DNA of 64,000 nucleotides from Rhizodiscina lignyota (lineage: Eukaryota). The stretch lies in assembly GCA_010015805.1 (NCBI GenBank), contig ML978126.1, positions 992,001 through 1,056,000 on the forward strand, written 5' to 3'. Below the pieces are notes generated by a model. The model was not told the DNA's origin, did no database searches, and was given only the letters and a program-made list of their open reading frames with translations. A program made the position numbers and the translations under genes. The stretch's first letter is position 1, and the number at the start of each line of letters is the position of its first letter. Below, one piece after another: positions 1-64,000 of this stretch.

Positions 1-2200
1 GCTTGCGCAGGGCGAGATATCTCAGATGTCTTAGGGCAAGGGGTTGTGAGTTTCGGGATGCTGAGAGAGATCAAACGAGTCGATAAGGGAATAGGGGAAG
101 TTGATACCGACGGTGGCGGATTTGCTGAAAGTCCTCATAAGGGACAAAAATGCTATCAAATAAATAGCAAATACCAAAGTCTCCGATCATGCCCTCTTGA
201 AACTGTTGAATTTTGTGACTCTCTAATTGTTTCGCCACTATACGGTGTTTCGAGTATAATGGAAGAAGCTGATAGGTACTGAGAAGGATACACCCTGGCT
301 GAAGGGATAAATATCTATTCCATGCCATACTATGTCATTCTGCTTTAGAACCATTCACGAGTCTTCTTCACTACATACCCGGTGAATCTCGATAGTAGCT
401 GTGAGTCGAACAATGGCGTGTGCTCCCGCGAGCTGTCATGGATGATAGGGAAGAGGAGCTAGTGTACACGCGAGAATGAGTGATTGTCGAATTTAGGAAA
501 CAGCTGACGTGCGATCCAGAGGAGGTTAACACGCGCTGGAGCAACAGCCCTTAACTGCCTGTGGATAAGCGAGCCATCGCCATCCAGAACCTTCTCCCAA
601 ATCCTACCATCAAATGGATTACTCCCATACCACAAGACCTTCGGATGATGATGACTGTGATACTCCAATGCCCATGCCTGAAGTTGTTGCATAGTCAACT
701 CGGGCTTGTCGTAGAGCAGATCGTCCAAGCGGTTACATTGAGCAGTAAAGAAGCGGGTGAGACGGTTGAAGCTGTCCGTCGATATCGAAGTTCTGGCGCT
801 AGCCACTGCTAATGGCGCCTGATTAACTCAGCTAGCGAACAGGGTCGCTTTAGCCGCGCCTCAATCAGTAGATCTCTTCGTATAGTACTGGCGCCCACGG
901 CTGTCATCCATGGTGTGACGTCGAGTAAGGAACTGAATTCAGTGTCAATTAAAAGTGTCTCGGGCTCCTCGGCTCAGAGATAGCGGAGAAATCTAAGACA
1001 TATCTATAGGTGGCTTGATGATTCGAAGGCATCCCGGTTTGGAATCAGATCCTCCGGGTCGATAGTCACTTTAAACCAGCTCGGCTTTAACGTAGCCACA
1101 ACTTGTTCAATAGCGAATAACAATGAAGTGAAATCTACCCTCATACAAAGGTCTTTCCGGATTTGAAACTGAGTTACGTAGGGGTAACAATGTGAGCAAT
1201 GAGTAAGCAGCATGAGCTGTGGCTGAGCAGGTCTGAGTTCGCCGTGAGCGAACTTGAGCCAGCGTGATTGTGCCTGATTTTGTTCCGAGAACCTCATGCA
1301 CGATGATTGTTCCTGATTCCATCCCTGAGCATCGTGAAGAGGGCCCGAAATTGGCACCGTTAAGTCGAAAATTCGCTGGTAGTGAATCTTCCCGCCCGGC
1401 GATTTTCCTCGCTCAGCGGTTTCCCCAACTCGTGATTTTTCGCGTTCAGCGAATCTTCTCACTTTACGATCTTTCGCACTTGGCGGTTCTTCTCACTCAT
1501 TGATTATTCCCATTCAACGATCCTTCTCACCCATCGATTTTTCTCATTCCAGCCTGACTCATGGTTTTTTCCAAAGGTTATTATGTAGAAGTCATAAGCC
1601 CGGCTTCCTCTTCAGGAGCAGATCCTCAGCCTCTTCGATTTCATCCTCTTAGGCATTCCACAAAGCCATAGGTGGCAACCCGTAGTGGTCGTAAGCCCAT
1701 CTTTTCCAAACCTGCGTACGCCATCAAATGGACTGAAGCCGTCAAGCAGGACACAGATCTTATAACATTTTATTAAGTCATTCTCTTGGGGCTCGCATCC
1801 CGCGCCCGTAAGTCATATGCCATTTCTACAATCACCCCACGGCCAACTCGAGTGGGAATGCGACGCGTTCAATGAGATATCCCAGAGCCGACACGTAGGA
1901 AGAGAGCGCTGTTGTCGTCGAGTGAGATTCTGGGGTTTTAAACGGAGACACGGCGAGTGTTCGGAAGAGAGCTGGAAGTTGACGTAGCCGCTGTTTCAGA
2001 CTAGACGGGGCTCGACTTCGATCATCTAATATTGCGCACGAATATGGCAATTCTAGAGCAGGCGTGGTGGGGACTGTAGAGGGACTAAACGTCGGATAAC
2101 GCTTGTATTGCGGAAACTTGGTGTGCAGATAATACGCCTGCAACTGGCAGATTTGACAGTAATTATCACATTCGCTAAGCAGCCTTAGGTCCTAGCGCCT
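1..2200 (-). pseudogene. Degenerate (RIP-like) coding sequence of unknown family, in several fragments
   Basis: The ORF 459..806 frame continues past stops at 459, 345, 330 and 315. All four are TAG/TAA, as expected from CAG/CAA after CpA>TpA. Further protein-like fragments lie at 1004..1462, ~1580-1720 and 1832..2143. Boundaries are approximate. Confidence 0.5.
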
Positions 2201-2909
2201 GGCGCATATCCACGGGCTGGTCTGGCAGATCTGCGTCACATGCATGCTTGCTACAGTCGAACATTAAGAACGCTCACTCTTGATTGAGTAGGAATGCTGT
2301 AAGAGGACGAGATCTCCCAGGCTAAGACAAGATGATAGGATAGGCAAAGAACAGAAAAGCGAGCAAGAAACAGCTAGACCCAAAGTAGCTAGTCGTAGTT
2401 CAGCATAGGGTTATTGCAGGAGGGTTGATACGTGCAGGATGAACGAAAGGAGCACCCTCGTGGCCCCCCGGAGGAGCAGACGGACTGAGCTCCCCCAAGG
2501 GACAGTCACGGGTGACAGATCCACAGGGGCCATGCTGTGCGTTTCATTCCGCCTGCTCGAACACAAGACGTATGAACCTTGACACTAAACTTGAAACTCA
2601 AGCACTGTAGGAACTTTTCGTCCTCATGGTAGACACTGGCTGCCTGAAGATGAGCCTCTTAGGATTTTGTTGCTGCCTTCATTGTTGTCTTGGCAGTGTG
2701 GGGGAGTGTCTCCACTCCCACTAGATAAGGAAGCTGGGGCACTCTCAGCCCTCTGGCCGGCGGCTGTGCTGCGGATCTTATTCCATTTATTGGAATGTCG
2801 CTCCTCGCAAACTCAGAACTTTTATAATCTCCTGCTGTGTTTTTTTATAGTAAAAACTGATCCGTGGCCCGGTCTGTCTCGTTCACGAACGTACCCTTCT
2901 ACCGCCGAG

Positions 2910-4691
2910 ATGCCAGATCCTGCGGTGCTCCCAGCAGAGCTCTTTGATATCGTGGTTGACTTTATTGTTGAGAGCAAGGAAGATCAGAGACCACTTTGCT
3001 TGTTTTCTCTTGTCAGCCACCATTGGCACGCCATTCACACCCCTCGTCTCTACTCCAAGTTCACCCACGATGGCGATACACACTCATTCATGTCGCTCTG
3101 GAAATTTCTCCGGACAATGTTGGAGAATGAACGCCTGGCGCAATATGTTCGAGCCCTAGATATCCAATACTGGGGGCTTCATTTGAACAGTTCCGATAAT
3201 GATGGAAACCTAATGGAGGAAGATATTGCCGCTGTCCACGATGCATTTCGCATGGCAGGTATGCAGAAGTTGGCGCCGGATATCGAGGAAGCTATCCTCC
3301 AAAATGACCGAAGGCCGTTGATGGCGCTCCTCTTGACTGTCTTGCCAAACGTGGTTTCATTGCATGCTCACATACCTGAGAAAGACCCCTACCTCGCGGA
3401 AGTGCTCAGGCTATCAGTGGACCATGAAGAGAGCAAGCCTCAACCAAAAGCGCTCCAGAATCTAGAAAGCGCGCAGCTCATGAGCGAATGGCATGTCCGA
3501 CACTCTACTATTCGACAGCCCCGTGATAACTATCTCCTGGAGCTTCAGCACGTTTGGCCCATATTTCGCCTCCCAAGCCTACGGGAAGTCTCTGTTTTCA
3601 ACTTCGACCCGAGAGATGCATCAGTCTACTTTGATCACTACGCGAGAACTTCCTCCATCACGCACATGACCTTGGTCATTGACATTGATGTCAGCATCTC
3701 GGCTCGAGATGCGCACGTGCTACTCACATTACCGAGAGCGCTGATCAGCTTGAGCATCTACATCAACGATTGTTACCTGTTTCCGGAAAGACAAACTATG
3801 CAACTCTCTAATGAGGAGCTATGGCTGGGAGTGGAGTCTCATCGCGACAGCATTGAGCACTTCGACTTCTACCGTGGCTGCGGGGTTCGGCCGCCGGCGC
3901 ACAGAAAGGGTAATGGTCATTTCGGCTCGCTCAGCATGTTCACTCGACTCAATCGGCTCTGCGTCCAGCCAGAGACACTTCTCGGAGGCTGTACGGACGA
4001 CGATCCATTAGCACCGTTCCGCCTCAAAGATACATTGCCTTCTACGCTCAAGAGTCTCACATTCTATGGAGACCAAGGACTGCTTCGCAACGAGCATCTA
4101 GGAGATGAAATATGCGAAATCTTGGATGTCTCAAGCTCTATTCCACTTGCAAGCATCTTCCTCGAAGATGTCTCCGCGACAAACGCTTACTTTATCCACC
4201 CTAAAGTACTACCATATCGACAAGTGAGACAAGCATGCAGGGAAAGAAGGATCATCTACCGACGAGTCAAAGGCAGAGATGAGTGGACAGGCCATCAAAA
4301 AGCAAAGCGCAAAACACTTCTGAAAGGAGGCAGCGCGCTGCCATGTGCCAAGAAAGCTTTCAGCACGCGAGGCGAGAGGAGAGATAAATTCGAGCGTGAA
4401 GGAGAGCTTAAGAGGGCTGCTGAGCAGAGAAGGAGGAGAGAAGCGTATCTGAGTCGCGAAACTGAAGACTCCGAAGGGCTGGAGTCCGAACTGTTCGACT
4501 CTGACGACCTGAGTCTTGACGCATTTGATTCTAGCGAGTTAGATACGGACTTATACGATACAGACTCGGAGTTTTCCGACCGCATAGAGGCGCTCGATGC
4601 GGATTTAGAAGAGACAGAGTTGGAAGCGGTCGAACCGGCTACTTCGGGTTCAGACGTTTCGGATACAGATGAAGACAACGTTAGCCCGTGA
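2910..4691 (+). CDS. F-box-like / LRR-type fungal protein with long acidic C-terminal tail
   Basis: Single-exon ORF. First ATG at 2910 gives MPDPAVLPAELFDIVVDFI...LCLFSLVSHHWHAIHTPRLY (F-box-like LPxE start), followed by LxxLxL repeats and a D/E/S-rich tail. Confidence 0.7.
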   Translation: MPDPAVLPAELFDIVVDFIVESKEDQRPLCLFSLVSHHWHAIHTPRLYSKFTHDGDTHSFMSLWKFLRTMLENERLAQYVRALDIQYWGLHLNSSDNDGNLMEEDIAAVHDAFRMAGMQKLAPDIEEAILQNDRRPLMALLLTVLPNVVSLHAHIPEKDPYLAEVLRLSVDHEESKPQPKALQNLESAQLMSEWHVRHSTIRQPRDNYLLELQHVWPIFRLPSLREVSVFNFDPRDASVYFDHYARTSSITHMTLVIDIDVSISARDAHVLLTLPRALISLSIYINDCYLFPERQTMQLSNEELWLGVESHRDSIEHFDFYRGCGVRPPAHRKGNGHFGSLSMFTRLNRLCVQPETLLGGCTDDDPLAPFRLKDTLPSTLKSLTFYGDQGLLRNEHLGDEICEILDVSSSIPLASIFLEDVSATNAYFIHPKVLPYRQVRQACRERRIIYRRVKGRDEWTGHQKAKRKTLLKGGSALPCAKKAFSTRGERRDKFEREGELKRAAEQRRRREAYLSRETEDSEGLESELFDSDDLSLDAFDSSELDTDLYDTDSEFSDRIEALDADLEETELEAVEPATSGSDVSDTDEDNVSP

Positions 4692-4884
4692 TTGGTCGTA
4701 TTGCTGAAATGGCTGTGGTGGCTGCAACCTGCATTTGAAGTGCATGTGCTCTGATTATATGTAGGATTCAGAACATATATGCATGGATTACTCCTTTCGT
4801 GGGCTTACGTCGTGCTAGTGGCAGCGTACTGGCATGACGAGCTTGAACAAGGCAGGCTCAAAGTCCGGAGATAGCGGTAGATAC

Positions 4885-6060
4885 TAGAGTGAAATCTACT
4901 CTCACACAATTCATTTTCTGGACTGGACCTTAAGTTATATAGGAGGTATAATATGAGCATTAAGTAAGTAATATAAGCTGTGACTAAGTAACCCTAACCT
5001 CGCCGCGAGCCAGCGTGATTATACCTGATTCGTGCCTAAGCAACATGAAGGGGGTCTGAAATCGGGCTTAAATTAGCTTGAAGGGATGTGAGGTGTCCAG
5101 GGAGCTCCCCTCTCCTGGGAGCTTTTCTCCTTAGAACCATTCTCTCCACGGAGCCTTTTCCTCCTAGGAAGCCCGCGCTACTTAGCAACCTTCTCTTCTT
5201 GGAGCGGTTCTTCACGGAGTCCATCTCTACTTAGAGCTTACTTCTCCTAGAAGCTTCTCTCCTAGGAGCTTTCCTCTCCTGGGAGCTTTCCTCTCCTGGG
5301 AGCTTTCCTCTCCTGGGAGCTTTCCTCTCCTAGGCGACCTTCTCTACTTGGTGAGGTTCTCTCCTTAGTAAGGTTCCTCTAAGAGGCCTATTTCTCCTTA
5401 GATGAATTCTTCACGGAGCCTATCTCTACTAGGAGCATGGTTCTCCCATGAGAGTGCTCCCAGGACTTCGAGCCGCTCCGGAGAGCTGCTGCGTTCTAGC
5501 TAAGCTGCACTCCAGAGTTACTTCTCGTCTTAAAGTTCAGCATTACACTAGCAGTGCTTTGTTACGATCTATATACTTTCTTTCTCAGCCCTCCTGCATT
5601 CGTCTATAAGTACTATAGACGACACCTCCCTGAATTGTTCCAGATGGGCCGTCTTAATCACCATCTTGGCTCCCTGTACGCAGGTGCGCATCAAAAGTCC
5701 TTGCGCAAGCCTAAGGCCCAGTCGGGTATGAGTACTAGTCCTCGTTATAAGCTTTAAAGGCTCTAAGTAAAAGTAAAGGCGGATAGCTTCTTTAGATAAG
5801 ATAACTAGTAAAAATTCACTAATAGCCCCTAAGTACATAATTAAAAATGATAAAAAGACTTCACTCGCTTAAAACTACTACGCGTGGTACTTTAATTAGA
5901 TTATAAATTAATTCTAGACTTAGACTTTTAACACGCTAAATAGGTTCATAATATCTTAAGAACGGACCACGTTCTACCTCTACATGATTAATATACATGG
6001 GATAACTATCATAAACTCACGTTACACAAGTCCCGATATTATTAGGGGATAGAAAAACCG
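4885..6060 (-). repeat. RIP-damaged paralogous copy of the ~1125-1560 sequence, grading into AT/TpA-rich DNA
   Basis: 4888-5080 aligns with 1125-1380 (gtgaaatctac..., gagccagcgtgatt(g/a)t(g/a)cctgatt; PISGPLHDAQ vs PISDPLHVA*), with many G>A/C>T differences. 5740-6060 is TpA-rich. Confidence 0.7.
5264..5331. repeat. 17-bp tandem repeat (G/A)GGAGCTTTCCTCTCCT x4, with degenerate copies from ~5100 to 5460
   Basis: Units read directly at 5264, 5281, 5298 and 5315. Confidence 0.9.
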
Positions 6061-6528
6061 GGAGCTAGAGGGACCAGAATCAGGACCGGAACCAGGACAA
6101 GGAACACGAAGGGACTTAAGCCTGAGGAGCCTGAGGCAACATGATTTGGATCATGAGCCAGCCCCGCGCAAGCCCAAGTAACCGTGATTAAGGCTGAGTA
6201 GAAATGAGCCGGGGTTGAGCCGGGGTTGAGCCGAGCATGATTTGCTGATGTAATGTGCTAAAATCGACTAACCTGGTGAGTACTTGAAATTTTCAAGTAA
6301 TTCCACGCAGGAGTCGTCGAAGTTTTGAACTTGGGTTATCAGGTTTTCACTGAGGTATTTAGTTTGCTTATTGATATAACGCTTCGCCAAACGTTGATAT
6401 TCTCGTGTATGCTCGAATGAACGAATGATCAAGCTTTCATAGATAGTCTTACTGACTTTGAAGAGTAAGAGCCGTATATTCTTAGCTGTTACCGTTTGCC
6501 TGGCTGCTGTTGGACTGCAGAGTGAACT

Positions 6529-8179
6529 TCATTGATGGCCCACAGAGTTTGAGTTGTCCGCGCAGGAAAAAGCAGCGGAACCCCCAGAGGCTTTGTAAGA
6601 GTCAATGATGCCAACGATAGATCCGTAAGTACCAGCAATCATCAAGAAACTCCCGGAAACAACGACGAAGATACTCCACCAGACCATCAACCTCCATTTA
6701 GTGGTTCGCTCGGCCTTCCCCTTTCTCCAGTTATCATAGAGCCACATGCAGCCCATCGGCTGGAAGGACAAGAGTGTCCCAAGAAGAGCACCGATGAGCG
6801 AAACGAGGCCTCCGAAAACGGGGATGGAGCTGGCGATAATATAGGCGACCGCAGCGATGCTAAAATTGCAGCCAAACCATATTCCCCAGTGGAGGAAGGT
6901 GGGCTGGGTGAGATGTTTGCTGCCTCGCAGGAGTCGGACGAAAATGTACTTGCTAGGCAACTGTAACGTTGTTAGCACACAGCGCATATGAGATTTGGGA
7001 GTGGTTGTCTGCTAACGTGAATGACAAGCGTCGTAGTCACCAACAAACCCGGCATGGCAAAACCATAGCAGACCTTCTTCATGACTGCTCCAGCGGAGCC
7101 AAGGGCCGGCGAAGCAACGTAAGAACCGCAGTAGTAGTAAACCACGCAGCCAATTGCAATGTAGGTAGCAGTCACTCCAGATTGGCAGATTATCAGCGAC
7201 CGAGTGTAGTGGCGAGGGTCCCGCATCTCTGAGACGATTGAGAAGAAAGCCGGCGTGCCTGCATACGCAAAGACCAGAGAGGAGAGTGCGGAGCTGGCGT
7301 CTGCAAAGGACGGACTTTTGGCGAGTCTATAGTCAGAGACCCAAGGACCGGTTTGTGGTGCAGCAGAAGGGCGGTCTTGAACGCCAACCGCGATGGTGAG
7401 AGTCATGACTGTTTAGGATGTTAGAACTCACAGCCAACGAGCCTCCAGAAAGAGAACCTACTCGCAGTGATAATACATGTCAGTCCTACCCATGCAAGCC
7501 AACTGATTCGACCGAGAGTCTGGATGCTGGCAAGCAGGAAGCCTGCGATGGCGGCAACAGCGACGAAAGCTGCGGTACATGCGCCATGGGTCGAGACTGC
7601 GTTCAGGCCGATGGAAATACCGAGCATACCGGAGCCGGCGACAAAAACCCAATCTATGGTGAAGTCAGAGAGGGACATCCCCAGCAATTGGAGTGTGCAC
7701 TGACAAAGGCAGAAGGCCGTTCCAAAAACGATGCGACCAATTTGACCAAACATCAACCCGCCAGCGTCGTCGATACTGTAGACTTCACGATGGCGAAGCT
7801 TGAAAATACCGACCATATAGTCCGACCAGGTAGTTATCACAGCGATTGTGATGAGGCAAATAACGCCTGGAATCAGGCCCAAAACGTCGAAGACGGCCGG
7901 AATGGACAGCACGCCGAGACCAATCTGGGTTTTCATCATGAGCGCAACCGTTCCTAGCTATCCGACCTAGAAAGTTTTAGTTAATCTAAATTCCCCATAC
8001 TCCAAGGTACTCACATTGCGGTAATTGGGCCCTTTCTCTGTGATTTCGCCAAAGACGGCGTCGCGAGCAACAGTATCTGAGCCATCATAGACTTCGCCTT
8101 CCTTCGTGGTGGGAACGAGACCCAGCTCGTTACCGTCACCTTTGATTGCTTTGTCGGAGACCTGGAACGTATGAGACAT
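6529..8179 (-). CDS. Neutral amino acid permease (Aa_trans, Mtr-like), multi-exon
   Basis: Exons include DAVFGEITEKGPNYRNV, MMKTQIGLGVLSIP, FAYAGTPAFFSIVSEMRDPRHY and the C-terminal SAAFSCADNSNS typical of this fungal family. Confidence 0.92.
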
Positions 8180-8229
8180 TTTGCAAATGAGCACAGAGGA
8201 AGTGGTGCATTACGGTATTTCGCTCCAAT

Positions 8230-8541
8230 TTATCAGGGGCTGCTGGGAATTATAATCTTGCCTGGGCCCGCCCACTCGACGTCGGGTGGCAACTATAGAA
8301 CAAGTTTGGGCTATTCGCGTTTCCGAGCCGGGTATGCCTGCAAAGGCTCTGCATTATCTAAAGGTTTCCAAGATTGCGGGGGTGGAGCATGAAGTGAAGG
8401 AGATCTGGGGAAGTTATCACTCGGAAGCGCCGCCGATTATCAAAGCTTCCAGGGGTCAGGGGTCAGATTCTCACGGGACCGCGTCCGATGCGACATTAAT
8501 TTGTTCGGAATCTCACTCCCCTCCCCGGGAGACTGCGATAA
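8230..8541 (-). promoter_or_regulatory. Cluster of GATA (AreA-type) and SYGGRG (CreA-type) motifs upstream of the permease
   Basis: TTATCH at 8230, 8354, 8414 and 8437, CGATAA at 8536; GCGGGG 8376, GTGGAG 8382, CTGGGG 8405. These are short motifs, so function is inferred. Confidence 0.4.
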
Positions 8542-8855
8542 CTCCATTCACACCTTCTCGGAGCCGTAAGATGAAATCTTGCGAACTTTGCAAAAGGAAA
8601 AAGGCTGTACTCGCTCTCCAAAGGGTACATTCAACGTCATGGTATGTAGACAATGTCCAGCATATGGTAGGAAAGGTCGACTGGAATTAGTAGTTTTCTC
8701 TCGATGTCAACTTTGTGCGAGTGCAACTATTTTTATTTTGTAAATGGTCTTAAATTAAATATCGTTTTTGCAGCTCGTCGCTTCCACAAACGGTCGATCA
8801 GAGACCCGTAACCTGTGAACGAGAATAGATATACGATATATCTCAATTGCCCAAA

Positions 8856-10352
8856 TCAAGCGTATCTGCCCGTCAACCTGCGAAATAGCTCTTTCCTGAA
8901 TTCTGCGGCGCCCACACTCATTCCAGACGCAGCACCTCGATTTTCGACAAGCCTGCGGGTCAAATATTGCATGCATTCCTGAATACTGCCCCAAGTCAGA
9001 CATTTGTAAACTTTAGGGGTATATCTGTCAGCTGGCGGTGAAGTGCTCTGTTTTTTGACATCGTCTGCCATCTGAAGAAGCTCGCATCCGATGTCTTCGG
9101 CCATGCCCTGAAGCTGCCCAAACTCTGGTACGACTTTTAATTTAGATTGAGCTGCGAGACTAGATGCCAGTCGAGTTGCTCTCCGAATGCTCTCGGAGTT
9201 GTGCCCTGCCAGTAGCAGGTCAAGGTTTGTATCCTGGCGGTTTACCAATGCTGGAAAATGTCCACGGAGAACGTCCTCCACGATGCCATTGTACGACGCA
9301 TCTGTGTCTGCCTTTGTATCGTGGATCCTGTCGCGGATGTCATTGTTGATATAAGCGCCTCGAACAAGCTTAATACCCAAACGCCACCCTTCCTTCTGGG
9401 AAAGCTCCAGCTGGTGTTGAAGCTTGCCCCGTGACGATTTGAGGTAAGCCTGGATTGTGTTGTATATCAGAGCTTGCTTACCCGGGCGATTGTGGCGACG
9501 CATTAAGTCGAAAGTCCATTGATCTATGGTTTTCTGCAAGACTTGTTGCTCTGCATCGATCCATATGCGGCAACCTTTAGAGGCGGCTCGGTCGCATATC
9601 CTATCCATGGCCTCAACGAACTTCGACGGAGCTGCCCCACCTTGCAAAAGGGCTTCTGTTATGCGTGGCCCAGCACCCGTGTACCTAAGAGTGTGTTGGT
9701 GTCGTCATTCTATGATGCGAGGGAAATATCGACATCAGACTTACTTGATGCCTAGCCAGTCTCCTTCTCCGATCATATCCAAAGTCAAAAGATTTCCATT
9801 TGCCCACTGATCAATTTCCGCCTCCATCGTATCCACTGAGCTATTGGCATAGCCTACCAACCTGTTTCCCCCCTGGACTTGGACTTCTTTGCCGTAACAA
9901 AGCACGACGCCAGAGAATCCAAGGCGTCTAATCTCGGATGATGTTTGCGCGATTTCCGCTTGGTTCCTGCCGGCGCAAAATTGCTTTTAGATTAACGGAT
10001 GGATGGCAGCCCGAAGCAATGGATTTCGATCCGGATTAAGCCATGCTGATTTAGAGTTCGCAATCTTCTCGAAGATATAAAATGCTGGCCTGAAGAGCAC
10101 CGGAGAGGTGAAAAAGGCGCTTAACAGCAAATTTCGAACAATACTCGATGTTGACAGCCGTGCTAAAGGGGGCCTGGAAAAGCCATCGGGCCTTGCAGCA
10201 CTAATATTTGGGGCTTCCTTGGCCACAATGGTGTCGATGGGCTTCTGCGTGCTCAGAGACGCCTGTGGCCTGCGTTGGGTGCTCTGGAGATTTAGAGGTG
10301 GTCGGATCTTCAGGAATGTCCTAGTGCTAGTTTTGATGACAGACGAAGCCAT
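8856..10352 (-). pseudogene. put1: Proline dehydrogenase (Put1/PrnD-like) with mitochondrial-type N-terminus and one in-frame TAA
   Basis: Motifs QFCAG, IWIDAEQ, YNTIQAYL, GIKLVRGAY, FGQLQGMA and YLTRRLVEN; intron 9744..9685. TAA at 9987-9989 in HPLI*KQFCAG, a position usually Tyr. Confidence 0.8.
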
Positions 10353-11253
10353 GCTGGTTGACAATTCGACAGGTGTTGGTTGCAAATGAAACTGTTTAGT
10401 TACTTTATAAGCGTTAGATAGGATAGACCTCTCGGCCTGAGGACCGGTGATGTAGATATAAACGGCTACAAACGGCTCTGGTTAAGGCCACGCGCGGTTA
10501 TGTTCTCCGTCGAATCTACTGGCGACTCCAATGCATTGTGAGCAAGGTTGAGATTAGGTGTACACTATTCATTAATCTACACCGTCTGCACGTCGCCGCG
10601 CAGTATGTCCGCGTTGTACTCAAAGCCTTAAAGGCCGATCAGAGCATGTTGAAATTGTCAGAGCATCTGTGTCGGTTAACGAAAGGAACGTACAACCTTT
10701 TCCACAATGGCTCTTTCCCCGCAGATCACCGGGATCCACTATATCTAAATGGCCAGTTAGTTGGAGGCACATGCAAAGAGGGGAGGTTGGTCAAGGCCGT
10801 GTCGGTTATCGAGGACTTCTAGATCAAGCTACATGATGTCTGCGGGATGTGCATTTCCAATCATTTCGTAATATCAATTGAAGATAGGCGAGGCCTTCCG
10901 CAACGTATACCGTGTTCCGTTTCTCGGGCTGACATCCGTAGCGTCCACGGCGGGAGTCTGTCGGCCACAGTTCGCAACTCCGCTTGTTACAGCTGTTTGA
11001 TTCATCGAAAGAAATAATCTCCAAGATGGAGATCAATTTATAGAGTACCGGGAACATAACCGTTCTTCATGCATTTCTTCCGCATCGTCTGTAAGCGGGG
11101 AAGGTCTTGCTGTAATCAGCATTGGCTCATGGCGTGAACATGAGAACATCGACAAGCAATCGAAAAATCCATTGTGCTGTGCTAGCCATAAACAGTTCAT
11201 TGTAAATGCATATCGACGAGTCTAGATTTAAGGCCTAAGTATCTGGTACAAGA

Positions 11254-12659
11254 TTACAACCGTGCCTTCACCATCCTGTCCTGCTCTTCAACAACCTCTC
11301 GGATCTCTTTTGTCGTTCCAATTCTCCAGCTCACGTCATTGCCCCAGTCGGCGTCACGCTTCTGAGTCTGTCTGAACTGCCGTCTCGGCCGAACTTGTCT
11401 TCCATCTCTCAAGAGCTTCAAAACCCACTCCCCGACGATTGGCATCATCTTGAACCCGTGCCCAGAGTCCCCAGATAGTACAATCAATGAACCCCCAGTA
11501 TCTGGTACAAAATCGACGCAATACTCAGAGTCGGATGTATCCGAGAACCAGCATAATCTCTGGTCGACAAATGGGCGATCCGCTAACTGTGGTAGTGTCT
11601 CTTTTAATAGTCTTCTCAACTTCTTTTCGTCAGACGCTGGTATATAATCCTTTGGTGCTCTTTGTGAGCCTGAAGGAGGCAATGAAAGCCCCGTGTTCGC
11701 ATCCGAGTTAATGTATCCTGCACCCAGCGGGCAGAGCTTGAGGAGTCGAGTTGCTGGATCCGGTTCGAAGAAGAACCCGAGATCTCGTACATTCAGTACA
11801 GGAATTCCGCGCAGGTAATCGCACTCGCGCTCGGTGAGTTGAACATGCGCTACAGACCAGCATTTGGCGATCACGAAGGAGCCCATCTCTGGGATAAGTG
11901 TTGCGGCATAGGCCCCCACACAAACAATCGTCCGTCGAGCCTGGTGGACCCGTCCGCTGGCCACTTGAAATCTGGTGCAACGCCGCTCAGAGGGATTGGA
12001 GGTGTTGTAGAGAAGCTTTACTGCCTTTCCTTCTTGGGCTCCCAGGATGAATTTAACGCCCCTGGAGACTAGATATCGGTGTAAATCTGCCATTGCGTTG
12101 GAGGAATGAGCGTAACCCGCAAGTCGATTCAGATAGCCTTTGAAGCCAGTCATCGGACCACTAAATTGCCAGTAGATTTTCTTAAAATCTTCAGACTTGT
12201 TTAGAGATGAGATTCCTGGTGCAAAGACGGGATGGTCTTTGATCGAAGAAAGCGCCGCTTCCAGGTGATCGACCGCCTTTGCCGGTGCTGCGCTCGATGT
12301 AGCGACGACATAGCCGACTTGATGGAAATTCCAACCCCAAAAGGGAGTTCTCCAGCGATTTATGGCTTCCTGAACTCAGTGTCAGTTGTCGTCTAATAAA
12401 CTGGTGTCGCCAACCCTTTGCCGTCTGGCGGATTGGACGGATCACTTACGAGAGCTAGCTCAGTGTAGAATTCATCCTCATATTCCGCTCGAACAATTTT
12501 ATTCAAGTCATAAGCTCCCGAGTATGGTGAAGGTACCTCCGATGCTTGGTCGAAAACTGTCACATTTGTGTATCCCGCGTCAATCAGATGAAGTGCAGTC
12601 GACAAACCCCAAGCGCCTGCTCCCAGTATAGCAACTACCTCTGTTTTATCTCCATCCAT
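11254..12659 (-). CDS. FAD-dependent oxidase of the sarcosine/L-pipecolate/fructosyl-amine oxidase family
   Basis: N-terminal VAILGAGAWGLSTALHL, SGAYDLNKIVR, LCWFSDT and LSGDSGHGFKMMP. One intron (~12449-12371); the spliced frame is open. Confidence 0.88.
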
Positions 12660-13155
12660 TTTGATTCGCTCGAGAACTCTATGAATTATGGGTCTGATAG
12701 AGGCCTTAGTGATTACGAATAGTTCCGTCCTAGAAAGTCATTACTATGCGAAGCTGGGGTTTATATGAACGCCTCAAATTAGATGCCTGAACCGACTGGC
12801 TAAGGCAGATAGGCAACTGACTGGCTCCTCTTCAAGATCCTGAGAGATATGCACGGGTTCTGTGCAGTCGCCATTGCGAAAGACCGTTTTGGCGCGGCTG
12901 GATACGGATCGGAAGGGCTTCCGACAGCACTTCCTTCACACTTGAGTTCACATATCCGGGAATCGGTAGACGGCCCCCTACCGTCGTTAGTCATGTAAAC
13001 TCACTCTAGCTATGTGAACAAGTCTTGATAAGCTGGATTGAGTTTTACGGAGAAGCACATCTATGTAGCTAAATGAGAACAATAGAGCATCTTGAACGCG
13101 AGCAAAGCATTGCATTTCTGCTTATACATACTAACTTCTCGCAACCTCTTGGCCG

Positions 13156-14369
13156 ATGGAACAGGCACCACTTGCTATAGCATCCGCAACGCCACGGACG
13201 GAAGTCGGTCGTAATCCTGCAATAGACACGCTGGCCGGTGCCGCTGGGGGAGTTGTTTCTGTTTTCCTGGGTGAGTGTGATAAGGCTTTAAAAAAGATAT
13301 TCTGACACGGCAAATTACAGGACAACCTTTCGGTGAGACATGGCGGTCTGCCAGCTGCGATGTGTTTAACGTCTAATTGATATAGATTTAATAAAAGTGC
13401 GACTTCAGACTCATAATTCCAGTAATGTATTTCGAGTAGTGTCAGATAATTTTAAGAATGAAGGAGCGTTGGCATTCTACAAAGTGAGCAATTCAACATA
13501 TCGCCATTTGGGAATCCAATTTCTGACCAAAACCGTAGGGGGCTTTGCTGCCATTCTTAGGATCAGGAGCCTCGGTAAGTCTGATGTTTCTTCACCAATT
13601 TCGGCGATGTGAGCTGCTCACGGTGCGATAGGTAAGCGTCCAGTTTTCCGTGTTCCACAGCATAAGGCACACTCTGGAAACTCTGAGAAGTCGACGTTTG
13701 GGTCCTGCTGGGTATCAGCTATCCCATCTAGAGCTGTATCTGGCTGGCGGCGCGGCTGGGGTTGTGAACAGCGTAATATCAGGCCCAGTAGAGCACATCA
13801 GGATCCGGCTTCAAATGCAGCCCAGCGGCACTGCTCGACTTTACTCTGGGCCGTGGGATTGTATCCGGAAAATAGTACGCGTGTCCGGCCCCCAGGGCCT
13901 ATTCCGGGGACAAAATATGTCTATTGTGCGCGAGTTTCAAGCATTTGGTTGCTACTTCGTGACATTTGAAGGCTGCCTCCGCATGATTACCGCTGCAAGA
14001 AAGCAGAGGCGAGAAGAGCTATCGACCTGGTTGGTCGCGTCTTGTGGTGCTCTTGCCGGCATAGCATTCTGGGTTGGATGCTATCCGCTGGATGTTGTCA
14101 AAACCAAGTTGCAGAGCGACGGATTCGGCCAACAGCAACGCTACAAGAATGCGTGGGCAGCGGCTGTGCAGACGTGGAAGAGTGGGAGAGTCAAAGCGTT
14201 CTGGAGGGGCCTCAGTCCTACTCTGCTGAGGACGATGTTGTCATCCGCGGGAACCTTTGCCATGTAAGTCCAACTTCTTGCGTAGTGTCGCTTGAGTGCT
14301 GATCAGGCGTTAAGGGTTGAAAACGTCAGGAGACTTCTGGCAGAGGACACCGCTAATAATACGGAGTAG
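13156..14369 (+). CDS. Mitochondrial carrier (SLC25; Ymc1/ornithine-carnitine carrier-like), multi-exon
   Basis: Three carrier signature repeats: QPFDLIKVRLQ (spliced), GPVEHIRIRLQ and YPLDVVKTKLQ. Confidence 0.9.
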
Positions 14370-15041
14370 CGCTGAGGGGTATGGTATGGTTGGATTCTGT
14401 AGGAAGTGTCAGGAGGTGATCAGTGCGCCTTAGCGCTCTCCTGTTAGTCGTACCTGTAATTGTATATAACCTAGCACTTCTCCTGGAGAGCTTCTTTCCT
14501 CAATCAACTGCGCTTCAACGTTCGTGCTCCGACGGGAAGATTCTTGAATCACTACCACTGCCCAATTCTTCCTGGGTCTGGCGGGGAAGTTGGTTGGATC
14601 ATGGAAGGACAGGGTGTTCAATGGCCAGGTAGCCCGACCAGAGCACAATGTCGGGCTGTTCCGGTCAGGGGTCTACATTTTCTCGCCACTGACATTCTAT
14701 AAACGCTGAGATAGGTGAGATAGTTCCAGAATAGAGCTTCCAGGCCCATAAAGCGGATGGACAGTAGTTAGTTAATCAGGGCTAGCCTTGTTTCGATTAG
14801 CGTGGTAATCTCGGATCCTTACCCGTGGCTTGCGGAGTATAACGACACTACCAACTATGATAACCGTAAACGAGGAGAAATCCCGGGCTTCTCAGCAAAT
14901 CAACAGAGGAGCACGGTGGTCATATTTACTCCAGGTCCAGACACGTTAAGAATTATTGAAAAGCTGTGTTTGGGCGCTCTTCTCCGTTGTCTCAGGTCCT
15001 GTCTCCAACTGCAAGATATCCTTTTCCTCAACAGTGTCAAA

Positions 15042-15973
15042 ATGACTCACTCCCCAGGCTCCAAAAATTTCCGCCTCGCAATCCTCGGCTGCGGTGCGTT
15101 CCTTAACCGCACGACTCGGAGGGCAGAGTGCTGACACGAATGCTAGGATTCATGGGAACAGCACTGCTCTCCGGCATTATCAAAGCCCTTGGTGACTCCC
15201 CCCGTGAGCAGATCAAATTTTCAGTCAGCGCTCCCTCGCAGACCTCGATCCAACGACTACAGCAAGCGTTTAGTTCGCACAGAGACCAAGTAGACTCCAT
15301 CACGACAGATAATGTTGATGCTGCTAGCGGTTCCGACATTATCATCCTTGCCTTCCAGCCACAGCAACTCACTGGAGTCTTGAGTGACTCTGCTTTGTTG
15401 CAGGCTCTTCAAGACAAATTAATTATCTCTGTCTTGGCTGGGGTCTCCTCTCGACAAATCATCGAGGCAGTCTACACCAGCTCTGAGTTGACTCGACAAA
15501 GCCGTGTATCTCGCGTTATTCCAAGCATTGGTGCGCAGATCAACGAGTCTGCATCACTGATTGCCGAGACTTCTCTCTCCCAGTCCGACCGAGACTTGGT
15601 TGCGTGGCTGTTTCAATTGGTCGGCCGAACAGTGGTCGTTCCAGAGGAACTCATCGATACCGCTACTGCAGTTAGTGCTGCATGTCATGCTTTGACAATC
15701 GTCGCAGCCGATGCCATTGTCGATGGGAGTGTTGCAGAAGGCATCCCGCGGCCGATAGCGCTGGATATTGCAAGTCAGTCTCTGCGTAGCTCTGCTTCGA
15801 TGTTACAAGGGCATGCGACGATTGAATCGTTAAAGGACTCATTGTCCATTGCTAAGGGTATCACAGTAAATGCTCTTTTACAGCTAGAGCGGGGCAATAT
15901 GAGATCCGGAATCTCTGATGCTGTGAGACACGCAGCGCAATACGCACAAGCGATGTCCAGTGGTAATGAATGA
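15042..15973 (+). CDS. proC: Pyrroline-5-carboxylate reductase-like protein (divergent)
   Basis: LAILGCG/FMGTALL dinucleotide-binding start (one intron ~15094-15147), DIIILAFQP, LIISVLAGVS, SRVIPSIGAQINES and a dimerisation-domain-like C-terminus. Confidence 0.85.
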
Positions 15974-16084
15974 TATTCTAATTTCAAAGTATGCGTATAT
16001 CTATTTTGGCAAAACGATTCAACTTTTAGATTCTACGAAGTTGAAGAGTCTTTCAGATACCAAACACTGAACAAGCTTCTCCGT

Positions 16085-17062
16085 TCATAAACGGCCCCGA
16101 GTTGACGCTAACAGCCGCTTCTCCTCCTGATCCACTGTCTCCATTACACTGCGAATTGATTGCTTCGCAGTGTCTGATGGCTCTTGGTAAGGTCTTCGTG
16201 GCTTAAGCAAGCGCACAGCATCAGAAATGCCTGCTTTTGGAGCAGTGAAAATCGCAGCAGCGTATTTCGTGTTGGCAATACCCGCCTTGGTGGGTGACTC
16301 GGCCAACGCCACTTGCTGCTGAAATGCGAGAGCTTCCTCATATTTCCCACTCTTCCACAATTGGTATATCTTGACGATGGCCCTAGGGAAGACGTTTCCG
16401 AATGCTGCTATACACCCCGAGCTTCCAGCAGCAAGCCCTCCAACTAGAAAATCGGACTGACCTCCGAAGACCGCGAAGCGGGAGGCGGGAAATGTGGCCG
16501 CAAGGCGTGTGATCTTCGCAACCGAGCCACACGTCAACTTCACGCCCACCACATTTTGATTCTCTTGGACTATCTCCGTGATGATTTCGGAGTCGAGATC
16601 CAGACTGTTGCACACGGCCGGAAAGTTGTAGATGACGATTGGAAGAGGAGACTTCGAGGCAACCTGTTTGTAAAACTCTCGAACGACGGCCGACGTGGTC
16701 TGTTTGCCGAAGTATGCGCAGGGAAGAACAAGTGCGTAGTTGGCCCCGGCATTGTGCGCGTCTGTGATGAATTCGAGCACCTGTGCCGTGAAATGACCGC
16801 TCACTCCTGCAATAACGGGATATCTCTCCGGCACGGATCTTCGTGCCAGCTGGAGCAAGACCTTCCGCTCCTCGCGGGTCAACAAGAATGTCTCTGCATT
16901 GGTGCCTAGGATGACAAGCCCTGTGAGACCCGTGCCTGCTAGATAAGAGTAATATCTGGCTTGTTCGTCGAGACGGAGTCGGTCTGTGTCAGGATCGAAG
17001 AAAGTTACTGCAGGAACGTAGCAGCCAGGGCTGGGAGGTTTAGCAGCCGCTCGTGAAACCAT
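16085..17062 (-). CDS. DapA/DHDPS-family class I aldolase (HOGA1 / 2-keto-3-deoxy acid aldolase-like)
   Basis: PGCYVPAVTFF, LGTNAE, IVIYNFP (catalytic Tyr) and VGVKLT (Schiff-base Lys). No introns. Confidence 0.9.
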   Translation of the reverse strand: MVSRAAAKPPSPGCYVPAVTFFDPDTDRLRLDEQARYYSYLAGTGLTGLVILGTNAETFLLTREERKVLLQLARRSVPERYPVIAGVSGHFTAQVLEFITDAHNAGANYALVLPCAYFGKQTTSAVVREFYKQVASKSPLPIVIYNFPAVCNSLDLDSEIITEIVQENQNVVGVKLTCGSVAKITRLAATFPASRFAVFGGQSDFLVGGLAAGSSGCIAAFGNVFPRAIVKIYQLWKSGKYEEALAFQQQVALAESPTKAGIANTKYAAAIFTAPKAGISDAVRLLKPRRPYQEPSDTAKQSIRSVMETVDQEEKRLLASTRGRL

Positions 17063-17495
17063 GATTGTTGAGATTATGGACTTGTGCTGGACTCTGGTCA
17101 GCTCAAAGTCTTTTATTAGTCGTTTACTTGAACGACACAGGCCCTTATGACGATACAAGTATCTGCACCTACGTCCCAGAAGAGGATCTCGGGCACGCTC
17201 CCGATGCCTATGAATAGCCGGATACTGGACTAGCAAGGGAGTTCTCGGAAGCATCTACTTCGGCACCACAATCACTGGTAATTATCGCATCTGCACTCGG
17301 CTCCGCCATGCAGAGTGCTTGGCTTTGGCACGGATATTGGCAAGGCACTAGTCAGTAGAGCAAAAAAGGCTGTACTAGTGTATACAGCATTTAGGTGATT
17401 TTAGCCTTACAGGTCACTATCGTTCACCCTTACTGTTTTGCAGCGTAGCAACTGATCTATTTTCACAGGCGCTTTGATTAGCTAAAATTATTGAC

Positions 17496-18050
17496 CTATT
17501 CTGCAGCAATCCAATTTAGAGCATCGAGATCTATTGATTCCGCGAAATTCATTAGCTGCTCCGCAGTAAGCCCATCTTGCCAGTGGAACTCCTCGACGGG
17601 AAAGTCCACGCCCATTGTTTGGGATGACGATGTGTAGGGAGTTGGAGGAGCAAGTGCAGCAGGACCTGGAGGGGGTGCTGGGGAGGGTCGCCGCTCACGC
17701 GCAGCAGAGCGACGCAGGCTCGACGGACGAGTGTTTGTGACTGTTTCAGCCCTTCTATTAGGGGGCAGGCGGCTTAAGCATATTAAGTAGATTCTACGAT
17801 CAATAGAATAAAAGCTTAAAAGACAAAGCACTTTACGACAAATAAAGTAAAGATATTAGAGGGTATATAGGAATATACAAGCTTCGCCGAGTTGGCACGA
17901 ATATATTAAGTAAATAATAGAGTACAATCGAAGAGAAGTTTAATCTACAAGGTACTTTATAGAGTGTACGACTTATGAATACAAAATCTTAAGACATAGT
18001 AGATTTGACGATACGTACAGTAGAAGGTATAAATACGTAAAATTTCGAGG
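17496..18050 (-). pseudogene. Gene relic with acidic/aromatic C-terminus resembling a Zn2Cys6 activation tail; 5' part TpA-rich and degraded
   Basis: Pro-rich linker then EEFHWQDGLTAEQLMNFAESIDLDALNWIAAE*. Upstream 17780-18050 is AT/TpA-rich with no recoverable start. Confidence 0.4.
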
Positions 18051-18251
18051 CGTCCGCCATCGACAAAGTGAGACCGTGAGACAAAATGTACCAACGGCGG
18101 GAACTAGGTAACGACTGGTCTAGCGCTAGGTATTCAATGCTCGATAGTCTAGTTAAGTAAGTCAATTGCTCTTTCTTTTCTCTCCCTTCTCAGATCTCAG
18201 GTTGTTCCGCACGCTAGAGCTTGCTGGCTGCTCCAGGACCCATTCACTTTA

Positions 18252-19856
18252 TTATTCCGAATTCAGCTTCTTGTAGATGAGTCTACGAGCCAACCAGCAG
18301 CCAATCGTTAGGCCCACGACGTGACTATTATCATCTATTTGAGAAACAACAGTCCAATCTCCTGGTGCCGGAGCGTCCACCCCTCGTGCACACGCAACAG
18401 TCCACACCTTCTCGCCCAAGCGTTTCATCAGGTTTGCTGGCCCGCGGCCAAACATTCCATCAAACGCACCATACAATGTGATGCCGGTGCCCTCACATCG
18501 AAAGGTCGAATCTATTTCCTCGCAATAATAAACGCCTTGCAAGGAATGGGTGGGCTGCATTTGGCCGTCAAGAATTCGGTTTGCATCGAGTACTCGGTTG
18601 TCTTTGAGACGTTGTACAGTGAGCGTATTGTTTTGGAGCGTGACGACCATATCTTGCGACTCTGCACGAGAGGCTGTAACAAGATTTACGTTCTCGGGGT
18701 GATGACCAGCGTAAGTGATGAGGAGCCTTCCGCTCTCTGTCGGGTCGAGGGCGATCGTAACTGCCAATTGGGTATCCGAATCGAGAAAACTTCCCATCCA
18801 CTCTTTACTCGCTTCTAAATTGAGGCTGGGGGTTTTGGGTATATTCAAAACCTTGCGCAGAATGAACTCAGCAGCACCTGCTGCATTGGCTTCATGATTG
18901 AACAGGACAATGACAGAGATGCGCTCTGCTTTAGCGTACAAGCGATAAGATCTAAAGCCTCGGAGTGCACCACCATGCCCGACGGTGGAAACATTCCCAA
19001 CATCGCCGTGGACCAGACCATAACGGTATCGCGCAGGCGTTCCATCAGTGAAAGTTCGTGGTTCGACGATGGATCGGTATGGCCCATCTGACTTGGACCA
19101 AGACAAATCGAAGAGGCGCTCATAAGCAATCATGTCGTCTAGAGATGCTACAATACCAGCATCGCCCGCCCATTCAATGAAGTTTTGCGCTCGCACAAAG
19201 CCATGCTGCTCATCTCCCTCGTACCCAACACATGGGGAAGGAAGTTTGGAAGTGTCTGGGCAGAGGAGTGCTGTAGTCATACCGGCTGGCTTAAAGACTC
19301 GCTGAGTTAGCAGGTCTCCGAGAGGTTCGTTGCAGACGCTCTCGATCAAATGTCCGAGCAAGTAGAAATTGGTATTCGAGTAGGAGAATTCCGAACCGGG
19401 TCGGAAATGGAATGTTTTATGCCAATGGATCATTTGTCTGGCGTCATTCGAAAGCGAAAATCGACTCTCCGGGAGGGCGCCACAGGCCATACACAGTGCC
19501 CAATAGTCTCGCAACCCAGACTGCATGTCGCATAAGCGGTCGATTGTTAATTCATTATCGTGCAACAGCTTTTCGGGGAGTAGATCTTGGAGCTTTTCAA
19601 ATAAACGCTCTTTGAATCCTCCGGATCCTGCCATTGCTGGGGGTGGGGAGTGCTCCAGATCGATAAGAAGTCGGCATATCATCTGTTTCGTAATCGAGCA
19701 TATGGGCATCTGGGTCTGAGATGACATGGGAATTCTTTGTTCGAAATCAGCATAGCCCCACACATGTCGAGCAACTACTTCGCCGTCCTTCAAGACGGCT
19801 GCCGCACCACCCGGTCCTCGAAAGGCATCAGGCACCAGTTGGATAATCTCCTCCAT
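18252..19856 (-). CDS. dap: D-aminopeptidase (serine beta-lactamase fold plus DAP B/C domains), intronless
   Basis: RGPGGAAAVLKDGEVV, MPICSITKQ (SxxK), YSNTNF (YxN), HGGALRG and C-terminal DAPAPGDWT...GCWLAR, all resembling Ochrobactrum DAP. Confidence 0.88.
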   Translation of the reverse strand: MEEIIQLVPDAFRGPGGAAAVLKDGEVVARHVWGYADFEQRIPMSSQTQMPICSITKQMICRLLIDLEHSPPPAMAGSGGFKERLFEKLQDLLPEKLLHDNELTIDRLCDMQSGLRDYWALCMACGALPESRFSLSNDARQMIHWHKTFHFRPGSEFSYSNTNFYLLGHLIESVCNEPLGDLLTQRVFKPAGMTTALLCPDTSKLPSPCVGYEGDEQHGFVRAQNFIEWAGDAGIVASLDDMIAYERLFDLSWSKSDGPYRSIVEPRTFTDGTPARYRYGLVHGDVGNVSTVGHGGALRGFRSYRLYAKAERISVIVLFNHEANAAGAAEFILRKVLNIPKTPSLNLEASKEWMGSFLDSDTQLAVTIALDPTESGRLLITYAGHHPENVNLVTASRAESQDMVVTLQNNTLTVQRLKDNRVLDANRILDGQMQPTHSLQGVYYCEEIDSTFRCEGTGITLYGAFDGMFGRGPANLMKRLGEKVWTVACARGVDAPAPGDWTVVSQIDDNSHVVGLTIGCWLARRLIYKKLNSE

Positions 19857-20490
19857 GCTAGGCACGCAATTATGACAGAAGTACCAAGGGAAAGGAAACG
19901 AGTTTGTGATAGAAAAGGGATCCACATCAGCTGGTGTTATCAGTTGCTGTTGGCGCCGAGCCGAGGCTGAACCGAAGCCATATCGTTTGACGCTAACTGA
20001 AGAGAGCAATGGAAATAGTTGAGTTGAACTCGACCATAAGTGTGGATACGAAACTTATTAAGGCACCGCAAGGCCATTAAACAGATTCCGGTTATAATTA
20101 AAGAAAAGCTTGATAGGTAAGAAGCTTTACGCAAACTATGCCCAAACAAACGACGATCTTCATAAGCGAGCTGTGAACCACGTGAGTGTATTTAATTCTA
20201 GTGTTGTGAGCTAGACATGGACAAACCGTAAGTTGAGCTCCTATATATAATCAAATCGAAACTCAAAAGCCCAGCACGAGGCAGGAGTTCCTAGTCCGCG
20301 ACCCCGGAAAGTAAGCCTTTGCATGCTTACACAGAAATTGCTTCATTAAGTCTACATTGTACAGCATATACAACCTGGCAAATCACGCAGACCCCACTCC
20401 TGCTTTTTAAAAGGTAAAAAGCCAGAGGATAAATAGCTAATTCGCTCTGTGACATAGTGAAGAAGCCTCAACGCACAAGACTCTCTCTCT

Positions 20491-21596
20491 CTACAGCTCA
20501 ATCACAACCTTTCCAACATGTTTTCCCGACCAGAGATATTCAAACGCGTCAGATGCTCGGTCGAAGCTGTACTTTTGGTCTATCACCTCTTCAAACGAGA
20601 TGCCATTCGCGCTAATGAGCTTATTCATCTGCTCGAAATCAAGGCGCGAGCCGACGTTGATTCCTTTCAAAAAAATTGTTCGATCGATGACGAGCGGCAA
20701 GAGGCCATCCAAGTCAGCAGCATCTTGTTTACCAAGATACCCAATTTGACTGACAGTCCCGCGCTTGGCCGTTGCCCGGATCGATCGCATGACGCTTGCT
20801 GTGCCGCCGGTCTCTAGCACGATGTCCGCGCCGACACCACCGTTCAGGCGCAGAACTTCTTCGTCCCAGTTCGGGGTCGTGCGATAGTTGATCGTGGAGA
20901 TTTGGCCAATACCAGCAAACTTCTGAACCCGCTGTAATTTCTCGTCTGAGGAAGAGGTGAGAATGACTTTGCATCCCGCGGCGCGGGCGAGTTTGAGTGC
21001 CATTATGCTCACGCCGCCAGTCCCTGTATCAGGCTCGTGAGCATGCAATACGACATGAATCGGAAACTAATGGTACCTTGCATCACGACAGTTGTGCCAG
21101 AAGGCAAACTCGAGCCGCTCGCCAGCGCGCTCCAAGCTGTTACTCCTGCATTCGGAAGACACGCGGCCTCTGCCCAACTCAAATGATCAGGTACCTTAAC
21201 CACCGTCTCTTGCTCGAAGATCAAATGTGTAGCTAGTACACCATCGACCTCTCCGCCCAGCCACTCTCGCTCCTGTTCCTGGCCTGTGATGCTCTTCTGG
21301 TCGAGAAGTGGTGTCACGCGATCGCCAATTTTGAAACGTGTGACATGAGAGCCGATTGATATTACTTCCCCAGCGGCATCGGAGCACGGGATGCCGTCTG
21401 CTTTGGTAGCCCAGGGGTTGGTGCCATTGAGTATGTTGGCGTCGCGGTAGTTTAAGGAGATGGCGTGGACTTTGATGAGAATTGAAGTATTTGTAGGTAG
21501 TGTCTCTGGTATATGCTCCTCATGAAGGGCCAAGCGTTGGGAAAAGGAAGAGCCAGCTATATTCCGGCGGTAGAGCTTGCGAGTTAGAGATGCCAT
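20491..21596 (-). CDS. Zn-type alcohol dehydrogenase-like / NADPH quinone oxidoreductase (MDR family)
   Basis: VHAISLNYRD, IPCSDAAGEV, AACLPNAGVTAW, QGTGGVS (spliced) and SGKHVGKVVI; one intron ~21076-21026. Confidence 0.9.
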
Positions 21597-22162
21597 TGTG
21601 AAATAAAAAGTTCTCTGAACTGATTTCTGGCATTGTAGCACGCGACTAGTGCGAATATGACGATGAATATAAATAATATAGATCTATCGGGAATGGAAGG
21701 CCATAAATGGATATGGATTGAGTAAATGCTCTCATTGGTCAAAGGCACGCCCTTTTGTTCGGCCATGTATGGTGTGATGATATTCTGAAGATCTGTTGCG
21801 TTGATTACTTGATTACCAATAACGGAACGCCGTGGCGTGGCGCGCTAAAGGAGTTTGTCCTTCCATATCCGCTTACTGCCAGCCATCTAAATGCCTGCGG
21901 GATGCTCTCAAATTGGCCAAAGAAATGCCGGGAATACTGGAAGTAATACGGTGATGGTAGAGAAGGGAACGATGGAGGTCTTGATAAGAGTCTACCTATA
22001 ATATAGAGGACCGTGCATACATGAATCGTATTAGACAAGGGTTGAAGCGCCACATTTTACGCCAAGCCAGCGACTTCATCCTCTCGGACGTGAATCAGAC
22101 TTCTCTCGTACGAGTGCCCATTTAACAACCTCCCTACGCCCCAGTATGAACTAGGCTGTCCA

Positions 22163-22449
22163 CTATTGCTTTCTGTGTGCGCCTCCAGTATCGCCCGTAT
22201 CATGAATGGCGTTCGGGACAGCTCGCTCAACGCTCTCTGGCAGCTTCTCTTGCAGTTTCTGCGGAACGACGGACGCGTCGCCTTCGCCCTTCGCATGCGA
22301 CCTTTCTGTCGATTGGCCAGGCTGCGTGCTGTCCGAGCTATGTGATTGTCAGAACTTCGACTTGGTCCGTCGAGCTACAAGTTAAGAGGTGCGTACTCTT
22401 TCAGGACGTCGCTAGTGCGATTTTTGATATTGTCGGAGTTGGCAGTCAT
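22163..22449 (-). CDS. Small hydrophilic fungal protein (75 aa), two exons; absent from the ORF track
   Basis: Exon 22449-22397, intron GTACGC..CTGAC..TAG 22396-22338, exon 22337-22163. Product: MTANSDNIKNRTSDVLKDSDSTQPGQSTERSHAKGEGDASVVPQKLQEKLPESVERAVPNAIHDTGDTGGAHRKQ. Confidence 0.8.
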
Positions 22450-22875
22450 GTTGAGTCGTGAATCGCAAATGAGTAGGTCGAATTCGAATAATAACTGTTC
22501 CTGTCAAACGGTCAACTGAGTACCAGGATCGATGTTATATAGACCCTTTGAAAAGGAGAGCAATTGCACGTGGTCGGGTCATGACGCAGGGGATGTCGTT
22601 ATGACTTCAGCACCCGTCAATGAACGCCCGCAAAGTGTATCACAGCATGATGTCGCAATGACGCCTACAATTCTAGGAGCCCCTCAGCAGTTAATTATTC
22701 AAAATGTATGACTATTACATTTTGAAACTAACAACTTGACATGACGCTTCGACTCTCGCGATCACTTCGAGTTCATCTCTACCTAATCAGAGGTTCACGA
22801 TATCAAAAATTCCCGGAATCTCGTATCGCTCTGTCGGCCATCTGGGAGCAACAGAGGACATCGACCACTGCCAAT

Positions 22876-24600
22876 ATGGTGACCACTCGCGCAATGGCTA
22901 CTTCGCAATCAGACCCTCAGAAGTTTCTCCATACTTCAGGAGTGAATGAGTCCGTATGGGTCCATCTTGATCCGCCATCCAATCGGCCAACTTTCTCAGC
23001 ACTGGATCATGACCTGGAGACGGAAGTATGCATTGTTGGCGCCGGAATTGCGGGTATTAGCACCGCGTACGAGCTAGTCAGCCGCGGGCATGAAGTCACG
23101 TTGGTCGAAGCCAGGGAAGTCTTATCCGGTGAAACTGGTCGTACAAGCGGTCATCTATCGAATGCGCTCGATGATGGCTATGTCAATATCAAAAAGAAGC
23201 ACGGTCAGTCCGGAGCACAAGCTGCTGCTGACAGTCACACCTGGGCAATCAACAGAGTTGCCGAAATCGCCAAGTCCCTGAACATCGAATGCGAGTATCG
23301 AAAGCTGCCGGCTTATGAAATCTCCCAGTATCCTCGAGGCGATCAGGAACACGACAAGGAGGTCGAGAACCTCAAAGCTGAAGTGGCGGAAGCATCGAAC
23401 CTTGGCCTTGATGCGGAATTCCGCGACGGTCTCGCGATCAAAGGCTGGGATGGTAGCATCGACCAGCGGGATGGAGCTGTCTTCAATGGCCAAGCCACCT
23501 TCCATCCAACCAAATACCTAAATGGTGTCTTGCACTGGCTCAAGGAGCAGCCGAAATTCCAATGCTTCACCCACACCCGTGTGGTATCACTTGAAGAGAA
23601 GGGCATTGAAGTCTTCGGCATCGGCAATACGACTGTGCAGATCCAGACTGAAGCCGGACACACCATCAAGTGTGGTGATGCCGTCGAAGCAACTTGTGTG
23701 CCTCTACAGAAACTGAGCGTCATCGCGGAGATGGAGTACAACCGTACATACTGTATCGCCATGCGCTTGCCGAAAGGCTATGTTGAAGATTGCCTCATAT
23801 ACGATGAAGCCGAGGAATACAAATACGTACGTCTAACCGCATGCGACGACACTCACGACTACATTGTTGTCGGTGGTTGCGATCACAAAGTTGGACAGGA
23901 TGATCCAACCGGTCGATTTGAAGAGCTAGAGAATTGGACTCGCGAGCGTTTCAAGAAGGCAGGGCCTGTCGACTACAAGTGGAGTGGTCAAATTTTTGAA
24001 CCGGTAGATTACATGGTATGCTACCGCCCAGCATTCACTCGTACGCATGACTAAATTCTCTTGAAGGCATTCATCGGTCTTAACCAGGGCATGAAGCACA
24101 CGTACATTGTGACTGGAGATTCTGGCAACGGACTCACTCACGGTGTTCTTGCTGGCAAACTGATCTCGGACGAAATTGAAGGCGTCGGCAATCCATGGTC
24201 TAAGCCGTACTCGCCCAGCCGTCTATTGTCCATTGCCAAATCGCTTCCAACCATGCTTGGCCACGACATCCAAATCAACATGCAGTACAAGCGCTTCTTG
24301 GAGAGTGACCTGAAAGATATCGAAGACCTCGTTCCTGGTTCTGGAGGCGTCCTCAATCCCACTGCTAAATCCCCGATAGCGGTGTATAAAGATGACGACG
24401 GCAAGGTTGAGGAGTTCAGCGCGCTCTGTCCACATCTGAAGGGAGTCGTTTGCTGGAATTCCGTTGAACGGTCATTCGATTGCCCTGTTCATGGAAGTAG
24501 ATTCTCCAAAGATGGGATCTGTATCCAAGGCCCCGCAAAGGCAAATTTGAGCCCTGTGGACCGCGCCGCTGAGAGCGCGCAGGGGGTGGAGGCAAGTTAG
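22876..24600 (+). CDS. FAD-dependent oxidoreductase (DadA-like) fused to C-terminal Rieske [2Fe-2S] domain (YhfW-like)
   Basis: VCIVGAGIAG, SGETGRTSGHL and TGDSGNGLTHG; Rieske motifs CPHLKG and FDCPVHGSRF. One intron ~24016-24066. Confidence 0.9.
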
Positions 24601-25000
24601 AGGCGTTGGCCTGGAATCAAGCAAGTATGAGACAAGGACAAGAGTCTCCGGCTCAAGCTCATTGTGGATGCGTGGGTGGGGTCATTTCGGTATCGTATCG
24701 CCTCTGCTCGAATGAATGACGATGCAACACGGTTAACAAAATTTGGCTTGTTCCAACCTCTTTTAACAATACCATGAAATTTTGCATCTTTAACCTCGGA
24801 AATGAACTCTAGGAAATGAACTTTAGGACGGCCGCACCGAGCGGCCGCACCTGCAGATACGTGGCGGGTCGACTTCGGCTTCCTCAGTGAGACTGCATCT
24901 GCTCACTCTTCCTTCAATCTTCGCCCAAACTCTGCTTTGACGCTATCGCAAAATATAAAACTTACCATGCTTCTTCGAAGCCCATACAATACCATCCTCT

Positions 25001-27274
25001 ATGTCTGCTCCTCACTACAGTCCTTTGCAGTCGAATCTGGGTGAAATTCGACTTTTACAGTTGAATCCCGCAGGAACCGTAGGCGCTCCTCTCGATTGCT
25101 CTTTGGAGCGCGCCTTTCTTTCCTCCAATCCACGCTTCGAGGCTTTATCTTATACATGGGGTGAACCCGGCACTGAACAGATCATTCTGCTTGATGGCAC
25201 GGAGTTCCGGATCCGCGAAAATCTCTCGGCCGCTCTACGACGACTGCGACATGCAAGTCAGCCAAGACGTCTGTGGACTGATGTGATTTGCGTCAATCAA
25301 GATGACTTGGATGAACGCAGAGATCAAATTCTACTAATGGGATCTATTTACCAAAATGCAGAGCAGGTCGTCGTCTGGCTTGGGGAACTGACAGCCGAAA
25401 GCATTGTTGGAATTAAAATGCTGGACAACTGGTTCAAATTTTCTTGGCAGCACTTCAAATCTGAGCGTCAGAGGAATGTATATTCCCTCTCTCACTGGAA
25501 GAATGTCTTGTCAGATTCCGCTTCTCTTGAGGAGCGCAGCAATTACTCCGAAGAGCATGGTTTTGGAGAAGTTAGAGAGTTGCTTGATAGACCTTGGTGG
25601 CGGCGGGTTTGGATTGTTCAAGAAGCCGTCCTCGCTCAAACACTCGTTGTTTTGTGTGGCACAGAAACCATCCAATGGGAAAGCTTTCAAAGTGCAATCC
25701 AAGGTGGTAGCTTGAAGCTGGGTAAGCATGCTGCTGGCCACAAACGCCCGTCCGCGTTGAGTGACTGGCCCGATGCTTCATACCAAGCCATTAGCCTCCT
25801 TCGCCAAGAACGCAAACATACTGAATGGAAGAAGAGCATCTACGACCTCGCGTATAGTTTCCGGACATCAGAGTGCACCGATCCTCGCGATAGAATATAC
25901 GCCTTCCTTGGACTTGCAACAGATCTCGATGGAGCGGGCATTTCACCAAGTTACTACTTGTCGATCGCCGAAGCATATACAAATTTTGCACGAACATGTA
26001 TTAAACACCATTCTCACCTGAAAATATTGAATTGCAAGCGACAGCAATATCAAGAAGATGTAGCAGAGAGCCAGATTCGCGCATACTCTGTGAACGACCA
26101 AGCTCGGTACCACGACACGGAAGCACAGATAACAGATGGAAAGAAGACACGCGTTGGATGGGCACCACTGCCTCATGGATGGGAGAGAATTCAGGATGGC
26201 AAAGTGTCCTTTTTCAGAGATCATCTGTCGGGTAAGGAGAGTAGCATTAGCCCGTTGGCTGCACTGGCCCCATCCAGAGAGATCCCTTTCGAGATGCGCC
26301 GAATTTCCCCCCCTGGATGGACGAAAACGTGGGACAATGTCGGTCGTGCTAAGATCCGCTTCACCGGCGATTCTTATTTGTCCAAAGCTGCTACGTCAGT
26401 CTCAAATCTGCATTTACCTTCGTGGGTTCCGGACTGGGCATCGAGTTCCACTCGAGATCCTGCCCCTCTACTCGACTTTTCAGCTGCACAGCCAAGATTT
26501 TTTGCATCCGGCCAGGACACTACGTGCCGCATCTCCCCTCAAGACGATGTTCATCAGCTGAATTTAGAAGGTGTGCTGTTCGATGAGATCGAGAAACTCG
26601 CTCCGGCCTGGCACCCTACTTCCATTCAGCCGCCGCTCTCTCGGAAAGGGGTCAAAATCTTAGAAGAGTGGGAAACTCTTGCATTGGCACCTGTACCAAG
26701 TTGTCCGTATAATTCCTGGAGTAGCCGTGAAGAAGCGTTCATGCGGACACAACTTTGTGACTCGAGGAGTGATGAATCACTACCTCCCCAGACCAATACT
26801 TATTTCGACGTGTGGCGCGACGGAGCAAAGTGGGCACCGGACGCACCGGAATATACTGGCAAAGCCTACTACCAAGCCTGGTATGAAGATTCCAAGAGAA
26901 CTTTCGCGGAAGTTCACATGCTCAAATATCATATGAAACTCACCTTCGGAAAGGCAGGACTACCGGGCTGGGATGAGAAGAGTCAAAGCATTATACAAGG
27001 GTATAACGAGTGTGCGCAAAGCATCTATCGCGCCTCTGCGCACAGGGCCATTTTCGTCACCAGAAAAGGATATATCGGTCTCGCACCTTGGAACGCCAAG
27101 TTGGGCGATCAAGTCTCTGTCCTGTTGGGCGGCCACACACCATTCCTTCTTCGACCGCTCCCGGAACCATCCACGTTCACCTTGGTGGGTGAATCGTATG
27201 TCTACGGGCTAATGAAAGGCGAAATCTTTCAGGGCGAGACTAAGCCGAAAATTGAGACAATTTGCTTAGTATAG
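25001..27274 (+). CDS. HET-domain (HET-6-like) protein with a WW-like insertion
   Basis: EIRLLQL, FEALSYTWG, LWTDVICVNQ, MGSIYQNA, PWWRRVWIVQE, CTDPRDRIYA, LPSWVPDW and LVGESYVYGLMKGE. Confidence 0.92.
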   Translation: MSAPHYSPLQSNLGEIRLLQLNPAGTVGAPLDCSLERAFLSSNPRFEALSYTWGEPGTEQIILLDGTEFRIRENLSAALRRLRHASQPRRLWTDVICVNQDDLDERRDQILLMGSIYQNAEQVVVWLGELTAESIVGIKMLDNWFKFSWQHFKSERQRNVYSLSHWKNVLSDSASLEERSNYSEEHGFGEVRELLDRPWWRRVWIVQEAVLAQTLVVLCGTETIQWESFQSAIQGGSLKLGKHAAGHKRPSALSDWPDASYQAISLLRQERKHTEWKKSIYDLAYSFRTSECTDPRDRIYAFLGLATDLDGAGISPSYYLSIAEAYTNFARTCIKHHSHLKILNCKRQQYQEDVAESQIRAYSVNDQARYHDTEAQITDGKKTRVGWAPLPHGWERIQDGKVSFFRDHLSGKESSISPLAALAPSREIPFEMRRISPPGWTKTWDNVGRAKIRFTGDSYLSKAATSVSNLHLPSWVPDWASSSTRDPAPLLDFSAAQPRFFASGQDTTCRISPQDDVHQLNLEGVLFDEIEKLAPAWHPTSIQPPLSRKGVKILEEWETLALAPVPSCPYNSWSSREEAFMRTQLCDSRSDESLPPQTNTYFDVWRDGAKWAPDAPEYTGKAYYQAWYEDSKRTFAEVHMLKYHMKLTFGKAGLPGWDEKSQSIIQGYNECAQSIYRASAHRAIFVTRKGYIGLAPWNAKLGDQVSVLLGGHTPFLLRPLPEPSTFTLVGESYVYGLMKGEIFQGETKPKIETICLV

Positions 27275-27987
27275 CCTTGTGCTTAGCATAGTCGACCAGC
27301 TCGAGTGTGGCGGCGTTCTGTGCGGCTGATACTCACTGCTCAGGGACATGCAAGGGACGCAAACTCCAGATCGCTGTCTCTGTGGAACAGCAGCATTCTT
27401 TCAAGAGCAAGTGCAGCGATTACGGTAGCAGTTTATAGGGTGCAGTGTGGTATTGTGTGCTCCTGTCTCTATAAACGGGAGGAGTAACACTGTGACTCTT
27501 CTTATACCGCTTCCAAAACGACCTCACCTTACTTTCTCCTGAATCGGCCTTCCTTATATTTTCCCATTGCTCCAACTATCTCTCCTGCTCAATTGTGTGA
27601 GTGACCGAAAGTAACCCATGATTTTTGGACATTCCATAGACAATAAAGCTATAGTGACAGAACGACCATCGGATGCATGCTGCGCAGCCGCTAAAAATAT
27701 GACACCTCATTAATAGCCTTTAAGACGTATATAAACACCACCTTTGACGGCACTATCATTTCCTGTACACTCCAGATCCGAGTCCACTATGCGGGGTACA
27801 AGCAGCCGAAGGCACACTCTTAGCGCGTTGCATATCTCAACATCAGCGTTGATGAATAGTTTCGGATCAACATACTCCGTATCGTATATGATTCTCTGTG
27901 ATATTCTTTTTGGATCAGTTTTTATCGGAAGATATTCATTACACACTCTAATCTTTTGTTTTGAAGCTTCTATTTGTGTCACTAGGC

Positions 27988-28806
27988 ATGGCAGACGAGA
28001 AGATCCCCAATTACTTTCGGGAGAAGATGCAGCGCGGGGAAGTCGCCTCTACCTTGAGCGTGAAAATGGTGCGCACGAACGACATCATTATGATGGCAAA
28101 GAGCGCTGGATTTGACGGAGTGATGATCGACATGGAGCATTCATCATTCGATTTCGAGACGACAAGTCAGCTTTGCATCGCGGCTCTGGGCATTGGCATT
28201 ACCCCTATCGTCCGATCTCCATCTAAGAATTCATCATACATTGCTCGGATCTTGGATGGAGGCGCCCTAGGGGTTATTGTGCCTCACGTTAAGACAGTTC
28301 AAGATGTTAAAGACATCGTTGAGGCTGCCAAGTTTACGCCAGTGGGAAAGCGCTCTGCGGGTGGCGGCCTGCCTCATCTCCAATATCGCTCTCCTCCCGC
28401 CGAAGTTGCTAATTCTTTGTGCAACGAAGCGACACTGGTCATACCAATGATTGAAACTTTGGAGGCGCTGGAGGCTGTGAATGAGATTGCTGCCGTACCC
28501 GGTGTGGACGCCTTGTTCATGGGAAGTAGCGACATGACGGCGGAGATGGGTATTCCTGGAGAGTACGACAACAAAAAACTCATGGATGCATACGAGAGAA
28601 TGATTTCAGCTTGTACCCGAAATGGCAAATTTGCCGGCGTTGGTGGTCTTCAAACACGGCTGGACTTAGCTGAGAAAGTCTGTGGCATGGGAGCAGGATG
28701 GATTTCATCGGCCATGGACTCGGCATTATTATTCGGCGCCGTGTCTCAGAAAGGCAAAGAAATGAAGGAGTTAAATAACCGAGTCCAGCAGAAAAGTCGA
28801 AAATAG
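27988..28806 (+). CDS. HpcH/HpaI aldolase / citrate lyase family (class II pyruvate aldolase)
   Basis: AGFDGVMIDMEHS, ILDGGALGVIVPHV, PMIET and GVDALFMGSSDM. No introns. Confidence 0.9.
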   Translation: MADEKIPNYFREKMQRGEVASTLSVKMVRTNDIIMMAKSAGFDGVMIDMEHSSFDFETTSQLCIAALGIGITPIVRSPSKNSSYIARILDGGALGVIVPHVKTVQDVKDIVEAAKFTPVGKRSAGGGLPHLQYRSPPAEVANSLCNEATLVIPMIETLEALEAVNEIAAVPGVDALFMGSSDMTAEMGIPGEYDNKKLMDAYERMISACTRNGKFAGVGGLQTRLDLAEKVCGMGAGWISSAMDSALLFGAVSQKGKEMKELNNRVQQKSRK

Positions 28807-28850
28807 GTAGCAAATAACCAGAGAAGCTGAAGTCTCATTATTAGGCTTAG

Positions 28851-29307
28851 CGCTGTGGGATATTACGTTGTGTAGGTCAAATCAAATTTAGTCGCGCAAC
28901 GATCAGCCGCGCAACGCTCAGAGCGGCACGGAATAGCTTTTTAGCGAGGTTTAGTATGTTTTATATACTATATTAGGCTTAGCGCATTACTAAAGAGGCT
29001 AGTATAGCTTAGTCAGCCTTATTTTACAGTTATTTATATATTTAGGCACCGAAGTGCTTGCACAGGAGGCACCGAAGTATAACCACCTAAGTCTTAAAGC
29101 TAAGCACCCAAGTGCTCGCTGGTAAATCTAAGTAAATAATACTTACTAAGCTATACTAGCCTTTTCAGGAATGCGCTAAACCAAATAAAGTATATAAAAA
29201 GTATTAAAACACGGTAAAAAGGTATTCCGTGCCGCTCTAAGCGTTGCGCGGCTGATCGTTGCACGATTGGATTTGATTTGACCTACACAACGTAATATCC
29301 CACAGCG
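28851..29307. mobile_element. Non-autonomous foldback element / MITE, ~175-bp inverted arms, flanked by TTAG direct repeats
   Basis: The first 37 bp (CGCTGTGGGATATTACGTTGTGTAGGTCAAATCAAAT) are the perfect reverse complement of the right end. Imperfect pairing continues to ~29025/29135. TTAG at 28847-28850 and 29308-29311. Confidence 0.9.
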
Positions 29308-29881
29308 TTAGTGGTGGTGCTACTCCGTATGTAGCTTAGTCAAGACCACCCCCTTCCTTCAGCCTTTCCGGAATTTCAACATCCGAGTTGCACATTCTCT
29401 CTTCCGCCCTCTGTACTCAACTTCAATATTTTTCTAAATACATCACGACTCCCATGGGACAAGAAACATTCAAGTCTCTATGATGCCTCCCGGTGCTCAT
29501 GCTTCCGGCGTGTTCTCACTCTTTGTACAAGGTAACTCGACTTGCCTGAACCGCCTTGTTCGGATGATGAGCGTCGCGCTCAGTCATTCAAAATCGCGCA
29601 TTTTAGCACTCACCGCTGAATATCCACACCTTTTCCCATCGTCATATTATCGACGCAATTCTAGTTTTCGATGCTTTTGATGCGAACTCTAATTCAGCAC
29701 TGGAGAGCGGAAAGAAAACGACTGAAACTGAAGAATAGCGAGTGCTCGGCCACACGAGAGTATTTGATGGAAGGTGTTGGCAAAGCTGGTAATGAGCGGA
29801 GTTATGTTCAATTGAATGAGTGGAGTTCTGTCGCCTATGGTGCATCTGCCATTCCGATCATACTGACACCATACATTTACT

Positions 29882-30345
29882 TTACTTTTCATTCATCATG
29901 AAAAGAAGCGGCTTCTTAATCGCAAGCCCAACAATTGCGTCCCACGGAACAGGAACGAAACGACCCCGGCCATTCTTGGGATTATGGTACGGAGGAATAC
30001 CATACGGATCCTCCCAGCGTTGACCATGCTGCCAACCAATTAAGCGGGCACTCTGACCCCCACCTTCCTTCCTCTTCTGCTCCCGCTCTCGAGCTTCCTT
30101 CTCCTGCTTCTCCTTCTCGAGTCTTTCGCGGTCTTCTTCGCGCCGCTTACGTTCTGCCTTCTCTTCTTCTTGCAGTCAGTTTGGCTTTTGAGTCTATGAG
30201 TGTCGAAAGACGTACCCGGTGTTTCTTCTTTTTTCTTTGGGGTGGGCCCTAGTTCCAATATTGGAATATGTATGTTGATTGATATCTGGACTGATCCAGA
30301 CAGGTGGAAGGATCCAGGAAGTAGGGTCGAGAGTGCTGGAGCCAT
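29882..30345 (-). CDS. Hypothetical 138-aa protein with charged coiled-coil segment, two exons
   Basis: Exon 30345-30216, intron GTACGT..CTGAC..AG 30215-30169, exon 30168-29882 (417 nt, in frame). Product: MAPALSTLL...EEEKAERKRREEDRERLEKEKQEKEAREREQKRKE...WQHGQRWEDPYGIPPYHNP. Confidence 0.5.
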
Positions 30346-31244
30346 GGCTGTTCTTTTACTTAAAGGAAGTTTGTGTTTGCGTATTTTTAGTGCGATTGAT
30401 GGATTTTGCTTTCGATCGTCTTTTGCGTTTGGTGTTCGACATTCTAGGTTGTAAGGAAAGCGTCTTATACATTCAAAGTGTAATTTCTGTCGAAGTAATT
30501 CTTTTAGATGCGGTCTGGCGATGGAGCTCGTTCTCCAATGAAGTTCTTGCAAACTTATTACCAGAGTAATTGTTTAGGCATTCTGGCCCAATATAGTAAA
30601 TAGCGTAATTCTTTACCTATCGTCCGTCCCAGTTATTACAGTTGCATAGGCCACAGGCGTCGCTTGGATGCAAGAAATTACATCCTGCAGATGCCTCATG
30701 CGGAGATTGGGCACAAAATTACACGCTTTGACTGAATGTGGTTAGGCCGTATGCAAGAAATTACTTTGTGGCTTGAAATTCAGCAAGAATGAGATCGGAA
30801 CTTTCACCAACCGCTCTATCTATGAAATGCCCTTCTTCTTCATTCACAAGGCCAATTATGCGCCTATTTGACAAAGCCAATCGCGACAGATGAATATTAC
30901 GATAGTGCATGGGCCAACGAGGCATCGAACCAACTCTGAAATGAGGCGTACACGTGTACTCTACCTACTCGACTAATTGAACGATTCTGCCTCGTGGTAA
31001 GGTAAGTTGGGAGTCTTCTGCGTTTGCGCAAAAAGATACCTGCTCGCGCTGTACAGTGCGCCCGATGATGGTATGTAGCCTCGACAGTGAACATGGTGTC
31101 ACATTTGTCTGCATTCTTCTCTCAAGTCTCGAGAGGAATAAATCACTGCATGGTACTCCATTTACACGGCCCTCAAGTACCCAACTTCTAGTCTTTGGCC
31201 TTGGCATGCGAATTCTCGCCCGGTATTCTTGAAATAACGGGAGA

Positions 31245-32293
31245 ATGGCCGAGGCTGAAGGGTATTACGCCCTGGCAAAATTCCTTGACGAAGAAGCATG
31301 GGCCCCCATCCTGCGACGCTTCGGCGTGCTCAACACCCAAAATCTCCTGTATATGCAAGCGGAACTATTTCATCTTGAAAGGGAGTTACAAAGCATCGCC
31401 CTCGAAGATGCACAAGCAGCCTCGTCTGATCCGAGGCACGATTTCCGGTATTCCGTGTTGGACTTGCGGAACTCGGCAGCAACTGTCGATAACCCCCAAT
31501 GGAACAAGATTTTGGAAATCCGGGAGAAGCTCGAGAAATACAGTAATATTACCTGAATATCGATCGCTTGCTACATAAATACGGACATTCTTCTGATACG
31601 AGAGACAGATGACGCAGTCATAAGATATCACAAAATTCGGGCCATGTCGGGCGCGCAAAAACTTGACATCAAGAACACTCAACATATTTTGAACATTGTG
31701 AAACACAAGAAGTTCTTTCTCAAGAATACCGATATCGAGGCATGGGCTGGTCAAAACAAGCATGATCTGATCGCACTCTCCGATAATCAGCCAGATCAAT
31801 TCACGAGCTGGGTACGCGGGCCATTTCTGAGCTGGCTTCACAATGTGGTTGCGTACCGCTTTATTGTAAGTACAACGACACGTAAAGAAATCATCATCAG
31901 TGACAGTTAGCGTGGTACGTATATTGACAATCTCATAGAAAGAAGACCCGAACTCGGAGCTTACGATGTACGCCGACACCACCATATTCCTCGTTGTCAA
32001 CCTTCTCCGCTGTACACTGGCAACTCTATTCCCAGCGGCAACCACGATTGCCCTCTATGTTGTGAAGAGTATAGCAGTTCGGCTTGTGCTGGTATTTTTA
32101 TTTACTGCGCTCTTTACGCTTGTAATCTCGTGCTTAACCATGGCAAAGACTGTAGAGCTCTTCATGGCAACTGCAACGTGAGTAATCCCGTTCCATTCTC
32201 TGCGAGCATCTTGGTCTAACAGCTCTGTAAAGGTTTGCCGCAGTTCAAGTGGTTTTTATTAGCACAACTAATAGCTCAACCAATAGCTCGTAG
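31245..32293 (+). CDS. DUF6594-domain membrane protein, multi-exon
   Basis: GYYALAKFL, ILRRFGVLNTQNLLYMQAEL, EIREKLEKY, DLIALS, three C-terminal TM segments and ELFMATA/FAAVQVVFIS. Confidence 0.85.
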
Positions 32294-32442
32294 TCAATTT
32301 ACTGAGAAATACATATATGTACGCACGGCTGGATTGTGGGTATGGCTAGAATGTTCATGCCAATAAGAGGGCATTTGTTCTTCGAAATTTCTCAATTCCT
32401 ATTTTAAGGGGCCTATCGATCGCTTTATTGAAGAAGTAGAGC

Positions 32443-34055
32443 TCATGATTCCTTTATTCCCCCCGACTCCACAATCGCAGGCGGAATCCCTTCGTCAGCC
32501 AGAGCCGCAAGATCTTCCTCGCCCATCTCGCCATCCCAGCCCTTGCTGACGAGATACAGTCTGAACTTCTCATCTTCTTCCGCGAGATCCTCGCCTTGGA
32601 GATTGGGCACGAAGATCCATGTGACTAGAATGCCCGCTACGCCGCAGATAGCCGCAATGATGAAGGTCCACCGCTTGCCCAGGTTCGTCTGGATCGGCGT
32701 GAAAGCCTCCGTTCCAACAGCGGCACCGGTCTTTCCAAGGGCAGCAGAGATACCGTAACAAGTACCTCGGACGGCGGTGGCGTACGACTCCGATGACAGA
32801 AGACCGAGCATGTCGCCTGGGCCAAGATTGCCGGAACTCTGCATCAGGCCGTAGAAGACGACGAACAGCGGTACAATCTTCGTGATCTGGTCGTACGCGC
32901 AGCCAATGATGAGACCGAAGACTAGATATCCTGAGAAGCCAAGCATCATAGTCTGCTTCCTTCCAATGCGGTTGCAGAGCCATGCGCCGAGAAAGACGCC
33001 AGGCAAGCTCAGTGCACCAAGAAGAAGCTGCCACTCTGCTGTCGAGCGGATGGTGTCCTTGCTGTTGACGACGCTGGCGATGATAACGCCAGAGAACACG
33101 CCATTCGGGAAGGTGACGAAGTCGTACAGGAACCAGGCGCCGCAGGTACCAACAAGGCGCTTCCAGTAATATCGCAGCACAAGTGCATAAGGCACGTGAC
33201 GTTTGATCGCTCCGCGGCGGTAGAGCTTCGAGTTGAGCATCTTGATCCGGAAATAGAAAACGGAGAGCGGCCAGATGACACCGATGCCGAAGCAGACGCG
33301 CCAGATGGTCGAGTAATGAGTCCATCCCGCTGCTGAACCAACAATCAAAAAGATGATGACAGCAAATGGCCCACCGAAGGACAATGGAAAGTTCGTCTGA
33401 ATTATGTAAGTAAACATACTTTGGATCTAATGTTTGTATCACATACCACCATAATGAAGATGGGTCCACGCTGTTTCAAGGTCCGTTCATTCGCAGCTTC
33501 GGAAGCACTGGTACTCGATGCCGGATATTCGCCTCCTGTACCAAAGCCAACGACACCACGAGCGATTGTGAGCATCCAAAACATGCCCTGCACAGTGGTA
33601 CCTTTAGCCGCAGTCGCGAGGATGCCGCCGAGTACAATCATCGCAGTAGTGAGAACGATGGCAACCTTTCTCCCCAGGTAATCGCACGTCAAGCCGATAG
33701 TAATCTGGCCGATGATCTCCCCAACGAGCAGAGCATTACTGACGGCCGTACTGTATGCCGTGGTATATTGCGTTGGGTATTCTTTCTTGAGGAGGACGTT
33801 CGTCATTGTCATTAGATTGTTTTGGTATCCATCGCTGATGAGGGCAAAACCGGCGCAGAGGATGGTGAAGAGATCGCTTATTCTCTGTCTCCTGCTCGAA
33901 ACTTCTTTCGACGGCGCGGATGGGTCTGAAGGGTCGGCGATTGAACTCTCCAAGGGCTTGATTGTGAAGTCTTCCTTGGAGTGCTTTTCATCCTGACCGA
34001 CGCTGTAGCTGGGATTGGACGATTTCTCGTCCATAGTGTGAACGGGGTCTGCCAT
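32443..34055 (-). CDS. GIT1: MFS glycerophosphodiester (glycerophosphoinositol) transporter, Git1-like
   Basis: GFALISDGYQN, CDYLGRK, GGEYPASSTSASEAANE, WFLYDFVTFPNG and NLGPGD; one intron ~33449-33397. Confidence 0.85.
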
Positions 34056-34783
34056 GGTTTCGGCGCGCAATTGAATTGCCTGGCGGATCTCTTATCGCAG
34101 CGATACGCTCCATCTTAAATACAGCTGGGAGTTGTGGTCGCCGTTCAGAGAGGTAGTGCCACAGACGCTGTGTTACGTGTACCCTTGAGTCGCGAAGATC
34201 ATCACTGGCCAGGTGTGATCGTCGTCGACAGGGACGAAGGACCATGGTGGTGAGTGCACGACGTCGTTTCTGGTCGCGTGCAAGGCCAATTGAATGCCGA
34301 GTCTTGGCAACGTGAGGCGCCCGCAGGGATTCTGGGTTGTTTCTCACGAGACGACCTGCCACAAAAAGCAAGTCGAATCAACGGGAACGCCGCACCGGCA
34401 ATGCAAATGATCCCTGTACATGTGGCGGCCGGTCCACTGTTACTCTGTCCTGTGGACCATGTTGAGAATCTTTTCCTAGCGATGCGGAAAAGGACCTGTA
34501 AAAGGGATTGGACCGATACAGCTGTACGAACGTCACTCTTGATTGAAGGCAATCCACGCGACGCGGCCGCAAACCGCGCACCTGGAGGACGCGATACCTA
34601 GCAATTGGGTGCTTTTTCTGCATGCTGCTAGATAGAGTGAAGCGAGATCGATTGATAGAAGCTTGGCTGGCACTAAAAATGCTTGAGAACTATCTTAGTG
34701 CTTGGCGATCATAATCAATCATCGCTGAAGTGAACTCTGCTATGCACGGCCTTAATGGACACATGGAGTTCACCTTTTGTTCT

Positions 34784-37096
34784 TCATGAAAGACCCAGCT
34801 CCCTGTAGAACGCCTCGGTGCTCGGCGCCCGCCCCAAGAAGTCTTCCAGGGTCTTCATCTCTTCCTGGCTACCTCCGCGCTCGAGAACCGTATGCCTGTA
34901 TCGCCTCCCTTCTTTGCCATTCATCGGGTCTTTCTTGAAGACCGAGTAAAACATGTCCGCCGAGTAGACTTGGGAACTGCAAATCATTGTCAGTGCACGT
35001 TCTAGAAGCTTGCGCAGTATTTGAAAGAGACTCACCTCAGATACCCGTAGTATCCAGCATCGTAGCCACCAATCAAGTGGCCAAAGGTCGCCTCGCCGTG
35101 TCCCCATCCCCAACCGTCTGCGATTTCAGGGCCATCCAACTTGCTGATTTCCTTGCGAAGTCTGTTATATGTCTCGCTGATCTCCATCTTCTCAATGTCC
35201 TCGTGGCTGCTCGGCTCATGCACAGTCATGTCGAAGATACCGAAATGTAATTGTCTCAAGTTGAAAAGCGCATCATTGACATGCTTGGTGCGGATGAGAT
35301 TGTCAATAAGCTCGTCGGGGATCTGTTCAGTAGGCTGTGACTTGCTGCCTGAGGGCTCCTGTTGATACGCTGCGAGATATGCTGGGGAGAGGTACGAGTA
35401 GTGCTTGCTCAAGCTCTTCAGCTGAGACGGGGTCCAGCACCAATTCTCCAGCATCTGACTCGGAGCCTCGACAAAGTCGCGCACGGTATTAGTGCCGTGG
35501 AAACGGGAGTACGTGGTCTTCGAGACAAGGTCGTGGATGCCGTGACCGAGTTCGTGGAATAGCGTGACGACCTCATCGTGCTTCAGCAGACTCGGCTTCT
35601 TGGGTGTCGGCTTCGAGAAATTGCACACGAGCGCAGTAGCAGGGTAACGGCGAGTGCCATTAGCTTGGATGAAGCCAGGTTGAAGGTTGAAGTTAGCTGC
35701 GTGTCCATACTTTCCCTCGCGCGGGTGAAGGTCAAGGTAGAGGTATCCGACGAAGCCATTGCCCTCGCCATCATCGTCCCAGACGCTGAACACCTGTACA
35801 TCCTCGTGCCAGACGATATCAGAGCCTTTACCGGTTTCTGAGAGCGCATCGCGATCCTTTCCTTTCAATTCGACGAACGCGAGGCCGAAAAGCTCTTCGA
35901 AGATGTGAAGCATGCCTCGAATGGTCGTCTCCAGAGGAAAGAATTCGGAAATTGTCTGGTGGTCGAGTTGGAAGTCCCTTTCCAGCATCAGACGATCGTA
36001 GTATCGGTGGTCCCAGAGGTAATAGTGCCCGTCGAACGACGAGTCCTGTCCCCTGCTTGAGAGATCGGTTTTCTTCAACTCCTTTAGCTTCTCAATCTCT
36101 TCCAATCCGCCTGGTGCAAGTCTCGACCGCAAATCACCTAGGAAGTCGTCGACGGTTTTTGGTTGCTTGGCCATCTTATCCTCGATCCTAAACTCCGCGT
36201 GATTCTTGTATCCCAGAATCCTCGCTGCCTCGTCCCGGAGAATCACAGCCTCCCTGAACAATGGCACGTTATCATTGCACTTGTTCTCATTCGCGACGGT
36301 GAGCTTCTTCCTGATCTCTGGGTTCTTTGCGTACTTCAATGTCGGGAACAGGTCCGGATATTTGAATGTCAACCGAACTTTGCCCTCGTTCTCTGCTGTT
36401 CCTTGATCCCACGAGTCTATGAGATCGGCCGGAACGCCATCCAGCTCTTCCCGCGTGAACCACAAGCCACCGTTCTCTTCGTTCAGCGTCTTCTGGAATG
36501 TGATGCTGATCTCGCTCAGCCTCTTCTTGATCTCCTTGAACCGATCCCTCTTTGGCCCGGCTGGTACACCCAATCCATTCCTGATGTATCCCTTATGGTC
36601 CTTCTCTAATAATCTCTGGCTCTCGGGATCCAACTTCTCACCCTTCTTCACTGCCGCATCGACGCGCTGAAAGACGTCCTCGCGCATCGCAGACTCGATG
36701 CCGAAGTCATCAAGTAGCTTCTCCGCATCTGTTGAGGCGTCGCGTAGTGTCTTGTCTGTTGATACGGCCTGATAGAAGCCAATGATGTGAGATTCGAGCG
36801 ACATGACATTGTCATCTTGCGCCATGAGGAGGACGGTGTTGGAGAAAACGGCATCGTCAAGGTTGACGCTAACAATCTCATCTTGAACTTTCTTGGATTT
36901 TGCAATCTATTAAGTGAATTGAGTTAGCTCGAGGATCGGACATACTCCAATTCCTTGCATCCTCTAGGAAGCTGGCTGTTATTCAAGGTATATAGAAATG
37001 CCTTACCAATCTCTTCGTATCCTCCACGACACTCTGCGGCGTACCCACAAACACCGGCGGCCGCTGTGGCGGATTCTGATACTTTGCTGGCGCCAT
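34784..37096 (-). CDS. PRD1: M3A metallo-oligopeptidase (thimet oligopeptidase / saccharolysin, MepB-like)
   Basis: YLDLHPREGKYGHAA, TLFHELGHGIH (HExxH), DFVEAPSQMLENW and GYDAGYYGY; two introns. Confidence 0.93.
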
Positions 37097-37997
37097 ACCG
37101 CTCGTGAGCAACGGCCTCTGACTTCCTTTAGTAATGAAAGCTCCTCCTGCAGCCTTCAAATATGCCGGCACGTAGTACTGCGGCGCGAGCTGGCTGAAGA
37201 GGTGAACGACCCTAGGACCAAAGCGCGAGGACGCCAGAATGTAGGCAATGGCAAGGAAGAGCACGAAACTGGCAGCTACGATCTTGAACGAGCGTTTGTA
37301 TGCCGTAGGAGCCAGGTTGGCGGATGTCTCGTGATGGGCGCTGGGGAACGGCCCAAGCGCTTATGTGGGTCGAGTGTAGTTAGAATGGCAGGAGGTTGGG
37401 CCTACGTGCCTTGCCCGGGGCGCATCTAGCCACACTACAAATTGCGATATTGGGTCACACCGGTTTGTGTTACGTTGGGTGAGGCGGAAAATGGGTGGAT
37501 GTGTAGTTTCGAAGCTAGAGGTGTCGGTGTGAGAAGCTTCGCAAGGTGAGACGAGATGTTCGGCGCGTATGGATTGGATCCAGCCCCTGGCGACAGCAGC
37601 AGCGATGCTTGGCAGGGACGATATGCGGGGGAGCTCCTACAACAAAGATTCGAGCATTTCCTAAGACAAGCTCTTTACATTTGGAGCAGAAGCGGAGACG
37701 AATTATTTGCTGAGATTGTGTATCAAGATCCAGCTATGTAGGAATGCGGCAATCGCCGAGACACAATCAATCGATAGCAAATGCTCCCTCGTCCCTTCGA
37801 TCAAGAGCGCGAGGCTGAGGCATTCAAACAAGTCGTACATTGCATCATATCGACTAACACACCGTCTGCGCGTCGATTCATAAACAAGATCATCCATATG
37901 CCTGCAAGAGCTTCACGGGGTACTCAATCAAGCAGACGCCACAATCAGCTTGCCTTCTGCAAGAGGCTATCATCCCTCTTTGATGTTGCACTTCCTC

Positions 37998-39791
37998 TCA
38001 CCGCCATGAACTCGAGTCGGTCCTTCCAATATCGACACTCTCAAATTCCATTTCCCACTCGTCCACTTCAGCAAATTTCTTCGCCATGGCAGCAAGCTCC
38101 GCATTCTTCTCGCCTGGCTTTATGGGTTTGTGGGCTTTGCTATTGACCTGTGTGGTACTGTCATCTACCTCGGAAGCACCATCTCGATCGTCGCCCAGCA
38201 CGTAAATGCTTTCCTCGTTCTCTTTATCCGAAGCAGCGGCTCGACGGCCGTATGTCCTTTTCCCTTTAAGCGGTGTGGTCTTCTTCCTTGCGGATCCTTT
38301 GCGAGCTGACAATGGACTTCTTGTTGCCTGCTTCTCCATCCGACTACTGCGGGCAGGGGTTTGCACGGCACCAGCCTTACGTCTTGCAGCCGGTTTTGCT
38401 GGTCGATTATTCGGTCTCGAGAGTTCGTCTTCTGAAGATCGATCTGGATCATCATCGAGCTCATCTTCTCGGTCAGAACTGAGAATGTCAAATGCGTCTT
38501 TTTTCGCTCTTCTTGCTCGGCGATTGCGTCGCTGAGGTAGAAGTCCCTGAAGAGCAGCAGTTTTCAAGGCCGGCAGTCGAGTAGGCTTTTTCTTTGGTGG
38601 ATCTACGTCCTTGACCGAAGCCTTGTTGGTTGCCACCCCTTTTTTTCGCGACTTTCGATGCGGTGGCAGTTTCGCTGGCAAGGTATCATTTACCGCTGCG
38701 TCGTTTCCATCAGCTTCCTCCAAAGAACTGCTCGACTTTGGTGGGGCCATTGTCTCGCTCCACACCTCCTCGCGATCATTCTGTGTATTTGCAACCGTCT
38801 CGGGGACCTGTTCTGGTAGGCTGGATGGTTCGGAATCTGCGTTCTCGGCATCGGATGGAATGACAACCGTGTCCTCAACTGGCGGTGAAGACCTTAGAAC
38901 CTGTATATCCGGGCTTGCGAGCTTCCTTTTTCGCGAGCTCGATGTCCTATCTGCCGCACTCTTCACCGCCGATGATCCACCATTGCCGGCTCCACTGAGT
39001 TTCAGAGGCGTCGACTCGTCGTCGGGATTGAAATCATCCAGATCAGTATCTACGTTGAGCGTGCTGTGCTCCTGTCTTGTGCGCAAAATGCTCGGCTGCC
39101 TTGTCCGCCTTTTGAAATTCGTAAGTGCCAGGACAGACGCTTCATGGGCGGGCGTGCCTCCACGTCTTAATGCTGACGCAGGCGCTTTCGGGTTGTGTAG
39201 CAAACTGGTACGCTGAGTCTTAAGTTTCTCTTGTAGCTCTAACTGTGATTTCTCGCCCTGAGGACTTAATCCGTATAAATCGTCGTCCGTGAGACCTTGA
39301 TTTTGGTCAGCGCGCGGAGTGGATTGTCTGATGAGCGCGATTGAGCTTTGCCGCTTGCTTGATGATGTTCGCGGAGGTCGACTTTCGGATTGCGCAGGTG
39401 AAGGTTTTGCAGACGGTGCTTTGGATGGCATGACAACGGCAGGCGGCAGCGTCTGATCAGACAGTGCCGCGCTTGTGTTCTTAGCCTTCATCGCTTCATC
39501 TCTCCTCCTCTTGAGACGTTCTATCGCGCTCGTATCGGCCACAGTTGAGACTATTTTTTTTGGTACAGGTCGTGATCTGCCTTTGGGTGCTGCATTTGCG
39601 CCATTTTGTACCGAAGCACTTTGTTTCGAACTGCTGGACGCGGCATTGTCTTGTTCTTCATTTCGAGGTATGGCGTGACGCGACTTGGGGACGTCGGTGC
39701 CAGCTTCAGCGCTATCTGTTGACGTAGATAGAGTCGCGACGCGTCGTGTTTTTGGTTCTGACGCGACTTTGGCTCGCCTCAGTCGTGCCAT
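37998..39791 (-). CDS. Low-complexity basic nuclear protein, sororin (Sor1)-like
   Basis: Single-exon, disordered 597 aa protein with KRTYGRR (YSR-like), DKEN (KEN box) and C-terminal LAAMAKKFAEVDEWEMEFE. Confidence 0.7.
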   Translation of the reverse strand: MARLRRAKVASEPKTRRVATLSTSTDSAEAGTDVPKSRHAIPRNEEQDNAASSSSKQSASVQNGANAAPKGRSRPVPKKIVSTVADTSAIERLKRRRDEAMKAKNTSAALSDQTLPPAVVMPSKAPSAKPSPAQSESRPPRTSSSKRQSSIALIRQSTPRADQNQGLTDDDLYGLSPQGEKSQLELQEKLKTQRTSLLHNPKAPASALRRGGTPAHEASVLALTNFKRRTRQPSILRTRQEHSTLNVDTDLDDFNPDDESTPLKLSGAGNGGSSAVKSAADRTSSSRKRKLASPDIQVLRSSPPVEDTVVIPSDAENADSEPSSLPEQVPETVANTQNDREEVWSETMAPPKSSSSLEEADGNDAAVNDTLPAKLPPHRKSRKKGVATNKASVKDVDPPKKKPTRLPALKTAALQGLLPQRRNRRARRAKKDAFDILSSDREDELDDDPDRSSEDELSRPNNRPAKPAARRKAGAVQTPARSSRMEKQATRSPLSARKGSARKKTTPLKGKRTYGRRAAASDKENEESIYVLGDDRDGASEVDDSTTQVNSKAHKPIKPGEKNAELAAMAKKFAEVDEWEMEFESVDIGRTDSSSWR

Positions 39792-40305
39792 GGTGGAGCA
39801 CGAGCGGTCGCGCGAATATTGTTCAAGTGCGTCGATGTAGAAGTGTTATCGAGCGCGTTGTGTTGTTGCGCGCATACTTTTTCATATTAGGAATGTGATG
39901 CGATTGGTTGTTGTTGATGTTGAGGATACGATAGTCATTTTGCACGCGGAAAGCGTCATGACTAGACAGGGGTCTGAAAACGCCTCGTCACGTGAGCCAT
40001 GCATACCTCAGGAAGGATTCGTCAGCGAGAGTTGGTCCGTAAATGCGATTCTTCAGCACGGACTTCGAAACTTGCCAGTCTCTTCTTCTTGAAGTTTTGC
40101 AGACAGATTGGTGACTCCTGACTCCTGGCGGTGACTCTATTCGGCGTTCGGAGGCTCGGTATCCCGCATCGACGTCTCGGAGTTGCTGGTGGTTCGACAC
40201 AGCAGGGTACGGATAGCGCGGGCGCAACGACGCGGACCATCAAGCCTGTCGCATCTCTCGGAAGTTGCTGCCTGATGATGTTTTGACCAAGTCTCGAGCT
40301 ACAAA

Positions 40306-42720
40306 ATGACAACGAGGTCAACGAGGAGTTCGGCGGGGTCGACTCCTCAATCTGCGAACCAGAATGGGAGTGAAATGCAGTCGACAGCCCAGGCCAGCAA
40401 CAGGGAAGTGCGGAAGCGGAACAGGCAATGGCTGTCATGTGAGGCGTGTCATCGAATGAAGGTGAAATGGTGCATTGGATCTTCGCCAAATCTTGCAAAA
40501 TATTCACCTAACTCATTTATGTTATAGCGACCGGCGACAGCCATGTACGCGATGCGCACGTGGAGATCGAGGCGACAAATGCGTTTACGAGGCGGTCAAG
40601 AAACCCAGGGCTGGAAGCCAAAAGAACGGTTCGGAAAAAGAAGAAGAAGATCACGGACCAGATCCATTTAGCGTTCCAAAAGAGAAGATGGTCAAGTATC
40701 GCAAAGGCAAAGTCCGGTAAGTAGCCGATTGTTCCAAGTACAGACTATGCCTGCTAATTCATCAAGACACGGTGGGCGAACGCACTGGGCGCTGATAGCG
40801 CATGAGGTACGTGGCTATCTCCTAGTAGATTTCATTCATTAGACGATACTGACCCATTTTAGTTCCAAGAAATGAGGCAATTCATGTCAGCCGACGCTGT
40901 GGACACAACGGGCATCAACAAACAATTAAAATCAATGAAGAAATTCTTCCCTAAGAAGAGGCTATTGAACTACCCCTTCTGTCCCAGCAGAGAACCAAGA
41001 TATACCTCACAAGAAGGCATCATCTCGACTCTCCCGGACAGGAGTACTGTTCAGAGCTTGGTCGACATATACTTTGAGACCTTTGAGAAGACTCATGCTT
41101 TGTTTCATGAGGCCACTTTCAAGGAAACCCTATCTTTGTTCTGGGAACATCCAGAGTCAGTGGAATCTGGATGGCTCGCATCTCTCTTCCTCATGTTGGC
41201 GCTCAGCCATCACGCTAGCAAACATTCGTCCGCTGAAACGGTCACGCCCGCAACCCACGGCCAAATCGAAGCTTATCTTGAGAGCGGTCAAGCTGCTCTT
41301 CATCTCACAGGCTTCATGTTAAAGCCTACTCTGGATAGCCTACGGGCACTTTGCATAGTAGCCATTGGCAAAGCGCTGGACATAGTATGCAGCTCTCCAG
41401 GAGGACATGCACCCAGACATGGCTGACACATTTCGCAGATAACGCTGGACGATAGTGACACATTATATATCTTCACAGGTTTCATTGTCCGATATGCATT
41501 CCTGCTCGGGATGCATAGGGACCCAAAGTATGCCACGGGAATGCCACCACCAGAGGCACAAGCTCGCCGGAAAATCTGGACAACCATCTTGTTCCTCGAC
41601 CTGCGAATATCGATCGAGGCTGGGATGCCTCTTCTTATCCGCTCGACGGATTACGACACGCTTCCACCACAAGATACTTTCGGCGCTCTAGTTTTTGAGT
41701 CACAATCTATTTCCAACGAGCTCACGCCCACGACCTTCCAGCACAAGCTTGCACAATCAATTCGCATCGTTGCTGACATCATCGCCGTCATAAATTCTCC
41801 GTCTCCCGATCTCAAATACGAACAAGTCCTCAACTACGATGCCAAGCTCCGTGCTGTGCTTCGAGATTTCCCGACTTTAAATCCCAATTTCGCCGAAAAT
41901 ACAGCTGCTCATTTATTCCAGCGCTCTTCTCTCTCCATCTTCATCCATCGCGTTCTCCTAGCGCTCCATCAACCCTATGCAACAGATCCACAAGTCTGGC
42001 GCGATTACCAAACATCACATTACAGTGTGCTTCAGTGCTCATTGGCGATATTAGGGATTCAACGCCTAATCTTCGAGTGCTCGGAACTGTCAGTACCGGT
42101 AATGTGGCTGCATGAGCTCTACCGTCATGACTTCATGGTCGCTGCGCTATACGTCTGCGTGGCACTCCGAAGAGACCAATTTTCAGGCGGCCAGGGAGAT
42201 GGTCTTTCGAAAGAGCAGGCCAAACAAACTGCATGGGACACACTCTTAGGCTGCAGAGAGATATGGCAGCGTGATTGTACTCTGTCGGTCCATCACTACA
42301 AGATTTACCTAGGCATGTGTCTTATCACTGCCGCCATCTCCAGCCTCGAAAAGGGCAACGAACCTCTCGATGCGATGAAAGAAGTTGCAGGAGATGTCAT
42401 TGCGGAGGTGACGGATAAGTTGGGGGCGAGTAGCCATCCGAGTACTGGTTCGAGCGAGGCCGCAACGTCCGGCAGTGGATCAGGTCCACTCGACTTCATG
42501 CTCTTCGATGGCTGGAGTATGGATCCGACTTTCTTTTCTACGGGTATTGACCCGATGACGCCAGACTTGCACACGAGCTGGGGCCCCGCCGTAAGTTCCG
42601 ATCATTTCCTTTCTGCCCATTAACTTGCTAGTTTTTCATAACTGAGCAGCCTAATTACAGTTCCTGGGAGGCCATGGAGGGGCCACCTATAATGGGTGGC
42701 CTGGGCCCCCAATTAAGTGA
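40306..42720 (+). CDS. Zn(II)2Cys6 transcription factor with fungal-specific TF domain, multi-exon
   Basis: Spliced SCEACHRMKVKC-DRRQPCTRCARGDRGDKCVY; GMHRDP...EAQARRKIWTTILFLD. Confidence 0.92.
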
Positions 42721-43779
42721 TTTTCACGGCGTTTGGCCGCGAGAGGCTGTCTTTAAGTGTTCTTCTGCAGCAGGCGCTGATATTTAGTTATCACAGAGCT
42801 TGAGCTTCGAATATATGGGCGACCACACCGGGAAAGGAAGGTGGCCTAGTATATGGGAATGATAGCAGTCGCAATTATGGCTCCAATCAGAATATGGAGC
42901 GGAATCGGTACCTTCACCTAGGCTTTGATCAGACATGTCGAGGAGGACATCGTTTGCACGGGTGGTACACACTGCAGATATAAGAGCGGCATATTGGTCG
43001 CCAATCTGCTCTGCAAAGCACGACTAATCTTTATTCACGACGAGGATGACTACCGAGGAAGCGACGCTCCGCGCTACTGGGGAAACGATTATGTACTTTT
43101 ATATAGATGGCACCACTCTGCTCCCATGCGAGTGTGAAGGGGACGCACACGAAAACTTCCTTCACCACACACCTTCCCGTCTGCGTCCATTTCCATGACG
43201 CCGTTTGATGCTCTTATCAGCCGCGAAAATATGTTCAGTGATAAAGGCTTATTATACCGACGCACTTATGTAATCGGCACCTGCATCCGCCGTTGGTCTG
43301 CACCACATAAATATCTGCAGCCCTACTGACATTCGCACGCTCGAGTAAGCCGTGTCAGGGCGGTGCGGAATCATTCCCATACTCGTCGGAAACATAGCAG
43401 GGTCTCACGCCCGTTCCTGGAGATTACAGGAATGGCTAGTCCTTATTAGGGCGCGCTACTAATCTGCCAATGGTACTGGCTAACCATTTCCATACTTTTC
43501 CCACAACGGTCGGTTGCTCCGCACCCTCGCCTCAAGCTAACGGGCGTAAGGACCACTACTGTCCAAGATGCGCGTGTAAGGGCGCAACGGGTATTTCTGG
43601 GGCAAGGTAAGCAGGCGGCCCGAATTCTACAAGACGACAAAAATATTCAAATCAGTGTCGACATTTTCAATTCTGACTGCTACCTGTATATCATTCCACT
43701 CCTCGCTCTTGCGTCTCTTTCTATCAAACCAGCGAGATTGCTTCTGCTCTACTTCTGTCTCTTACAACCGCATATCAAG

Positions 43780-45845
43780 ATGCCATTCCTTTCACAAGAT
43801 CATCGTCCGATTCCGACAAAGGACATCTTATCGTGGTATTTCGACGAGCCGCAGTGTGACCAAGACAAGCCGATATACATCGATGCAGCAGACCCAAGCC
43901 GATCATGGACGCATCGACAAGCAAGAACTGCCGTTCGTAAGATTGGAGCGGGACTGAAAGCACTGGGGCTGAAGAAAGGAGATACCGGTTAGTATTTGAT
44001 CTATTCAATTATATGAGACTACGCGCTAATGTTTATAAGTCTGTTTGCATAGCTTCAACGACGTATGTCAAATGTCTTTGCTACCAAATGGGGAAGAAAC
44101 TGTCCCATCTTAGATATTAGTGCGACGCCGTAGCGTGAACGACTGCTGACATCCCTCTCAGGTCAATTATCCGATCCTCGTCAATGGTAGCCAATTCATG
44201 GTGCAATGGGGAATCAAGAACTGAGCTGATTTAATGCGTGTGATAGGTATTCTTGCGGCAGGTTGTATATACTCCGGTGTAAGCGATCAGCAAACAACCA
44301 GCCACTGAAAGATCGAACTAATTATCTAGTAGACCAACCCAGGATACACGGCACATGAACTGAAACACACCATCAAATGCGCACACGTCAAGTTCATCAT
44401 CACCGAGCCGGAAATGCTGCCCAATATCCTCGCCGCAGCAGACGACACCAACATATCGCGCTCCTCCATCCTCATCTTCGACAATCTCCCAGAGCAATCA
44501 GTCCCGCAGGGTTTTAAATCATGGCGTACTCTGTTCGACCACGGTGAAGCCGACTGGCCGCGCTTCGACGACCTGGAAACCTCCCAAAATACGCACGCTG
44601 CTCGGCTCTTCTCTAGCGGAACCACGGGTCTACCCAAAGCGGCAGTCCTTTCTCATTATAACTTTGTTGCGCAGCACTACGTCGCGGAGGAGTGGCCGCG
44701 CCGCAACTACGAAGTCAGACGAATTGTGCCGCTCCCGTTTTTCCATGTCGCTGTCGGCCCACGCATTCACTTCTCGCCGCTGCGCGATGGATCCGTGACG
44801 TACACGATGCGTCGTTTCGGACTGGAGCCGTATCTCGCTAATCTCGAGAAGTATGCGATTACGGACGTACTGATGGTGCCCCCAGTTGTAAGAATGCTCT
44901 ACAATTATCATGTTTAACGAGTGTACTTATATACATGCTAGGTCATTGCCATCATTATGAGCCCACTGCGGCACAAGTACAGCATGAAGAGCACAAAGTA
45001 CGCAATCGCGGGAGCGGCGCCTCTAGGCAAAGAAGCGCAGGCCAAGATGAAGGAATTGATGCCACCGGACTCGCCTTTCACCCAAGTCTGGGGTATGACA
45101 GAGACGACTTGCATTGCGACGATGTTTCCATATCCGGAACACGACACCACTGGCTCTGTTGGACGTCCAGTGCCCGGTATAGACATCAAGTTAGTTGATG
45201 AAGAGGGCCGCGACATTACGGGGTATAATGTTCGTGGCGAGATGTGTGTGCGCGGACCGACGGTGATCAAAGGCTACCTAGACAACCCGGAAGCGAATAA
45301 GAGCTGGGATGCGGACGGCTTCTTCCATACGGGCGATATCATGTACTGCGACGAAAAGACGAAGCTGTGGTATGTTGTGGATCGGAAGAAGGTGAATTAT
45401 TTCCTTGCTACTCTAAGCATCCATACGAAGCACAGACTAACGTGTTGCAGGAACTCATCAAAGTCCGCGGATTCCAGGTTGCGCCGCCCGAAGTCGAGGA
45501 TGTGTTGTTAGATCACCCGCAGATTGTTGACGCGGCAGTGATTGGAGTGGATGGCGGAGCTTCTGGGGAGCTACCCCGAGCCTACATAGTGAAGAGATCA
45601 GGACCTGAGGGCGACAAACTGACCGAAACCGACGTGCATAAACATGTTAATGAGCGGTTGGCCAACTTTAAGAGACTTGCTGGAGGCATCGTATTCATGA
45701 AAGAGGTGAGTGCAATCTTCTAAGAGAGCTTCCATTCTCAGGTTCAATACTAATGGGGTTTCAGATACCCAAGACACAATCCGGAAAGATCCTGAAAAGA
45801 GTGCTGAGAGAACAGGCTAAGAAGGAGACGGGTGCGAGACTTTGA
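43780..45845 (+). CDS. 4-coumarate-CoA-ligase-like acyl-CoA synthetase with PTS1 (-ARL), many introns
   Basis: FSSGTTGLPKAA, QVWGMTE, GFFHTGD, DRKKELIKVRGFQVAPPE and IPKTQSGKILKR; ends GARL*. Confidence 0.92.
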
Positions 45846-46001
45846 TGCATCGTGAGATTTGTCGTGATATTGGTATCTCCATATATGTACAATGTAATCA
45901 AGCGGCGTGTTAGAAGGTGAGATTATGTTCATCATTACGGTGGTGATAGGGGTGTGATGGGCAGAGAAATCGGAATGTAAAAGCATTATGAGTGCAATTC
46001 A

Positions 46002-46978
46002 TCACAGTTCCTTCTCTTTCAGCTTTCCGTTCGTACCCAGAGGCACCTCTGTCGGGAGTTTGGCAACTGCCTGCGGGCCGCCTACAACCTCGAACCCTTT
46101 ATGGAAGATCCATTCAATCGTATGCTCTATGGGTTTGTCGAATATGAAAGGCAGGAATGGGACAGCGGCCAAACCGAGCTACAACCATGTTAGAAATGGC
46201 TCATCTCAACTAAACGCTACTACTTACCCCGATCGGCGCCCAGGTTCTAACTGTCTTGTTCTTCATGTCTTTCATCGCTCTCCCAGAATATCTGACAATG
46301 CTGTGTATCGTGAATGCAGGCAAGCCCATACTTGCTAGACTTTGGAACACCGCGCGCTGCGCCATCACAGCTCTGTAATCGTCAATCGGCACCACTCGTG
46401 CTGGCTTCGGTACCTCTGCGACTGTGGTGTCTCTGCCATCTGTCGCATGCGTGTAGTCTTGTGAATATTTCTCTGGGTGCAGCGTATGCTGGTTACGGAT
46501 GTATGCTTTGTATCCCTCGTGGGCAACGTCACCGCCGATATATAGCCATGATACTGCGTATGCGCCGCGAACGAGGTTTGGATGTGCAATGGGCCGGAAA
46601 GACTCTCCTATGTCAGATGTATAGGCGATGTAGCGGTGCGCCGCGAGGAGGACGGTCCTTATACGAGATGCGTAGGCAGCGTAACGGAGGTTCGAGTCGG
46701 TACTCTCACCACCTCTGGATGAATTCAAATAATGCGTCAGCGCCTCATATATTCTCCAATCGCCTGCAATACGTCGACTCGGCCGAGTGAAATCAAAGAG
46801 TGGTAACTCACTTTCCAGCGTATACTGTCTCCCACAGCTTCTCCTCGTTGTCTAATGTGTCTTGTATCGACTTTGGTAGTTTTGAAGGTCGTGGGGGAGT
46901 GCTAAAGTCTGGCCGCGGCTCATTTCGTTCGTGTGGAATATCGTCGAGATTGAGCTTGCTTTCGTCCTTCTTCGACAT
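46002..46978 (-). CDS. MTFP1: Mitochondrial fission process protein 1 (MTP18/MTFP1)
   Basis: LRYAAYASRIRT, RYIAYTSDIGESFRP, FQSLASMGLPAFTIHSIVRYS and LPFIFDKPIEH; two introns. Confidence 0.9.
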
Positions 46979-48068
46979 GGAGGCGGGAGGGGATCTGTGC
47001 AAGTGCTGGCGTCTGTCAAGGGTGTGAATCGCAGAGACACAGTATTTAAAGCGGGACTAATTAGATCTGAGAGATGTGAAATTCCCCTCTTGAATTGAAA
47101 GCTAGAAACGAGCTGGCAAAGATCAAGCAGGCGAGGTAGGAAAGGTACGGAACGATATATGACGAATGCCGCCCTGCATCTCCATGTTTCCTCAGACAGA
47201 CGACCATAGTATGGCGATGGTCATTTCAGATCGGACGACCACAGCACAGATCTGGCCATTTCAATTCCAACATCCAAGGGGCTGGCCATTATCACACAAT
47301 CCACCATTTCCGCTCACTTTTCTACGTCCATGGGCTGAATCGGCTAGGGCATGTGCATTCCTTTAGGTATTTCTTTTGCTCGAGCGAGATGCACATTGAT
47401 TACACGTCGAATTCAAGCTCAGCCTCATATACGGCTGAATCACAGATCCGAACCCCACAAGAGCGCCGTCCCACGTCCAAGAAAATGGCCGACCTTGCTC
47501 TCTTAGGATTGCCAGATCAATCACGAGTCACTGGCGTGTATCACCATTATGAATACGACTTGGCAGCTAGGCTTGTTGTAGCATACGCGTCTGTCCGCAC
47601 CGGCCTCGCCCCTCGTGCATCCTTTCGGCATACCGTTGAGACCCGTTCAGTTCATCGAATGGCCGCGAACTTTGGCACTCTTAACTATCAGCAGTGATCG
47701 AATGGTAGAAATTTCAGCCATACTCCTATAGTGCTGACGTACCACGGTATCAAGGGCCTATTTCTACCTATTTCCTATTACGCTTCTCGCAAGCTAAATT
47801 CCTCGCAAGGTTTTTAGTCGCCGCACTTACTCATTCGGGCTATACCAGATACTCTCAATGAATCTTCCTTTTCATATGGCCGCCCACATGTTTCTTCATA
47901 CATCTCTTTGTCTGAGGGCGTTACCAGCATGTGCCCCGCGGAGTATTCGTGAAACCTTCTTCTTCACTCCAAGTTTGCTTTCTCGACCAATCAACTTGTT
48001 CAAACACCGCTCCGAGATGCTGCTGGATTGTTTCGCGCCCAACATTCTTTTCCTCCCGCGTTCAACTC

Positions 48069-49521
48069 ATGGCGCTTTTACAACGTTGCGTCGCTTCACA
48101 TAGCCTGCGCCTCTTGCTTGCAGTTTGTTTCCTATTTCTGCTTGCAATATGGTACGGCAAGGCACACTTCTACCGCGATCCTCTTAGTGCTTTTTACGAT
48201 CCCAGTCGAGCATTCGAGCGTGGCTACAGCTTTCAGCGTGAGAAGGAGGCCCAGGACTGGAAGATCGAAGCTGTTCGACGATTACACCAATCTGATGCCG
48301 AATCTTTTCCGAAAAAGGGCGACGACGCGCGCATCTGTGCTGTTTTCATCACTTTCAAGCGCGAAGAAAACTCGGAATATATCGATGTAAGAGGACCCTA
48401 AGAGTGACTGCCTACTGAGGTTGTTCAACTGTTGCGGTTCGTGTGAAAGTACTGACTGAATTTTCACGCTCAAGTTAGCTGTTAGCAGTGCCCTTGCCAA
48501 CCTCAAACTAGCCGAACGCGAAAACATCGACATCAGAATCTACTTTGCAAACACAAAACCCGAAGTACACCCTGCGTGGCACTCGTGGCTCGACGATGTC
48601 GTTGACGAATCATTCACCGCGTCGGAGCATGTCTCCGGCCCGCTATGGGAGCGGTTGGAGAGACTCGAGATGGACAAGGATTACGTTGGCAAGGGAAGAT
48701 TGGACTACACCGTGGCGCTAGATCGTTGTTGGTCCAACTCTTCTGCTCCATACATTGCTATAATCGAAGGCGATGTCCTTTTGGCGGAAGGCTGGCTCGC
48801 ACGAACAATCTCTGGACTGCTTCATATCGCCAAAACTGAGCATGTCGATTGGCTTGATCTACGCTTGTTTGGCGCAGATGTCTCCATCGGTTGGGCCTCC
48901 AAAGAGCTTCTGGGGAATAACGTTTTCTGGATCTCGCTCGGAGTTGGGCTTCCAGTTCTGATGTTCCTCATCCTCCTTCGTCGCCGATCCCAGACCCTCA
49001 ATCCACACCTTTCGACGCCCTCGCTCTTCATAATATGCTTTATCGCCATTCCTGGCTTCATCATCCTCTTCTTTCAAGCTGGGAAAGGGTCCACACTCCC
49101 TGTCATATCCGGTGTGCACCGACAAGATACCTTTGGCTGTTGTACTCAAGCGCAAGTGTTCAATCGGCAACAAATTCCCGACCTGGTCGAACATATGAGG
49201 AATGAAGAGTTTAATCTGCCGCATGATCTGGCAATCAACCAATTTAGACGTGATCGAGGCCTTGCTCGCTTCGCGCTGTATCCAATCATTGCACAGCACT
49301 TCGGTATGGAAATCCTTGACTTCTCTCTCTTCGTTAGCAATAAGTTGCAGGAGGATAGCTAACAGATCATCTTGACAGGTTTCCACTCCATCATCAATCC
49401 CAATCGGTCGGAGGAAATGCCAATATGGAGCATAGGGTTTGAGGACCTAAAGCCATCGAGACTCGCCCAGGACCACGAGAAAATGGTCAAAGAGATATAC
49501 GGTTCTGATGCTTGGAGTTGA
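48069..49521 (+). CDS. Membrane-anchored GT-A glycosyltransferase-like protein (PGAP4/TMEM246-like), multi-exon
   Basis: N-terminal TM, RDPLSAFYDP, DYTVALDRC, IIEGDV, WLDLRLF, an internal pair of TM helices, GCCTQAQVF and IAQHFG. Confidence 0.65.
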
Positions 49522-50465
49522 AAAGAAAAATCGATGTCAAAATCTCCAAATTGGAGGCGCTGTTGGATACGCATGGACATGGTGTGTTTGACGGTGACTC
49601 GAATCTCCGTCCGTCGGTTGTATCGACCCACGAAAATTCATAAACTCCCTTACTTCACCTTCCCCGACCAGGGCCCTGCGGTGTGTGCAGACACGCTTCT
49701 TTCCCAATCTCATCTTCCTCGACTAAAGCACTATTGTGCAGGGACTCGGTTTTGGCTGTTGTGTCTTTCTTTGAAGCTCGCACTATACCCGAATTTTCAC
49801 TTTTCTACCTTTTTGCCTTCGCCCACTTGGCTTGTACTATATGCCGAGACTCGGTTCGATGAAGTTTCACTCTCTTACAAACATTTCCCTCACACATGTG
49901 GGGGATGTGTTTGGTTTTCTGGGGAGTCTGCTCAAGACCTTCCCCGCCAACTTATGAAATTTTACGATTTGCAGCGTTGCACCATTCGCATTCTTCTACG
50001 AACGTGTACTGCCGTCCAATTTCTACTCTCGTCTTGCGTGTGCAGCGGTTCTCACTTCTTCCATCAGGCGTACGTGTCTGAAGTCTCACATCGATGGCAT
50101 CCTTGGGCTTTCGTCAGTCTACGCTCTGTCAACATAACTCGACATCATACGCAAGAAGTAAGCCTTAAGATGTAAAACACTGAAAGTCAAGGCGAGTACC
50201 CTGTGGCGATCGCGGCTGGATCACGCATATGTTGGATCGAACCGAAGTGCGGGAGCGGCGCGGCCGCTACGACGGCCGCTAATGCTTATTCGATTATTCC
50301 CGACCACTGCTTGAAGTATTTTGTACAACATGCACTCTTTCATTACTCACTTTTTCTACATCTCTACACGTTTATAACCTTGGCAAATGTTTATATCCCG
50401 CATGAGAGTGTGCCATCCGACCACGACAAGACGAACTCGGAAGGCTCATTGCAGCTGATCTGGAC

Positions 50466-52643
50466 ATGACAGACCACAACAAGATCTGCCGATCAGATGC
50501 AGAGATTCAACCGTGCACCATTTGCGGAGACTTGGGCATCATTACGCATGGTTCGGATTCCGAGTCCATTGTATTTCCAGAAGGATTGGAATTCCGCAAC
50601 GTCGAATTCAGCCATGTCAAGTCTGCATCGACCAATGGATGCCTATACTGTTCCTTTATACTCACCATCATCGACCAATTCTATCCCGACATTCCGAATT
50701 GTCTCATTGAACAAGCTATTAAAGAGGATCCTAGTCAACGAGCAGAGTACGAATGCAAAGATACCTGGTCTCTTTTCTTGAAGAGTGGACCGCAAGTGAT
50801 TCTCGAGATTCGATCCCACGAGAGTCCTCCACAGGTGCCGGGATGGCCACACTGGCGGCAGAAGCATTGGATTCCATCTTGGCGACGTGAATTGGACATT
50901 TACGGAATTCCAGACTCTCCTTGTCCCCTCAAGTATCTGCCAGATATCAAGGCGGATCCGGCCTCGGAGGAGTGTTTCGCTCACGCAAAAGGTTGGGTCG
51001 AGACCTGTGTACGGGAGCATGAAGAATGCCGGATATCGGCGACCGCATCGTCGCCGCGTCGGTTACTCGATGTGAAAGCTGGCGACGGCTCCGAGATCAT
51101 ATTACTAGAAACTGACGGCAATATCTTTCCATATGCAGCTCTAAGCCACTGCTGGGGCAAACGGCCTCTTTTCAAGACGGAGACGCACAATATTGACGCT
51201 CAGAAGGCTCAAATAGCTTGGGAAAAGTTCCCCCACACATTCCAGGACGCGATCATCGTGACAAGAGGCTTGAACATCCGATATCTGTGGATTGACGCTC
51301 TTTGTATAGTCCAAGATGATACTGCGGATTGGGAACGTGAAGCGGCAAAGATGTGTGACGTCTATCAGAATGCCGTCGTGACGATTGCGGGGGCAGATTC
51401 TGCCGGCAGCCATGAATGCTTCCTCAAGCCAAGAACGGAATATTTGTCGAAGCAACTTGTGTTTCCTTCACAGATAGCCGGATTGCCTGAACGTTTTGTG
51501 AAAGTGCGAGAGTCCCTTGCGACCATCTATCCGCAGAGTCATATTACCAGCGATCGGATCAGTCCAATTTCTGAAAGAGCATGGTGCTTCCAGGAGAGCT
51601 TGTTAGCAACTCGGTACCTCGCTTTCGAACGGCGCGAGATGCGCTGGGAATGTCGACGGCAAAGAGACTGCGAATGCGGTGCGCACAATTTGGCGCCCTA
51701 CGAAAAGGATTCTTTGAACCAGACCAGTCTTGGAGCAAAGGCATCTTTCGTGACTTCGACAAAAAAGGCAGATGCTGAAGTGCTATTCCGAATCTGGAAA
51801 GATTTTGTAATCAAAGAATATTCGCGTCGAGACCTAACGCGAGTGGCAGACTTGTTGCCGGCTCTTTCTGGCGTGGCCGCATCGTTTCGCCTCAACCTTC
51901 AGGACGAGTACCTTGCCGGACTGTGGAAGAAAGATCTGGCAAGACAGCTGTGCTGGATCTTGGGAAAGAATCGCTCCAACGATCCGTATCCTGATGTCGA
52001 TGCGTCTCGCGGGGAAGTGAGGGCGCCGTCGTGGTCTTGGGCCTCTGTTCGCGGAGACATTGCCTGGCACGTCCGCGATGCTATCAGCGCGGTCAACATC
52101 CTCGAAGCAAAATGCATACCAACGGGCCAAAATGAGCTCGGAACGGTTGGCTCAGGTACCTTGCGCCTGTCTGGCCGTGCTGTGCAGGCCACTTTGACGG
52201 TTGAGGAGAATGGCTTTCTGGACGCTTGGAGCGAAGGCCTCTACTCGTTTCGGCTGGCAGATGGCCGAGAATTCTGTGTTGCGAACCAACCCCGGATGAA
52301 CGGAGGAGAATTTGGAGAGCGGCACTGGAAGCTGAGCTTCTGGCCTGATGCTTATTTGCGGGCAGAGTCGGTTGTTTCAGCATCGGGGAAGCGAGATACG
52401 GTGCTGACAAGATGCCGTCCGCAAGATGGTCAAGACGGCATTAGTGGATCGGTTGTGATATTTCTCGCCTGCGAAGGCGCCAAAAAGAAGAACGAGCACT
52501 TGTTCTGCTGCCTTGTACTCGCTGAATCCGCCGTTGTTCGAGGCGCTTATGAGCGGATCGGGTACATATTTGGTGGAAGTTACAAGGACTCACGACAGGT
52601 TGTTGATCAATCAGATCAAAAGATGGAAGTTACTGTAGTCTAA
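50466..52643 (+). CDS. HET-domain protein (TOL-like) with Cys-rich N-terminus
   Basis: GCLYC, PRRLLDV, YAALSHCWG, YLWIDALCIVQDD, MCDVYQNA, ERAWCFQE, YLAGLW, APSWSWAS and YERIG. Confidence 0.93.
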   Translation: MTDHNKICRSDAEIQPCTICGDLGIITHGSDSESIVFPEGLEFRNVEFSHVKSASTNGCLYCSFILTIIDQFYPDIPNCLIEQAIKEDPSQRAEYECKDTWSLFLKSGPQVILEIRSHESPPQVPGWPHWRQKHWIPSWRRELDIYGIPDSPCPLKYLPDIKADPASEECFAHAKGWVETCVREHEECRISATASSPRRLLDVKAGDGSEIILLETDGNIFPYAALSHCWGKRPLFKTETHNIDAQKAQIAWEKFPHTFQDAIIVTRGLNIRYLWIDALCIVQDDTADWEREAAKMCDVYQNAVVTIAGADSAGSHECFLKPRTEYLSKQLVFPSQIAGLPERFVKVRESLATIYPQSHITSDRISPISERAWCFQESLLATRYLAFERREMRWECRRQRDCECGAHNLAPYEKDSLNQTSLGAKASFVTSTKKADAEVLFRIWKDFVIKEYSRRDLTRVADLLPALSGVAASFRLNLQDEYLAGLWKKDLARQLCWILGKNRSNDPYPDVDASRGEVRAPSWSWASVRGDIAWHVRDAISAVNILEAKCIPTGQNELGTVGSGTLRLSGRAVQATLTVEENGFLDAWSEGLYSFRLADGREFCVANQPRMNGGEFGERHWKLSFWPDAYLRAESVVSASGKRDTVLTRCRPQDGQDGISGSVVIFLACEGAKKKNEHLFCCLVLAESAVVRGAYERIGYIFGGSYKDSRQVVDQSDQKMEVTVV

Positions 52644-53566
52644 TGTGCGGTTGTTTGGTATGCACTCGATAGCAGGACACCTGCTCCCCTTGTGTGAAAT
52701 CATGGACCTTGACTAAGCCGAATGGAGGCTGTGGCGGTGCTGTCCGAGCGGGTACAGCCGAAGCCGAGCCGAGCGAGCAGTGCGTGTCTCAGGTAGACTA
52801 AGGAGTCTTCCGACGGTGAGTCGGACCAGTGCCACAGATCTGGTCGCGTTTCTGCCTCCATCTTTCATCTGCAGCAAGCGAGCCGGGTCAGTGCTGACTT
52901 CAGCCAATTGCAGAGTCCGGCAGAAACGATCAAACAGGAGCGGTTACTCCTACTTTTGGGGCTTGGCGGGTCTTGCGAAACACAGACCAGGCGGCTCCCC
53001 AAGTATATACACGGAGGCTACGAATTGACTCGGTGTAAACGCGGTAACAGCGACTGTGTCTCACACGGTTTTAAAGTAACACAGTGTCGACACGGTTTCA
53101 AGGCCATACTTCCTATGGCACACCCCAGACTTGGTCCGAAGCGAACGAGCCGCAAAGTGTAACTCAACACACTGCGACAGACTGTGATTGAGAGGCACCG
53201 CAGACAGGTCCATGACGGCGCAATCCACTGGTGAACACGATTGAAACCACAACTTCAACGTCTCACATGAGCGCCACGGCTTTGCGAGAGGTTGCAGGCG
53301 CGTGAGGTTTCATTGGACCGTTAGCGTCGTTCTCCTTACTCCAAGCCCGCACTTGATACCTTTCACAGCTCACAAGAATATGCATATAAAGTTCCTTGCC
53401 AAGCTTCCAAGAGATCTTTTCCCCCAAGCTCGCATCATTCACTTGTCTGTTCTATTCTCCACTTTCTTTCAGCTACTGGTTAGCATTGTTACTAAAAATT
53501 CCTTCCAACTAATCAACTTTCGTTCCCATTCGCCGGCCGATTATATTGCATAAACTATTCCTCACC

Positions 53567-54200
53567 ATGCATTTCACCAAGTCCATCATTGCTGCTTCGG
53601 CTTGCATTTCTGCCGCCTTTGCTGCCACTCACCAGATCCAAGTTGGCACAAATGGCCAGCGGGTCTTCGACCCCCCTACCGTCACCGCCGCCGTTGGTGA
53701 CAAAGTCCAGTTCATTTGGGTTGCCGGAGTATGCTAAGCCCCGTCTACCTGATCCATCCTTGCTGAACTTCTTAGAACCATACCGTCACTTCGGGAGGAG
53801 GAAGCACCGGCGCTGCTTGCCAGCCCAATGGCGCGTTCAACTCTGGATTCCTGATCGGCAATGCGGGCCAGACCAACAATCAACCAACCTTTACAATGAC
53901 CGTCACGAACACCAAACCGGTCACCTTCTACTGCGCCCAGAACCAGAACGACCATTGTCAGGCGAGCATGGTTGGCGCCATCAACCCCGCCGCTAATGTA
54001 TGTGCCTCCGAACCATCTTCCCATCTGATACTGACCCATTGCAGGACAATGATGCCAACTCTTTGGTTCAGCTCCAAAGGCAGGCTTCTCAGACCCAGAA
54101 GAGTGGGGTTGCTAACGGCATCACTGGTGGTACTGTCGGCACTGGTTCCGTTACCAACAAGAAGAGGCAGCTCCGTGCCTCCCGCTTCTTCGTCGTTTGA
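53567..54200 (+). CDS. Secreted cupredoxin (extracellular serine-rich protein family), three exons
   Basis: Signal peptide MHFTKSIIAASACISAAFA, AAVGDKVQF, NHTVT, FNSGF and FYCAQ...HCQASMVGAINP (His/Cys/His/Met copper ligands). Confidence 0.88.
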
Positions 54201-54811
54201 TTGAAGCCTCCGAATCAGAGTCAGATGTCTGTTCTTCATCTATATGGGTCCAGATGTGTTCGGCTTTTTGTGAGATTAGGGAATGGAGTGGCCAGGCGGC
54301 GGTGTGTAAAGATAGAGTTCTGCTCTCAGACTGCTACTGGTGGCCTTTGAACTGTCTTCTAGTGATACTGTTTGCGTACGAATCAAGTGTCTTTAGCCCA
54401 GCAAAGTTACAATTGGATGACTGCTTTTCAAACATTCCAAGTTACCTTTTAAATATTAGAAACGCTTTCGATTAAGGTTTGTCGCCACAAAGATTCTGAA
54501 GGTAAGGAAAAAAGGAAAGGGAGGTTGTGAGGCCATGTATAAATGTACATATACTCTGAACAATCCTTGCTCTGACCCCAGTCCACTAAACCCTTGTCGA
54601 TATCACGTGATCCCTGGCACCGTTCACATGTTTTGCGATAAGGACTGATATCCTGTAAACTCTGATTTCTCGAGGCCATGAGGATAACAAGTACACAAGA
54701 TCATTCTTTGACACAAGGCGATGTTGACCCATACCTTGTATTGTTCGGGCCATGGCGTTCCCCCTTCTATGTATCACCTTGTGTGTTTGGGCCGACTATC
54801 TACTGTCTCGC

Positions 54812-56606
54812 TTACCTTGCTACCGGCTTCATGTATACATTCAGCGCGGGCTTTGCCCAGAGAATATACGTGCGTTGGTCCAGCCAATCTTCGTCCTCAT
54901 TGGCCAGCTGCATATCAAAGTTGTAGAGGATGCGTGCCAAGATCAAGCGCATCTCGGCGTACGCTAGACTAATTACTAGTCAGCTCACACTCGATCAGGA
55001 CTTACGATTGGAGAGGATGCTAAGGGGTACCATACTTGCGACCCAGGCAATTTCTAGGCCCGACAGAGAAAGGTTGCAGCGCGTCCAGCTTATCGTTGGC
55101 GTATTTGGGATCGTGCAGGAAGCGTTCCGGGCGGAAGGCAAATGGCTTGGTCCACAGCTTGTCGCTGTGATAGACGGCCCAGTGCCAGACGCTCACCGTA
55201 GACTAAGATCCTCGGTCAGTTACTTAGTCGGTATTCTAAAGCCTAAGCGATCTGGTACTCACATCCTCCGGGACAAACACTCCAGCAACGACCGCGCCCC
55301 CTTTTGGCACGATCCGAGGCAGGCCGACAGCAATGGGTGGATACAGGCGTAACGCTTCATTCAGACACGCCAGCATATACGTGAGGCTACTGACCGATAA
55401 AAGCGTGATCTCCTCCTCCGATGTGAAGGATGAACGGACCTCGTCGACAACTTTACGAAGGGCATCCGGATTCTTGAGCAGCAAATAGGTGACGCCTGTC
55501 AATGCAGTGGCGGTGGTTTCGGAGCCGGCAATGATTAGATTGCTGCTATTCTGCATGAGTTGATTGATATCTAGGCCCTGAGAATGAGGAAAAGGAAGAA
55601 TCAACACGATGCATCTCAGAGGGCCTGAAGAGGAGGATGAGACTCACCCAATCTTTCCGTTTCTTTAGTAATCCCTCGATCAGGTCCGGCCGCTCGGTTG
55701 TCATCTCAGCACGCCGTTGTAGCTTCTCCATGCAGAGCCTGTTGTGCTCGCGCCGATACTTGTTCATCATCCGTAGCAGCGGCCGCAGGACAAACTCATA
55801 ACCCAGAAACTTGACGCCCAAAACCACGGCGCTGAAGCGAACCGCTTTCCCGATGGCCGCTACCCACGGGTCGTACTTCGCGCGCTCGAGGCATCCGAAT
55901 GGCTCGCCAAAGGCCAGGTCGCCGATAACGTCGAAAGTTGTCCACGCATACCACGACGTCATGTTCATCTCTTTCATAGCCTGCATACCTGTCGCGGGGT
56001 CCACGCTATCACGGTCCACGCAATATTCGCGCAGCCTGCGGATAAGCAGATCGATGTAGCCGCCAATGATGGGCTCTTGCTCGCGCATGGCGCGCTCGCT
56101 GAAGCCCGAGGCCAGCTGTCGTCGGAGGAGGGCGTGCTTTTCACGTCCCTCGCTCATGATGCTGCGCGCCTCGCCTTTGATATGGTAGGACTCGTCTGGC
56201 TTGGTCATCTCGTCTGCCGGCGGGGCGATGCCTGTCCGGCGCCCATAGACGTCCTTGAAGGCGTCTGGATCCTCGAAGGCGAGCTCGTTGGGCGCGATGC
56301 GCACCACGGGTCCATATTTGGCATGTAATTTGAGAAGATCCAGCGATAGCTTGCCTTGGTTGAACCGTATCACGTAGGTTAAGCGTTTTGCTCGGTGGAG
56401 GAGCGGACCGGGGAAACGACTCAGGGGGTGAAAGTAGAGGTTGTATATCACATTAGTGGCTTCATAGAGAATCAACTGCGAGTTCGCATTAGTTAGACTG
56501 ATGCGGGTGGGCTGGAGAGAACGAGTACTGCTCCAATAGCTAGCTTAGCGATGTCCGCCACGCTAACAGAGGGTGGATACGTCCACCTCAAATCCGGGAA
56601 CTGCAT
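54812..56606 (-). CDS. Cytochrome P450 (CYP65 / Tri11-like), multi-exon
   Basis: HPLSRFPGP, YGPVVRIAPNEL, TTFDVIGDLAFGEPF, IIAGSETTAT, EALRLYPP and heme motif PFSVGPRNCLG. Confidence 0.93.
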
Positions 56607-57431
56607 CGCGCTGGAGGGAGTTAAGGTTAACGCACATCGACAACGACCATAATTTCAGAGTGCAGTGACAGAGAAGCAGACCATGTTGCCTCCCAGCATA
56701 TCCCAGCATAAAATCCGCCGAATATGGAAACCATCCGACCATTCAAACCCACCGACGCAAGAGACCCACCGAATCGCCGACAGTTTGCAAGGATGGCAAG
56801 TCCAACAGCAATTCAAATTGGGCGAACAGCCCCAAAATGCTGAGTGGCTCACTTTGTGATACATATGCTCGTCAACTATGATAATTCCGCCACTCTGGAC
56901 TCGGTCAAGCAAGGAGGGCTGTGCACGAAGCAATGCATCTGCTAGTCCAAATGGCTGTAGATGAATGAGTGGCACAAGAAATACGATCATACATGTTCTG
57001 AGCCAGGAGGAACTTATACGGTATACAAAATTACAGCCGCTATCAAGCTATGTCGCAATGGAAACCAAACGCCGCATTCAAGGACAAAGTAACAGCATAA
57101 GATTAAAAGCCTTGAAAGCAGTCAACGTCATGCTGAACTTTTAATTCGACTCCCTGATTTCTTGTATGACTGGCACAAAGCCTGCTTAGATATGTGATAT
57201 GTACTGAAATTAGGTCCTTTTCTTTTCCTCTCTATCCTGGTATATATGATTTTGGTCGTGCTGCAACCATAATGAGTGTGGAAATATGTGCGGCCGCCTT
57301 ATCAAACACTTCCAAGCTGTTATTCCACTTATGCTCCTGTTCCTGCTCTATATATACATAAAACCAAATCCCGAATCATCTGTCCCTCCAACATTTATCG
57401 CTCAAATATCTTTCAACCACAGAAGTTCTAC

Positions 57432-60400
57432 CTAGTTCGATCCTCTATGAATAACCGGTAAGGTCAGTGTCTGCTCGTTTTCCAGAGCACTCTTCAAAAC
57501 GCCATTCACAAGTTCACCGAGGCCAGCATCCCTTGCCCTCTCCAGCCAGACCTCGAAGTCGAGCTCATCAAACGCTACTCCTTCCTCTTCCTCCATGTGT
57601 CTCCGCAGGCTTTGGAGCGACACCTTGACGTCGCTACAATGATGCAGATATTCGCAAGAGGCCCGAACAGCCCTCCCGGTATCCACACCTACAGAATCAA
57701 GTGCCGCATCTGCAATGCCCTCTGCTACAGCCCGCACTGGGACAAAATCAAAGGCGCCGCTCACAGCACCATGGAAGCGTGGCACCGCGTGCAGTAGCTT
57801 GCAGTATGCATACAGCGTTGTCACAATATCCATTTCTGGTACGCCTTCCCCGGCAATGCTCGTCGGTCGATGGATCCAGCTCCGCAACCCATAGTCCACA
57901 GCGAGGGCTTCGAGCAGCGCTTCGCCGACCCATTTCGACGCCTCGTATCCATGCTGACCGTCCACTGGCAGCAATTCAGTGGCCTGTATGGACACCTCGG
58001 GCAGCGAATCGCCAGGGTAGAATCGGGCGACCGAGGCCGTCGAGACGAAATGGAACGAGGCCGACGCCGCAAGCGCCATCTCAGCCAGGCGCCGTGTTGC
58101 TAGGACGTTGGGGCGGCGCAGTGAGCGGTATGTCTTCATGAAGGAGACATCGGCGCCGTTGTGGATGAAAACGTCAGCGCGCGTCGTGAGCTGCTCGAGC
58201 TCCGAGTTCGACAAGCCCAGATTACGGTCAGCGAGATCGCCAGTGTACTCGATGACCTTCGGGCTGGTGACGGCGACGTGCCTCGGCTCGCCTTTAGCGT
58301 TGGATCGGATGGATATGCAATGAACTTCGCCAACACGCTTGTCGCGAACAAGGCAGTCGAGTATATGCCGGCCTAGGAAGCCAGTGGCGCCGGTAAGGAC
58401 GACGCACAAGCCCGTCTTGGGCAGCATAGCACCAGCATCTGGGTTGGAGACGGCGATCGCGGGAGGCGCGAGGGCATCTGGCGACAGACCGTCGCAGAGC
58501 GCACGTATCTCCGTGCTCCAGTCTATCTCTTGATCCAGGATCTGTTCACCGTACGTAGCAGTTCTGATAGTTGACGCCATGCCACGAATTGTGCTTGCTC
58601 GGAAGAGCTCGGGTAAGGTCACATCACACCCAAACGCCATCCTCAGTTCTGTCCTTAGCTTCAGTAGGAGCAGCGAATTCCCACCAACGAGGAAGAAGTC
58701 GGCGTCCGACGTCAGTCGCGACAGCTGCACCGCGCCCGGGAGGACTTCCTGCCAGACTGCAACCACTTGCGCCTCGAGGTCGGTGAGGTTCTCTTCATAT
58801 AATTCGCTCGCATCTTGGCTCGAAGGTACTGGGAGGCTGTCGATCTTGGACTTGTCTCTTTTGCCATTGGGACTCCTCGGGATCTCGTCTATGGCGACAA
58901 TATTGGTTGGGGACATGTACGCTGGCAACGGCAGGCAGGCCTTGAGCTGCTCGAGGAACGCAGACTTGTCCCCTGTAAAGTCGTCCGAGAAAACCACGAA
59001 GGCAACAAGCAGGTCGGAGCTGCGGAGAGATACAGCGGCGTCGACGATAGCTGAACGTGACTCGCTGACAATGACCTTGGCTATTTCTTCGAGCTCAATG
59101 CGCATTCCACGGATCTTGACTTGCGAGTCTCCATCGAGCCGGCCCATGAAATGCAAGAAGCCGCTCTCGAGCATCCGGCCCTTGTCTCCCGTTCGGTAGA
59201 GCTTGTCCCAGCCTTCAAGACTGTCCTGACTAGGTGAGATTCTGTTCGGAACAAACTTGCGTGCCGTCTCTTCAGGCCTGTTCACATATCCAACTGCATT
59301 GCCGGCGCCGCCGATGCAGATCTCCCCAGGAAATCCAGCAGGCATGGGGTTCATATTCTCGTCAACTATCACGACAGAGTAATTCGGCATCACCCGGCCA
59401 GCTGGACTCTCGTCTTCTATGTCGTCCTCAGTGTAAGGGATGACACATCGGGTGCAGGAGAGAGTTGCCTCGGCCGGCCCATAGAGATTCACCAGACGGA
59501 GATTAGAGAGTCCCAGCTTCTTGAATCCCCGCCTTAGCTGAGCGGTGACCTTCTCGCCTCCTGAAAATGCATATTTCCAGGACGAGCACGCTTTGAGGAT
59601 ATGGTATCCGTATCGTAGCAGATACAAGTATTCGGAGGGCACAAACTCGGTGTATGTGACACCTTCGGAGAGGATGAGGTTCGAAATTTGTATGGCATCA
59701 CCACGGGCCTCCTTAGAAGCCACAACCAGCGTGCCACCATTTGCCAGGGCACTAAAGATTTGCTCCAAGGACAAGTCGAAGCCGAACGAGCTTTGCTGCA
59801 GCACAACCTCTTTGCCAATACCGAACAGCTTGGAAATTGCCCAAATCTGGTTCAACAGAGCGGCATGGGTTAACAGCACGCCTTTAGGGGTGCTGGTCGA
59901 ACCACTGGTGTATATAGCGAAGCCAGGATCGTGAGGTCGTGCAACGCAGGTGGCCGGTGCCTGGAGTGACTCCGAGCCTCCTTCTATCAATGTCGACACG
60001 TTCAGCAAGTCGACTTTGCTGTTCTCTGCCGCCATTAAGAGCTCCTTCGCCGAGCTTAGAGTTTCGCCCTGGCAGATGATGACGCTGGGACGGCAGTCTG
60101 CAACTATAGCAGCCAAGCGGCCGGCTGGGTTTCGTAGATCGAGCGGGACATACACCAAGCCCAGATCCATGATCGCCAGTAGAGCACAGATAGCGTCAGC
60201 ATTTGGATGCAGGAGAACTCCGACGTACGACCCAGCGGACAGGTCTCGAAGCTGACTGGTGATATAGTTAACTCGGTCCATCATTGCACGATATGTTAGC
60301 CGCCGTCCATAACCATCCTTGATAGCAATTGATTTTGTATTGAGTGTGGCCATCTCATGGATTCGATGTGCCAGCGTAGGAGCCTGCCACTCCACAACAA

Positions 60401-63400
60401 TGCGGTCACCACGGCCAAGGTCAACAGCGTGCTGAATGTCCAGAGAAGCTCCCAAGCTGCAGTCTGATGCCAGCCGCGAAGTATTGGTGGCGAACCCTTC
60501 CAAACTGCGCAGATACCATGTCATAAGCATCCTGGTATCTGCCGCGCTGTACAGATAGCTCTGTGTCGTGAATGAGATTATGGTTCCTTCCGCGATCTCT
60601 GAGATGTCAATGATGAGGTCGTACGGATTGCGAGCATCGGTCGAGGATGTCCATTCTATCTCACATTTTCCCAGTGGCATAGTTTTCGAGCCACCCATGC
60701 GGTAGTTGACGGCAATCTGGAACAATGGGTTTTGATCACCGGATCGTGAAACTTTGAGAGTGTCGAGAATCGTATCGAAATCCGCGTTCGCGTGAGACAG
60801 GGCAGCAAAAGTGTTGTCTCTGGTCCGACGGGCTAGGTTGTTGAAGCGCTCTCCCGCGTTCATTCTAAACCTCAGTGGTAGCAAATTGGTGAAATATCCC
60901 ATTGTTGTTCTTTCTTCCGCCTCGTTTCGGTTTGCATCGAGGATGCCAATAACGAAATCGTCAACACCGATGCACCGCGAGATGAAGGAAGCTATCGCAG
61001 AGAGGTAAAAATGAAAGGAGGTTATCTGGAGCTCTGAACTAGCTTGCTTGATCTGCCGAACTACAGGCGCCTCGAGCACGACATCAACCGCTGCTGTGTC
61101 GTAGGCCTTAAGCAGATGCCGGCACTGAACCCTGGAGATTGGGAACAAAGGTAGGGTTTCGGGAACGCTGTCGAAGGTGTCTCTCCAGAATTGCAGTTCC
61201 TTTCGAAGCCGAGCAGGCTCGCGCTCCTCTCGGCGCTTGTCGGACAGATCGAGCGCTTGCTGTCTGGGCAAGCCAACATCTTTGCCCGCATACGCCTGGT
61301 CCAGTTCGGTGAGAAAAATTCCCCAGCTCACGCCGTCGAGTGCGATGTGATGAAACGTGAAGACGATGTGATGCTGAGACCACGACCGGGAAAGTACGTG
61401 TACTTTCATCCATAGTCCTGCCTCCAGATCGAAATTGAAACGCTTGTTGGTATCAACTGCGGCTTGCACTTCAGAATCGTCTTGGACGTCGCTATGCTCG
61501 AATATGATATGCGGTTCGTGGCCAACGCCTTGCATAGCCTTACCGGTAGCACTATCAAGGAAGAAAGAAGTTCGGAGGCCTTCGTGCTTCATAGCAATGG
61601 TGTTAAGCGCTCTTCTCAGCCTAGCAATCTCGAGAGGCCCTCGCAACTGGCCGGACATGGTGACGTTGTACGTTGTTTTGTCTTCTAAATAGAGGTGCAG
61701 GAAGTAGAGACGACTTTGACCGGGTGACATCTCGCCCATTCTTTCGTACGCGTGTTCGTCCTCATTAGCTTTCTTTTCCGGTAGTCCGGCCTCTGAAGCA
61801 GAGGGTGTAGTTAAGGGTGTACCAGACGTGCCATCCGCTTGCGAGCTGAAGGTACCTGTCGGCGCCGGTGATACATCCCTGCTATTCCCAAAGACAGGGG
61901 TCTGGAGAGTTTTATTGTCGTTGACCTCGGTCTCTGGTTGGGGTGGATCCGTCTCCAGCGAGTTTATCATCGATGGCGGAAGCATCGCCAAAGCGTCCTG
62001 ACAAATATCCGCCAGAGAGGAGCCGCCCAAGATCTTGAGAACCGGTATATCAACATGCACTTCTTTCAGGAACCACGATCTGATCTCTACCGCCACCAGA
62101 GAGTCGATCCCTAGTTTCAATAGTTGCGCGCTTGGGTCGATCGCCTCGGCAGAGACTTGCAATATCATTGCGAACTTGTCTATGCAGGCGCCCAGCAAGA
62201 CAGCCAAAGCCTCTTCACTATTGCGCACCGTAGCCAGTCGGCCCTGAATACTCTGTGAAGACTGAGCTTGGTTACCGTCGGCGTCCTCCGCGCCATGCTC
62301 GTTGTGGACGTAGGTGGCGAAACGAGGATTGCTGTGCCACAGAGCATTGACTTCCTCTCCGATCCCAATGATGATTTCGGGGTCTTCCTTCGAATCCGGC
62401 CGCCCCGCGACGATGGCTTCGGCAAAGATCTCATGGAATTCAGGCTCCGACATCCTCATGTATCCAAACTTATTCAGGTGTTCTTCGTACTGTTCGAGAT
62501 TGCGCGCGACGAAGCCGATCCCGAGGAGGAAGGCAATGTCCATGATTGAAGCCGCGACGCCCCTCTGTCTGCGCTGGCGTGTCAGAGCGTGCATGTACAT
62601 GTTCGCTGCGGCGTAGTTTGACTGCCCCGGGTTGCCCATCACACACGACAGTGAAGAGAAGCAGATAAAGAAGTCCAGCTGGGTGGAGTAGAACAGCTCG
62701 TCCAAATTACGGGTTCCGTCAACCTTGGGTCGGAGCGCCACTTCGAAGTCTTCCAAGGACATGTTGGTGAATAGCTTGTCGTTCAGCACCATAGCAGCGT
62801 TGGCGACGCCAGCAATAGGCGGCATCGTTGCGCATAGATCTCCGTAAATCCTCAATACCGCTTCCTTGTCTGAAATGTCGAGAGGAAGAACTCTGATATT
62901 GGCACCTCTGCGCTGTAGGTCCTTTAGTACTTCCGCATCGACCTTTGGGTTGCGGCTCGTGATTGCAATATGCCTCGCTCCGTGAGTGACCATCCAGTCG
63001 CAAATAGATAAGCCGAGCTCGGAGGCTAGACCAACGAGGAGATATGTCTTATTCTCCGAGAAGAGGTTGAATGCGTTAAGAGGGCTAATTTTGATGTCCA
63101 CTGATTCGACTCCTTCCCACCTAAGAACCGTGGTGGGATATACCGGACCGGAGAGTCTCGCCACTTGGTTCACGGGAATGGGTTCATGGATGGCAACATC
63201 ATCTGCGACAAAACCGAGGCTTGGAGACGATCCGGAGCGCGTGGCAATCCTAATCATCTCCTCGCGGTCATAATTGAGCACTATGGGGTTCACATCATGC
63301 CCTTGGCCGATGATCCCTCTTGTCTCAACTTCGTGGTTAGAAGTGCGAGTAACATAGTCGACCAAGTTGTTGGCCTCCCCGAAGTTCACAAAGGCCTGAA

Positions 63401-64000
63401 TGTCTGTCGGAACGATGGATTGCAGTTCCCGGTCTGTGGCATACGGATGAATGAACGCCTGCGTAGAATTAGAGTCGCTTCCTGGTCCCGAAGATGTGCT
63501 TAAGAACACGATGACTCCTCGTTCGGCAGCCGCACAGGCAATGAGCTTAGCCAAAAACGGATCAGCATCATGGACCCAGATTGGTCCTTTGACATCCCAT
63601 ACGAGGCTTTCAGCGATGAGGGTTCCCAAGAGCGCCTGCGCATCTTTCACAGTATCAAACTCGCCGTCGAGAGGGACTATGTCCTCCTTACTCACGCTAA
63701 GAAGCGATCGAGGAGAGGCGGAGAATGTTACCACCTTACGGTGAGTTCCCACTACCGAACCGACACATACGTAACAGGGCTTTTGGTTGCTTGTTCTGAA
63801 AGGGAAGTACGATGAAGCGTGGATTTGGATCTGGACGGTCTCGGCCGCCAACGCCACTTTGGTCGAGTCCTCCACCTGTCGAAGTGTACGGGAGCCATTG
63901 GTATCGACAATTTCCACACAATTGGATGTGGGAGACATGGCGTAGGTGATATCTCTCCTCTCCGAGTTCAACCTGTTGTTCATCGTCTCGCTAGGAAGGA
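57432..64000 (-). CDS. Hybrid PKS-NRPS, 3' part (pseudo-ER, KR, ACP, C, A, T, R); 5' end outside the window
   Basis: KR (GVANAAMVL, GQSNYAAAN), ACP (LGIDSLVAVEIRSW), C (FHHIALDG), A (YTSGSTSTPKG, NLYGPAE, YRTGD), T (GGNSLL) and R (TGATGFLG, GYEASKW). The frame stays open to the window edge. Confidence 0.96.
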   Translation of the reverse strand, partial: LPSETMNNRLNSERRDITYAMSPTSNCVEIVDTNGSRTLRQVEDSTKVALAAETVQIQIHASSYFPFRTSNQKPCYVCVGSVVGTHRKVVTFSASPRSLLSVSKEDIVPLDGEFDTVKDAQALLGTLIAESLVWDVKGPIWVHDADPFLAKLIACAAAERGVIVFLSTSSGPGSDSNSTQAFIHPYATDRELQSIVPTDIQAFVNFGEANNLVDYVTRTSNHEVETRGIIGQGHDVNPIVLNYDREEMIRIATRSGSSPSLGFVADDVAIHEPIPVNQVARLSGPVYPTTVLRWEGVESVDIKISPLNAFNLFSENKTYLLVGLASELGLSICDWMVTHGARHIAITSRNPKVDAEVLKDLQRRGANIRVLPLDISDKEAVLRIYGDLCATMPPIAGVANAAMVLNDKLFTNMSLEDFEVALRPKVDGTRNLDELFYSTQLDFFICFSSLSCVMGNPGQSNYAAANMYMHALTRQRRQRGVAASIMDIAFLLGIGFVARNLEQYEEHLNKFGYMRMSEPEFHEIFAEAIVAGRPDSKEDPEIIIGIGEEVNALWHSNPRFATYVHNEHGAEDADGNQAQSSQSIQGRLATVRNSEEALAVLLGACIDKFAMILQVSAEAIDPSAQLLKLGIDSLVAVEIRSWFLKEVHVDIPVLKILGGSSLADICQDALAMLPPSMINSLETDPPQPETEVNDNKTLQTPVFGNSRDVSPAPTGTFSSQADGTSGTPLTTPSASEAGLPEKKANEDEHAYERMGEMSPGQSRLYFLHLYLEDKTTYNVTMSGQLRGPLEIARLRRALNTIAMKHEGLRTSFFLDSATGKAMQGVGHEPHIIFEHSDVQDDSEVQAAVDTNKRFNFDLEAGLWMKVHVLSRSWSQHHIVFTFHHIALDGVSWGIFLTELDQAYAGKDVGLPRQQALDLSDKRREEREPARLRKELQFWRDTFDSVPETLPLFPISRVQCRHLLKAYDTAAVDVVLEAPVVRQIKQASSELQITSFHFYLSAIASFISRCIGVDDFVIGILDANRNEAEERTTMGYFTNLLPLRFRMNAGERFNNLARRTRDNTFAALSHANADFDTILDTLKVSRSGDQNPLFQIAVNYRMGGSKTMPLGKCEIEWTSSTDARNPYDLIIDISEIAEGTIISFTTQSYLYSAADTRMLMTWYLRSLEGFATNTSRLASDCSLGASLDIQHAVDLGRGDRIVVEWQAPTLAHRIHEMATLNTKSIAIKDGYGRRLTYRAMMDRVNYITSQLRDLSAGSYVGVLLHPNADAICALLAIMDLGLVYVPLDLRNPAGRLAAIVADCRPSVIICQGETLSSAKELLMAAENSKVDLLNVSTLIEGGSESLQAPATCVARPHDPGFAIYTSGSTSTPKGVLLTHAALLNQIWAISKLFGIGKEVVLQQSSFGFDLSLEQIFSALANGGTLVVASKEARGDAIQISNLILSEGVTYTEFVPSEYLYLLRYGYHILKACSSWKYAFSGGEKVTAQLRRGFKKLGLSNLRLVNLYGPAEATLSCTRCVIPYTEDDIEDESPAGRVMPNYSVVIVDENMNPMPAGFPGEICIGGAGNAVGYVNRPEETARKFVPNRISPSQDSLEGWDKLYRTGDKGRMLESGFLHFMGRLDGDSQVKIRGMRIELEEIAKVIVSESRSAIVDAAVSLRSSDLLVAFVVFSDDFTGDKSAFLEQLKACLPLPAYMSPTNIVAIDEIPRSPNGKRDKSKIDSLPVPSSQDASELYEENLTDLEAQVVAVWQEVLPGAVQLSRLTSDADFFLVGGNSLLLLKLRTELRMAFGCDVTLPELFRASTIRGMASTIRTATYGEQILDQEIDWSTEIRALCDGLSPDALAPPAIAVSNPDAGAMLPKTGLCVVLTGATGFLGRHILDCLVRDKRVGEVHCISIRSNAKGEPRHVAVTSPKVIEYTGDLADRNLGLSNSELEQLTTRADVFIHNGADVSFMKTYRSLRRPNVLATRRLAEMALAASASFHFVSTASVARFYPGDSLPEVSIQATELLPVDGQHGYEASKWVGEALLEALAVDYGLRSWIHRPTSIAGEGVPEMDIVTTLYAYCKLLHAVPRFHGAVSGAFDFVPVRAVAEGIADAALDSVGVDTGRAVRASCEYLHHCSDVKVSLQSLRRHMEEEEGVAFDELDFEVWLERARDAGLGELVNGVLKSALENEQTLTLPVIHRGSN

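Follow-up and report, generated by a model that had tools for sequence, protein, structure and literature searches.

In the wood fungus Rhizodiscina lignyota (Dothideomycetes), a row of genes resembling those of imino-acid catabolism raises the question of whether they form a functional unit and, if so, which compound they degrade. The window analyzed here is the whole 64-kb stretch of contig ML978126.1 that carries them. A sequence-only reading had claimed six adjacent genes as a module for the degradation of a modified imino acid. With moderate confidence, we read the row as one copy of a widespread cluster that most likely serves the breakdown of trans-4-hydroxy-L-proline (Hyp) by the mammalian route, the R. 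lignyota copy being probably in decay and possibly acquired horizontally. Gene content, linkage across fungi, protein families and C-terminal targeting signals were observed and are presented below.

A Pfam scan of 16 ORFs in the region found the six claimed families, each in its claimed place. The first gene is an Aa_trans-family amino-acid permease with about four exons (6529..8179, minus strand), three exon ORFs of which match PF01490 (6529-7957(-), E 3e-9 to 1.6e-14); its start at 8179 comes from ORF 7967-8209. A proline/hydroxyproline dehydrogenase of the PRODH family follows (8856..10352, minus strand, from Pfam and orthologues), with a long N-terminal extension, a Pro_dh domain at 8856-9704(-) (E 2e-48) and a break at codon 122. 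The third gene encodes an FAD oxidase of the fructosyl-amine/sarcosine/pipecolate oxidase family (FAOX-like; 11254..12659, minus strand; DAO domain at 11254-12737(-)), with one intron and the C-terminus -ARL, a PTS1. Divergently transcribed from it is a mitochondrial-carrier-family transporter (13156..14267, plus strand; Mito_carr domain at 13370-14267(+), E 2e-40), with an apparent 12-nt micro-exon read from the sequence. Next are a divergent P5C-reductase-family gene (15042..15973, plus strand; P5CR_dimer and F420_oxidored domains at 15107-15973(+)), whose intron at 15094-15146 was likewise read from the sequence, and a DHDPS/DapA-family class-I aldolase-type gene (16085..17062, minus strand; DHDPS domain at 16085-17254(-), E 1.5e-33) with the C-terminus -GRL. 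Beyond these lies a neighboring D-aminopeptidase-like gene (18252..19856, minus strand; Beta-lactamase and DAP_B domains at 18252-20054(-)). Membership of this gene and of the permease in the cluster is unsupported outside R. lignyota: the permease gave no tblastn match in any of 16 related loci, and the D-aminopeptidase-like gene has no counterpart in them.

These 16 loci, of which L003 equals L014 and L004 equals L005 (L001 and L003 are metagenomic), show that the core genes travel together. Within 13 kb, L003 carries an aminotransferase, FAOX-like (67%), PRODH (65%) and DapA-like (72%) genes, an ALDH, a P5CR-like gene and a carrier (52%). L007 has PRODH, the DapA-like gene and the 3'-terminal part of this ALDH, and L001 keeps the order of the window, with a Zn2Cys6 regulator, the DapA-like gene (78%) and the P5CR-like gene (65%). 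A search for co-occurrence across ascomycetes, which the earlier reading had put forward as a check, found PRODH, FAOX-like and DapA-like genes linked in many of them. PRODH and FAOX have consecutive tags or accessions in Cladophialophora yegresii, C. carrionii, Exophiala sideris and C. chaetospira, as do PRODH and the DapA-like gene in Dirinaria and Zasmidium; a span of five accessions covers all three in Tricladium, and one of six does so in C. chaetospira, and cluster genes are near neighbors in Cyphellophora, Coleophoma and Pyrenula. Counting contigs of equal length as shared, which is a proxy only for the same contig, the three lists of best 120 homologues have 15 contigs in common for DapA/PRODH, 20 for FAOX/PRODH and 10 for DapA/FAOX, and of the 58 PRODH contigs of at least 15 kb, 26 also occur in one or other of the remaining two lists. 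Linkage of these families in many further fungi makes the adjacency in R. lignyota more than chance. That the genes are accidental neighbors or single housekeeping copies with no joint function is therefore very improbable, although the DapA-like gene does stand alone in some fungi: no partner was found beside it in L002, L006, L008, L010 and L012, each with at least one flank of 1.4-10 kb, and in several named genomes (Lithohypha, Clarireedia) it lies on another contig. These cases also weigh against the Hyp-cluster reading. Linkage recurs in four or more classes, with the genes in altered order, which largely refutes the chance explanation; the P5CR-like gene has diverged far from solved P5CRs, and a broken PRODH would hardly be tolerable as the sole copy if proline use matters. 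The cluster is widespread in Pezizomycotina. Its core consists of PRODH, a FAOX/pipecolate-oxidase-like flavoenzyme of the peroxisome and an aldolase of the DapA family; a carrier of the mitochondrial family and a divergent gene resembling P5C reductase usually accompany them. No printed description of such a fungal cluster was found in the literature searched on this question.

Which substrate the cluster serves is best judged from its fuller versions. Neither a P5CDH nor an aspartate aminotransferase was found within the 64-kb window, as the sequence-only reading had noted. That reading expected both steps to be supplied from elsewhere; in relatives (L003, L004 and L007) they sit inside the cluster. 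By sequence match, the L003 ALDH is a Put2-type P5CDH (yeast Put2 4OE4, E 8e-158) and the L004 aminotransferase an AspAT (1YAA, E 1.6e-87), to which the L003 aminotransferase is 40% identical. In L004 the aminotransferase divergently adjoins the DapA-like gene, which is followed by a 2-hydroxyacid dehydrogenase. PRODH, P5CDH, AspAT and a class-I aldolase constitute the mammalian 4-hydroxyproline set, from which we infer the substrate, and the presence of P5CDH and transaminase inside related clusters is the strongest argument for this route. In the direction of flux that gene context suggests, PRODH would oxidize Hyp to 3-hydroxy-P5C in the mitochondrion, P5CDH would convert this to 4-hydroxyglutamate, and the aminotransferase would yield 4-hydroxy-2-oxoglutarate, which the DapA-like enzyme would split into pyruvate and glyoxylate; the likely site of this last step is the peroxisome or the cytosol, not the mitochondrion. 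Taking the window and its relatives jointly, the four families of mammalian Hyp degradation (PRODH2/HYPDH, ALDH4A1, GOT2 and HOGA1) are all present and linked, namely PRODH, a Put2/ALDH4-type P5CDH, aspartate aminotransferase and a DHDPS-family class-I aldolase. The genes are clustered in fungi, whereas in animals they are unclustered, and the fungal cluster has the peroxisomal FAOX-like oxidase, the P5CR-like gene and the carrier as additional conserved members.

A simpler possibility is that this is a proline-utilization cluster, in which PRODH, P5CDH, regulator and permease do the work and the rest ride along, with functions that are unrelated or accessory. The prn cluster of Aspergillus nidulans, composed of prnA, X, D, B and C, is likewise a fungal imino-acid catabolic cluster; it shares with the present one PRODH and a permease, the P5CDH of fuller versions such as L003 and the Zn2Cys6 regulator that adjoins in L001, and the public record names the window PRODH 'proline oxidase PrnD'. 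However, the window-type cluster adds a DapA-family aldolase, an aminotransferase, a FAOX-like oxidase, a P5CR-like gene and a carrier, and the recurrent aldolase and aminotransferase are unneeded for proline breakdown. The window itself has only a relic of the regulator and lacks P5CDH, and its permease belongs to a different family, Aa_trans, while PrnB is of the APC type. Phylogenetic comparison with housekeeping Put1, proposed earlier as a check, placed the cluster-type PRODH in a clade apart from that containing Schizosaccharomyces and Metarhizium Put1, and also apart from a second Dothideomycete 'PrnD' clade. We consider a prn-like role improbable.

On the aldolase the earlier reading needs revision. 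The enzyme had been likened to HOGA in mitochondria. The DapA-like protein (P0001, 325 aa) matches PDB 3QFE with E 4e-125, colinear over 304 residues, while its matches to YagE, DHDPS and HOGA1 range between E 3e-29 and 5e-26. Orthology to HOGA1 was rejected, as that match (E 5e-26) is no better than those to YagE or true DHDPS; the protein belongs to the clade of 3QFE, which was deposited as a 'putative dihydrodipicolinate synthase family protein', a structure without assigned function that therefore gives no clue to the substrate. A mitochondrial location is not borne out either, since by sequence there is no presequence and PTS1 is frequent (39 of the best 120 homologues have a canonical one), whereas HOGA1 is mitochondrial. 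The active-site columns read GTNAE, Y-N and K-x-T. Compared with the residues named in PMC3188589, the fungal enzyme, like HOGA1, keeps the catalytic Schiff-base Lys, a Tyr corresponding to Tyr168 and Asn in the GxNxE loop; the HOGA-specific Asn78 column is Asn here and Thr in DHDPS, and the Ser198 column is Thr here and Ala in DHDPS. As K-x-T also occurs in YagE, these residues do not single out HOG. We propose that the enzyme is a 4-hydroxy-2-oxoglutarate aldolase. Its equal distance from HOGA1, YagE and DHDPS, and the Phe that it has in the column of HOGA Tyr140, speak against the Hyp route.

The conserved oxidase (annotated as P0122, 441 aa) also counts against that route, which gives neither it nor the P5CR-like gene a necessary role. 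Among solved structures, amadoriase II (3DJD, E 1.3e-44) is the closest to it, and among its best 120 homologues 114 end in [SAC][KRH][LM], 104 of them in ARL. It may act in the peroxisome as a second oxidase of imino acids, or it may be an N-demethylase. A different scheme would give it a role: cis-4-hydroxy-D-proline, products of N-methyl-hydroxyproline or betonicine, pipecolate, hydroxypipecolate or another such imino acid or isomer would be degraded by a peroxisomal pair, in which the oxidase yields a cyclic imine or strips an N-methyl group, the DapA-like protein acts as a deaminase/dehydratase like the bacterial pyrroline-4-hydroxy-2-carboxylate deaminase, and PRODH and the P5CR-like enzyme process the proline or Hyp released. 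The oxidase and DapA-like genes share contigs, and both proteins bear canonical PTS1 signals in the proportions given above. FAOX/MSOX-family enzymes, however, oxidize the C-N bond away from the carboxylate, and no proline-racemase/epimerase family was seen among the 16 ORFs scanned with Pfam. Moreover, the cluster ALDH is clearly of P5CDH type and not of the 2-oxoglutarate-semialdehyde type, and AspAT, which the scheme does not need, is linked in two independent loci. The bacterial L-hydroxyproline (Lhp/Hyp) clusters likewise group Hyp genes, among them those of a DAO-family flavoenzyme and a DHDPS-family enzyme (PMC5144071), and the bacterial route pairs a DAO-family oxidase with a DHDPS-family deaminase. 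They differ from the fungal cluster in that no epimerase was seen here and that the ALDH here is of P5CDH type. With PRODH and aminotransferase present, the fungal route is predicted to end in pyruvate and glyoxylate and not in the 2-oxoglutarate of the bacterial route. Degradation by a peroxisomal pair is thus possible but unlikely. The L004 locus carries a D-amino-acid-oxidase-like gene, two genes from the DapA-like one; this speaks for the scheme and against the Hyp route, as it also fits the bacterial logic of a D-Hyp oxidase with a deaminase.

The window carrier is 48-52% identical to that of the L003 cluster. The P5CR-like gene matches its best solved P5CR only at E 1.6e-22; it shares 65% identity with the partial gene beside the DapA-like gene in L001, but only 31% with that of L003, which tells against the Hyp route. 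Its product could perhaps reduce escaped 3-hydroxy-P5C or P5C. In some NRPS clusters P5CR-like reductases make pipecolate, and the same window holds a PKS-NRPS (57435-63998) and a P450, so that the row might be imagined as a supply module making pipecolate or a hydroxyproline for this synthetase. We regard this as highly unlikely: the synthetase is 40 kb off, with HET, peptidase, transporter and other genes between, none was found in the 10-kb flanks of related cluster-bearing loci, and the gene content is catabolic (PRODH, P5CDH).

The Hyp route, as the preferred reading of the cluster, does not imply that R. lignyota can use it. In the window PRODH an in-frame TAA (9987..9989, minus strand) stands where the Y..F.AG motif has its invariant Tyr, as seen from the sequence and its translation, which are colinear with the intron-less L003 orthologue. 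The sequence-only reading had overlooked this interruption. The gene is 65-77% identical to orthologues adjoining the same partner genes, and the motif is kept in 40 of 44 PRODH homologues of at least 400 aa, the other four being the window's own model and three shorter ones. The public model (P0242) masks the TAA with a 30-nt "intron" and so misses ten residues, including the conserved motif. Positions 9700-10300 are identical in a Logan contig (depth 157) from X1, the likely source run; the window DNA was found in one sequencing run only, and no run is recorded as RNA.

The transcription-factor relic suspected by the sequence-only reading is real: ORF 17496-17855(-) has no Pfam match, but its last 46-58 residues or so are 50-52% identical to the C-terminus of the full-length Zn2Cys6 regulator of L001. 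With that regulator as tblastn query, the window matched only at 17499-17636 (52% over 46 aa), its other three parts gave no match there, and no complete Zn2Cys6 motif occurs anywhere in the 64 kb. Only the 3' end of the gene survives (17496..17700, minus strand), comprising the last 50-70 codons or so, while L001 has the full gene with its zinc-cluster motif at the same position beside the DapA-like gene. With a nonsense codon in PRODH and a regulator reduced to its tail, the R. lignyota copy is probably inactive and decaying. The claim of an imino-acid degradation module thus holds for the cluster, which is conserved and catabolic, but probably not for the function of this copy.

Finally, the origin of the copy may lie outside its own lineage. 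In three single-gene trees Rhizodiscina groups with Herpotrichiellaceae (Chaetothyriales) in starred clades (SH-aLRT 96, 98 and 98), and AU tests, with groups picked after the trees were seen, reject its placement with the Dothideomycete copies (p 1e-6, 3e-66, 1e-4 and 2e-6). Affinity with Chaetothyriales rather than Dothideomycetes suggests horizontal acquisition followed by decay, although ancient paralogy followed by loss may also account for the trees. A comparable case, reported in PMC3318441, is the bikaverin cluster of Botrytis, a secondary-metabolite cluster in contrast to the nutrient-catabolic one of Rhizodiscina, whose transfer is argued from three single-gene trees only; there too the genes group with a different class and are partly degraded in the recipient.

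The window is intron-bearing fungal DNA from Rhizodiscina lignyota, a Dothideomycete of the order Aulographales. All gene families listed in the sequence-only reading, positions included, were borne out by Pfam. These are an Aa_trans permease (6529-8179, minus strand), a Pro_dh proline dehydrogenase (PRODH; 8856-10352, minus strand, E 2e-48), a DAO-family, FAOX-like oxidase (11254-12659, minus strand), a Mito_carr carrier (13156-14267, plus strand), a P5C-reductase-family gene (P5CR-like; 15042-15973, plus strand), a DHDPS-family gene (DapA-like; 16085-17062, minus strand) and a gene with Beta-lactamase and DAP_B matches (18252-19856, minus strand). P5C dehydrogenase (P5CDH) and transaminase, which the same reading had reported as missing, were indeed not found in the 64 kb by tblastn. 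Base composition revealed no boundary around the cluster. An Atlas search with the carrier returned only 'mitochondrial carrier' clusters, and no solved structure was related to the PRODH at E 1e-5. Between the permease and PRODH there is an ORF (8256-8690, plus strand) with a C-x2-C-K-R-K-K stretch, like the start of a zinc-cluster motif; the remaining zinc-cluster cysteines are missing from it and it has no Pfam match.

The core of the cluster is recurrent in other fungi, but not universal. Searching metagenomes with the DapA-like protein as query gave 16 loci (L001-L016), which were compared by tblastn with the window exons, Pfam on 81 ORFs and further tblastn. Four linked arrangements were found. 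L003, identical to L014 across the compared genes, has the following set within 13 kb: a class I/II aminotransferase, the FAOX-like oxidase (67% identity), PRODH (65%), the DapA-like gene (72%), an aldehyde dehydrogenase, a P5CR-like gene (31% to that of the window) and the carrier (52%). L007 has PRODH (68%), the DapA-like gene (72%) and the 3' end of an aldehyde dehydrogenase of the L003 kind. L001 combines a Zn2Cys6 regulator with the DapA-like (78%) and P5CR-like (65%) genes, in the gene order of the window. In L004, identical to L005 across the compared genes, an aminotransferase divergently adjoins the DapA-like gene (67%), beyond which lie a 2-hydroxyacid dehydrogenase, a D-amino-acid-oxidase-like gene, an MFS transporter and an oxoprolinase. 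The DapA-like gene is without any partner in L002, L006, L008, L010 and L012; in L009, L011, L013 and L015 there is too little sequence to judge linkage, and L016 is a distant paralogue (27%). A Zn2Cys6 motif scan detected a regulator in L001 only, with none in L003 or the window, so that it is not established as a general cluster member.

Linkage was also found in named genomes, using lists of the best 120 homologues (of 2018 for DapA-like, 775 for FAOX-like and 753 for PRODH) and one accession look-up. PRODH and FAOX-like genes are neighbours by locus tag in Cladophialophora yegresii (A1O7_08382/83), C. carrionii (G647_07347/48) and Exophiala sideris (PV11_02749/50), as well as in C. chaetospira (KAJ9608627/28), where the DapA-like gene (KAJ9608632) lies four further on. 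FAOX, PRODH and DapA of Tricladium are KAH8672611/14/15. PRODH and DapA are neighbours in Dirinaria (Q9191_001341/42) and Zasmidium (62192/62191), and cluster genes lie near one another in Cyphellophora, Coleophoma cylindrospora, Pyrenula ochraceoflavens and C. immunda. Equal length of the longest contig stood in for contig identity, a criterion by which one or two matches between very short contigs could be chance; on this basis the best-120 lists have 15 contigs in common for DapA/PRODH, 20 for FAOX/PRODH and 10 for DapA/FAOX, with all three genes on 4, and 26 of the 58 PRODH contigs of at least 15 kb also carry a FAOX-like or DapA-like gene. The DapA-like gene is unlinked, on a different contig, in Lithohypha and Clarireedia, and its tags are widely separated from those of the FAOX-like gene in Elsinoe batatas, Rhinocladiella mackenziei and Coniosporium. 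Thus the linked loci, neighbouring tags and contigs in common make the core recurrent, and the unlinked DapA-like genes show that it is not universal. The clustering in other fungi on which the sequence-only reading depended is therefore present in both metagenome loci and named genomes, and the cluster-bearing species belong to what we take to be the Eurotiomycetes, Dothideomycetes, Leotiomycetes and Lecanoromycetes.

The related loci supply the two steps named as missing. The aldehyde dehydrogenase of L003 is a P5CDH (yeast Put2, 4OE4, E 8e-158), located inside the cluster there and at the edge of L007. L004 has an aspartate aminotransferase (AspAT; 1YAA, E 1.6e-87) adjoining its DapA-like gene, and the aminotransferase of L003, 40% identical to it, is AspAT-like. 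Mammalian degradation of 4-hydroxyproline, as outlined in the available portions of PMC3188589 and PMC5144071, yields pyruvate and glyoxylate in four steps. These steps are PRODH, P5CDH, AspAT and a DHDPS-family aldolase, all of which are linked once the window and its relatives are considered together. Most likely, the cluster would break down 4-hydroxyproline by this animal-type route. An undescribed cluster for the breakdown of 4-hydroxyproline or a related imino acid had been proposed before; the observation itself is confirmed and the interpretation partly supported, gene context alone pointing to the substrate. The 2-hydroxyacid dehydrogenase beside the DapA-like gene of L004 would fit glyoxylate as a product, since its family includes glyoxylate reductase. 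In L004 DapA-like is paired only with the aspartate aminotransferase, and this locus, with the genes that come next (noted at 11414-13880), may represent another, distinct grouping of genes for glyoxylate or imino acids.

Among solved structures, the DapA-like protein is closest to 3QFE (E 4e-125), deposited as a 'putative DHDPS family protein' and solved without functional assignment. YagE (E 3e-29), a DHDPS (3e-28) and human HOGA1 (3S5N/3S5O, 5e-26) follow. The aldolase had been called HOGA-like, but it is not a HOGA1 orthologue, as HOGA1 scores below YagE and a DHDPS. Its active-site columns were read through DHDPS and YagE alignments and the residue equivalences in the available part of PMC3188589, not through a direct HOGA1 alignment. 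The Schiff-base Lys (HOGA Lys196) and the equivalent of Tyr168 are retained. The loop is GTNAE, with the Asn (HOGA Asn78) retained and Thr in place of Ser (Ser77); according to the same part of that paper, the loop Asn separates HOGA (GSNGE) from DHDPS (GTTGE) (PMC3188589). The column of HOGA Ser198 has Thr (K-x-T, also found in YagE) and is Ala in DHDPS, and that of Tyr140 has Phe. These residues appear compatible with a 4-hydroxy-2-oxo-acid aldolase and are no proof of HOG as the substrate. A mitochondrial aldolase is not supported: there is no N-terminal presequence, the catalytic domain begins ~12 residues from the N-terminus, and a canonical PTS1, mostly SRL, ARL or SKL, stands at the C-terminus of 39 of the best 120 of 2018 homologues. 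Many others in this set terminate in x-T-L; the window protein ends in -GRL and that of L001 in -SKL. In all these respects the aldolase differs from that of the animal pathway, in which HOGA1 orthologues are mitochondrial. A GaaC-type galacturonate aldolase was also considered, and is suggested by no source name among the same best 120.

The FAOX-like oxidase belongs to the fructosyl-amine/sarcosine/pipecolate oxidase group (MSOX-FAOX; amadoriase II 3DJD, E 1.3e-44), with weak matches to MSOX and MTOX at E 7e-6. Among the best 120 of its 775 homologues, source names include saccharopine, sarcosine and pipecolate oxidase, and 114 terminate in a PTS1, which in 104 is ARL as in the window. None of the best 120 of 753 PRODH homologues has a PTS1. 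These C-terminal signals, on the oxidase and many aldolases and not on PRODH, suggest a pathway split between compartments. PRODH and P5CDH would act in mitochondria, and the aldolase and oxidase in the peroxisome or cytosol, an arrangement in which the carrier could plausibly take part. Neither the oxidase nor the P5CR-like gene is needed for the four steps. The oxidase may be an N-demethylase or a further imino-acid oxidase, located in the peroxisome, and the P5CR-like enzyme may recapture escaped (3-hydroxy-)P5C. By Pfam, the window P5CR-like gene is of the P5C-reductase fold family, but its best solved P5CR is found at only E 1.6e-22. The P5CR-like genes of L003 (13816-14652) and the window (15042-15973) are 31% identical and their neighbours 52-72%. 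This points either to the recruitment of different paralogues or to very fast evolution of this member.

The cluster genes might simply be the single housekeeping orthologues, or they might be specialised. PRODH relatives numbered 1967 in 1.84 billion representatives. A FastTree of 67 rows was built from the 59 representatives listed with 400-650 aa, shorter and longer rows being left out, and 8 named proteins; source names are available for 20 of the 67. The cluster-type PRODHs group together in one clade (11 rows, support 99), and Schizosaccharomyces, Metarhizium Put1 and an Aureobasidium protein form a separate one (support 98). The Dothideomycetes Trichodelitschia, Aulographum and Bogoriella fall in a further separate clade, at 36-38% identity. 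This separation, together with the weak scores of both P5CR-like genes (window and L003) against solved P5C reductases (~E 1e-20), argues for specialised paralogues in the cluster.

Rhizodiscina copies lie within or next to Herpotrichiellaceae copies in all three 'quick' IQ-TREE trees (LG+G4, SH-aLRT only) of named homologues from the best-120 lists. The clade with Herpotrichiellaceae has support 96 for PRODH (30 rows), 98 for the FAOX-like oxidase (37 rows) and 98 for the DapA-like protein (26 rows). Other Dothideomycete copies fall elsewhere, class labels other than that of Rhizodiscina being assumed from general knowledge. AU tests, on groups picked after the trees were seen, reject Rhizodiscina with Dothideomycete copies for PRODH (p 1e-6), FAOX-like (p 3e-66) and DapA-like (p 1e-4 and 2e-6). 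From these topologies we lean, with modest confidence, towards horizontal acquisition of the cluster by Rhizodiscina; ancient paralogy with differential loss may have acted instead. Public records list identical proteins (P0127 and P0260) under two species, Elasticomyces elasticus (Dothideomycetes) and Exophiala sideris (Chaetothyriales), which suggests a mislabelled or contaminated public assembly, and they were entered in the trees as unassigned.

The copy in the window is damaged. PRODH codon 122 is TAA (9987-9989, minus strand), where the intron-less orthologue of L003 and all full-length homologues spanning the region have the Tyr of a Y..F.AG motif. This motif is found in 40 of the 44 PRODH homologues of at least 400 aa and is lacking from the window model itself and from three shorter ones. 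The public model (P0242, 468 aa), named 'proline oxidase PrnD', has a 30-nt GT...AG 'intron' (9960-9989, minus strand) that bypasses the TAA and also deletes ten residues, the motif among them. Judged against these homologues, the 'intron' is an annotation artefact concealing a probable PRODH pseudogene. Readthrough of the TAA or real 30-nt splicing was considered unlikely, since splicing would remove ten residues including an invariant motif. An assembly error is also unlikely, because a Logan contig (depth 157) from X1, the only run found to contain this DNA and probably the source run, hence not a second strain, is identical to the window over 9700-10300. No RNA run was listed among those containing it. 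Of the Zn2Cys6 regulator, only the last ~46-58 residues are present. The other cluster genes appear intact and their branches in the gene trees are not unusually long, so the inactivation would be recent.

The A. nidulans prn cluster has a PrnA-type regulator, the APC-type permease PrnB and the P5CDH PrnC beside PrnD. In the window, however, the regulator is only a relic, the permease is of the Aa_trans family and there is no P5CDH. The bacterial Lhp cluster has a hydroxyproline 2-epimerase and a 2-oxoglutarate-semialdehyde dehydrogenase, whereas the linked aldehyde dehydrogenase here is P5CDH-type; no proline-racemase family member was found in the 16 region ORFs or 81 related-locus ORFs scanned. 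Plant cell-wall glycoproteins and collagen are rich in hydroxyproline, whose consumption by fungi is, to our knowledge, essentially unstudied. Literature searches, with most subscription journals outside coverage, found mammalian and bacterial hydroxyproline pathways and no fungal hydroxyproline catabolic cluster. Fungi have homologues of 3-hydroxyproline dehydratase, according to the accessible text of PMC5144071.

The cluster would be a fungal form of the animal-type route, with its genes clustered, its steps divided between compartments and extra members added; the copy here is damaged and probably transferred. It offers a testable gene set for hydroxyproline use in wood, rock, lichen and animal-associated ascomycetes, a likely function for the solved but unannotated 3QFE protein family, and candidate new specificities in the P5CR family and in FAOX oxidases, which are used in diagnostics. 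It may also be a case of cluster transfer and death in nutrient catabolism, and the public PRODH model is flagged as one whose 30-nt "intron" masks a nonsense codon. A fuller picture can be put forward only tentatively, and its parts may well not all hold together: a dedicated, previously undescribed hydroxyproline pathway of filamentous ascomycetes, split between mitochondria (PRODH and P5CDH) and peroxisomes. In the peroxisome, a 3QFE-type aldolase would liberate glyoxylate and a new FAOX-family enzyme would oxidise hydroxyproline or N-methyl imino acids, and a new P5CR paralogue would be a 3-hydroxy-P5C reductase. The whole module would pass horizontally between fungal classes and decay where unneeded, as caught in Rhizodiscina.

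Several other genes were observed in the window. A DAO-Rieske fusion oxidoreductase (22732-24600, plus strand) is followed 3 kb beyond by an HpcH/HpaI-family aldolase (27952-28806, plus strand); the substrates of these families are amines or 2-oxo acids, and neither gene has an equivalent in the related loci. A PKS-NRPS hybrid extends past the window edge, so that its 3' part lies inside (57435-63998, minus strand; KR, ACP, C, A, T and reductase domains), 40 kb away from the cluster and with no connection to it seen; a cytochrome P450 fragment (55549-56544, minus strand) lies beside the hybrid. Finally, two HET-domain (heterokaryon incompatibility) genes are present (24959-27274 and 50406-52640, both plus strand).
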